Shown here one piece after another: positions 1-64,000 of a DNA stretch of 64,000 nt (positions are counted from its first letter, which is position 1; every line of letters starts with the position of its first letter). Below the pieces are notes generated by a model. That model was not told where the DNA came from and did not search any database. It saw only the letters and a program-made list of their open reading frames with translations. The DNA comes from Squalus acanthias (Eukaryota): assembly GCA_030390025.1 (NCBI GenBank), contig CM059431.1, positions 145,268,001-145,332,000 on the forward strand, read 5' to 3'. Made by a program: the position numbers and the translations under genes.

Positions 1-625
1 TGGTGCCCAGAATTGGACACAGTACTCCAGTTGGTGCCGAACCAGTGTTTTATATAGGTTCATCATAACGTCCTTGATTTCTAACTCTATACCTCTATTT
101 ATGAAGCCCACGATCCCGTAATCCTTTTGTAACTGATTTCTCAAGCTGCCCTGCCACCTTCAACGATTTGTGCAAACATAGCCCCAGGTCCCTCTATTCG
201 TGCAACCACTTTGGCATCGTACCCTTTAGTTTATATGTTCTCTCCTCATTCTTTCTACCGAAATATATTACTTCACACTTTTCTGCATTGAATTTCATCT
301 GACACGTTACCGGCCATTTCACCAGCCTGTCTTCCTGAAGTCTATCACTATCCTCCGCATTGTTCATTATTGTTCCAAGTTTTGTGTCATCTACAAAGTT
401 TGAAATAGTGCCCTGAACACACCCGTCCAAGTCATTAATATATATCAAGAAAATCAGTGGTCCGAGAACGGACCCCTGGGGAACACCACTATATAGCTTC
501 CTCTGGTCCGAAAAACAACCGTTCATGACTACTCTCAGTTTCCTTTCACCTAGCCAATTTAGTATCCATGCTGCCACTATCCATTTTATTCCATTAGCTT
601 CAACTTTTTACAAAGCATATTATGT
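1..625 (-). mobile_element. CR1-clade LINE ORF2 (RT) fragment, left part of an element split by a younger insertion
   Basis: ORF 194-577(-) has [22 protein letters not shown] and NFVDDTKL (degenerate FADD). The sequence resumes in register at 4945. Confidence 0.9.
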
Positions 626-2505
626 AATGAGAAAGGATTAATTAGCAATCTTGTTGTGCGAGGCCCCTTGGGGAGAGGCGATCGTAATATGATAGAATTC
701 TTCGTTAAAATGGAGAGTGAAGTAGTTAACTCAGAGACTAGGGTCCTGAATTTAAATAAAGGAAACTACGATGGTATGAGGCACGATTTGGCTAGGATGG
801 ATTGCGAAACGTTACTTAAAGGGTCGACGGTGGGTAGGCAATGGCAAACATTTAAAGATCGCATGGTTGAACTACAGAATTTGTTCATCCCTGTTTAGCA
901 TAAAAATAAAACAAAAAGGGTGACTCAAACGTGGCTAACAAGGGAAATTAAGGATAGCATAAAATCCAATGAGAGGATATATAATTTGCCCAGAAAAAGC
1001 AGCAAACCTGAGGACTGGGAGCAATTTAGGATTCAGCAAAGGAGGACAAAGGGATTAATTAAAAGGGGAAAAATAGATTATGAGAGTAAGCTTCAGGGAA
1101 CATAACAGCTGACTGTAAAGGCTTCTATAAATATGTGAAGAGAAAAAGATTGGTGATGTCAAGTGTAGGTCCCTTGCAGTCAGAATCAGGGGAATTTATA
1201 ATGGGGAACAAAGAAATGGCAGATCAATTAAATACATACTTTGGTTCTGTCTGCACAAAGGAGGATTCAAATAACCTCCCAGAGATGTCGGGGAACATAG
1301 GGTCTAATGAGAGGGAGGAATTGAATGATTTTCAGTATTTGTAGGGAAATGCTGTTAGGGAAATTGACGGGATTGAAGGCCGATAAATCCCCAGGGCCTG
1401 ATAATCTACATCCTAGGGCACTTAATGACGTGGCCCTCGAAATAGTAGATGCATTGCTGGTCATCTTCCAAAATTCTATGGTCTCTGGAACAGTTCCCAT
1501 GGATTGGAGGATAGCTAATGTAACCCCACTATTTAAAAAAGGTGGTCGAGAGAAAACGGGGAATTTTCGACCGGTAAGTCTGACATCAGAAGTGGGGAAA
1601 ATGCTAGAGTCCATTATAAAAGATGTAATAGCAGAGCGCTTGGAAAACAGTGACAGGATCGGACAAAGTAAACATGGATATACAAAAGGTAAATCATGCT
1701 TGACTAATCTACTGGAATTTTTGAGGATGTAACTGGTAGAATAGATGAGGGAGAACCAGTGGATGTGGTGTATTTGGACTTTCAGAAGGCTTTCGATAAA
1801 GTCCCGCAAAATAGATTAGCGTGCAAAGTTTAAAGCATACGGGATTGGTAGTAAGGTACTGTCTTGGATAGAGAACTGATTGGCAGACATGAAGCAAAGA
1901 GTTGGAATAAACGGGTCTTTTTCCGAGTGACAGGCAGTGACTAGTGGGGTACCGCAGGGATCGTCGCTAAGACCCCAGCTATTCACAATATATATAAATG
2001 ATCTAGACGAGGGAAGTAGATGTAATATCTCCAAGTTTGCAGATGAAACAATGCTGGTTGGCCGTGTGTGCTGTGAGGAGGATGCAGATAAACTCCAGTA
2101 TGATTTGGACGGTATGGGTGATTGGGCAGATACATGCCAAATGCAGTATAATGTGGATACATGCGAGGTTATGCACTTCGGTGGCAAAAACAGGAAGGCA
2201 GATTATTATCTGAACGCCAATAGATTGGGAAAGGGGAAGTGCAACGAGACCTGGGTGTCCTTGTGCACCAGTCGCTGAAAGTAAGCATGCAAGTGCATCA
2301 GACAGTTAAGAAGGTAAATGGTATGTTGGCCATCATAGCGAGAGGATTCGAGTACAGGAGCAATGACCCTGCAGTTGTACAGGGCCTTGGTGAGATCACA
2401 CCTTGAGTATTGTGTGCAGTTTTGGTCACTTTATCTGAGGAAGGCTGTTCTTGCCATGGAGAGAGTGCAGCCAATATTCACCAGACTGATACCTGGGATG
2501 GCAGG
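626..2505 (+). mobile_element. CR1 LINE ORF2 fragment, truncated at both ends, frameshifted (first unit of a tandem pair)
   Basis: [45 protein letters not shown] and YRALVRSHLEYCVQFW across several frames; ends abruptly at cctgggatggcagg. Confidence 0.9.
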
Positions 2506-4936
2506 TAAAACATACTGTGGAAGAGGAATTCCTAGAGTGTTTACGGTATGATTTTCTGGAACAATATTTCGAGGAACCAACCAGAAATCAGGCCATCTTA
2601 GACTGGGTATTATGTAACGATAAAGGATTAATTAACAATCTTGTTGTACGGGGCCCCTTGGGTCAGAGTGATCATAATATGTTAGAATTCATCATTACGA
2701 TGGAGAGTGAAGTAGTTGAATCAGAGACTCTGGTCCTGAATTTAAATAAAGGAAACTACGATGGTATGAGGCGCGAATTGGGTAGGATTGATTGGGGAAT
2801 GTCACTCAAAGGGTTGACGGTGGATAGGCAATGGCAAACATTCAAAGACTGCATGGATGAACTACAAAATTTGTTCATCCCAGTGTGGCATAAGAATAAA
2901 TCAAAAAGGGTGACTCAACCGTGGCTCACAAGGGAAATTAGGGATAGCATAAGATCCAAGGAGAGGGCATATAAATTGGCCAGATAAAGTGGTAAACCTG
3001 AGGATTGGGAGCAGTTCAGCATTCAACAAAGGAGGACAAATGGATTAATTAAGAAGGGGAAAATAGAATATGAAAGTAAGCCTGTAGGGAACATAAAAAC
3101 TGACAGTGAAGAGAAAAAGATTAGTGAAATCAAGTGTAGGTCCCTTGCAGTCAGAAGCGGGGGAAGTTATAATGGGTAACAAAGCAATGGCAGACCAATT
3201 AAATGCATATTTTGGTTCTGTCTTCACAAAGGAGGACACAAATAACCTCCCAGAGATGTTGGAGAACATAGGGTACAATGAAAGGGAGGAACTGAAAGAA
3301 ATCAGTATTTGCAGGGAAATGGTGTTAGGGAAATTGACGGGATTGAAGGCCGCTAAATCCCCAGGGCCAGATAATCTACATCCTAGGGTACTTAAGAAAG
3401 TGTCCCTAGAAATATTAGATGCATTGCTGATCATCTTCCAGCATTCGATGGAATCTGGAACTGTACCCATGGATTCGAGCGTAGCTAATGTTACCCCACT
3501 ATTCAAAAAAGGGTGTTAGAGAGAAAGTGGGGAATTACTGTAAGCCTGACATCGGTAGTGGCGAAAATACTAGAGTCCATTATAAGGATGTAATAGCTGA
3601 GCGCTTGAAAAACAGTGACAGGATCGGACAAAGTCAACATGGATTTACAAAAGGTAAATCGTGCTTGACACAGCTACTGGAATTTTTTGAGGATGTAACT
3701 GGGAAAATAGATAAGGGAGAACCAGTAGATGTGGTGTATTTGGACTTTCAAAAGGCTTTCGATAAGATCCCGCATAAGAGATTAGTGTGTAAAGTTAAGG
3801 CACATGGGATTGGGGGCAAAGGTATTGACTTGGATAGAGAACTGGTTGGCGGACAGAAAGCAGAGAGCATGAATTAATGGGTCTTTTTCCGAGTGGCAGG
3901 CAGTGACTAGTGGGGTACCGCAGGGATCGGTCCTTGGACTTCAGCTATTCACAATATACATTAATGATCTAGATAAGGGAACTAAATGTAATATCTCCAA
4001 GTTTGCAGATGACATAAAGCTGGGTGAACGTGTGTGTTGCGAGGAGGATACCGAAAAACTCCAGGATGATTTGGACAGATTAGGTGAGTGGGCAGAAGCG
4101 TGGCAGATGGAATATAACGTGGATAAATGCGAGGTTATCCACTTTGGTGTCAAAAACAGAGTGCAGACTATTATCTGAATGTCAATACATTGGGAGAAGG
4201 GGAAGTGCAACGAGACCTGGGGGTCCTTGTGCACCAGTCGCTGAAGGTAAGCATGCAGATGTAGCAGGCGGTGAAGAAGGCAAATGGTATGTTGGCCTTC
4301 GTAGCGAAAGGGTTTGAGTATAGGAACAGGGACGTCCTGCTGCAGTTGTACAGGGCCTTGGTGAGACCACACCTTGAGTACTGTGTGCAGTTTTGGTCGC
4401 ATTGTCTGAGGAAGGATGATCTTGCCATGGAAGCAGTTCAGCGAAGATTCACAAGGCTGATACCTGGGATGGCAGGAATGACATATGAGGAGAGATTGGG
4501 TCGATTGGGCTTGTACTTGCTGGAGTATAGAAGAATGAGAGTGGATCTCATCGAAACATATACATTTCTGACAGATCTGGACAAACTAGATGCAGAAAGA
4601 ATGTTCCCGATGGTCGGAGAGTCCAGAACCAGGTGTCATAATCTAAGCATAAGGGACAAGCCATTTAGGACAGAAATGAGGGTGAATTTCTTCACCCAAA
4701 GAGTGGTGAACCTGTGGAATTCTCTACCACAGAAGTTAGCTGAGGCTAAGTCATTAAATATATTCAAGAATGAGTTAGATATATTTCATAAAGCTAAAGG
4801 TATTAAGGGATATGGGGAGAAGGCAGGTACAGGGTACTGATTTTGGATGATCTGCCATGATCTCATTAAATGGCGGAACAGGCTCGAGGGGCCGAATGGC
4901 CTACTCCTGCTCCTATCTTCTATGTTTCTATGATTC
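2506..4936 (+). mobile_element. CR1 LINE, 5'-truncated with intact 3' end (second unit of the tandem pair)
   Basis: EEPTRNQAILDWVL, KSPGPDNLHPRVLK, YLDFQKAFDKIPH, SKFADDIKL, FFTQRVVNLWNSLP; stop at 4840, then 3' UTR and ctatgttt-type tail. Confidence 0.92.
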
Positions 4937-4944
4937 TATTATGT

Positions 4945-6045
4945 GGCACTTTCACAAACGCATTTTCGAAATCCATGTACCCGACGTCAACCGCATTACC
5001 CTCATCAACACGTACTGATACCTCATCAAATAACTCCATTAAGTTGGTTAAACACGATTTGCCATTAACAAATCCGTGCTGGCTTTCTTTAATTAATCGA
5101 CTCCTATCGAAGTTAATGCTAATTTTGTGCCTGATTACTGTTTCTAAATGCTTCCCACTACCGAGGTTAAACGGACTGGCCTATTGTTGCTGGGTTTATC
5201 CTTACACACTTTTTTAAAATAGTGTAACATTTGCAATTCTCAAATCCTCTGGCACCACCCCCGTATCTATGGAGGTTAGGAATATGGTGGCCAGTACCTT
5301 CCGCGATTTCTGCACTCAATTCCCTCAATCTCGTGGGATGCATCCCATCCGCACCTGGTGATTTATCTACTTTAATAGAGCCAGCCTTTCTAATTCCTCG
5401 TCTTTATCATTTTTTATAATCGCAAATATTCCACTACCTCCACCTTCACTATGTCTATGTCAGCAAACTCTTCCTTGGTGAAGACAGAGACAAAGTACTC
5501 GTTTATTACCTCAGCCATACGCTTTGTCTCCATGCCTCGGTCTCCTTTTAGGTCCCTAATTGGCCCCACCCCTCCTCTTACTACCCTTTTACTATCTATA
5601 TGCCTATAGAAGACTTTTGGATTACCTATTATGTTAGTTGCCATTCTATTCTCATGTCGTCTCTTTGCCCCTCTAATTTTCCTTTTCCCTTCTCCTCTTA
5701 ACATTCTATATATAGTGTACGCCAGCTCATTAAATATATTTAAGAGGGAATTAGATATATTTCTAAAGGCAAAAGGGGTTAAGGGTTACGGAGAGAAGGC
5801 GGGGACGGGATACTGAATTGGAGGATCAGCCATGATCTCATTAAATGGCGGAGCAGGCTCGAAGGGCCGGATGGCCGACTCCTGCTCCTATCTTCTATGT
5901 ATCTATGTATCTATGTATATAGCCAGATTCGCTTATGTCTTTGCAACCTGATATCTGCCATACGAGATCTTTTTCTGCATCATTAAATTCTCTATCTCTT
6001 TCGTCATCTCGGGAGCCCTGACTTTATTGGCCCTGCCCAGTCCTA
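4945..6045 (-). mobile_element. Continuation of the older minus-strand CR1 ORF2
   Basis: Reverse strand reads GNPKVFYRHI, INEYFVSVFTKE and the GFVNGKSCLTNL region; it joins 1-625 across the tattatgt duplication. Confidence 0.85.
5716..5918 (+). mobile_element. Short CR1 3'-end insertion
   Basis: SLNIFKRELDIFLKAKGVKGYGEKAGTGY*, 3' UTR similar to 4750-4930, (ctatgtat)n tail, tatatag on both flanks. Confidence 0.85.
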
Positions 6046-7300
6046 GACTCGCCAACCATCCGAAATAGTTTATCTTTTTCTACTCTATCTGTTCCCCTTA
6101 ATATCTTGAAAACTTCTATCAAATCGCCCATTAACCTTCTAACTTCTAGGGAATGCAACCGTAGTTTGTGTAATCTCTCCTAGAAATGTAACCCTTGGAG
6201 TCGATATATCATTCGAGTAAATCTACGCTTCAGTCTAAAAGGCTAATACATACTTCCGAAGGTGTGGTGGAGAGAACTGAACAGTCTAACCAGGGGTTGT
6301 ATAGCTGTAGCATAACTTCTACCCCTTTTAGTGTAGTCCTCTAGATATAAATACCAGCATTACCTAAGTCTTTTTTGATTATTTTCTGTACCTGTCCACG
6401 ATAATTTAATGATATATTTGCAAGGACCCTTAAGTCTCTTTCGACCTTCACTAATTCCAGCTTTTCACCATTTAGAATATATTCTGATCTACTGTTTTTA
6501 GGTCCTAACTTGATACCTCACACTTGCCTATATTGAAATTCATTTGCCACAGTTTTGCAAATTCAATTAATCTATCAATATATTTGTAATGTTATACGTT
6601 CATCTGCACTGCATGCAATGCTGCCTATCTCTGTGTCATCGTCATACTTGGATACGTGGCTCTCAATCCCATCATCTAATAACTAGGAAGAATAGTTCAG
6701 GCTCATTACAGATCCCCCAGGGACAACACGAGTCATATCCTGCCAATTATGGTACCTGCCCATTATCCGTACACTCTGTAACCTATCGCTCAACCAATTT
6801 CCTAACCAAGAGAGTAATTTGCCTTCAATTCCTTGAGCGTCAATCTTATCGAACAGTCTCTTATGCGGGACTTTACTGAATGCCTTTTTGTACATGTATG
6901 CTAGTTTTTAATGATTTGTGAACTGGGGCTCACAAACCTTTTGGTTCCTCAACAGTTAATAGATTCCCATGATTTCTAAATTACTCCGAATTATCTTACT
7001 TGTTTCCAAAGTGCATGATGTCACACTTTTTAACAATGAACACGATTTGCCATAATTTTGCCACACATTTCATCTGTCTCTGTTTCTCTCTCCACGGATG
7101 CTGCCTGACCTGCTGAGTTTTTCCAGCGTTTTCTGTTGTTATTTCATCTGTCTCTATTCATTTGGTTAGGTCCAGCTCCCATTTGCACTAATACAATGCA
7201 TCCGAACTTAGTTTCATCTTCAAACTTGGATCTACAGCACCCTGTTGCTCCATCCAAATCATTAATAAACATGGTGAAAAGTTGAGTATCCAATAGAGAT
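6046..7300 (-). mobile_element. Old degenerate CR1 fragments
   Basis: ORF 6683-6895(-) KAFSKVPHKRLFDKIDAQGIEGKLLSWLGNWLSDR, with other ORF2-like remnants. Confidence 0.7.
7082..7140. mobile_element. 59-bp retroelement terminal fragment with 15-bp TSD
   Basis: gatgctgcctgacctgctgagtttttccagc core flanked by atttcatctgtctct at 7067-7081 and 7141-7155. Confidence 0.7.
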
Positions 7301-7419
7301 ATCTGGGGAACAGCAGTGCTGACATCTGATGCCGCTGATAAAGAGCGTGTCGTACGTGGAATGGAGACTGTATCTTAAGTGAAGCCTGTGGGAGGCAAAC
7401 AGTAAGCGTCTTTTTTGAG

Positions 7420-8235
7420 AAATGTGCTGTACAGTGATGTTAACCACTTTGGTAGGAAAAATACAAAGTGGAATATTTTTAAATGGTGAGAGATTGGGAA
7501 ATATTGGCATTCACCGGGACCTGGGTGTCCTTGTACAAGAATCACAGAAAATTAACCTGCAGTTACATGAATTGATTAGGAAAGCAAATGGTATGTCAGC
7601 CGTTATGACAAAAACGATTGCAGTATAAGATTAGAGAAGACTTACTGCAATTATGTAGGGCCATGGTGAGACCACACCTGGAGTACTGTGTACAGCTTTG
7701 GTCTCCTTATCTAAGTAATGATATACTGGTCTCAGAGGTAGTACAACGAAGGTTCACTCGTCTGAGTCCTGGGATGGGAGATTGTCCTATGAGGAGATAT
7801 TGAGTAGACCAGGCCTATATTCACTAGAGTTTAGAAGAATCAGAGGTGATCTCATTGAAACGTATATAATTCTTAAGGCGCTTGACAGGGTAGATGCTGG
7901 GAGGTTGTTTCCCCTGGCTGGGGAGTCTAGAACTAGGCATCACAGTCTCAGAATAAGTGGTCGGCCATTTAGAACTGAGAGTAGGAGACATTTTTTCACT
8001 CAAAGTGTGGTGAAGCTTTGCAATTCTTCACCACAGAGGCCTATGGATGTTCAGTCATTGAGCGTATTCAAGACAGCGATTGATATATTTTTGGTACTAT
8101 TGAATCAAGGGATATGGAGATAGGGCGGGAAGCCGGTGTTGAGGTAGATCAGCAATGATCTTATTGAATGGCAGATCAGGCTTGAAGGGCAGGATGGCAT
8201 ACCCCTGCTCCTATTACTTATGTTCTTATGATCTT
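7420..8235 (+). mobile_element. CR1 LINE 3' fragment
   Basis: RPHLEYCVQLWSPYL, GLYSLEFRRIRGDLIETY, HFFTQSVVKLCNS; tail cttatgttcttatg. Confidence 0.88.
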
Positions 8236-8239
8236 AATT

Positions 8240-9380
8240 GTGTCCCCCTGTACGTATATCACTGGCACTGCAAAACTGGTTAGTACTTGTGTCCCAGCAG
8301 TACGTATACCACCATTGCTGCGAGACTAGTCAGTACTTGTGTCGCAGCATTACATATACCACAAATACAGTGTCAGCTGTGGCTCAGCTGGTAGCACCCT
8401 CGCCTCTGAGTCAGAAGGTTGTGAGTTCATATTCCCACTCCGCTTGAGCACAAAAAATCCAGGTTAACACTCCAGTGCAGTATTGAGGGAATGCTGCACT
8501 GTTGGAGGTGCTTCCTTTCGGATGAGACGTTAAACCCCGGCCCCGTCTGCCCTCTCAGGTGGAGGTAAAAGATCTTATGGCACTATTTCGAAGAAGAGCG
8601 GGGGAGTTTCCTATCCAATATTTATCCCTCAATCAACATTACTAAAAGAAACAGAAACTATGTTTATTATCACATTGCTGTTTGTTGGAGCTTGCTCTGT
8701 GCCAATTGGCTGCCACGTTTCCTCTATTACAACACTGTGACTACACTTCATAAATACCTCTCTAAAGTGCTTCGGGATGTCCGGTGGTCGTCAAAGGCAC
8801 TAAATAATTGCAAGTCTTTCTATCTTTCATTGCTACAAAACTGGTCAGTACTCGTGTTCCAGCAGTAGGTTTTCCACCAGTGCTGCAAAGGTTGGGTCAT
8901 CACCAGTAATGCAGTAGTTGTGTCCCCAATAGTGCAACAATAGTGGGGCCTCGAACAGGAATACATTCCCTGATAGCAGCGGAAGAGCATTGTCACCTCT
9001 GGTATAACTGTAGACACCCTATTACCAGAGGAACGTGGTCACGTCTAGTATATGTGGAGGAGTAACACTTGTACCATAGGAGCAGGGTCACCACTGGTGT
9101 ACGATTATGGAACGACTAGTACCGGACGACTACGTTCACCAATAGTTTAAGTGCAGGGCCACCACTAGTGCTGGAGGAAGACAGTCACCTCTCCTATAAA
9201 TGTAGATTGCCTCTAGCACCGTAGAAGCTCTTTCTCCACTAGTGTAAGTGCAGTGCTCCCACTAGTAAAGGAGTAGTACGGTCAACTCCAGTTTAAGTGT
9301 AGGGTTTCAATACTGCAGGAACAGCACGCTCACCTCAACTCTAAGTGTAGGTTTACTACAACTACAGGAGTAACACCGTT
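8240..9380. repeat. Degenerate ~48-50 bp minisatellite interrupted by the SINE
   Basis: Recurring actggtcagtacttgtgtcccagcagta on both sides of the SINE; aagtg(c/t)ag-like motif recurs near 9149, 9199, 9246, 9295 and 9343. Confidence 0.55.
8370..8828 (+). mobile_element. tRNA-derived SINE (DeuSINE/SacSINE1-like) with L2-type 3' tail
   Basis: A box tggctcagctgg and B-box-like gagttcatattcc; central cctttcggatgagacgttaaacc; 3' aaaggcactaaataattgcaagtctttc. Family recognised from memory. Confidence 0.8.
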
Positions 9381-9654
9381 ACTTTTAATGCTGCAGAATT
9401 GGGGTCATCAACAATATTGCAAGACTTGTTTCCCCGCCTGTTCTGGAGGAGTTGGAGCACTGGGACTGAGTCAAGCGCAGGGTCAGGGTTTGAAGTGCAA
9501 GGGGACCTGCCATCACTACTCCAGTGGGAAGAGGGTCAGCACATTTACCGGAGAGGTGACTGTCCGCCTCCAGCACGAGTATTTCGAGATTACAATTTCT
9601 ACTTGCAAATAACGTTTTTTAAACATTTCCAATAACAATTTCAAACATTTCTCT

Positions 9655-9780
9655 TAATCTGACGTATGACATAAAAGAAAACTTGCCTGATTCTATTTGT
9701 TAAATGACCGTAACTAATGCTAATTATGACTTAACCTCATTGACTCGCTGGAGGATTGGTTTGTGGATAAATATAGGTTC
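9655..9780 (+). promoter_or_regulatory. Possible proximal promoter of the GPCR gene
   Basis: CRE-like tgacgta ~9660, ATTGG 9755-9759, TATA-like ataaatata 9767-9775 about 80 bp upstream of the ATG. Confidence 0.35.
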
Positions 9781-9852
9781 ACTTCCATTGCCTCAGCCGT
9801 GCGCCAGTCAGAGTCTTTTAGCTCCGACACTATTCATCCATTCTCACAGAAA

Positions 9853-9922
9853 ATGGGGCGACCAACTATTCTTCTGATCAAAGAGATTTACTACCCGATT
9901 CTCGCAGCAGTCGGTATCCCCG
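9853..9922 (+). CDS. GPR139/GPR142-like GPCR, coding exon 1
   Basis: aaaATGG start; MGRPTILLIKEIYYPILAAVGIP; phase-1 donor g|gtgagc at 9922/9923. Confidence 0.88.
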
Positions 9923-10367
9923 GTGAGCCATTGTAACCTGTTTGTTGTTAATCGGTGTTAATTATCTCCTTGTTCTTACTGCCTGTTGGTTAACGTAACT
10001 CGTTTTCTGGATGTCAGCATTACACAGTCAGTAGTGACTGGACCTACTAGTGAACCGCCTGTCCGCACTTCCGTGTTCTCCTTAATATGATCAAGTTAAT
10101 GATGTTATAAAGCTCTTTGAAGCTCCAACACAAGGATTTTAGCGGACTTTCAGACCGTCTTGTCACCCCGTGCAGAGTGAGCGCTGCAGCAGCTCATTAA
10201 CATGTGTGGGTGGGTTTCCCAGGTAATGGCTCCAAAACTAACTCTCTTCTCACACTGCTCCGTGTGGATAATCACACTGAATGGAGTGAAATGCTCTCCA
10301 CAGGTATCTCCATATATATTTCAATCAGACATTGGAACATTATTTATCTCCTCTCTCTTTATTACAG

Positions 10368-11287
10368 CGAACTTGGTGACAATGGTGATTATCTCCCGAG
10401 GAAACTGCGGCCTTTCCAAGTGTATCTCTGTCTACATGGTGGCCATGGCAACAGCAGATCTACTGGTCATGATCTTCAATGTAATGGTGTATTATATCTT
10501 CAGTTATCACTTTCCACTTTCATTCCTGTTCCACACTCCCGTCTGTAAGTTCATTCTATACATCACCACTGTCAACCTCGAATTGTCTGTCTGGTTCACC
10601 GTCTCCTTCACATTTGACCGATTTGTAGTTATCTGCAGCCAGAAGTTTAAAACAAAGTATTGCACCAAGAAAACCGCGGCCGCGATTATAACTACGTTCT
10701 CTGTTCTGATCTTGTTAAATAACATTCCCTTGATGTTTGCATATAAACCTCAGCAAATAATTAACAAGGTGCAGTGGGGCTGCCGGCCAAGTGTGGCCTT
10801 CTTTACCTCACCTCCAGGTGCAGCGTACTTCTCGTTTCACACAGTCTGGCTAGTTTGGCTTCCTTTTACTTTAATCGCTTTGTGTAATTCTTTGACAGTC
10901 AGACGTATTTTAGTGGCCAGCAGAGCCCGCCAAGGACTCCGTGCTCAGAGGAGTGAGAATCAGTGTGATCCAGAGATGGAGAGCAGAAGGAAATCCATCA
11001 TTTTACTCTTCGCTATATCGGGCAGTTTTATACTGTTGTGGTTGACAGCTGTAGTGAGTTTTGCAACTACCGGACTGACAAACATCAATTATTACCAAGG
11101 TGACCGCACAAACCCAGCCTATATCGCCACTGAAACCGGAGCCATGCTGAAGCTTTTGAGCTCCTGTATAAACCCGTGTATTTTTGCAGCTACCCAGAGG
11201 AAATTCAGAGAAGAGCTGAAGAAATTGCTGAAATCTCCCTGGACACTGATTCTAAGACTGGTTAACAATGAAAGAAATACGAACTAG
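10368..11287 (+). CDS. GPR139/GPR142-like class A GPCR, coding exon 2 (spliced protein 329 aa)
   Basis: Acceptor ctctctctttattacag|cg restores GIP-A-N in TM1; MATADLL (TM2), FTFDRF (TM3), disulfide Cys pair (PVCKF/WGCRP), LPFTLI (TM5), FILLWLT (TM6), SSCINPCIF (TM7), helix 8 KFREEL; uninterrupted to TAG. Confidence 0.92.
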
Positions 11288-12809
11288 AGCTCGCTGTGGA
11301 ACATTAGAATTCACTGTTAGTTCCTATTGCAACTTAGATTTGGGGTTCACTCTCCATACATATACATCAAGATGGTTCTTGTTAAGTCTCTCAGGTACGG
11401 GACTATATATGTGCCCCCTGTGGCACTTAACCCAACATTGACCCTGCGTTTCAACAGTTCGTTAACTGATGACCCCTGCCCAATGAGGACATTCCGCCTT
11501 TCGTATGATAAGTGTCAGTGATGAATGAATTTTAATAATGAAGCAGAATATTTGATCAACGTGTTTAATATGTGACAGAGCGAGGACATTAATTTAATTC
11601 TACCGTGTAATTGACAGGAATATCCGCCAGATTTAGGATAAGATTCGTTTTTTTTGAACTCCTGGTGACCTTACTTTTTCTCACAGGTTTGCTGAAAATG
11701 CTGATTGGACTGATTGAAGCTGCACCGACCGCCTCATCCCGTCTCCTGGGAATAAGGAGCTGTGCCGCTGTCTCATTCACAGTGTTGCGATGGTTCTACA
11801 TTTCTTTGAATGTTAACTGGCGTTGCGTCGTTTTACCTGTTTTTTCTGATGTCTCTCTACTGAGAATTAGTTGAATGCTTTGCAGCTACATTAAAGTAAA
11901 GCTGATATTTGCTTTTACTAATTTTGTCACAGGGAACCTGATTGCAGTTAATCTGAATCAGCGACCTGGTTACACATGTAACGCTGTGTAAGAATTCATA
12001 ATATCTTAAATAATAGGGGCAGTTAATTCAACTATCTGCACAATGTAATAGTCAGGTATTGAGATGGAACAATACTCTGCCTGTGTTTGCACAAAGACAA
12101 TAATATGTAATACCCCTGCCTTTTACCAACTGGTGTTGACCGGGTATCCCCAGTGAAAGGCGGTGTATTGGGAGCTCCGCCCGGGCCCACTGGGGACCTG
12201 GGTTTGAGAGCGTTGCTCAGTGCAAAGACACCAGATGAATACTTGAGCCAATTAACTAACATTTTTTCCGCCCTCCTGTAATGACTCACCTGAATTTTTT
12301 TTCCAACATAAGCAGCGGTGTTTGGGTTAGTGATTGGAAGATGTGGATGAGAGGCTGCCCCTGGGATTGGTCAAATCCAACGTTCACACTGCAGGATGTG
12401 TAAGATCAGCAGAGGTGATGCCGCGGACTGCTTCCACTCTCCTTCAATATATCCGGTTACACATAGAATATGTGTAACCGGGTATATAGTGTCCACTCGA
12501 TGTTTAAACGCCTTCTGTGATTGATGGGCATCACATATATAGGTTATTCTGTTGTTTCAAATTTCTTTCAAAATATATTTGCTGGAATGTGTTTTATTTT
12601 TCATAAAAGGTTTGTGCGCTTTCTCCCATCTACTGATGCCTGCAAATCTCTGCATGGCGTTGTTTTGCGCCCAGTTGGGCATTTGCAGATGGTTATACAA
12701 CATGCCCGATATTCAGCTCTCGTGACGTCAATGTACCTGAATATTGGGCTCAGTGTATAACAGGCGATCGATGCGAGACCGATCGTTTCGTGTCCCCCGC
12801 CCATGCCCA

Positions 12810-12981
12810 ATGTTGTCCTATTTGGTGATTTATCTTATTGTTTTTGTGGGATCTTGCTGTTCGCAAATTGGCTTAGGAATTTCCTGACATTACTGCAGTG
12901 ACTATACTTTAAAAGTATTTTATTCGCTTTGAGGCGCATAAGGATGTCTTGAGGCCTTGAAAGGCGTTATATAAATACAAG
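12810..12981 (+). mobile_element. 3' half of the same SINE family
   Basis: gtgggatcttgctgt...caaattggct...tgaaaggcgttatataaatacaag aligns with 8670-8815. Confidence 0.7.
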
Positions 12982-13127
12982 GGGTGGAAACTCAACTTGG
13001 GGAGAAGCAAAATCACATCGCTTCCTGTTATAGGCACCGTCCAATATTCCTTTCCATAGCAGCGTGTAACAGTCGAGCGATATGACGCCGCCGGTTTGGC
13101 CACTCCTCCCATGGTTAATTTCACCCC
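12981..13127. mobile_element. Small MITE-like element
   Basis: Imperfect terminal inverted repeats ggggtggaaactcaac ... ggttaatttcacccc. Confidence 0.5.
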
Positions 13128-14149
13128 AAGTTCTTCATTTTCATCCAATCCTCCAGGATTAGTTGTAAGGAACATTTTAGCGACCCCAATTTAAGCTGTT
13201 TTAAACATTAGTTGTGAAGTTACATATCGATCGATTTGGGTTTAATGGAAACTGAATATCTTGAAGCTAAACTTATTTTCAATTTCGGTCTGGGCGGAAA
13301 TCTATCTGGAGCGGACTGTCCGCCAGTCATACACGCCACCGAATTTCCCTTCGATTGACTCTGATGAAAAAGACAATTGGGCGGTGTACAAAATATCCCA
13401 CCGGCATTTTACACCCATCGAGGTTGGAATGTTCACATGAACCTGTGGCTTATTCGGCAGAATTAACTGAAACGGAGGGAAGTTCAGTAGATACGGAGTT
13501 ATTATCTTATTCCATTTGTTCCGAATACTAATTGATAAAGTGCCGACACTGGTGAAGAAGCCCTCGATGTTTCAAAATTCTGCTATCAGAGTCAGCTGGG
13601 CAGTGGCAACATTTCGATTGTGGTTCTGATTTGAGTTCCTGTAGATGAAACCGACTCTCATAAATTCTTAGACACAGCAACAGATTTAAATGTTTGCTGT
13701 AAATCTATTGCATAATGAGGTAGAAAGAAAGACTGGAATAGTGGGGGTGTAACTGGCGCGAGGTTCTCCGTTGTGTATCTATAAGTCGCAACACGATGAT
13801 CACGTTGGATGTGTTTGTATAACAGTGCAGAGAGTTCTGTGGTTGTAGACTGTTAGTGGAGGATTATAGAGCTCCGTCCTGCATCTGACGGCCGCACTTA
13901 GCGTTGGAATCTGCTTGTTCCATTCAATGTTAGAGGAATCTAAAGAGATCTTAACCTTGGCCGGAATTAATACATTTTACGTTAGATTAAAGGTACAAAT
14001 CAATGCACAGAGCCGATGTCCACAATCAAATGATCTCGAAAAAATAGTACGCAGAAATATTAGCGATGTATTTTTATCCTTGAAATACAAAAAATAAAAT
14101 AAAACAAACAAACTGCAGGGAGTGAAAGATTTAGGAGGTCCTGAATATA

Positions 14150-14435
14150 ATTCGTGACACGTCACAGAATCGCCTGAGCGTTGCACCCATTGGCTGTTAG
14201 TGTCAGAAGTGTGGCGAACCAGATTCAACTTTGAAAGTCCCCCTATGTCATCATGAGCCCCTACCCCAGACTGTGGCGCTCTTCACAATGGGCTGCAGGA
14301 AATGAGGTCACAGCCTGATTGTCTTAGAACAGGAAATGCCGCCGCCGATCAGTGTCTGTGTCAGAATGCGTCGGCTTTCTCAGTGACCGGATGTCAGTTT
14401 TCCCAGTCCCGGAATTCCGCCGGAGAACCAATTGA
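14150..14435. promoter_or_regulatory. Promoter-like motif cluster (CRE/E-box, CCAAT, ETS)
   Basis: gtgacacgtcac, ccattggct, caggaaat x2, accggatgt, ccggaa and aaccaat in a locally CpG-retaining stretch. Confidence 0.4.
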
Positions 14436-14859
14436 GGGGAGTAAAACTCAACACCAAGTCCGTCAGCCCCAGGATATCAGTTCACTCTGCAACTCTACAA
14501 GCAAAGAACAGGAGAATTGAATCAATTGTCATTGGGCAATGCAAATCGGACAGTAATTCTATAATGCCTAAAGTGCCATATAACAAAGTAGATTTCATTT
14601 AATGTAATTAATTTAATATCGTTTAATTTAATTTATTTCAATTTAATTGAATGTACTCTCGTTTAATTTAATTTCATGTTATTTTATTTTCAAACTCTCT
14701 TTAAGCTGCCATTGTGATTTCTGTCACTGTTGTATTTAAATGCTGCAACTTCCAAAGATAACAACAGTGGATATTCCTGAGACATGTTGGAACTCTAGGG
14801 CGCTTCACGTGTCCATGATAATCACGTGTCCATGAAGTGCCTCCATCTGCTCGAACTTT

Positions 14860-15995
14860 AGCTCAGAGTTTCTGAACTTGAGGAGCGGCAGGCGGCATTG
14901 CAGGACTGATAATTTGCTCGACCACATGTTCCAGGAGGTGGTCAACCCGCAGCAACAGTGAGTTCAGGAGGATAGTAAGTTGGCAGTTTGCGAAGAGGTA
15001 GGTGGTGCTGGGATCCTCCGGGAGTCTGGCACTCTCAAGAATAGGGCCTATTATGGGCCAAAAAGGAGATCTGCTTGTGCAAGCAGGGGGCAAGACTTAA
15101 GTACTAAATGAGTACTTTGCATGTGTCTTCACTAAAGAAAAGGATGCGGCCCATGTCACAGTAAAATAAGCGATAGGTGAGAAATTGGATAGGAAAAACA
15201 TAAATAAGAGGAGACATACAAAAGGTTGGCAGCACTCAATGTAACAAAGTCGCCCGGCCCAAATGGGCTGTATCCTAGGTAGCTGATGGAAGTAAGGGTT
15301 AAAATTGCAGAGACTCTGTACAAAATCTTCAAATCCTCCTTAGATATGGGAGTGCTGTCACAGTAGTAAAGGATTGCAAATATTACACCCTTTCAAAAAA
15401 CGGGAGAGGGATAAACCCGACAAATATAGGCCAGTCAGCCTAACGTCCGCGGAAACATTTGGAGACAATAATCCGACATAAATTTATATAGCACTTTCAC
15501 AACGTGGGTTAATCAATGAAAGCCAGCACGGATTATTTTACTAACTTGATCGAGTTCTTTTATGAAGTAACTGAGTGGGTTGATGACGACAGTGCAGTTG
15601 ATGTTGTTTATATCGACTTTAAAACGACGTTTGATAAAGTACTACATTATAGAACTGTAAGCAAAATTGAAGTCAGAATTTAAATCAAAATTGAAAACAG
15701 AAAGCTGGAAGCTTAAGATAAATGTTAGGTAAATAAATCAGTGGAGCACCTGGATGAATGCAAATTAGGAAGGATTTTCATAAAGTCAATAAGGAGAAAT
15801 TATTTTCAGTGACAGACTGCTCGGTAACCAGAGGAAACCGATTTAAGGTAATTGGCACAAAACCCAGTGGGGACATGAGGAAAAATAAGTGAAAAATATT
15901 AGTAGCAGAGGAGTGGGACGAATTGGTTATCTCTTTGAAAGAGCCGGCACAGGCACAGTCGGCCAAATGATCTCCTTCTGTACTGTATAATTCGA
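14860..15995 (+). mobile_element. Old internally deleted CR1 (ORF1 remnant, ORF2 pieces, 3' end)
   Basis: LRVSELEERQAAL...DHMFQEVV (ORF1-like), then gagtactttgcatgtgtcttcact, aggccagtcagcctaacg and a 3' UTR-like end. Confidence 0.7.
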
Positions 15996-16439
15996 GGATG
16001 CTATGATTGTATGATCTTCCGTGCCATTGTTCGTAGTGAGTCGCAGTCTAGAGTGTAAATTTAACAAATTCTTCACAAAGAAAGCGGAGATACTGATTGT
16101 TGGGAGCGGATATGGGGTCTTGAAGTATTTTGGGAGATGTGGGCTCACAGTGAGGAGCTCAGACTTCAGAGAAAGACACAAATTCAGTGAACCCTTTGCG
16201 AGGCCTTTCTCACCATTTAACGCTAACAGTTAAGTAAGGGTTATTTCCTTCAAGAGAAATTTGAATCAATCAGAAAAGTATAGCATTGTTTGAACTATTG
16301 CTAGTGGTTCAATTGAAGCGTATCACACACTATATCCAATCATTACAATACATTAGTGAAGCTATTAAATTCATAAAAAATCATTTAAAATTTGAATTGA
16401 AACTAAACATTGGGAGTTTAGCAATTATCTGTGAAAAAT

Positions 16440-16690
16440 ACCTCCTGTAGTTTCACCCCAAACGTGCATCTCTTTCTGGACCCGGATCCTTATATTTTGT
16501 TAAATTTTTAAAAAGAAGCTCAGCCCAGTACCGGTCTCCCATAATGCATCAGTTCAGTTGGAGTCTCTGTCACGGGTGGACTACAATTCCCAGAATCCAG
16601 CAGGGTATCAGTGCACGTCAGTTCGTGTAACTCTCAATTTTGCAATGCAGCATAGCCCCGCCCCATCTTCTCTTTCGACCAATTCTTTAG
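16440..16690. promoter_or_regulatory. Housekeeping-type promoter motif cluster (2x ZNF143/SBS, E-box/CRE, GC box, CCAAT)
   Basis: ctcccataatgcatca 16536-16551; actacaattcccagaatcc 16580-16598; gcacgtca ~16613-16620; gccccgcccc 16655-16664; ccaat 16679-16683. Confidence 0.65.
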
Positions 16691-18809
16691 TAAGGAGGTA
16701 AAGGAGTGAATGAAGGATTCATCTTCTTCCTCAGCATTTATGCTTCAGGATAATGCAATCCAGCATTTCAACAATGGGATCTCCACGACGTGGGAAAATA
16801 CTTGGATTAGCAACACAGGAGATTCCGTGTATTTGATGCTGTGTAGGGCCCCTTCAACACAACACAACCGAATTCCTCTGTTTGTACTTCAGTGAAGTAG
16901 CTATAACTGCGTTGCCAGCTTTTGATTTCTTAACGTAGGGACTGGCACCACAGACTATCCCATTAACAAGTGCGCGTATGATTAGGATAAATTGGCAATT
17001 TAACAAAATAATGTTAAATTATAGAGTTCGTGTTATTGCCTCCTAAACTGCAGTATATGGATTGACAGGAGTTTCCACTTAAATGTGTACTTTTTGATAA
17101 TCCTCCCTTCTTTCAGGATAATTTTCTGGCCTGCTTCGTTGTATATCTTGACAGTTTAACTCCTCAGATCGAAATTCATCAGTTTACCTTTGCCTGTGTC
17201 ATGCAGCACATGGATGTTGCAGTTTGTTTACAGAAGGTTATGTTTGGCATGTGATAAACTTTCGCTAATATAGTTGTCAACCTCAGAGCCAGATAGGTTT
17301 GTGCTGAATGACCCTCCTGGTAATTCAGTAAATACAGGATACAGTTACCCACTGAGCTGAAATGTTCCACCCGGCGCCCCTGCTTACCCCTCATTTCACA
17401 TTTTTAACTTAAAGATCTTTATGATTGAACTCCTTGATACAGTGAAGCATTTGGGTAATTTCTGCATTCTCCTCGTAACATTAAAACTGACATTAGATCA
17501 GCTGGAGGTTTCCTCTTTTCTAAAGATAGAAAGCAGGATTTTCTATAATTTCTTCAAACGTGGAATTGTGAATCCCTGGAATTTCTGGTACTGAGCGGTG
17601 TGACCTATAAAGTGCAAAAATATCCTTTCCATTATTAGCTTACCAGAACTGCCCACACAGCCCAAATGATGTAAACCCAACACTTCTTCTGCCAACAATC
17701 CCCTGCCCTCTATTTCTAAATAAGCCATTAATGTGTTCCCCTATATTCCTTTATTATATTTCTAATTAGCAGTTCGTTGGTTCCACTTAATGTTCCTGTT
17801 CTCCATTTCTAATTAAACATTTACAGTGTTCCCCTAAATTTCCCTTAATTCTATTTCTAATGTTGCTTCACGTGTTCCGCTGAATTCCCCTGTCCTCTAG
17901 TTTTCATTCTAAAGATTAGGAGCAAGTCTGTTCCATAGAGAGACCGTCGCTCATTGAAATAACGGTTCCAGAAATTTGTTTTGAATTTACCCCCACCAAT
18001 CTCAGGCCATGTCCTCTGGTTTTACAGTCCTGGACAAGGTGAAACAGCTCGTCATGATCCACATTACCTAGTGGATAAAGAGCAGTGTCTCGCACATATT
18101 CAGGTGCCCGGTATTCCTGTGCCCTTTTTATGTTTGTCATAGGATTGTTAACATGAAAAGGGTAATGGAACTTCTGGTGCTGAGGCCAGCTACAATTCAA
18201 CAATTTATGTGGTTTACACGGGGCCGCATTTTGCGGACCTATGGGTGCGTATGACTTGCGCCCGCATCCGTAGGGGCCGCGCAAGTTCCAGGTTTAGGCA
18301 TGCGAAGCGTATACGCTAAAACATTTGAAATTGCAATCTGGCGCAGATTTGCGCTATTTGTCCAACTACTGGCCAGCAGTTACTGACGAATCTGCAACGA
18401 CAGAAAAAAAGCAGGCGGACAGCCGGCATTCTATCTAAAGCAGAAGCAGGAGGAAGACGTGGAAGTCAGGGGGCTGGAAACCGGACTGTTTTAACGTTTA
18501 AATTTAACAAAGTTCTTGGTACCAAGCCTGATTTAAGTTTGTAACAACTTTAGTTTGTTAAATATTTCATTGGTTTTGGATCTAGTTCTGAGAGTGTTGG
18601 TGATTAGAGAGAAACTTTCGCTGTGGACAAGGTAAGCATTCCATTCAAATAGTTATCTTTTTTAAACTTGAAAATGACTGTTTAAAAATGATTTTGTTCA
18701 CATTAACTCATGTTTAAAATTATGCCAAAATATATGAATGTTTTAAATGTTAACTTTTTTATGCTGTTTACAAATTAATGTATGACTTTATAAAATGTTT
18801 TAAAAGTCT

Positions 18810-18907
18810 TAGAAATTGTTCTCAGGCGGTGATATTGATCAGGCGGGACTGACGGGCGGCCGAGCCGATACCGCCCGTTTCACATCACCGCCCGCCGTGA
18901 ATTTCTA
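18810..18907. mobile_element. ~98-bp hairpin MITE
   Basis: tagaaatt..ggcggtgat..ggcgg is inverted to ccgcc..atcaccgcc..aatttcta. Confidence 0.55.
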
Positions 18908-19002
18908 ATAACTCACTTTATTAACATGACGTTTACAACTCTTTCCATTTCTTCCCAACAGTTACTGCATCTATTTAAAGAGGATGCCTGTGAGGCAGAA
19001 TC

Positions 19003-20153
19003 ATGCTTCATGAGGAGTTTGCCCTGATCTTTTGTGTGATTCTGACTCATACAATCGAAAACGCCAGGGAACAACAAAGAAGATTGAGGAACCATGACTG
19101 CCACCTAATCAGGAGGAACTACTACCCAACCAGAGAGGGCACAGGGAGAGGCTGTCTTTTCAGATGATGTGGGAGGATTTGTGTGTGAGGAGGCTGCAGT
19201 TTTGTAAAGAGACATTTGCCCTATTATGTTACATGTTGAATGACGGCCTTCAAACACGCTCGAAGACCCTCACTTGCTTGTCAGTGTCCATGAAGGTAAC
19301 CACAGCACTGAACTTCTTTGCTTGCGGGTCAGTTCAGTCAAGCACCTGTGACATTTCAAACATCTTCCAGAGTGCTCGAGGACCTGCTTTCACCAGGTCA
19401 CAGATGCCATATTCCGCAGGGCTTCTGAGTTCATAGACTTCGACTTGTCCACTCAGCAGCAAAAGGGGAGGCCCTTTTATTTTATAGGATTGCTGGCTTC
19501 CCAAAGTGATTGGGGCCGTCGGTGGAACCCATGTTGCAGTAAAGGCACCAATTGATGCACCTGTGACATACAACAACAGGAAGGGGTTTAATTCTTTAAA
19601 TGTAATAATCGTCTGTGATGCGCAACTCAGGATCCTAAACATGAATGCAGTTCACCGGGGAAGTGCTCATGACTACTTTGCCCTCCGTCACTAGGACTTA
19701 TATCGCACCCGCAGTGCATTGCCTCCAGGATCTGCATGGATATTGGGCGACAAGAGCTACCCGATAAAACCATGGTTGATGACACCATACCGCAGGACCA
19801 ATAATGAGGATCAGGAGAGATACAACCGTGGCCACGTGTCCACACGGCAAGTGGTGTAGAGGACAATCGGAGTTCTGAAATCATGCTTCCGGTGCCTGGA
19901 CAGGACGGTGGGGGGGGCGGAGTTTGCAGTATTCTCCTCTGTAAGTGGCAAGGATTGTGGTGTCCTTTTGTGCTTTGCATAACTTTGCCCTGCGGAAGGA
20001 CTGACCCTTAACCCTGCAGATGAGCTCCCTGCTGAAATGGAGGACATGGAGGATGCCAATATCTTTGTGGCCAGGCCTGATGGGGAGGAACCAAGTTCTG
20101 CCGAAACCAAAGCTGCCAGGGAACTGCTGGTAGCCAACACGTTTATGAGGTGA
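19003..20153 (+). pseudogene. HARBI1-like (DDE_Tnp_4) Harbinger transposase pseudogene
   Basis: EDLCVRRLQF, KVTTALNFFACGS, GAVGGTHV (catalytic D>G), YNNRKGFNSLNV, GSAHD, LGDKSYP..PWLMTP, VV*RTIGVLKSCFRCLD (catalytic E>TAG at 19857); several frameshifts. Confidence 0.9.
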
Positions 20154-20839
20154 TGATAGTGTCGCCTCCTACCTCCCCCTCCCCCAGCAAGGCACAGAGA
20201 AGAACAGATACAATTTAAAGTGAAACAGTGAACGTTTATTGCACCATGAAAGACTTTTGTTATACTGTGTTGATGTTCTTCGTCTTTAAATACAAATTGT
20301 TAGCTAGCTATTTTCTACTTTGTAAACATTTGCAAAGATAAATTGGTTGATAAAAAATGTAAACCGTTTAATGTGACTGTTTGGGATTCTTAGTGCAATA
20401 AAGACTTTACATTAAAGATGAAATCTAGCTATTTTCTATTTTTTTAAACAGTTGTAATGTTCAATTAGTTGTTAATCAAAAAAGTTGTAAAAAGAAATAA
20501 AGTGACTGGAGGCTTTACACATAAAACGAAATGGTTAAATACACTATGAGTCACAAATATAAATTACACGCAATAACACAACGCCAGCATTTAAATAACA
20601 GCAAACATTAAAACATTGACAGATATCCCCCTCGCAACTGTGCCTGAGCATCGAAAGAGGTGAATTGTGCAAAAGGTGGCACCTACTGTCTCCTGCGCTT
20701 TCCCCTTCCCCGTGACCGGAGCCCTCTCAGACCAAGTGAAAGGCCCCTGTGGACAATCTCTGGCCCTTCAGCAACTGGCTCGTGACAGGGTTACTGCTGC
20801 TGCTGCTGCTGAAAGGCAACATATACATGCAGATTTAAA

Positions 20840-21210
20840 CTACCTCTACACCGTCCCATCAAACACTCCCAGGTCAGGTACAGCATGGGTTACATACAGT
20901 GTAAAGCATATTTAAACTGCCGATAAAATACTCCCACGACATGTCCAGCACGGGTCACAAACAGAGTAAATCTCCCTTCACATTATCCCATCAAATACTC
21001 CCACAATATGTCTAGCACGGGGTAAATATAGAGTAAAGCTCCCTCCACACTATCCCATCAAAGACTCGCAGGTCAGGAATAGCATGGGTTACATACAGAG
21101 TAAAGCTCCCTCCATACTATCCCATCAAAGACTCCAAGGTGAGGTACAGCACGGGTCGCATACAAAAAGTCCCCTCGACACTGTTCCATCAAACACTCAC
21201 AGGGCAGACA
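20840..21210. repeat. ~67-bp minisatellite, ~5.5 diverged copies
   Basis: Unit ctccctccacactatcccatcaaacactcccaggtcaggtacagcatgggttacatacagagtaaag; unit starts at 21039 and 21106. Confidence 0.85.
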
Positions 21211-21720
21211 GGAGTTGGAAACATTGCAAATTTCACTTTATTATCGTTCATCAAGCAAAGTGAACTCAGATACAGCATTAGATAAAGCTACCCAATGGAC
21301 CTCACCATCTCACGTACAGAATACAGGCCAGAAATCCCTGTACATGTAAGCATCACGCATTCCCAGGTGAGGTATGGGCGAGCTTTACATACCAGTGAAT
21401 CCAGAGTCAAATTATCGCATCAAATACCGAGCCTTCTGCAAAACATTAAACGGCGCCCAATAGCTTATTAGAATCTCACCTTGAAAAAATCCTGTACTGA
21501 TGGGATTTTCAGCCTTTCCAATCATCGATGAAGCTTCCTGTTTTATGCCGTCTTGTCCAATGTGAGTGTTGGTCACACCAGGTCTGTTCTGTGAAACCAG
21601 AGACCTTTCTCTAGTCCCAGTTAGTTTATAAAATCAGCGACAGTCGTTTATATTATCGGCCCGGACCACAGAAAACACTCCTGACCCCGCAAAAGTGGCA
21701 GGAAATTCCCTTGGAGAGAC

Positions 21721-22560
21721 CACAATGGCATGGGTGTGGGGATTAAATCCCTGTTGCAATGGGAGGCTCTTTGCGCCTGTTACTGAGGCCCATATGCTGC
21801 CTTTGGCCGATACTACAATGGGGCTGGTGTGGGGAATGAAACCATGTTGTACTGGGAGTCTCTCTGAGTCTGTTGCTGAGGTCCATGTGCTGCCTTTGGC
21901 CGATACTACAATGGGGCTGGTGTGGGGAATGAAACCATGTTGTACTGGGAGTCTCTCTGAGTCTGTTGCTGAGGTCCATGTGCTACCTTTGGCCGATACT
22001 ACAATGTTGCTGCTGTGGGGAATGAAACCATGTTGTACTGGGAGTCTCTCTGAGTCTGCTGCTGATGTCGATGTGCTGCCTTTGGCCGATACTACAATGG
22101 GGCTGGTGTGGGGAATCAATCCATGTTGTACTGGGTGTCTCTCTGAGTCTGTTGCTGAGGCCCATGTGCTGCCTTTGGCCGACACTACAATGGGGCTGGT
22201 GTGGGGAATGAAACCATGTTGTACTGGGAGTCTCTCTGAGTCTGTTGCTGAGGTCCATGTGCTGCCTTTGGCCGATATTACAATGGGGCTGGTGTGGGGA
22301 ATGAAACCATGTTGTACTGGGAGTCTCTCGGAGTCTGTTGCTGAGGCCCATGTGCTGCCTTTGGCCGACACTACAATGGGGCTGGTGTGGGGAATGAAAC
22401 CATGTTGTACTGGGAGTCTCTCTGAGTCTGTTGCTGAGGTCCATGTGCTGCCTTTGGCCGATATTACAATGGGGCTGGTGTGGGGAATGAAACCATGTTG
22501 TACTGGGAGTCTCTCGGAGTCTGTTGCTGAGGCCCATGTGCTGCCTTTGGCCGATACTGC
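21721..22560. repeat. 93-bp (31-codon) minisatellite, ~9 copies
   Basis: ctttggccga at 21801, 21894 and onward; near-identical units, no internal indels seen; open frames on both strands. Confidence 0.95.
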
Positions 22561-24166
22561 AATGCCGTCCCAGCACAGTGTTAGAGTTTGAAAATGACAC
22601 CCCGGGAAATGCTGGGTAGATTCAGTTTATTGCAGAATGACTGGAACCAAGTGAACTCAGAAAGTCCACCAGTGGGTGAAAGCCCTTTGCTCCGGGCTGT
22701 AAAAGCCAACATTCCCCTCTCGCAATCACTGGCCATGGCGGGAGCGGCTCGGCTTTGCTCAGAGTGGCCGGAGATCAGTGAATTCGGCGAAGAGGATCTG
22801 AGACCCATTGATGCTGGGGCTGAATTTCCATCAATCGACACTGGACCTCAAGGTCCCATTCAGCTGTGGACAGACTCCAAGAGCTGTGCCCATGGGTCGG
22901 GGATTTCTGGGACTATCGCCTTTTGTCCGGAATGGTCTGTCCGGAATGTTGCCTCTCTTTAAAGAGCCGGGAAAGAATCCTTCATTACCTTGCACTCCCT
23001 CCGTGGTCTGTGGGATCTACAGCCCGATCCTCTGCTGGGATCCAGTGCGTCGTCTCACGGGAGCAGTCACAACCATCAAGGCCTTTCTCACAGTTTTACT
23101 CCTGAGCCCTCAGCCCCATGGGATTAACTCTATGAACAGTAAGTTCAGGAATCTAATCCTTGTTAATCAGTAGTATTTCTCTATTTGGAGTTCCAGCTCC
23201 TACTCACTCCCCTAGTTTACCAGGAGTTCACTGATCAGATGTCCCTTCATTTCTTTGCGATGGTTGTTATTTCCACCATCCTGTGATCGCCTGGTCTGCA
23301 GCAGCGGTCGCGGTTTGTGGTTATAATGCTTTGTGTTCCAGCTGAATATTACGTTTGAATTTATATATTTCCAGTAATTGTTTGTAAATTATATTGAATA
23401 CAGCTGACATCTGATTCCGCTCCCGAGATCCCCCTCGCCAATTAACCCGATGAGATTAAATGTAAAATTCCATCGATTGCTCCCTGGGGCCGCTGTAGTA
23501 ACTCATCAAATTGGCTCGGTGCATCACATGGTCCTAGCCTCATGGCGGGATGGTTTCAGCGCTCCACACTGCAATGGAATGTGTGTTAGGATGTATGTAA
23601 GGCAATCCGCTTCTTTATTGTCTCTCGAATATGAACAAGTTACAGAACCAGCCAAGGATTCGCTTTAAGGGACTTTTATCTGTAACTGCACCGTCCCTGC
23701 GAGGTACTCCGGCTTGGCCTGGACCGCACAGTTAGACTGTGAATGGAGGCTCAGTCTAGTGTCAGGGGCGATAGTGATTGAAATGACAATCGGGAGAGAT
23801 GTATGATGGACGGCTGATCCAATGTCGCCGGTTTTACATTATCGCACAAAGTTAATATCCTCCTATATCAGTGCCTGGGTGTCTGTAGTGGTGGGGATCG
23901 CTCTCCGTGTCCATTCCCGATACTGAATCCGAGCGACCCTCCTCCCCGCGGCGCCTTGACAACGCCTGACTGAAGTATGCTGGAAGGATGGTCACTCTCA
24001 GTCCTTCTATAGTGAGTGTAGAATCTAACATGTCTTTTGAACAAAATGTCGACAACGCTCTCCTGTATTACAAATACTGGGAACACATCTCAACATTTCC
24101 CCACAATAAGCTGTGAGATTTATCTGAGTGTCACCGTTACTGACATTCTGCCCCTTTTTCTCACAG

Positions 24167-25068
24167 CGAACCTACTGAGAATGGTGATTCTCTCCAGAGG
24201 AAATTGTGGCCTTTGCAAAAGTATCTCTGTCTGCATGGTGACCATAGCAACAGCAGATCTACTGGTCATGATCTGCAATGTTTAGTGTATCAGATTTGTA
24301 CAAATCACTTTCCTCGGTCCTTCCTGTCCTACACTGCCGTTTGTAAGATCATTATTTACATCAATTCTACCAGCCTGGATATATCGCTGTCGTTTACAAT
24401 TTTGTTCACCTTTGACCGATTTCTAGCCTGATGTTGTCAGAAGTTTAAAACAAATTATTGCAGAGTGAGAACTGCGGCTGTGGCCATAACAATGGTCTCT
24501 GTCCTAATCTATTTACAAAGCATTCCAGATTTGTTTGTCTATAAAACTGATCGAATAATTAACAATATTAATTGGGTTGTTACCCCGGACTGGACTATTT
24601 TTCATCGCCTGCAGGTGTCGGGTTCTCCTGGTTACAAGGTATTTTAACGATGTGGATTCCTTCTGGTTTGATATTACTCTTTAACTGTTTCACAATCAGA
24701 CGTATTTTAGTGGCCAGTAGAGCCCGCAGGGGTCTCCGGGGTCACAGCAGTGAGAATCAGAGCGATCCAGAGATGGAGAGCCGAAGTAAATCCGTTCATT
24801 TTACTGTTCATTGTATCGGGCAGTTTTATAGTGTTGAGGCTGATAGCTGTCGTTAGTTTTTTAACTACCAGACTGACAAACACCGCGCACTACCGAGGCG
24901 ATTATACATCTCCTGCACACATCGCCACTGAAACCGGATATATGCTCATGAGCTCCTGTTCAAATAACGTGTATTTATGCAGCTACACAAAATAAATTCA
25001 GAGAAGAGCTGAAGAAGGTGGTGAAATCTCCTTGGACATTGATTCTGATATTGGTTAAATAAATGTAA
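24167..25068 (+). pseudogene. GPR139-like GPCR pseudogene (exon 2 only recognisable)
   Basis: Homologous acceptor cccctttttctcacag|cg; NLLRMVILSRGNCGL, ATADLLV, FTFDRFLA*, RRILVASRARRGLRGHSSENQSDPEMESR; multiple frameshifts and stops. Confidence 0.93.
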
Positions 25069-25312
25069 CATTAAGCCAAGGCTTCCTGTCCTTGCTAAAG
25101 TTCAATTACAGCCCGTGTTCAGTTTCGGAATGACCGTCTTTCTGTTGGGATGGAAGCCATTTGTTGTTGTGAAAATGAACAGGAATCAGAAAACATTTCT
25201 TCCAATTAGTGCCGGGTGTTTGATGTCTGCTGCTTTCCCCGGGTGAAAATAATCGATTCCCGCTAAAACAGCGCCCGTCCCGCTCAATATTGAAAGAGAT
25301 TTCCTGTAAATC

Positions 25313-25713
25313 CAAGTTGTTGTTGTAGTATAATTGATCAGAGATTGTTTGCTGAGCTCAGTCATTAAATCAAGTTGTTGTTGTAGAGTGATTGATCAGA
25401 GATTGTTTGCTGAGCTCAGTCATTAACTCAAGTTGTTGTTGTAGTTTAATTGATCAGAGATTATTTGCTGAGCTCAGTCAATAACTCAAGTTGTTGTTGT
25501 AGTGTAATTGATCAGAGATTGTTTGCTGAGCTCAGTCAATAACTCAAGTTGTTGTTGTAGTGTAATTGATCAGAGATTGTTTGCTGAGCTCAGTCAATAA
25601 CTCAAGTTGTTGTTGTAGTGTAATTGATCAGAGATTGTTTGCTGAGCTCAGTCAATAACTCAAGTTGTTGTAGTGTAATTGATCAGAGATTGTTTGCTGA
25701 GCTCAGTCAATAA
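25313..25713. repeat. 58-bp minisatellite, 7 copies
   Basis: Units start at 25313, 25371, 25429, 25487, 25545, 25603 and 25661; contains the palindromes tgatca and ctgagctcag. Confidence 0.95.
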
Positions 25714-25739
25714 ATCCATTATCAACAATAACAAGATGT

Positions 25740-26400
25740 TAATGAGGCAGGTTAATACGGTCAGAAAAAGCAAACCGAGCACTAGTGCTTATTTCTAGAG
25801 GAATAGAGTTGCAAAACAGCTGCGTTGTATTAAACTTGTATCGAATCTTGGTTGGACCACACTTGGAGAACTGCGCACATTACCGGTCTCCATATTATAA
25901 ACACGGATATAAAGACAATGGAGAAGGTTTAAATAAAGATTTACTGGGATGATACCAGAACTGACAGTGTATACCGATCAGGAAAGCTTTCCCTAGAAAA
26001 GGAAAGGCTGAGTAGTGATCTGAAAAATGCCTTTAAGATTATGAAAGGGTTTCATTGGTCGACGTAGGGAAGATGTTTCCACTTGCGGGGGAGACCAGAA
26101 CTTGGGACCAGAAATATAAGATAGTCACTAATAAATCCAATAGGGAGTTCAGGAGAAACTCCTTTACCCAGAGAGTGGTGAGAATGAGGAACTCGCTACC
26201 ACATGGAGTAGTTTACGCGAATAACAGATGCATTTAATGGGAAGCTGGATAGGCACATATGGGAGAAAGAGATGGAAGGATATGTTGATGGGGTTAAAGG
26301 AAGAGGGGTGGAAGGAGGCTCGTGGGGAGCATAAACACCAGCATGAACCTGTTGGGCCGAATGGCCTGTTTCTCTGCTGTAAATGCTACGTAATACTCTG
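25740..26400 (+). mobile_element. CR1 3' fragment
   Basis: MFPLAGETRT...FRRNSFTQRVVRMRNSLP; the 3' UTR resembles 58400-58600. Confidence 0.8.
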
Positions 26401-27486
26401 AAAGAACAGTCATGACTAAGTTTCAGCAGTTGAGTAGAACATGTGGGCATCAGCGTTAACTGCCTCACACCGCAGGTACTGGAATGAGTCGCTCAGTTTA
26501 ATTAATAGTTAAAGTTTTCTTTAGTGCCGAAACAATGTGTTACAATGGTGGTTAGTTGTTATTTGTATTTTAACTTTTATAAAATTAGGCAATACAGAAT
26601 TATATCGATTCCCACGTAGCGGGAGTGAGAGCAATGTATAAAACGAGCTGTTTGTAATGAGTCTTTGAATTTTTAAAAGCCTAAGATACTGAGCTGAGAA
26701 CCGTAAACTTTTGACTCCATCACCAACAACCATCATCAAATGTGGCTGTAATTTGTGCCTTTTAAGTGTGTGTTTAATGCTATTGCATGTACTGCGTGCT
26801 CAATAAACCGATGACACCTCACTACAAATTACAACCTTATTGAAAACCTTACTCTAACAATAGCCTCAGTGCTTTAAATGTGAATGGGCTTCATTTATTA
26901 ATTGTGATGAAGGGCGCCCTTTACCCGTCACTTTCGAACGTCCCGGATCATCCTGAGTTTTTCCAAAAGCCAAACGCCACATGGTTTCAGTCCCCGTGGA
27001 CCCCAAGCTCTACTAATCAGCTGTCATCCAGCTCCTGTGGGAAGTGATGGTGAGTTCTGGGCTATTCTGTTTAAGAGGCACGTTCACATTTCACTGGATT
27101 GAGCTGACCAACTCTATTTAAGGCACGAGTCAGATAGCAAGCAGGGATTTTAATTCCATCAGTCAGCGATGCATCTCAACCCAGCTCCAATCGTGAGAAT
27201 GCGATGTGTAATCAACCACATCATCTAATATCAACATGTAAAATTGAAAGCAAAAGCATGAAAAAGTTAACCATTGGTGTTCAGGAAAGACAGGGAAGGA
27301 AACAAAGGAGGTGGGGTTGCAGTATTGATTAACAAGAATATTACAGTGCTGGAGAGAAAGGATGTCCTGAAAGGGTCAAGGACAGAATCTATTTGCCATG
27401 ATGCGGAGATGCCACTCTTGTACTGGAGTGGACAAAAGTGAGAAGTCGCACAACACCAGGTTATAGTCCAACAGCTTTATTTGAAA

Positions 27487-27524
27487 TCACAAGCTTTCGG
27501 AGCGGCTGCTCCTTCGTCAGGTGA
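27487..27524 (-). ncRNA. Minimal type I hammerhead ribozyme motif (3' pLTR)
   Basis: Minus strand UCAC-CUGACGA-A-GGAGC-agcc-GCUCC-GAAA-GC-UU-GUGA: complete core, 5-bp stem II, 4-bp stem I, palindromic loopless stem III. Confidence 0.85.
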
Positions 27525-27838
27525 AGTAAAGGAATACAAATCGACAAAGCATATATAGATAGAGAACAATGCATGTGTAACGTACAATGGCAGACGACTA
27601 CATTTAATCCTCCTGACTGCCTTTTGTCACACCTCGGCAGATAAACAATCAGGTCAGCCAGGAAGGCACCACATCAAAGACATAGCAAGATACAACTGAA
27701 ACAATGAGGTGGGGTTACAGGGGTCTAATGTGTCAAAAGCTGCAGTCGGTATGGAAAACGATAAACTTAAAAATGTTTACTTATTTTTACTGGAAATCAC
27801 ATCTGAACAAGCCAACGACGATTCGAGTCTGGATGACT

Positions 27839-30517
27839 CTACGTCATGTATCGTGACATGAACCCAAGATCCCGGTTGAGGCCGTCCTCATGAGTGCGGA
27901 ACTTGGCTATCAGTTTCTGCTCGATGATTTTGCGTTGTCGTGTGACTCTAAGGCCGCCTTGGAGAACGTTTACCCACAGATCCGAGTTTGAATGTCGTTG
28001 ACTGCTGAAGTGTTTCCCGACTGGGATGTAACAATCCTGCCTGGCGATTGTTGAGCGGTGTCCGTTCATACGTTGCCTCAGTGTCTGCATGGTCTCGCCG
28101 ATGTACCATGCCGCGGTGCATTCTTTCCTGCAACGTATCAGGTAGACAACGTTGGCCGAGTCACATGAGTATGTACCATGTACCTGGTGGGTAGTGTCCT
28201 CACGTGTGATGATGGTATCTGTGTTGATGATCTGGCATGTCTTGCAGAGGTTGCCGTGGCAGGGTTGTGTGGTGTCGTGGTCGCAGTTATCCTGAAAGCT
28301 GGGTAATTTGCTGCAAACGATGGTACTTCTGAGGTTTGGCGGCTGTTTGAAGGCAAGTAGTGGAGGCGTGGGGATGGCCTTAGCGAGGTGTTCGTCGTCA
28401 TCGATGACATGTTGAAGGCTGCGAAGAACATGGCGTAGTTTCTCCGCTCCGGGGAAGTACTGGACGACTTAGGGTACCCTGTTGGTTGTGTCCCGTGTTT
28501 GCCTTCTGAGGAGGTCTATGCGATTTTTCACTGTGGCCCGTCGGAACTGTCGATCGATGAGTCGAGCGTCATATCCCGTTCTTACGAGGGCGTTTTTCAT
28601 CGTCCGTAGGTGTCCATCGCGTTCCTCCTCGTCTGAGCAGATCATGTGTATTCGCAGGGCTTGTCCATAGGGGATGGCTTCTTTAACGTGGTTAGGGTGG
28701 AAGCTGGAGAAGTGGAGCATCGTGAGGTTATCCGTGGGCTTGCGGTAGAGTGAAGTGCTGAGGTGTCCGTCTTTGATGGAGATTCGTGTGTCCAGGAATG
28801 AAACCGATTCTGAGGAGTAGTCCATGGTGAGTTTGATGGTGGGATGGAACTTGTTGATGTTATCGTGTAGTCTTTTCAGTGATCCTTTGCCGTGGTTCCA
28901 AAGGAAGAAAATGTCGTCGATGTATCTGGTGTACAGCGTTGGCTGGAGGTCCTGTGCAGCGAAGAAGTCTTGCTCGAACTTGTGCATGAAGATGTTGGCG
29001 TATTGGGGTGCGAATTTGGTCCCCATGGCTGTTCCGTGTGTTTGGGTAAAAAAATGGTTGTCGAAGGTGAAGACATTGTGGTCAAGGTTGAAGCGGATGA
29101 GTTGTAGGATGGCGTCTGGAGATTGGCTGTTGTTGGTGTTGAGTACTGAGGCTGTCACACCGATGCCGTCATCGTGGGGGATACTGGTGTAGTGTGCCGA
29201 TAAGTCCATCGTGGCGAGGAGTGTTCCTGGTTCAACTGGTTCGTGGGTGCTGAGTTTCTGTAAGAAGTCTGTGGTGTCGCGGCAGAAGCTGGGGGCTCCC
29301 TGTACAATGGGTTTCAGGATGCCCTCGACGTATCCAGAGAGGTTCTCACACAGGTCTCCGTTGCCTGATACGATAGGACGTCCGGGTGTGTTGGCTTTGT
29401 GTATCTTTGGGAGGCAGTAGAAGTCTCCCACGCGGGGAGTACGTGGGGTGAGAGCGCGTAGGATGCTTTGAAGGTCTGGATCAAAGGTCTTGATCAGTCT
29501 ATTGAGTTGGCGGGTGTGTTCTTTGGTCGGATCTGCGGGTAACTGTCTGTATTGTTCCAGGTTGTCCAGTTGTCGGTATGCTTCTTTGCAATAGTCCATT
29601 CTGTTCTGTATGACGATGGCTCCTCCTTTGTCCGCTGGTTTGATGACGATGTTGCGGTTGGTCTTGAGAGCGTGGATGGCGTTGCGTTGTGCTCGGGTGA
29701 CATTCTGGACTGTCTTGTGAGTGCGGCTGATGAATCTGGCGTTGATGCATCTCCTGACAGCTTGAGCATACATGTCAAACTTAGGGCAGCGACCCTCCGG
29801 AGGGGTCCAAATTGACCTGTTTTTCTTCAGTTGCTGCACTGCGGGTCCCTCTGTCTGCTGTTCTGGATCATTGATTGTCTCATTGGGTTTGTTGCTGACA
29901 TCTTGGGATTTGTGGAAGTATTCCCGGAGCCTCATTCTCCTGATGAGTTCCTCTGTGTCTGCCGCGAGACCGATGGGGTCCATTTTGGTGGTGGGGCAGA
30001 ACTTGAGCCGTAGGGCGAGAACTTCGATTTCGTCTGGTTGAAGGGTGTGGTCGGACAAGTTGACAATGGACTTCCCTGTGGTTGCAACCGTGTTACCGGG
30101 GGAGGCTTGGTTGCTACTGGTGGTGATGCCAAGTTTCTCAAGCTTCCTGTTCTTGATGCGCATGTAGGCAGCATAGTTCCGTTGCCTCGTCTGTTTGGCG
30201 GTGTCTCGTAGCTGGTCTGCTGTGTCCTGAGCACAGGCTGAGAGCATGGACTCTATATTGGTTTCGAGGTTGCGGTGTTTGGTGTAGAGCCTGTGTACGA
30301 GATGGTTGAGGAGTGTGCGAGAGGTACGATGGCAGAGTCTCTCAGCGTAGTCTGTGTTGTATGTCGACTTGAGTGGGTTCGTGATCTGTAGTCCTTTCGG
30401 GATCTTGTCTGCTTTCTTGCATCTCTGTAGATACTTGATGTCGGTGTCGATATGCGCGATCTTCTTTGCGATTCTCTCCACTTTGAGCCGGCAGTTTGTG
30501 GTGTCGATAGTGGCTAT
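27839..30517 (-). pseudogene. Penelope-like polyprotein (RT + Cys-rich linker + GIY-YIG endonuclease), ~892 codons, start ATG>ATA and one in-frame TAA
   Basis: IKPADKGG, LPKIHK..PGRPIVS, TMDLSAHYTSIPH, GTAMGTKFAPQYANIFM, RYIDDIF; TAA at 28469-28471, then the same frame continues through CHGNLCKTC, NVVYLIRC..WYIGET and GLNRD to the stop at 27839. Confidence 0.93.
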
Positions 30518-30604
30518 GATGCGGAGATGCCGGTGTTGGACTGGGGTGGACAAAAGTGAGAAGTCGCACAACACCAGGTTATAGTCCAACAGTTTTATTT
30601 GAAA

Positions 30605-30642
30605 TCACAAGCTTTCGGAGCGGCTGTTCCTTCGTCAGGTGA
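30605..30642 (-). ncRNA. Minimal hammerhead ribozyme motif (5' pLTR)
   Basis: Same motif with one stem II mismatch (GGAAC/GCUCC), about 90 nt upstream of the ORF start. Confidence 0.8.
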
Positions 30643-31376
30643 AGGAAAGGAATACAAATCGACAAAGCTTATATAGATAGAGAACAATGCATGTGAAGCG
30701 TACAATGGCAGACGACGACATTTAATCCACCTGACTGCCTTTTGTCACACCACGGCAGATAAACAATCAGGTCAGCCAGGAAGGCATCAAAGACATAGCA
30801 AGATACAACTGAGACAATGAGGTGGGGTTACAGGGGGTCTAATGTGTCAAAAGCTGCATTCGGTATGGAAAGCGATAAACTTTAAAATGTTTGCTTATTT
30901 TTACTGGAAATCACATCTGAACAAGCCAACGATGACTCCAAGGCTGCCTTCGAGACACACGACAACGCACAATCATCGAGCAGAAACTGATAGCCAAATT
31001 CCGCAGTTATGAGGACGGCCTCAACCGGGATCTTGGGTTCATGTCACGATACATGACGTAGAGTCATCCAGACTCGAGTCGTCGTTGGCTTGTTCAGATG
31101 TGATTTCCAGTAAAAATAAGTAAAAATTTTAAAGTTTATCGTTTTCCATACCGACTGCAGCTTTTGACACATTTGACCCCCTGTAACCCCACCTCATTGT
31201 CTCAGTTGTATCTTGCTATGTCTTTGATGTGATGACTTCCTGGCTGACCTGATTGTTTATCTGCCGAGGTGTGACAAAAGGCAGTCAGGAGGATTAAATG
31301 TAGTCGTCAGCCATTGTTCGTTACACATGCATTGTTCTCTATCTATATATACTTTGTCGATGTGTATTCCTTTACT

Positions 31377-31407
31377 TCACCTGACGAAGGAGCATCCGCT
31401 CCGAAAG
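31377..31407 (+). ncRNA. Truncated hammerhead motif at the end of the inverted segment
   Basis: tcac-ctgacga-a-ggagc-atcc-gctcc-gaaag, immediately followed by target DNA. Confidence 0.7.
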
Positions 31408-31459
31408 AATCTATTTGGTTAGAGTTAAAAAAAACAGTAGAGGTGCCATTACACTAATA

Positions 31460-31577
31460 GAAAGAAAGAAAAAATGACTTGCATATATATAATGCCTTTC
31501 CTGACCACTGGATGTCTCAAAGCGCTTTACAGCCAATGAAGTACTTTTGGATTGTAGTCACTGTTGTAATATGGGAT
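31460..31577 (-). mobile_element. SINE 3' fragment inserted in the CR1
   Basis: Reverse complement of the 8720-8828 tail: aaagaaag..gacttgcatatatataatgcctttc..caaagcgctttacagccaatgaagtac. Confidence 0.8.
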
Positions 31578-34500
31578 AACTAGGTGTATTCTATAGGCCA
31601 CCAACTGGTGGGAAGTATATAGAGCAGAAAATTAGCAGGAAATTTTAGAGAGGTGCAAGAACTATAGAATAGTGATAATGGGGACCTCAATTATGCTAAT
31701 GTAGACTGGGATAGTAATAGTGTAAAGGTCAGAGAGGGGGAAGAATTGATGAAGTGTGTTCTTTCTTGATCAGTACGATTCTGTCTCAAGGAGGAAGTAG
31801 GCATTGCTGGATCTGGTCCTGGGGAAGGAGATGGGTCAAGTGGAACAATTGACAGTAGGGGCATATTTAGGGAACAGAGAACTTAGAATCATAAAGTTTA
31901 GATTAGCTATGGAAAAGGACAGGGAGCAAGCTAAAGTGAAATAGCAAATTGGTGGAAGGTCAATTTCTGTGGGGTGGGAATGGATCTGGCCCGGTTAAAT
32001 TGGAATCAAAGATCGGCAGGCCAAACTGTAATTGAACAATGGGCTGCCTTTAAACAGGAGAATGTTCGGGTATAGTCGAGGTACATACCACGAGAGGGAG
32101 AGGTAGGGTAACTAAAATCAGAGCTCCATGGATGATGAAAGAGATAGAGAGTAAGATGAAGCAGAAAAAGAGCCCGTATGACAGATGTTGGTTGAGAATA
32201 TAAGTGATAATCAGGCTGAATATAGAAAGTTCAGAGGGAAAGTGAAAAAGGAAATAAGAGGGGCAAAGAGAGCGTGTGAGAAACACTGGCAGCTAACATT
32301 AAAGGGAATCAAAAAGTCTTCTGTAGGCATATAAATAGTAAACGGGTAGTAAGTTGAATGGTGGGTGCGATTAGGGATCAAAAAGAAGAACCACACATGG
32401 AGGCAGAGGGCATGGCTGATGTACTAAATGAGAACTTTGCATCTGTCTTTACAAAGAAAGAAGATGGTGCCAAAGTCATAGTGAAAGAGGAGGTAGTTGA
32501 GATACTGAATGGGATAAAAATTGATAAAGTGGAGGTGCTAGAAAGGCTGGCTGTACTTAAAGTAGATACGTCACCATGACCGGATGGGATGCATCCTAGG
32601 ATGCTGAGGGAAGTAATGGTGGAAATTGCGGAGGTCCTGGCCATAATCTTCCAATCCTCCATAGAAACGGGGGTGGTGCCAGAGGACTGGAGAATTGCAA
32701 ATGTTACACCTTTGTTCAAGAAAGGGTGTAAGGATAAACCCAGCAACTACAGGCCAGTCAGTTTAACCTCGGTAGTGGGGAACATTTTAGAAACGACAAA
32801 CTCAACAGGACAAGTGTGGATTAATTAAGGAAAGCCAGCACGGATTTGTTAAAGGCAAATCGTGTTTAACTAAATTGATTGAGTTTTTTGATGAGGTAAC
32901 AGAGAGGGTTGATGAAAGCAATGCGGTTGTAGTGGGGAACATCGACTTCCAAAAGGCGTTTGATACAGTCCAACATAATAGACTTGTCAGCAATGTTGAA
33001 GCCCATGGAATAAACGGGCAGTGGCAGCAAGGATCCGAAATTGGCTAAGTGACAGTAAACAGAGAGTAGTGGTGAACGGTTGCTTTTAGGACTGGAGGAA
33101 GGTACACAGTGGTGTTCCCCAGGGGTCAGTACTAGGACCACTGTTTTTCTTGATATATATTAATGATTTGGATTTGGGTATACAGGGCACAATTTCAAAA
33201 TCGGAAGGTGACACAAAACCTGGAAGTATAGTGAACAGTGAGGATGGTGAATGACTTCAAGAGGAGAGCAGGCAAGCTGCTGGAATGGGCGGACATGCAG
33301 CAGATGGAAATTTAATGCAGAAATGTGTCAAGTGATACATTTTGATAGGAAGAATGAGGAGAGGCAATATAAACTGAAGGGTACAATTCTAAAGGGGCTG
33401 CATCATCCTGGGGGTATATGGGCACAACTCGTTGAAGGTGGCAGGGCAGGTTGAGAAAGCGATTAAAAAGCTTACAGGATCCTGGGATCATAAATACAGT
33501 TAGAGTACAAAAGCAAGGAATCATGATGAACATTTATTAAACACTGGTCCGACCTCAACTGGAGTATTGTGTCCAATTCTGGGCGCCACACTTTAGGAAG
33601 GACGTGAAGACCTTAGAGAGGGTGCAGAAAAGATTTACAAGAATGGTTCCTGGGATGAGGGACTCCAGTTACGTGGATAGACTGGAGAAGCTGGGATTGT
33701 TCTTCTTATAGCAGAGAAGGTTGAGAGGAGATTTGATAGAGGTGTTCAAAATCATGAGCGGTCTAGACACAGCAGATAGAGAGTAACTGTTCTCATTTGT
33801 GGATGGGTCGAGAACAAGAGGACACAGATTTAAGGTGATCGGTAGAAGAACCAACGGCCACATGAGGAAAATCTTTTTTACGCAGTGAGTGGTTAGGATC
33901 TGGAATGCACTGCCTGAAAGGTGGTCGAGGCAGATTCAATCGTGACTTTCAAAACGGAATTAGATAAGTATCTGAAGGAAAAATCTGCAGGGCCAGGGTG
34001 TAAGGGCAAGGGAGTGGGTCTAGCTGAAGTGCTCTTGCAGAGAGCCAGCATGGGATCCAAGGGCTGAATGGCCTCCTAGTGTATTATAACCTTTATTTGA
34101 TTGGATGATTCTGAGGTTCAACATCTTAATATCAGTTTACAGGGAAATTTCTTCACTTTCTAGGGAGATGGGATATTCCCAGACAGGGAATACACGCAGG
34201 GGAGTTTGGAGCAGGGGAGGGAGGGAGGGACTGGAGAAGTTGGGGAAGGAGTCCGTCCCACGTCAAACTGGCTCCTTCTAGACCTGTCCGTGTGGTCTGG
34301 TGTGAGCTGTGGGTAGACTTGATCTTTTTCCCTGGGGGCTGTTCTTGGCCCAGCCCTGTGTAGTGGCATCGGTCTTTAGGACTATTTCAAACTGCAGTAA
34401 TATTCACGACAAATACTGAGGTTTCAAATCAACAAACAGGAACCTGGAATGTTCCAGGACAAAGCAGTCCTGGACAGCATTAGCCCGGATTAACATGAGA

Positions 34501-34589
34501 ATGTGCAGAAGCACAGGGCTTGCAAGAGCGATAAACCAACATGTCAAGGGCTATGGGGAGGAGCTCCAACCTGCAGTTTACAACCTGTT

Positions 34590-35245
34590 CACCTGGGTGG
34601 GTGTGTCCCAGTGTGGGGTGTTTCTCGATTGGTGGGTCTTTGAGTGGGTGGGTCTTTGGGTGAGGTGGTCTCTGGGTGGGTCTCTCCCAGTGTGGGGTGT
34701 TTCTCGATTGGTGGGGTCTTTGATTTGGGTGGGTCTTTGGGTGAGGTAGGTCTCTGGGTGGGTCTCTACCAATGTGAGGGTGTTTCTCGATTGGTGGAGC
34801 TCTCCCAGTGTGGGGTGTGGCTCGGTTGGTGGGTCCCTCCCAGTGTGGGATGTGTCTCGGTTGATGTGTCTTTGGATAGGTGGATCTTTGGGCTGAGGTG
34901 GTCTCTGGGTGGGTCCTCTCCAGTGTGGGGAGGTCTATGGGCTGGGTCCTCTCCCAGTGTGGTGTGGTGTCTCGGTTGATGTGTCTTTGGGTAGGTGGGT
35001 CTTTGGGTGAGGTGGCCTCTGGGTGTGTCTCTCCCAGTGTGGGGTGGTCTCTGTGTGTGTCTCTACCAGTGTGGGGTGGTCTCTGGGTGGGTCTCTCCCA
35101 GTGTGGGGTGTGTCTCGGTTGGTGGGTCTTTGGGTGAGGTGGTCTCTGGGTGTGTCTCTCCCAGTGTGGGGTGTGTCTCGGTTGGTGGGTCCCTGGTTGG
35201 GTGGGTGGGTTTCTGTGTGGAGTGGTGTCAGGATGGGTATGTCCC
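34590..35245. repeat. G/T-rich degenerate tandem repeat
   Basis: Recurring tctctcccagtgtggggtg and gtctttgggtgaggtggtctctgggtg modules with strong strand asymmetry. Confidence 0.9.
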
Positions 35246-35597
35246 AGGGTGAGGGCCCCAAGGGTGGGTGAGTCTCACTCCAAACCACCTCCCTTCTCTG
35301 GAGGAAAAACCTCTGTCTTGTTTCTCCTGTGTGTCTTCAATGTCTTTCTTGTCTCTCAATCTTTTACTGTCTAGTTTCGCTGGTTTATAACTGGGATTGG
35401 TTGGTAAATGGTGTTGCTGAGAGATTGTCCGGAGAACTGAGTGAGGGAGAGGGGGCCTGGACCGGTGCTGTGTATTTACTAATTGTACTTTGTTTTACTC
35501 AATTTATTTTCGCCCTCTTCTGAGGAATATTTATTGAAAACTGCAACGAGAAGATTCAGGAAAAGACAGTTTGGAGAAAAGTATTCTTGGACAAGAG

Positions 35598-36335
35598 CTT
35601 CCTCCAGAGGTGACTGAACGAGACATCATCCAGAGGGGACTGACCGTGGCCCTCTCCACAGGGGACTGAACGATACATCCTCCAGAGGGGACTGACCGTG
35701 GCCCTCTCCACAGGGGACTGAGCGAGACCTTCTCCAGAGGTGACTGACCGAGACCTTCTGCAGAGGTGACTGACCGAGACCTCCTCCAGAGACTGACCGA
35801 GACATTCTCCAGAGGGGACTGACCGAGACCCCCTCCAGAGGGGACTGACCGAGACCTTCTCCAGAGGGGACTGACCGAGACCTTCTCCAGAGGGGACTGA
35901 CCGAGACCTCCGCCAGAGGGGACTGACCGAGACCTCCTCCAGAGGGGACTGACAGAGACCTCCTCCAGAGGAGACTGACCGAGACCTCCTCCAGAGGGGA
36001 CTGACCGAGACCTCCTCCAGAGGGGACAGACCGAGACCTTCTACAGAGGGGACTGACCGAGACCTCCTCCAGAGGGGACTGACCGAGACCTCCTCCAGAG
36101 GAGACTGACCGAGACCGCCTCCAGAGGGGACTGGCCGAGACCTCCTCCAGAGGGGACTGACCGAGACCTCCTCCACAGGGGACTGACCGAGACCTCCTCC
36201 AGAGGGGACTGACCGAGACCTCCTCCAGAGGGGACTGACCGATACCTCCTCCAGAGGAGACTGACCGAGACCTCCTGCAGAGGAGACTGACCGAGGCCTC
36301 CTCCAGAGGGGACTGACCGAGGACTCCTCCAGAGG
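35598..36335. repeat. 26-bp minisatellite, ~28 copies
   Basis: Unit gagacctcctccagaggggactgacc; ccgagacc at 35901 and 35927. Confidence 0.95.
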
Positions 36336-36619
36336 TTGTACCCAGTAGGGACCACCTGAGTTCTGTCTTTTTATTACCTGGGGTTCAATTTCCTCTCTGG
36401 GCCCTGGTCAGGTTAAGAAGTTCCTGTTCGATTGTGCCGTTCTGTGTTAAAAAGGTTAAAGGCTGGGTTAAAGTAGCCCGGCCTGCAATGTGACGAAAAC
36501 ATGTTAACTTGGTGCGTGATGAACAGGGGCTGAGACTCAATTAAAGTCGGTAAAGTGACCCCGTGGATGGAGATTTCAATATAATGTTTGTGTTTCGGAG
36601 CGATGCGACAACTTTGAGG

Positions 36620-36940
36620 GGACATGGAGGCCATTTGAGGGGTTTTGACAGAGTAAACAGGGAGAACCTATTTCCAGTGTCAGGAGGCTGGGTAACCAAT
36701 GGACACAGGCTTAAAATAATTGGCAAAGAAACAGAGCAGAGATGAGGAGGATGTTTTCTGCAGCGAGTTGTTCTGATCTGGAATGCACTGCCTGAAAGGG
36801 TGGTGGAGGCAGATTGTACTTGTATACTTGTAAAGACACAGTTTGCAGGGCTACGGGAGAGAGAGGGACTAATTGGATCGCTCTTTCAAAGAGCCGGCAC
36901 AGGCAGGATGGGCCGAATGGGCTGTGTGATTCTATGATTT
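36620..36940 (+). mobile_element. CR1 3' fragment
   Basis: RGFDRVNRENLFPVSGGWVTNGHRLKIIGK, tggaatgcactgcctgaaag and a gattctatgatt tail. Confidence 0.8.
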
Positions 36941-37294
36941 GTTGCAGATTGATGGGGGCCATTTTGCTGCAGGGTGATGTTGACCATTTTGTGACTGGTT
37001 CATGGCGGCCATTTCCCGTTGCCTGTGGGGCCATTTTTAGAGTCCCAGCTGCGCTCTTTTACTGACACTCAGTCTCACCATCTTGTGTAAATTGTATATC
37101 CAGCCTCCCGAGTAAGACCACCCGCTTCAATAGACCGACAGGTCACATCTACAGTGTCGTTTGGAGAAGGTGGGATGTACTATTGAGGAACCTTTATTTA
37201 ATATATTCAAACAATGAAGCCAGTTGTGATGAAAATGACGGGGAGACCAGGCGCGAGCTGAAGTAAGCGGTGGAGTTTTATTAACACAACACAG

Positions 37295-37600
37295 GGACAA
37301 CAACAATAACCTGCATTTATATAGCGGCTTTAATATAATGAAAATTCACAAACAATTCTCAGACAAAGTTTGACACTGAGCCACATAGAGAGATTTTAGG
37401 AGAGATGAACAAAAAGCTCAGTAATAGAGGAAAGTTTTAAAAAGCGTTTAAAAGAGGAGGAGAGAGAGGTAGAGCTGCGAACAGGGTTTAGGGAGGGAAT
37501 ACCAGAGTTTAGGGCCTTGGCAGCTGAAGTCAATGTGGAGCAAAGAAATTCGATGATGTGCAAAAAGGTCAGAGGAGTGGAAGATCTCGGAGGCTGTAGG
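37295..37600 (-). mobile_element. L2-type LINE 3' end
   Basis: (caa)n + ctgcatttatatagcg tail shared with the SINE 3' ends; gggagggaataccagagtttagggcc reads LWYSLP on the minus strand. Confidence 0.7.
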
Positions 37601-40600
37601 GACACTTGCTACAGAGTCTGACTCCTCACTGGGAGAGACACACACTGTACACAGGGACACTTGTAAGAGAGTCTCACTCCTCACTGGGAGAGACACAGAC
37701 TGTACACAGTGACACTTGTTACAGAGTCTGACTCCTCACTGGGAGACACACACTGTACACAGGGACACTTGTTACAGAGTCTGACTTCTCACTGGGAGAG
37801 ACACACACTGTACACAGGGACACTTGTTACAGATTCTGACTCCTCACTGGGAGAGACACACAGTGTACACAAGGACACTTGTTACAGAGTCTGACTCGTC
37901 ACTGGGAGATACACACTGTACACAGGGACACTTGTTACAGAGTCTGACTCCTCACTGGGAGAGACATACACTGTACACAGGGACACTTGTTACAGAGTCT
38001 GACTCCTCACTGGGAGAGACACACACTGTACACAGGGACACTTGTTACAGAGTCTGACTCCTCACTGGGAGAGACACACACTGTACACAGCGACACTTGT
38101 TACAGAGTCTGACTCCTCACTGGGAGAGACACACACTGTACACAGGGACACTAGTTTCAGATTCAGACTCCTCACTGGGAGAGACACGCACTGTACACAG
38201 GGACACTTGTTACAGAGTCTGACTCCTCACTGGGAGAGACAGACACTGTACACAGGGCCACTTGTTACAGAGGCCGACGCCTCACTGGCAGAGACACACA
38301 CTGTACACAGGAACACTTGTTACAGAGTCTCACTCCTCACTGGGAGAGACACACACTGTACACAGGGACATTTGTTACAGAGTCTCACTCCTCACTGCGG
38401 GAGACACACACTGTACACAGGGACACCTGTTACAGAGTCTGACTCCTCACTGGGAGAGACACACACTGAACACAGGGACACTTGTTACAGAGTCTGACTC
38501 GTCACTGGGAGATACACACTGTACACAGGGACACTTGTTACAGAGTCTGACTCCTCACTGGGAGAGACACACACTGTACACAAGGACACTTGTTACAGAG
38601 TCTGACTCCACACTGGGAGAGACACACTGTACATAGGGACACTTGTTACAGAGTCTGACTTCTCACTGGGAGATACACACACTGTACACAGGGACCCTTG
38701 TTACAGAGTCTGACTCCTCACTGGGAGAGACACACACTGTACACAGGGACACTTGTTACAGAGTCTGACTCCTCACTGGGAGAGACACACACTGTACACA
38801 GGGACACTTGTTACAGAGTCTGACTCCTCACTGGGAGTGACACACACTGTACACAGCGACACTTGTTACAGAGTCTGACTCCTCACTGGGAGAGACACAC
38901 ACTGTACAGAGGGACACTTGTTACAGAGTCTGACTCCTCACTGGGAGAGACACACACTGTACACAGGGACACTAGTTACAGAGTCAGACTCCTCACTGGG
39001 AGAGACACGCACTGTACACAGGGACACTTGTTACAGAGTCTGACTCCTCACTGGGAGAGACACACACTGTACACAGGGCCACTTGTTACAGAATCCGACT
39101 CATCACTGGGAGAGACACACACTGTACACAGGGACACCTGTTACAGAGTCTGACTCCTCACTGGGAGAGACACACACTGTACACGGGGACACTTGTGAGA
39201 GAGTCTGACTCCTCACTGGGAGAGTCACACACTGTACACTGGGACACTTGTTACAGAGACTGACTCCACACTGGGAGAGACACACACTGTACAAAGGGAC
39301 ACTTGATACAGAGTCTGACTCCTCACTGGGAGAGCCACACACTGTACACAGGAACACTTGTTACAGAGTCTGACTCCTCACTGGGGACACACACTGTACC
39401 CAGGGACATTTGTTACAGAGTCTGACTCCTCACTGGGAGAGTCACACACTGTACATAGAGACACTAGTTAAGAGTCTGACTCCTCACTGGGAGAGACACA
39501 CACTGTACACAGGAAAACCAGTTACAGAGTCAGACTCCTCACTGGGAGAGACACACACTGAACACAGGGACACTTGTTACAAAGTCTGACTCCTCACTGG
39601 GAGAGACACACACTGTACACAAGGACACTTGTTACAGAGTCTGACTCCTCACTGGGAGATACACACTGTGCACAGGGACACTTGTTACAGAGTCTGACTC
39701 CTCACTGGGCGAGACACACACTGTACACAAGGACACTTGTTACAGAGTCTGACTCCTCACTGGGAGAGACGCACACTGTACACAGCGACACTTGTTACAG
39801 AGTCTGACTCCTCACTGGGAGAGACACACACTGAACAAAGGGACACTTGTTACAGAGTCTGACTCGTCACTGGGAGCTACACACTGTACACAGGGACACT
39901 TGTTACAGAGTCTGACTCCTCACTGGGAGCGACACACACTGTACACAAGGACACTTGTTACAGAGTCTGACTCCACACTGGGAGAGACACACTGTACACA
40001 GGGACAATTGTTACAGAGTCTGACTCCTCACTGGGAGATACACACACTGTACTCAGGGACACTTGTTACAGAGTCTGACTCCTCACTGGGAGAGACACAC
40101 ACTGTACACAGGGACACTTGTTACAGAGTCTGACTCCTCACTGAGAGAGACACACACTGTACACAGGGACACTTGTTACAGAGTCTGACTCCTCACTGGG
40201 AGAGACACGCACTGTACACAGCGACACTTGTTACAGAGTCTGACTCCTCACTGGGAGAGACACACACTGTACAGAGGGACACTTGTTACAGAGTCTGACT
40301 CCTCACTGGGAGAGACACACACTGTACACAGGGACACTTGTTACAGACTCTGACTCCTCACTGGGAGAGACACGCACTGTACACAGGAAAACCAGTTACA
40401 GAGTCAGACTCCTCACTGGGAGAGGCACACACTGTACATAGAGACACTAGTTAAGAGTCTGACTCCTCACTGGGAGAGACACACACTGTACACAGGAAAA
40501 CCAGTTACAGAGTCAGGACTCCTCACTGGGAGAGGCACACACTGTACACAAGGACACTTGTTACAGAGTCTGACTACTCACTGGGAGATACACACTGTGC

Positions 40601-43600
40601 ACAGGGACTCTTGTTACAGAGTCTGACTCCTCACTGGGAGAGACACACACTGTACACAAGGACACTTGTTACAGAGTCTGACTCCTCACTGGGAGAGACA
40701 CACACTGTACACAGCGACACTTGTTACAGAGTCTGACTCCTCACTGGGAGAGACACACACTGTACACAGGGACACTAGTTACAGAGTCAGACTCCTCACT
40801 GGGAGAGACACACACTGTACACAGGGACACTTGTTACAGAGTCTGACTCCTCACTGGGAGAGACACACACTGTACACAGGACACATGTTACAGAGTCTGA
40901 CTCCTCACTGGGAGAGACACACACTGTACACAGGGACACTTGTTACAGAGTCTGACTCCTCACTGGGAGAGACACACACTGTACACATGGACACTTGTTA
41001 CAGAGTCTGACTCCTCACTGGGAGAGACACACACTGTACACAGGGACACTAGTTACAGAGTCTGACTTCTCACTGGGAGAGACACACACTGTACACAGGG
41101 ACACTTGTTACAGAGTCTGACTCTCACTGGGAGAGACACACACTGTACACAGGGACACTTGTTACAGAGTCTGACTCCTCACTGGGAGAGACACACTGTA
41201 CACAGGGACACTTGTTACAGAGTCTGACTCCTCACTGGGAGAGACACACACTGTACACAGGGACACTTGTTACAGAGTCTGACTCCTCACTGGGAGAGAC
41301 ACACACTGTACACAGGGACACTTGTTACAGAGTCTGACTCCTCACTGGGAGAGACACACACTGTACACAGGGACACTTGTTACAGAGTCTGACTCCTCAC
41401 TGGGAGATACACACTGTACACAGGGACACTTGTTACAGAGTCTGACTCCTCACTGGGAGAGACACACACTGTACACAAGGACACTTGTTACAGAGTCTGA
41501 CTCCACACTGGGAGAGACACACTGTACACAGGGACACTTGTTACAGAGTCTGACTCCTCACTGGGAGATACACACACTGTACACAGGGACACTTGTTACA
41601 GAGTCTGACTCCTCACTGGGAGAGACACACACTGTACACAGGGACACTTGTTACAGAGTCTGACTCCTCACTGGGAGAGACACACACTGTACACAGGGAC
41701 ACTTGTTACAGAGTCTGACTCCTCACTGGGAGAGACACACACTGTACACAGGGACACTTGTTACAGAGTCTGACTCCTCACTGGGAGAGACACACACTGT
41801 ACACAGGGACACTTGTTACAGAGTCTGACTCCTCACTGGGAGAGACACACACTGTACACAGGGACACTTGTTACAGAGTCTGACTCCTCACTGGGAGAGA
41901 CACACACTGTACACAGGGACACTTGTTACAGAGTCTGACTCCTCACTGGGAGAGACACACACTGTACACAGGGACACTTGTTACAGAGTCTGACTCCTCA
42001 CTGGGAGAGACACACACTGTACACAGGGACACCAGTTACAGAGTCTGACTCCTCACTGGGAGAGACACACACTGTACACAGGGACACTTGTTACAGAGTC
42101 TGACTCCTCACTGGGAGAGACACACACTGTGCACAGGGACACTTGTTACAGAGTCTGACTCCTCACTGGGAGAGACACACACTGTACACAGGGACACTTG
42201 TTACAGAGTCTGACTCCTCACTGGGAGAGACACACACTGTACACAGGGACACTTGTTACAGAGTCTGACTCCTCACTGGGAGAGACACACACTGTACACA
42301 GGGACACTTGTTACAGAGTCTGACTCCTCACTGGGAGAGACACACACTGTACACAGGGACACTTGTTACAGAGTCTGACTCCTCACTGGGAGAGACACAC
42401 ACTGTACACAGGAACACTTGTTACAGAGTCTGACTCCTCACTGGGAGAGACACACACTGTACACAGGGACACTTGTTACAGAGTCTGACTCCTCACTGGG
42501 AGAGACACACACTGTACACATGGACACTTGTTACAGAGTCTGACTCCTCACTGGGAGAGCACACACTGTACACAGGAACACTAGTTACAGAGTCTGACTT
42601 CTCACTGGGAGAGACACACACTGTACACAGGGACACTTGTTACAGAGTCTGACTCCTCACTGGGAGAGACACACACTGTACACAAGGACACTTGTTACAG
42701 AGTCTGACTCCTCACTGGGAGATACACACTGTGCACAGGGACACTTGTTACAGAGTCTGACTCCTCACTGGGAGAGACACACACTGTACACAAGGACACT
42801 TGTTACAGAGTCTGACTCCTCACTGGGAGAGACACACACTGTACACAGGGACACTTGTTACAGAGTCTGACTCCTCACTGGGAGAGACACACACTGTACA
42901 CAGGGACACTTGTTACAGAGTCTGACTCCTCACTGGGAGAGACACACACTGTACACAGGGACACTTGTTACAGAGTCTGACTCCTCACTGGGAGAGACAC
43001 ACACTGTACACAAGGACACTTGTTACAGAGTCTGACTCCTCACTGGGAGAGACACACTGTACACAGGGACACTTGTTACAGAGTCTGACTCCTCACTGGG
43101 AGAGACACACACTGTACACAGGGACACTTGTTACAGAGTCTGACTCCTCACTGGGAGAGACACACACTGTACACAGGGACACTTGTTACAGAGTCTGACT
43201 CCTCACTGGGAGAGACACACACTGTACACAGGGACACTTGTTACAGAGTCTGACTCCTCACTGGGAGAGACACACACTGTACACAGGGACACTTGTTACA
43301 GAGTCTGACTCCTCACTGGGAGAGACACACACTGTACACAGGGACACTTGTTACAGAGTCTGACTCCTCACTGGGAGAGACACACACTGTACACAGGGAC
43401 ACTTGTTACAGAGTCTGACTCCTCACTGGGAGAGACACACACTGTACACAGGGACACTTGTTACAGAGTCTGACTCCTCACTGGGAGAGACACACACTGT
43501 ACACAGGGACACTTGTTACAGAGTCTGACTCCTCACTGGGAGAGACACACACTGTACACAGGGACACTTGTTACAGAGTCTGACTCCTCACTGGGAGAGA

Positions 43601-46600
43601 CACACACTGTACACAGGGACACTTGTTACAGAATCTGACTCCTCACTGGGAGAGACACAGCTGTACACAGGGACACTTGTTACAGAGTCTGACTCCTCAC
43701 TGGGAGAGACACACACTGTACACAGGGACACTTGTTACAGAGTCTGACTCCTCACTGGGAGAGACACACACTGTACACAGGGACACTTGTTACAGAGTCT
43801 GACTCCTCACTGGGAGAGACACACACTGTACACAGGGACACTTGTTACAGAGTCTGACTCCTCACTGGGAGAGACACACACTGTACACAGGGACACTTGT
43901 TACAGAGTCTGACTCCTCACTGGGAGAGACACACACTGTACACAGGGACACTTGTTACAGAGTCTGACTCCTCACTGGGAGAGACACACACTGTACACAG
44001 GGACACTTGTTACAGAGTCTGACTCCTCACTGGGAGAGACACACACTGTACACAGGGACACTTGTTACAGAGTCTGACTCCTCACTGGGAGAGACACACA
44101 CTGTACACAGGGACACTTGTTACAGAGTCTGACTCCTCACTGGGAGAGACACACACTGTACACAGGGACACTTGTTACAGAGTCTGACTCCTCACTGGGA
44201 GAGACACACACTGTACACAGGGACACTTGTTACAGAGTCTGACTCCTCACTGGGAGAGACACACACTGTACACAGGGACACTTGTTACAGAGTCTGACTC
44301 CTCACTGGGAGAGACACACACTGTACACAGGGACACTTGTTACAGAGTCTGACTCCTCACTGGGAGAGACACACACTGTACACAGGACACTTGTTACAGA
44401 GTCTGACTCCTCACTGGGAGAGACACACACTGTACACAGGGACACTTGTTACAGAGTCTGACTCCTCACTGGGAGAGACACACACTGTACACAGGGACAC
44501 TTGTTACAGAGTCTGACTCCTCACTGGGAGAGACACACACTGTACACAGGGACACTTGTTACAGAGTCTGACTCCTCACTGGGAGAGACACACACTGTAC
44601 ACAGGGACACTTGTTACAGAGTCTGACTCCTCACTGGGAGAGACACACACTGTACACAGGGACACTTGTTACAGAGTCTGACTCCTCACTGGGAGAGACA
44701 CACACTGTACACAGGACACTTGTTACAGAGTCTGACTCCTCACTGGGAGAGACACACACTGTACACAGGGACACTTGTTACAGAGTCTGACTCCTCACTG
44801 GGAGAGACACACACTGTACACAGGGACACTTGTTACAGAGTCTGACTCCTCACTGGGAGAGACACACACTGTACACAGGGACACTTGTTACAGAGTCTGA
44901 CTCCTCACTGGGAGAGACACACACTGTACACAGGACACTTGTTACAGAGTCTGACTCCTCACTGGGAGAGACACACACTGTACACAGGGACACTTGTTAC
45001 AGAGTCTGACTCCTCACTGGGAGAGACACACACTGTACACAGGGACACTTGTTACAGAGTCTGACTCCTCACTGGGAGAGACACACACTGTACACAGGGA
45101 CACTTGTTACAGAGTCTGACTCCTCACTGGGAGAGACACACACTGTACACAGGGACACTTGTTACAGAGTCTGACTCCTCACTGGGAGAGACACACACTG
45201 TACACAGGGACACTTGTTACAGAGTCTGACTCCTCACTGGGAGAGACACACACTGTACACAGGGACACTTGTTACAGAGTCTGACTCCTCACTGGGAGAG
45301 ACACACACTGTACACAGGGACACTTGTTACAGAGTCTGACTCCTCACTGGGAGAGACACACACTGTACACAGGGACACTTGTTACAGAGTCTGACTCCTC
45401 ACTGGGAGAGACACACACTGTACACAGGGACACTTGTTACAGAGTCTGACTCCTCACTGGGAGAGACACACACTGTACAAAGGGACACTTGTTACAGAGT
45501 CTGACTCCTCACTGGGAGAGACACACACTGTACACAGGGACACTTGTTACAGAGTCTGACTCCTCACTGGGAGAGACACACACTGTACACAGGGACACTT
45601 GTTACAGAGTCTGACTCCTCACTGGGAGAGACACACACTGTACACAGGGACACTTGTTACAGAGTCTGACTCCTCACTGGGAGAGACACACACTGTACAC
45701 AGGGACACTTGTTACAGAGTCTGACTCCTCACTGGGAGAGACACACACTGTACACAGGGACACTTGTTACAGAGTCTGACTCCTCACTGGGAGAGACACA
45801 CACTGTACACAGGACACTTGTTACAGAGTCTGACTCCTCACTGGGAGAGACACACTGTACACAGGGACACTTGTTACAGAGTCTGACTCCTCACTGGGAG
45901 AGACACACACTGTACACAGGGACACTTGTTACAGAGTCTGACTCCTCACTGGGAGAGACACACACTGTACACAGGGACACTTGTTACAGAGTCTGACTCC
46001 TCACTGGGAGAGACACACACTGTACACAGGGACACTTGTTACAGAGTCTGACTCCTCACTGGGAGAGACACACACTGTACACAGGGACACTTGTTACAGA
46101 GTCTGACTCCTCACTGGGAGAGACACACACTGTACACAGGACACTTGTTACAGAGTCTGACTCCTCACTGGGAGAGACACACACTGTACACAGGACACTT
46201 GTTACAGAGTCTGACTCCTCACTGGGAGAGACACACACTGTACACAGGGACACTTGTTACAGAGTCTGACTCCTCACTGGGAGAGACACACACTGTACAC
46301 AGGGACACTTGTTACAGAGTCTGACTCCTCACTGGGAGAGACACACACTGTACACAGGGACACTTGTTACAGAGTCTGACTCCTCACTGGGAGAGACACA
46401 CACTGTACACAGGGACACTTGTTACAGAGTCTGACTCCTCACTGGGAGAGACACACACTGTACACAGGGACACTTGTTACAGAGTCTGACTCCTCACTGG
46501 GAGAGACACACACTGTACACAGGACACTTGTTACAGAGTCTGACTCCTCACTGGGAGAGACACACACTGTACACAGGGACACTTGTTACAGAGTCTGACT

Positions 46601-49600
46601 CCTCACTGGGAGAGACACACACTGTACACAGGGACACTTGTTACAGAGTCTGACTCCTCACTGGGAGAGACACACACTGTACACAGGGACACTTGTTACA
46701 GAGTCTGACTCCTCACTGGGAGAGACACACACTGTACACAGGGACACTTGTTACAGAGTCTGACTCCTCACTGGGAGAGACACACACTGTACACAGGGAC
46801 ACTTGTTACAGAGTCTGACTCCTCACTGGGAGAGACACACACTGTACACAGGGACACTTGTTACAGAGTCTGACTCCTCACTGGGAGAGACACACACTGT
46901 ACACAGGGACACTTGTTACAGAGTCTGACTCCTCACTGGGAGAGACACACACTGTACACAGGGACACTTGTTACAGAGTCTGACTCCTCACTGGGAGAGA
47001 CACACACTGTACACAGGGACACTTGTTACAGAGTCTGACTCCTCACTGGGAGAGACACACACTGTACACAGGGACACTTGTTACAGAGTCTGACTCCTCA
47101 CTGGGAGAGACACACACTGTACACAGGGACACTTGTTACAGAGTCTGACTCCTCACTGGGAGAGACACACACTGTACACAGGGACACTTGTTACAGAGTC
47201 TGACTCCTCACTGGGAGAGACACACACTGTACACAGGGACACTTGTTACAGAGTCTGACTCCTCACTGGGAGAGACACACACTGTACACAGGGACACTTG
47301 TTACAGAGTCTGACTCCTCACTGGGAGAGACACACACTGTACACAGGGACACTTGTTACAGAGTCTGACTCCTCACTGGGAGAGACACACACTGTACACA
47401 GGGACACTTGTTACAGAGTCTGACTCCTCACTGGGAGAGACACACACTGTACACAGGGACACTTGTTACAGAGTCTGACTCCTCACTGGGAGAGACACAC
47501 ACTGTACACAGGGACACTTGTTACAGAGTCTGACTCCTCACTGGGAGAGACACACACTGTACACAGGGACACTTGTTACAGAGTCTGACTCCTCACTGGG
47601 AGAGACACACACTGTACACAGGGACACTTGTTACAGAGTCTGACTCCTCACTGGGAGAGACACACACTGTACACAGGGACACTTGTTACAGAGTCTGACT
47701 CCTCACTGGAGAGACACACACTGTACACAGGGACACTTGTTACAGAGTCTGACTCCTCACTGGGAGAGACACACACTGTACACAGGGACACTTGTTACAG
47801 AGTCTGACTCCTCACTGGGAGAGACACACACTGTACACAGGGACACTTGTTACAGAGTCTGACTCCTCACTGGGAGAGACACACACTGTACACAGGACAC
47901 TTGTTACAGAGTCTGACTCCTCACTGGGAGAGACACACACTGTACACAGGACACTTGTTACAGAGTCTGACTCCTCACTGGAGAGACACACACTGTACAC
48001 AGGGACACTTGTTACAGAGTCTGACTCCTCACTGGGAGAGACACACACTGTACACAGGGACACTTGTTACAGAGTCTGACTCCTCACTGGGAGAGACACA
48101 CACTGTACACAGGACACTTGTTACAGAGTCTGACTCCTCACTGGGAGAGACACACACTGTACACAGGGACACTTGTTACAGAGTCAGACTCCTCACTGGG
48201 AGAGACACACACTGTACACAGGGACACTTGTTACAGAGTCTGACTCCTCACTGGGAGAGACACACACTGTACACAGGGACACTTGTTACAGAGTCTGACT
48301 CCTCACTGGGAGAGACACACACTGTACACAGGGACACTTGTTACAGAGTCTGACTCCTCACTGGGAGAGACACACACTGTACACAGGACACTTGTTACAG
48401 AGTCTGACTCCTCACTGGGAGAGACACACACTGTACACAGGGACACTTGTTACAGAGTCTGACTCCTCACTGGGAGAGACACACACTGTACACAGGACAC
48501 TTGTTACAGAGTCTGACTCCTCACTGGGAGAGACACACACTGTACACAAGGACACTTGTTACAGAGTCTGACTCCTCACTGGGAGATACACACTGTGCAC
48601 AGGGACACTTGTTACAGAGTCTGACTCCTCACTGGGAGAGACACACACTGTACACAAGGACACTTGTTACAGAGTCTGACTCCACACTGGGAGAGACACA
48701 CTGTACACAGGGACACTTGTTACAGAGTCTGACTCCTCACTGGGAGATACACACACTGTACACAGGGACACTTGTTACAGAGTCTGACTCCTCACTGGGA
48801 GAGACACACACTGTACACAGGGACACTTGTTACAGAGTCTGACTCCTCACTGGGAGAGACACACACTGTACACAAGGACACTTGTTACAGAGTCTGACTC
48901 CTCACTGGGAGATACACACTGTACACAGGGACACTTGTTACAGAGTCTGACTCCTCACTGGGAGAGACACACACTGTACACAAGGACACTTGTTACAGAG
49001 TCTGACTCCACACTGGGAGAGACACACTGTACACAGGGACACTTGTTACAGAGTCTGACTCCTCACTGGGAGATACACACACTGTACACAGGGACACTTG
49101 TTACAGAGTCTGACTCCTCACTGGGAGAGACACACACTGTACACAGCGACACTTGTTACAGAGTCTGACTCCTCACTGGGAGAGACACACACTGTACACA
49201 GGGACACTTGTTACAGAGTCAGACTCCTCACTGGGAGAGACACGCACTGTACACAGGGACACTTGTTACAGAGTCTGACTCCTCACTGGGAGAGACACAC
49301 ACTGTACACAGGGACACTTGTTACAGAGTCTGACTCCTCACTGGGAGAGACACACACTGTACACAGGGACACTGTTACAGAGTCTGACTCCTCACTGGGA
49401 GAGACACACACTGTACACAGGGACACTTGTTACAGAGTCTGACTCCTCACTGGGAGAGACACACACTGTACAGAGGGACACTTGTTACAGAGTCTGACTC
49501 CTCACTGGGAGAGACACACACTGTACACAGGGACACTAGTTACAGAGTCAGACTCCTCACTGGGAGAGACACGCACTGTACACAGGGACACTTGTTACAG

Positions 49601-52600
49601 AGTCTGACTCCTCACTGGGAGAGACACACACTGTACACAGGGCCACTTGTTACAGAATCCGACTCCTCACTGGGAGAGACACACACTGTACACAGGGACA
49701 CCTGTTACAGAGTCTGACTCCTCACTGGGAGAGACACACACTGTACACAGGGACACTTGTTACAGAGTCTGACTCCTCACTGGGAGAGACACACACTGTA
49801 CACAGGACACTTGTTACAGAGTCTGACTCCTCACTGGGAGAGACACACACTGTACACAGGGACACTTGTTACAGAGTCTGACTCCTCACTGGGAGAGACA
49901 CACACTGTACACAAGGACACTTGTTACAGAGTCTGACTCCTCACTGGGAGACACACACTGTACACAGGGACACTTGTTACAGAGTCTGACTCCTCACTGG
50001 GAGAGACACACACTGTACACAGGGACACTTGTTACAGAGTCTGACTCCTCACTGGGAGAGACACACACTGTACACAGGGACACTTGTTACAGAGTCTGAC
50101 TCCTCACTGGGAGAGACACACACTGTACACAGGGACACTTGTTACAGAGTCTGACTCCTCACTGGGAGAGACACACACTGTACACAGGGACACTTGTTAC
50201 AGAGTCTGACTCCTCACTGGGAGAGACACACACTGTACACAGGACACTTGTTACAGAGTCTGACTCCTCACTGGGAGAGACACACACTGTACACAGGACA
50301 CTTGTTACAGAGTCTGACTCCTCACTGGGAGAGACACACACTGTACACAGGGACACTTGTTACAGAGTCTGACTCCTCACTGGGAGATACACACTGTACA
50401 CAGGGACACTTGTTACAGAGTCTGACTCCTCACTGGGAGAGACACACACTGTACACAAGGACACTTGTTACAGAGTCTGACTCCTCACTGGGAGAGACAC
50501 ACTGTACACAGGGACACTTGTTACAGAGTCTGACTCCTCACTGGGAGAGACACACACTGTACACAGGGACACTTGTTACAGAGTCTGACTCCTCACTGGG
50601 AGAGACACACACTGTACACAGGGACACTTGTTACAGAGTCAGACTCCTCACTGGGAGAGACACACACTGTACACAGGGACACTTGTTACAGAGTCTGACT
50701 CCTCACTGGGAGAGACACACACTGTACACAGGGACACTTGTTACAGAGTCTGACTCCTCACTGGGAGAGACACACACTGTACACAGGGACACTTGTTACA
50801 GAGTCTGACTCCTCACTGGGAGAGACACACACTGTACACAGGGACACTTGTTACAGAGTGCGACTCCTCACTGGGAGAGACACACACTGTACACAGGGAC
50901 ACTTGTTACAGAGTCTGACTCCTCACTGGGAGAGACACACACTGTACACAGGGACACTTGTTACAGAGTCTGACTCCTCACTGGGAGAGACACACACTGT
51001 ACACAGGGACACTTGTTACAGAGTCTGACTCCTCACTGGGAGAGACACACACTGTACACAGGGACACTTGTTACAGAGTCTGACTCCTCACTGGGAGAGA
51101 CACACACTGTACACAGGGACACTTGTTACAGAGTCTGACTCCTCACTGGGAGAGACACACACTGTACACAGGGACACTTGTTACAGAGTCTGACTCCTCA
51201 CTGGGAGAGACACACACTGTACACAGGGACACTTGTTACAGAGTCTGACTCCTCACTGGGAGAGACACACACTGTACACAGGGACACTTGTTACAGAGTC
51301 TGACTCCTCACTGGGAGAGACACACACTGTACACAGGGACACTTGTTACAGAGTCTGACTCCTCACTGGGAGAGACACACACTGTACACAGGGACACTTG
51401 TTACAGAGTCTGACTCCTCACTGGGAGAGACACACACTGTACACAGGGACACTTGTTACAGAGTCTGACCTCTCACTGGGAGAGACACACACTGTACACA
51501 GGGACACTTGTTACAGAGTCTGACTCCTCACTGGGAGAGACACACACTGTACACAGGGACACTTGTTACAGAGTCTGACTCCTCACTGGGAGAGACACAC
51601 ACTGTACACAGGGACACTTGTTACAGAGTCTGACTCCTCACTGGGAGAGACACACACTGTACACAGGGACACTTGTTACAGAGTCTGACTCCTCACTGGG
51701 AGAGACACACACTGTACACAGGGACACTTGTTACAGAGTCTGACTCCTCACTGGGAGAGACACACACTGTACACAGGGACACTTGTTACAGAGTCTGACT
51801 CCTCACTGGGAGAGACACACACTGTACACAGGGACACTTGTTACAGAGTCTGACTCCTCACTGGGAGAGACACACACTGTACACAGGGACACTTGTTACA
51901 GAGTCTGACTCCTCACTGGGAGAGACACACACTGTACACAGGGACACTTGTTACAGAGTCTGACTCCTCACTGGGAGAGACACACACTGTACACAGGGAC
52001 ACTTGTTACAGAGTCTGACTCCTCACTGGGAGAGACACACTGTACACAGGGACACTTGTTACAGAGTCTGACTCCTCACTGGGAGAGACACACACTGTAC
52101 ACAGGGACACTTGTTACAGAGTCTGACTCCTCACTGGGAGAGACACACTGTACACAGGGACACTTGTTACAGAGTCTGACTCCTCACTGGGAGAGACACA
52201 CACTGTACACAGGACACTTGTTACAGAGTCTGACTCCTCACTGGGAGAGACACACACTGTACACAGGGACACTTGTTACAGAGTCTGACTCCTCACTGGA
52301 GAGACACACACTGTACACAGGGACACTTGTTACAGAGTCTGACTCCTCACTGGGAGAGACACACACTGTACACAGGACACTTGTTACAGAGTCTGACTCC
52401 TCACTGGGAGATACACACACTGTACACAGGGACACTTGTTACAGAGTCTGACTCCTCACTGGGAGAGACACACACTGTACACAGGGCACTTGTTACAGAG
52501 TCTGACTCCTTACTGGGAGAGACACACACTGTACACAGGGACACTTGTTACAGAGTCTGACTCCTCACTGGGAGAGACACACACTGTACACAGGGACACT

Positions 52601-52687
52601 TGTTACAGAGTCTGACTCCTCACTGGGAGAGACACACACTGTACACAGGACACTTGTTACAGAGTCTGACTCCTCACTGGGAGAGAC
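37599..52687. repeat. 55-bp satellite array, ~275 copies, open-ended at the gap
   Basis: Consensus gggacacttgttacagagtctgactcctcactgggagagacacacactgtacaca; diverged at the left edge, homogeneous internally. Confidence 0.99.
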
Positions 52688-52887
52688 NNNNNNNNNNNNN
52701 NNNNNNNNNNNNNNNNNNNNNNNNNNNNNNNNNNNNNNNNNNNNNNNNNNNNNNNNNNNNNNNNNNNNNNNNNNNNNNNNNNNNNNNNNNNNNNNNNNNN
52801 NNNNNNNNNNNNNNNNNNNNNNNNNNNNNNNNNNNNNNNNNNNNNNNNNNNNNNNNNNNNNNNNNNNNNNNNNNNNNNNNNNNNNNN
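52688..52887. other. Assembly gap (200 N)
   Basis: Run of N. Confidence 1.
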
Positions 52888-55800
52888 GATTTTTATGTCC
52901 TCCTCACTTACTACTTTTCCCTCCCATCTTAGTATCATCTGCAAACTTTGATATGTTACACTCGGTCCCCTCCTCCAAATCGTTAATATAGATTGTAAAG
53001 AGTTTGGGACCCAGCACTGATCCCTGCGGAACACCACTAGTTACTGATTGCCAGTCTGAGAATGAACCATTTATCCCAACGATATGCCTTCTGTTAGATA
53101 GCCAACCCTCTATCCATGCCAGAATATTACCCCAATCCCATGATTTTTTATCTTAAGCAATAATCTTGTGTGGCACCTTGTCAAATGCCTTTTAGAAGTC
53201 TAAATACACCACATCCACTGGTTCCCCTTTATCCACCCTGCATGTTACTTCCTCAAAGATCTCCAGCAAATTTGTCAAACATGACTTCCCCTTCATAAAA
53301 CCATGCTGCCTTTGTCCTATTAAATTATGATTATCCAAATGTCCCGTTACTCTCTCCTTAATAATGGACTCCAAAATTTTACCCACCACAGATGTTAGGC
53401 TAACCGGTCTATAGTTTCCAGCCTTCTGTCTACTGCCCTTTTTAAATAAGGGTGTTACATTAGCAGTTTTTCAGTCTGCCGGGATCTTTGCTAAGTCCAG
53501 GGAGTTTTGGAAAATTATTACCAATGCATCCACAATCCCTAACGCCACTTCTCTCAAGACTCTAGGCTGTAAGCCATCAGATCCAGGTGATTTATCCGCC
53601 TTGAGTCCCATTATTTTACCGAGTACCACTTCCTTAGTGATTTTGATCGTGTTTAACTCCTCCCCCCCTAGAGCCCCCTGTTTGTCCAGTGTTGGGATAT
53701 TCTTAGTGTACTCTACTGTAAAGACTGATACAAAATATTCATTCAGTGTTTTTGCCATTTCCATATTTCCCACCATTAATTTCCCGGTCTCATCCTCTAA
53801 GGGACCAACATTTACATTAGCCACCCTTTTTCTTTTTATATAACTATAAAAACTCTTACTATCTGTTTTTATATTTTTTACTAATTTACTTTCATAATCT
53901 ATCTTCCCGTTCTTAATCAATCTTTGTTATTTTTTGCTGTCTTTTAAGGTTTTCCCAATCCTCTATCCTCCCACTAGATTTGGCTACCTTATAAGCCCTT
54001 GTTTTTAGTCGAATACTATCCTTAATTTATTTACTTAGCCACAGATGACTGTCTTTTCTTTTACACCCTTTTCTTCTCAGTGGAATATTTTTTTTTCAGA
54101 AGTTGTAAAATAACTATTTAAATGTACACCACTGATCATGTATCATCTTACCCTTTAATCTATTTTCCCAATCCACTCTACTCAATTCCGCTCGCATACC
54201 TTCATAGTCTCCTTTATTCAAGCTTAGCAAGCTTGTTTGAGATCCATCCATCTCACCCTCTAATTGAATATGGAATTCAACCATGTTTTGGTCACTCATT
54301 CCAAGGGGATCCTTTACTAGGACATTTTAAATTAATCCTGTCTCGTTACACAGGACCAGATCTAAGGTTGCTTGCCCCCTGGTCAGTTCAGTTACATACT
54401 GCTCAAGAAACCCATCCGTAATACACTCAATGAACTCATCCTCAAGGCAGCCCTACCCAATTTGATTTGTCCAATTAATATGATAGTTAAAATCCCTCAT
54501 AATTAAAGATGTTCCCTGATTACAAGCCTCAACTATTTCCTGATTGATACTCCGTCCAACAGAGTTGCAACTGTTCGGAGGCCTATAGACTACGCCCACT
54601 AGTGTTTTTTTCCCCCTTTTTATTCCTTATCTCCACCCAAACTGTTTCATTATTCTGATCTTTTGACCAAATATCATTTCTCTGTATTACAGTGATTCCT
54701 TCCTTTATTAACATAGCCACCCCACCTCCCCTTCCTTCCTGCCTGTCCTTCCTGATCGTTGAATAACCTGGTATGTTTAATTCCCAGGCATTGTCACCCT
54801 GCAGCCATGTTTCTGTAATGGCCTCAAGATCATACCCATATGTAGTTATTTGTGCCATTAACTCGTCTATTTTGTTATGAATGCTACGTGCATTCAGATA
54901 GAGAACTTTCAAATATGTTTTGTGACACTTAGTTCCTGCTTTTGCCCTTTTTATTACTTTACCTTTTACTCCATACCTTCTGCCCCTTCCTGACACACTC
55001 TGGTTTTTAATTTCCCCACTGCTACCTAAGTCTATGACCTTCTCTGTTGTCATTTTTATTATTTGCTCTCTAGGAACCTCCTCCCCACTAGTTAGTTTAA
55101 AGCCCTCTCTACAGCCCTAGTTATGTGATGCGCCAGGACTCCAGTCCCAGCACTGGCCAAGTGAAGCCCGTCCCAACAGAACAGCTCCCTCCTGCCCCAG
55201 TCCTGGTGCCAGTGTCCCAGGAAGCAAAACCCATTTCTCCCACACCAGTCTTTGAGCCACTCATTTAACTCTCTAATTTTATTTGTCCTAGCCAAATTCG
55301 CTCGTGGCTCAGGTAATAATCCAGAGATTTATACCCTTGAGGTTCTGTTTTTTTAATTTGAACCCTAGCTGCTCATACTCCTTTAACAGAACCTGCTTCT
55401 TTGTCCTATCTATGTCGTTTGTACCAACATGGACCACGAAAACTGGATCCACCCCCTCCCACTGCAAGTTTCTTTCCAGCCCAGAGGAGATGTCCTTAAC
55501 CCTGGCACCGGGCAGGCAACACAGCCTACGGGACTCTCGCTCTCGGCTGCAGAGAACTCTATCTATCCCCCTAATAATACTATCCCCTACCACTACAACA
55601 TTTCTATTTACTCCCCCCTCTTGAATGGCCCCCCGCTCCACGGTGCTGTGGCCAGGTTGCTCATCCTCCCTGCAGTGCCTGCTCTCGTCCCCACCGGGAG
55701 TAAAAACCTCGAACCTGTTGGACAAGAGCAAGGGCTGCGGCTCCTCGAACACTACCTCCTGGATCCCCGTACCTGCCTCACTCATAGTCACACCGTCCTG

Positions 55801-56830
55801 TCCCTGACCATGGGCTACATCTGAATTAATTAACTTCATAGGTGTGACCACCTCCTGAAACACAAAGTCCAGGTACTTCTCCCCCACCCTGATGTGTCGC
55901 AGTGTCTGAAGCTCAGACTCCAGCTCATCAATACCGAGCTGGAGTTCCTGTAGCAGCAGACACTTGTCACAGACGTAATCACCGTGAGCCTCAATGTGGT
56001 CCACCGGCTCCCACATCTCGCAACAGTAACACATCACCTGCTCCATTCTATGTAATTAATTATTTTTTTTATTGCAAGTTATGGCCACTCTCTGCCCGCT
56101 TATAGATGCTAGTGACCTCTCTAATTAATTAGATTTAAATTAAATCAATCCCTCTAAATTACACCAGTTAAATGGTTTACCAAATGTCACTCTGCACCAG
56201 AAAGGCCTTATTAACTACAACCCACAGAGTTTAAGTTTAAAAAGAGAGAAATACTCACCAACCAATTACTTACCTGCTTTCTGGTGACGTCACACCTCGA
56301 TTATTTTTAACTCTCTCCCTCCCTCCGAGTTCGGAGACTGGTCCCGCCTTACCTGGTCTCTGGAGCCTTTTAAACCCACTGCCACTGCCTCGCCTCACGC
56401 AGGTCTGCCGCCACACCAGGAAGCTGACAAAGATGGAAAAAGGAAGGCACACCTCCCTCCCCGAACTCCCTCACTCACTAAACTCGCAGCTGAGCACTTT
56501 GTTCCAAATCTGCACCCTCGTCTCCCTTATTTATACTGCTGAGATTTAAATAAGTGAGCTCTCTGGGAGTTACAGAAACAGATTAGACCAGTTAATTAAT
56601 TAATTACTATCACCTGCTCTCCAGCACAGAGCTTGCTTAGCCCTGCCCAAGCCTGGAAGAAACTTAAAACTTGAAACAGTAAATTTAAATGCTAATTGCA
56701 AGCACACAAGACTAGAATTTATAAACATTTATAAAAATAAGAGGTTAACCTTTAAGATTTACTCCCTCACTCACCAAACTCGCAGCTTAGCACTCTGTTG
56801 CAAATCTGCACTCCGTAACAAACTGCACTC
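52888..56830 (-). mobile_element. CR1 LINE with 5' UTR, ORF1 and ORF2; 3' end lost in the gap
   Basis: ORF1 ~56046-55092: CxxC..CxxC + leucine zipper, then SGNH esterase (VVGDSIIRGID, HVGTND, DGLHL) with a frameshift. ORF2: YLNARSI, AITETWL (APE) and RT motifs. A ~50-bp direct repeat lies in the 5' UTR (56465, 56761). Confidence 0.93.
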
Positions 56831-58605
56831 TAGTCCCCTACCCTGTATCCTGAGACTTTAACCCCTCGTTCTAGACCCCCCAGCCAGGGGCAACATCCTC
56901 CCTGCATCCAGGCTGTCTAGCCCTGTAAGAATTGTCTGTGTTTCAATGAGGTCCCCTCTCATTCTTCTAAACTCTAGTGAATACAGGCCTAGGTTACCCA
57001 ATCTCTCCTCATACGACACTCCTGCCATCCCAGGAATCAGTCTGGTGAACCTTCGCTGCACTCCCTCTACAACAACATAGGAGGAGGTCATTCAGCCCCT
57101 CGAGTCTGTTCCTCCATTTAATTAGATCAGGGTGATCTGTATCTTAACTCCACCCCCCTGCCTCGGTTCCGTTGTCATATTGGCCTGTTTCTTGTATCTT
57201 TACTATATACAAGTTTTAGACTGTGATTGACTTTGTTCAAATTCTGCATCATTGTCTCTATTATTGCCGAAAATCCCACTGAGCTCGAGAATGGCTTTTC
57301 CTAGTTGCACTTCCAGCATCCTGGATGGTGTGAGTGTTCCGGAGTCTGAGGTTTGCTGCCATTGAGGCAACGATAGGAACATGGGAGAAGTGGGAAACCG
57401 CGGTTAGGGTCTGCTGTCAAGGATCCGATATAGAATGACGTAGGAGGTCATTGGGCCCACCGTGCCTGTGCCGAATCTTTGAAAGAGCTATCCAGTTAGG
57501 TGCACTCCACAGAGCATGTGTAGTCAGGGGTTAAGCAGCAGAATTGATAGCAAGCTGGCTACAAAACAGAAAACCGAGTAGCGGTGAAATGTGGTTATTA
57601 GGACTGGCAAAAGGTGAAAAGTGGTGTTCCACAAGGATCGGTGCTGGGACCACTGTTGTTCACCATTTACATAAACAGCTCGGGAATCGGATGTACAATT
57701 CCAAAATTGGCGGCCAACACCAAATTGTGGGTGGAATTAATAGCGGAGGGCTGTGACAAAGTATAGGAAGAAATGAATACACTTGCAGAATGCACGTGTA
57801 ATTAGCAAATGAACTTCAAGATAGATATGTGTGAGGTGCTATACTTTGGTAGGAAGAATAAGGTGGTCACATACTCCTTGGAATTTAGTAGCAGTGGGAT
57901 CGAGGGATACATGTACACAAATCATTAAAGGTAGCGACGCAGCTGAATAAGGCCATTAAAAAGCAAACAAAGCACTGGGGTTAATTTCTAGCGAGGTAGA
58001 ATTGAAAAGCCGAGAATTCATGTTAAACTTGTATCGAATCTTGGTTAGACAACGCTTGGAGGACCGTGAACAGTTCTGGTCTCATATTATAAAAACGATA
58101 GAGACACTGGAGGTGAAAGAAGCATTTACGAGGATAATAACAGAACTAAAAGTTTATACATATCAATAAAGATTGTACAGGCTGGGGCTCTTTATTCTAC
58201 ATAAGAGAAGACTGAGGTGTTACCTGATAAACTTTTTCATAATCTTGAAGAACTCTGATAGGGTAGATGTAGAGAAGATGTTTCCACTTGTGGGGCAGAA
58301 AAGTATCAGCGGCCAGAAATACAATATAGTCACTAATAAATGCTATAGGAAATTCAGGAGAAATTTCTTTACCCAGAGAGAGTTTAGAATGTGGAATTCG
58401 CTAACACTGAGTAGTTAAGATGACCAGCATAGATACATTCAAGGGGAACCTAGATGGATACATGAGAGAAAAGGGAATAGAAGGATATGTTAATGGGGTT
58501 GGATGAAGAAGGATAAGAGGAGGCTCGTGTGGACCATAAACACCAGAAAGGACCTGTTGGATCTGTTGGCCGGTTTCTGTGCTGCAAATACTATGTAATA
58601 CTCAA
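56830..58605. mobile_element. Patchwork of CR1 fragments (56830-57170 minus; 57520-58605 plus)
   Basis: EGVQRRFTRLIPGM..LGLYSLEFRRMRGDL on the minus strand; FRRNFFTQREFRMWNSL and a 3' UTR on the plus strand. Confidence 0.8.
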
Positions 58606-59364
58606 GTGGGCAAAAGATCTAATTTGAATTGGTGTTATGAAAGGACTATTATAAAAACACATTCAATGAATGTATGTGTAAAACTGCTCCAAAAATGTTC
58701 GCAAATTCTGAAGCACAACTTATCTAGGGAATGATTAGGAGGAAAAGTCCATTTGGCCCCACAAGGCTGTCCCTGTTACAAAAATGAACCCACCCATCCC
58801 TCCTCTGTGTATCCACACAAACACGTTCAATTGTATCCAGTCCCCAATTACACTGCTCTATTAATGTCCTTCCCTGGTAACTTGTTCCCTGCTCTATTAC
58901 CCTTTGGTAAAAAAAAATCCTGATATCCCTTCACTTCTGATTTTCAATATTCTGCATTATTAATTATTTTAGTCATTGTTTCCTGCAATAATGTTGTGAA
59001 TTCCATTAAAACGTTTCAATACTGATGTCTTTTGCTCAAACAAAATACATCAAACCCCTCAACCTAAACTCCTAATATCTTGCATCATCTTTTATTCCCC
59101 ATTACCTTCAAAATGGCGGTATCCTTTAACTTTGATCAGGTGACTATAGAAGTGTAGGTAATACCCCAGATAACCTGCCCGAGTCCTGAAATGACCGTAA
59201 TTTAACACTAACCTATTCACAGTCTGTCTCTCTCTCTGCACACAATACCCCAGATAATATGTCCAAATCCTGATACAATAACAGTGGAACGGCTGTTTAG
59301 AGATGGTGAACAAAAATGAGAAGTCGCGCAACACCAGGTTATAGTCCAACAGTTTTATTTAAAA

Positions 59365-59402
59365 TTACGAGCTTTCGGAGCTGCTGCCCCTTCGCCAGGT
59401 AG
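59365..59402 (-). ncRNA. Hammerhead motif variant (core A6>G)
   Basis: Minus strand UAC-CUGGCGA-A-GGGGC-agca-GCUCC-GAAA-GC-UC-GUA. Confidence 0.7.
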
Positions 59403-59554
59403 AGGTACAGTGAGGGAATCTATTACACAGTATATATACACAGAGAGCAATTTGTCTACAGAGATACAATCTGTTAGGAAGGCATTACATCAAAGACACA
59501 TCAGAGGACAGCTAAGACAATGAGGTGGGTCACAGGGGGTCCAACGTGTCAAAT

Positions 59555-61783
59555 GTTAATTCAGAGACCATTGTCCAGAACTTAAATAAGGGCAACTTTG
59601 AGGGTATGAGGCTGAATTGCGAGGTTAGATTGGCAAGCGATATTTAAGTGGTTATCAGTGGAAGGGCAATGGCGGACATTTAAGATCGCATGGAAGACTA
59701 CAGCAATTGTACATCCCTGTCTGGTCATAAAATAAAAAAGGGAAGTTGGCTGAACCATGGGCTAACAAGGGAAATCAGGGATAGTATTAAAAGCAAGAAG
59801 TGGCATACAAATTTGGCCAGAAGTAGCAGCAAACCCGGGGACTGGGAGAACTTTAAAACTCAGCAGAGGAGGACTAGGGTTGATTAGGGCAGGGAAAATA
59901 AAATATGAAAGGAAGCTTGCGGAGACCATTAAACGTACTGCAAAAGCTTCTAATAAATATGTAAAAGGAAAGAGGTTATTAAAAACAAACGTAGGTCCCC
60001 TGCAGTCAGAAACAGGGAAGTCATAATGGGGAACAAAGAAATGGCAGATCAATTGAACAAGTACTTTGGTTCGGTGTTTACTGTGGAGGACACAAACAAC
60101 CTTCGGAAATAAAAGAGATCAAATGATCTGGTAAGAGGGAGGAGCTGAGGGAAATCCTTATCAGTCGGGAAAAGGTGTTGGGGGAAATTGATGGGACTGA
60201 AGGCTGATAAATCCCCAGGGCCTATGGTCTGCATCCCAGAGTACTTAAGGAGGTGGCCTTGGAAATAGTGGATGCATTGACGATCATTTCCAACATTCCT
60301 TAGACTCTGGATCAGTTCCGAAGGATTGGAGGGTGGCTAATGTAACCCCTCTTTTTAAAAAAGGAGGGAGGGAGAAAGCAGGGAATTATAGACCGGTCAG
60401 CCTGACATCGGTGGTGGTTAAAATGATGGAATCAATTATTAAAGATGTCATAACAGACCAGTTGGAAAGTGGCGACATGATAGGTCCAAGTCAGCATGGA
60501 TTTGTGAAAGGGAAATCATGCTTGACAAATCTTCTGGAATTTTTGAGGATGTTTCCCAATAGGGTGGACGGGGGGGAACCAGTAGATGTGGTGTATTTGG
60601 ACTTTCAGAAGGCCTTCGACAAGGTCCCACACAAGAGATTGGTGTGCAAAGTTAAAGCACATGGGCATTGGGGGTAATGTGTTGACGTGGATTGAGAACT
60701 GGTTGGCACACAGGAAACAAAGAGTAGGAGTAATGGGTACTTTTCAGAATGGCAGGCAGTGACCAGCGGGGTACCGCAGGTTCGGTGCTGGGGCCCCAGC
60801 TGTTTACATTATAATTCATGATTTGGACGAAGGGATTAATTGTAATATCTCCAAATTTGCGGATGACACTAAATTGGGAGGCAGTGTGCACAATGAGGAG
60901 GATGCTAGGAGGCTACAGAGTGAATTGGACAGGTTGGGTGAATGGGCAAATGTATGGCAGATGAAGTACAATGTGGATAAATGTGAGGTTATCCACTTTG
61001 GTGGTAAAAATAGGGAGGCAGACTATTACTTGAATGGTGGCAGATTAGGGAAAGGGGAGGTGCAACGAGACCTGGCGTCATGGTACATCAGTCACTGAAG
61101 GTGGGAAGGCAAGTGCAGCAGGCAGTCAAGAAAGGCAAATGGCATGATGGCCTTCATAGCAAGGGGATTTGAGTACAGGAGTAGAGAGGTGATGCTACAG
61201 TTGTACAGGGCCTTGGTGAGGCCACACCTGGAGTATTGTGTGCAGTTTTGGTCTCCTAACTTGAGGAAGGACATTCTTGCTATTGAGGGAGTGCAACGAA
61301 GGTTCACTAGATTGATTCCTGGGATGGCCAGACTGACATATCAAGAAAGACTGGATCAACTGAACTTGCATCCTCTGGAGTTCAGAGAATGAGGGGGGAA
61401 TCTTATAGAGACGTTTAAAATCCTGACTGGTTTAGACAAATTAGATGCGGGTAGAATGTTTCCAATGTTAGGGAAAACTAAAACCAGGGGTCACAGTCTA
61501 AGGATAAAGGGGAAGCCATTTAAGGAGTGAGATGAGGAGGAACTTCTTCATCCAGAGAGTGGTGAATGTGTGGAATTCTCTACACAGAAGGTTGTTGAGG
61601 CCAGTCGCTAAATATATTCAAAAGTGAGTTAGATATAATACTCACAACTAGGGCGATCAAGGGGTATGGCTAGAAAGCAGGAATGGGGTAACTGAGTAGA
61701 TGTTCAGCCATGAACGCATTAAATGGCGGTGCAGGCTCGAATACCGAATGGTCTACTCCTGCACCTATTTTCTATGTTCCTAA
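59555..61783 (+). mobile_element. 5'-truncated CR1 inserted in the Penelope pLTR
   Basis: [49 protein letters not shown]; 3' UTR ending ttctatgttccta. Confidence 0.9.
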
Positions 61784-64000
61784 GTTGCCATCTGCAGTTC
61801 AGCTTTAACTTTTTTTTGGTTCTTTGGTTTTTTTTGTGTTTTTTTAAAACTGGAAAGACCGACAACGATGTCGAGTCACGTTCTGTAGCGTGACATGAAA
61901 CCCGAAATCCTATTGAGGCCGTCCTCATGGGTGCGAACTTGGCTATCAGTTTCTGTTCGATGATTTTGCGTTGTCGTGTGTCTTGAAGGCCACCTTGGAG
62001 AACGCTAACCCGCGGATCCGAGGCTGAATGTCCTTGACTGCTTGAAGTGTTGCCCGACTGGGACGTAACAATCCTGCCTGGCGATTGTATGCGCAGTGTC
62101 CGTTCATACGTTGTCTCAGTGTCTGCATGGTCTCGCCGATGTACCATGCTCCAGGCATCCTTTCCTGCAACATAGAGGTAGGACATCGTTGGCCGAGTCA
62201 CATGAGTATGTACCATGTACCTGGTGGGTAGTGTCCTCACGGTGATATTGTATCTGTGTTGATGATCTGGCCTGTCTTGCAGAGGTTGCCGTGGCAGGGT
62301 TGTGTGGTGTTTTGGTCGCTGTTCTCCTGACAGCTGGGTAATTTGCTGTGAACTATGGTACTTTTGAGGTTAGGCGGCTGCTTGAAGGCGAGTAGTGGAG
62401 GGCATGGGGATGGCCTTAGCAAGGTGTTCGTCGTCATCGATGACATGTTGAAGGCTGCGAAGAACATGGCGAAGTTTCTCCGCTCCGGGGAAGTACTGGA
62501 CGACGTGGGTACTCTGTTGGTTGTGTCCCCGTGTTCGTCCTTCTGAGGAGGTCTATGCGGTTTTTCGCTGTGGCCCGTCGGAACTGTCGATTGACGAGTC
62601 GAGCGTCATATCCGTTCTTACGAGTGCGTCTTTCTGCGTCCGTAGGTGTCATGCGTTCCTCCTCGTCTGAGCAGATCCTGTGTATTCGCAGGGCTGTGTC
62701 CATGGGGATGGCTTCTTTAACGTGGTTAGGGTGGAAGCTGGAGATGTGGAGCATCGTGAGGTTGTCCGTGGGCTTGCGGTAGAGTGAAGTGCTGAGGTGT
62801 CCGTCTTTGATGGAGATTCGTATGTCCAAGAATGAAACCGATTCTGAGGAGTAGTCCATGGTGAGTTTGATGGTGGGATGGAACCTGTTGATGTTATCGT
62901 GTAGTCTTTCAGTGATCCTTCGCCGTGGGGCGAAAGGAAGAAAATGTCGTCGATGATCTGGTTGTACAGCGTTGGTTGGAGGTCCTGTGCAGCGAAGAAG
63001 TCTTGCTCGAACTTGTGCATGAAGAAATTGGCTATTGGCATGCGAATTTGGTCCCCATGCTGTTCGTGTGTTGGGTAAAAAACTGGTTGTCGAAGGTGAA
63101 GACATTGTGGTCAAGGATGAAGCGGATGAGTTGTAGGATGGCGTCTGGAGATTGGCTGTTGTTGGTGTTTGAGCACTGAGGCTGTCGCAGCGATGCCGTC
63201 CTCGTGGGGGATATTGGTGTAGAGTGCCGATACATCCATCGTGGTGAGGAGTGCTCCTGGTTCAACTGGTCCATGGGTGCTGAGTTTCTGCAAGAAGTCT
63301 GTAGTGTCGCGACAGAAGCTGGGGGTTCCCTGTACGATGGGTTTCAGGATGCCCTCGACGTACCCAGAGAGGTTCTCACACAGGGTTCCGTTGCCTCATA
63401 CGATAGGACGTCCGGGTGTGTTGGCTTTGTGTATCTTTGGGATGCAGTAGAAGTCTCCTACGCGGGGAGTACGTGGGATGAGAGCGCGTAGGATGTTTTG
63501 AAGGTCTGGATCGAAGGCCTTGATCAGTCTATTGAGTTGGCGGGTGTGTTCTTTGGTCGGATCTGCGGGTAACTGTCTGTAGTGTTCCTGGTTGTCCAGT
63601 TGTCGGAATGCTTCTTTGCAATAGTCCATTCTGTTCTGTATGACGATGGCTCCTCCTTTGTACGCTGGTTTGATGACAATGTTGCGGCTGGTCTTGAGAG
63701 CGTGGATGGCGTTGCGTTGTGCTCGGATGACATTCTGGACTGTCTTGTGTGCGGCTGATGAATCTGGCGTTGATGCATCTTCTGACAGCTTGAGCATACA
63801 TTTCAAGCTTAGCCCAGCGACCCTCCGGAGGGGTCCAATTTGACTCTTTCTTCTTCGGTTGCTGCACTGCGGTTCCCTCTGTCTGCTGTTCCGGATCATT
63901 GATTGTCTCATTGGGTTTGTTGCTGACATCTTGGGATTTGTGGTAGTATTCCCGGATCCTCATTCTACTGATGAATTACTCTGTGTCTGCCGCGAGACCG

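Follow-up and report, generated by a model that had tools for sequence, protein, structure and literature searches.

The window, i.e., the whole 64,000-nucleotide stretch of Squalus acanthias DNA analysed here, contains a Penelope-like element (PLE) on its minus strand. The PLE open reading frame (ORF; 27839..30517(-)) specifies a reverse transcriptase (RT), a CX4CxxC linker and a putative C-terminal GIY-YIG-like domain, and the motifs DKG, YIDD, CHGNLCKTC (the linker, residue 782), VYLIRC and YIGET were recognized in it. The frame 30604-27839(-), which carries a single stop, matched RVT_1 in Pfam (E=4e-9). GIY-YIG was not called by Pfam on the C-terminal piece from the window; the homolog P0034 matches GIY-YIG, and the alignment with full-length homologs extends to residue 919. 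The closest named relatives (best of 3375 homologs; 7999 candidates scored) were shark proteins of 83-91% identity. The ORF is dead: its start codon position reads ATA, and a premature stop occurs at 28471-28469. In the alignment with a full-length homolog, Met1 falls at 30517; at this codon the tail copy described below still has ATG. According to the part of bioRxiv 10.1101/2021.04.23.441226 used here, a CX2-5CxxC linker between RT and endonuclease (EN) marks Neptune and Nematis. Judged from its encoded protein, the host element is probably a Neptune-type PLE, with a CX4CxxC linker common to Neptune and Nematis.

The RT-EN ORF is flanked by two pseudo-LTRs (pLTRs), and hammerhead motifs sit in both. 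The 3′ pLTR, including its hammerhead and tail, occupies 27396..27838(-) and is a direct repeat of 30938-30518 (93.5%). By repeat comparison, the 5′ pLTR lies at 30518..30938(-) and is 5′-truncated at an inversion junction. There it adjoins an inverted, 5′-truncated copy (30936..31407(+); inverted repeats, 95.8% to the 3′ copy), which consists of the last ~127 nt of the ORF and a pLTR, and ends inside a hammerhead. At its 3′ end the element carries a tail (27396..27490(-)) that, by repeat comparison, duplicates the 5′ UTR and stops at the start codon (ATG 27399-27397). The whole is bounded by a 12-bp target-site duplication. Its left part (27384..27395(+)) overlaps the element end by microhomology, its right part (31406..31417(+)) is the same 12-mer, and the window has no occurrence of this 12-mer other than those at 27384 and 31406. 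In runs X17 and X3, contigs connect 27392 to 31420-31438, giving the element-free junction. The locus is one decayed insertion, in which tail, 3′ pLTR, ORF, 5′ pLTR and inverted pLTR lie inside the 12-bp duplication. The three pLTR copies differ at 12/328, 15/323 and 20/324 positions; therefore, the insertion is not recent. Twin-priming is an idea for the origin of inversions.

Two further PLE remnants were found. A solo pLTR of a diverged subfamily (59305..59553(-)) has a tail ~30 nt shorter than that of the main copy; its identity to the 3′ pLTR is 82% in the hammerhead, 84% in the tail and 59% just upstream. A search for its target-site duplication gave a single 6-mer, which was dismissed as chance. 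A second, frameshifted copy of the PLE ORF (61878..64000(-), 92.6% identity) has a different 3′ flank: the sequence after its stop is unrelated to that of the first copy, and no hammerhead or tail was found behind it. Since a contig end of run X18 has the same alternative flank, this copy is assigned to a separate subfamily. Elsewhere, the window holds a 55-bp satellite (37598-52687; ~276 copies, 96% match, 15 kb), a 368-aa open frame assigned to the rhodopsin-family GPCRs (10181-11287(+); Pfam 7tm_1, E=3e-24), and, at 21733-22564, 25313-25713, 35600-36335 and 34631-35218, minisatellites (93, 58 and 26 bp) together with a degenerate GT-rich array.

The four hammerhead motifs of the window

The motif in the 3′ pLTR (27487..27524(-)) is intact. 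In the letters of the window's minus strand, the RNA of 27524-27487(-) reads UCAC-CUGACGA-A-GGAGC-AGCC-GCUCC-GAA-AGCU-U^GUGA. It has a stem I of 4 bp and a stem II of 5 bp, and matches the minimal type I consensus in the part of PMC4209133 compared here. One unpaired A lies between A9 and G10.1, a loopless AGCU palindrome stands where stem III would be, and the cut is predicted between 27491 and 27490, at a CUU triplet.

A loose core pattern gave two matches in the window against 0.08 expected, and 0/100 shuffles reached two. A hammerhead search was among the checks named by the first-pass annotation. A covariance model in which three window copies were included found all four copies at E<=2e-5, with no further match below E=0.25, while a strict hammerhead descriptor recovered 1/4. 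Rfam gave no hammerhead family at E<=5 for the whole window or at E<=10 for 251 nt, and presumably lacks a model for the minimal form. The 27487 motif also departs from the canonical type I hammerhead of non-LTR retrozymes: its stem I has 4 bp instead of 6 bp with loop 1-loop 2 contacts, and the hammerheads flank a 2.7-kb ORF within no tandem array, where a canonical retrozyme requires short non-coding tandem repeats. The sequence evidence supports the 27487 motif as a genuine minimal type I hammerhead (min-HHR) of PLE pLTRs.

The other three hammerheads of the window are damaged, and that at 27487 is the sole intact one. The first-pass annotation had assigned the full set of features to four sites; its coordinates were right and every feature was confirmed at 27487, but 30605, 31377 and 59365 each lack some. 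The degenerate 5′ hammerhead (30605..30642(-); predicted cut 30609/30608) has a stem II of GGAAC/GCUCC with an A-C mismatch, and an off-pathway 7-bp hairpin covers its catalytic core. It may be noted that within 30650-30620(-) two changes unique to this copy, compared with the other two, jointly perfect this hairpin; a templated (quasi-palindrome) mutation is possibly responsible, or chance. The truncated hammerhead (31377..31407(+)) has the 5′ strand of stem I, the core and stem II, and ends after GAAAG. The palindrome, the cleavage triplet and the 3′ strand of stem I are all missing, and without a cleavage site this copy cannot be a ribozyme. The diverged hammerhead of the solo pLTR (59365..59402(-)) has the core CUGGCGA (A6 to G), the triplet CUC, a stem II of GGGGC/GCUCC, and a 3-bp stem I (UAC/GUA). 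The latter holds the one two-sided stem change inside the window (C-G to U-A); stems in the 5′ and solo copies also show breaks. Taken over the four copies, the core CUGANGA...GAAA...UH in type I order is present at 27487 and 30605, carries A6G at 59365 and is incomplete at 31377. The extra unpaired nucleotide after A9 and the G10.1-C11.1 pair occur in 4/4 copies, and the AGCU palindrome without a monomeric stem III in 3/4.

We then considered folding energies, which leave out Mg2+ and tertiary contacts. In its local fold, the 3′ motif (27487) had a stem II probability of ~0.9 and a stem I probability of ~0.5, lower with more flank. For the 5′ motif (30605), the pairing probability of the hammerhead stems was 0.0 in three contexts, because its two changes favour the hairpin over the core. 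An active 3′:3′ dimer gave -23.3 kcal/mol vs -25.8 for the monomers, and an active 5′:3′ dimer -16.6 kcal/mol vs -22.2 for two monomers. In the predicted read-through transcript, the core of the 5′ motif was paired with the inverted pLTR copy in a long hairpin. In the MFE structure of the 3.5-kb unit, a weak test at that length, the two AGCU sequences were not paired together. By this modelling, only the 3′ motif could still fold, and it would have no competent partner in cis. The first-pass annotation took AAGCUU as the pairing palindrome. This has to be narrowed: under the standard hammerhead numbering, an active dimer pairs only the 4-nt AGCU, A14 and U17 of AAGCUU being core positions.

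Conservation in related elements

Relatives of the element were collected as 128 related PLE loci, namely the best 80 of 553 from metagenome contigs and all 48/48 from genome contigs. A full descriptor gave 29 matches in them, 27 on the sense strand; the sense matches fell in 23/128 loci, and 10 shuffles gave 0-1. Searching the same loci for core and stem II alone gave 39 distinct matches, 25 of which had a palindrome from A15.1, vs 1/41 in 20 shuffles. Stem I was at least 3 bp long in 24 of these 25 palindrome-bearing relatives. Among the 24, the palindrome was ATAT in 11, ACGT in six and AGCT in two, with others in the rest; U17 was the cleavage nucleotide in eight, the extra A was present in 22 and G10.1-C11.1 in 23. 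The catalytic core letters were invariant or nearly so, and palindrome and NUH triplet were kept across distant families.

The remaining 14/39 core matches include a group whose ending differs and is not palindromic, as well as a few that are probably due to chance. Nine loci, all on the plus strand, have CUGAUGA, a stem II of 4-5 bp that lacks the extra nucleotide, and GAAACC with no palindrome next to it (core search: L013:33, L030:1094, L041:3677, L043:3369, L044:3814, L045:2834, L048:2576, L063:5116 and L073:3463). This suggests another hammerhead variant or topology.

An alignment of 19 rows was made from three window copies and 16 relatives hand-picked from the descriptor matches; this choice in part selected for stems I and II. 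In this alignment 96.2% of cells pair, and 9/11 pairs show two-sided changes. None of 500 shuffles scored as high, and slid controls had 22-39% of cells paired. The covariation is drawn from distant families (~35-40% protein identity) in genomes other than that of the window. Core conservation and stem covariation, the lack of which across genomic copies the first-pass annotation had counted among its refuting conditions, were both found across related PLE families, not across copies of the window's genome. Conservation and covariation show family-level selection for the hammerhead fold, with a stem III that, as read from the sequences, would be formable only by two copies pairing via AGCU.

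In three assemblies with animal DNA (G001, G002 and G003), the pattern matched 105 times (19-65 each) vs 0 in the control. These assemblies, which include loci L082-L084, L096 and others, are filed as prokaryote and yet hold PLE ORFs; animal host DNA binned into prokaryote assemblies is the most likely source of this content. A 21-nt tail motif had no match in metagenome contigs and none in viral contigs, and a PLE protein search of the viral contigs gave 47 candidate stretches, none related. Copies ending at the cut numbered 0 in 41 relative rows, and 178 fetched loci of other families showed no truncation in stem III. The latter loci were fetched around intact motifs, a biased sample, and hence the end-at-cut test is weak.

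Cleavage, reverse transcription and the 3′ tail

The first-pass annotation had envisaged an RNA unit of ~3.1 kb beginning ~90 nt before the ORF, and in this it was accurate: the two predicted cuts lie 3118 nt apart, and the ancestral start codon is 91 nt after the cut. The predicted 5′ UTR (30518..30608(-)) accordingly spans 91 nt from hammerhead cut to start codon position, and no upstream ATG occurs within it. The insertion itself does not stop at the 3′ cut; its tail extends ~95 nt beyond, up to the start codon. Contigs with mixed flanks end at the equivalent place, 30516, with 18 cases in run X1 and 14 in run X3 among the loose ends listed. As this is seen in two runs, the tail end at the start codon is family-wide. 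A linear RNA running from cut to cut ends at CUU and cannot template a 95-nt tail, so that the template must have been either uncleaved there or religated. No pile-up of ends was listed in the four runs, which consist of contigs, where RNA ends and strand are invisible. The contigs of run X17 covered the hammerhead and tail bins but the upstream pLTR little or not at all, which by itself is no evidence.

We consider it highly probable that the locus holds the known min-HHR of a Neptune-type PLE in a cartilaginous fish, in one decayed insertion, with a dimer-type stem III and an RT start at or before the start codon. Two RNA copies would pair through the AGCU palindrome to form stem III, and cleavage would then occur in the dimer. 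It is probably slow or dependent on the element's protein, and the 3′ end of new insertions is probably fixed by something else. Such ends would come from reverse transcription that begins either at the start codon or slightly before it, ~60-95 nt downstream of the cut, and that copies an RNA continuous across the cleavage site.

It is rather unlikely that in active members of the family both hammerheads cut and the product is ligated to a circular RNA, with reverse transcription running from the start-codon site round the circle to give the tail and a more-than-unit cDNA. A circle is continuous across the cut and therefore fits the tail, and the differences among the three pLTR copies fit one template plus decay. 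Circular RNA is also put forward in the part of PMC4209133 used here. However, an uncleaved tandem transcript accounts for the same structure. Moreover, as far as the excerpted reports go, hammerhead mutants were without effect on insertion in vitro (PMC11167929), and Naiad PLEs spread without hammerheads (bioRxiv 10.1101/2021.04.23.441226).

That the motif persists as a signal with a structural or protein-binding role beside the RT start and the translation start, with no cleavage in vivo, seems to us improbable. The solo copy does conserve hammerhead and tail together. Low in vitro activity of min-HHRs, with other functions left open (PMC4209133), and the lack of reads ending at the site in the anole (PMC11167929), both taken from the available parts of these papers, point the same way. 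Against this stand the near-invariant core letters and the palindrome and NUH triplet kept across distant families. In addition, the anole motif is described in the same part of PMC11167929 as cleaving with protein and responding to C3/G8 changes.

The mechanism of the first-pass annotation, in which the hammerheads of both pLTRs in a single transcript form a dimer over a distance of 3.1 kb, so that a linear 3118-nt RNA starting 91 nt before the ORF is released, is very unlikely. Its geometry fits, including the leader free of upstream ATG, and the cut-to-ATG distance in three relatives (L078, L082 and L067) is similar, at 109, 110 and 123 nt. The low dimer activity of a schistosome min-HHR, reported in the part of PMC4209133 compared, also agrees. 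At this locus, such a release is not supported: the 5′ motif has a fold probability near zero and its dimer with the 3′ motif is less favourable than the monomers, the 5′ core is bound up with the inverted copy in read-through RNA, the ORF is broken, and the insertion runs past the 3′ cut. The MFE structure of the 3.5-kb unit, with the two AGCU apart, is a weak test in the same direction.

There is likewise only a slight chance that the single insertion records both template ends, the tailed end being the RT start on continuous RNA and the inverted end being priming on the 3′ end of hammerhead-cleaved RNA. The inverted copy ends (31406-31408(+)) 3 nt before the predicted cut, with a 2-nt overlap with the target duplication. 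This is a single case (n=1), the 2-nt target microhomology accounts for the inverted junction, and the biased sample of 178 loci of other families gave 0 stem III truncations. Tail-less ends of shark Neptune elements, if they clustered near the cut genome-wide, would be evidence of min-HHR cleavage in vivo and of a role in insertion.

Chance resemblance to a hammerhead, with which a motif of only 38 nt and the absence of an Rfam hammerhead would agree, is refuted by the shuffle controls, the pLTR position, the covariation and the 105 vs 0 control matches in three assemblies, and is given practically no weight.

Comparison with known systems

Min-HHRs in the pLTRs of metazoan PLEs were described in 2014 from 40 species of animals, whose genomes hold thousands of copies each (Cervera & De la Pena, PMC4209133; this and the following comparisons refer to the part of that paper used here). 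Pairs ~3 kb apart, and also inverted pairs, are reported there. Monomers showed no cleavage and dimers low cleavage, the latter in a schistosome min-HHR; dimer cleavage, precursor processing and circles are proposed, and other functions are left open. The motif of the window agrees with these min-HHRs in its type I topology, CUGANGA core, unpaired nucleotide after A9, G10.1-C11.1 pair, loopless palindromic stem III, NUH triplet, short stem I and AU-rich flanks. The layout is also the same, with one copy per pLTR ~3 kb apart and opposite-strand extras a few hundred bp off. The painted turtle motif has the loopless AGCU palindrome with U17, and the lamprey motif the stem I UCAC/GUGA, as at 27487. 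In contrast, stem II has 5 bp here vs 7-8 bp in the schistosome families, and three of the four window copies are damaged, unlike the published min-HHRs. The part of the published alignment that was compared is without cartilaginous fish. The first-pass assignment to the minimal type I hammerheads of PLE pLTRs is borne out by this consensus together with the covariation in related loci, and its loopless stem III of dimer-type design by the consensus and the palindrome kept in relatives. The same need for a dimer is inferred for the small PLE hammerheads that cleave as dimers (Lunse, Weinberg & Breaker, RNA Biol 14:1499, via the parts of PMC6765202 and PMC6466107 used), which are likened here by description only.

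In the Poseidon element PAc of Anolis carolinensis (Frangieh et al. 2024, PMC11167929, again in part), internal RT initiation explains the tails. Its hammerhead needs protein for cleavage and responds to C3/G8 changes, cleavage is dispensable for insertion (hammerhead mutants left insertion in vitro unchanged), and in the portion used no RNA-seq reads end at the hammerhead site. PAc and the present element share a pLTR hammerhead near the ORF start, a genomic tail passing the hammerhead, and two end positions ~30 nt apart (here, those of the main and the solo copy). However, in PAc the ORF starts inside stem II and RT 111-118 nt into the ORF; in the present element, the start codon follows the cut by 91 nt and the tail stops at this codon. 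The linker of the present protein is that of Neptune/Nematis; as PAc belongs to the Poseidon clade, its behaviour may not transfer.

The likeness to Neptune EN+ PLEs, as given in the excerpted bioRxiv 10.1101/2021.04.23.441226, covers an RT with DKG, the CX2-5CxxC linker and a putative C-terminal endonuclease. It extends to the insertion structure, since the partial-tandem pLTRs, the adjoining inverted 5′-truncated copy and the one-ended tail are all present at the locus. The tail-less end of Neptune is 30-40 nt short of the tailed end, vs ~94 nt here, and, unlike in the Neptune description, a clear 12-bp duplication and a non-microsatellite target were found.

Our literature search, which covers few subscription papers, gave no report of shark or elasmobranch PLE hammerheads. 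A 2026 preprint, by the part of it available, included one chondrichthyan in its survey of hammerhead retrozymes and PLEs, and therefore its tables may already hold such motifs. This decayed locus is a poor test of min-HHR cleavage in vivo, and a known motif class in a dead copy, with 1/4 motifs intact, makes the case an ordinary one. The class was already described in 2014; the addition made here is one shark-like example.
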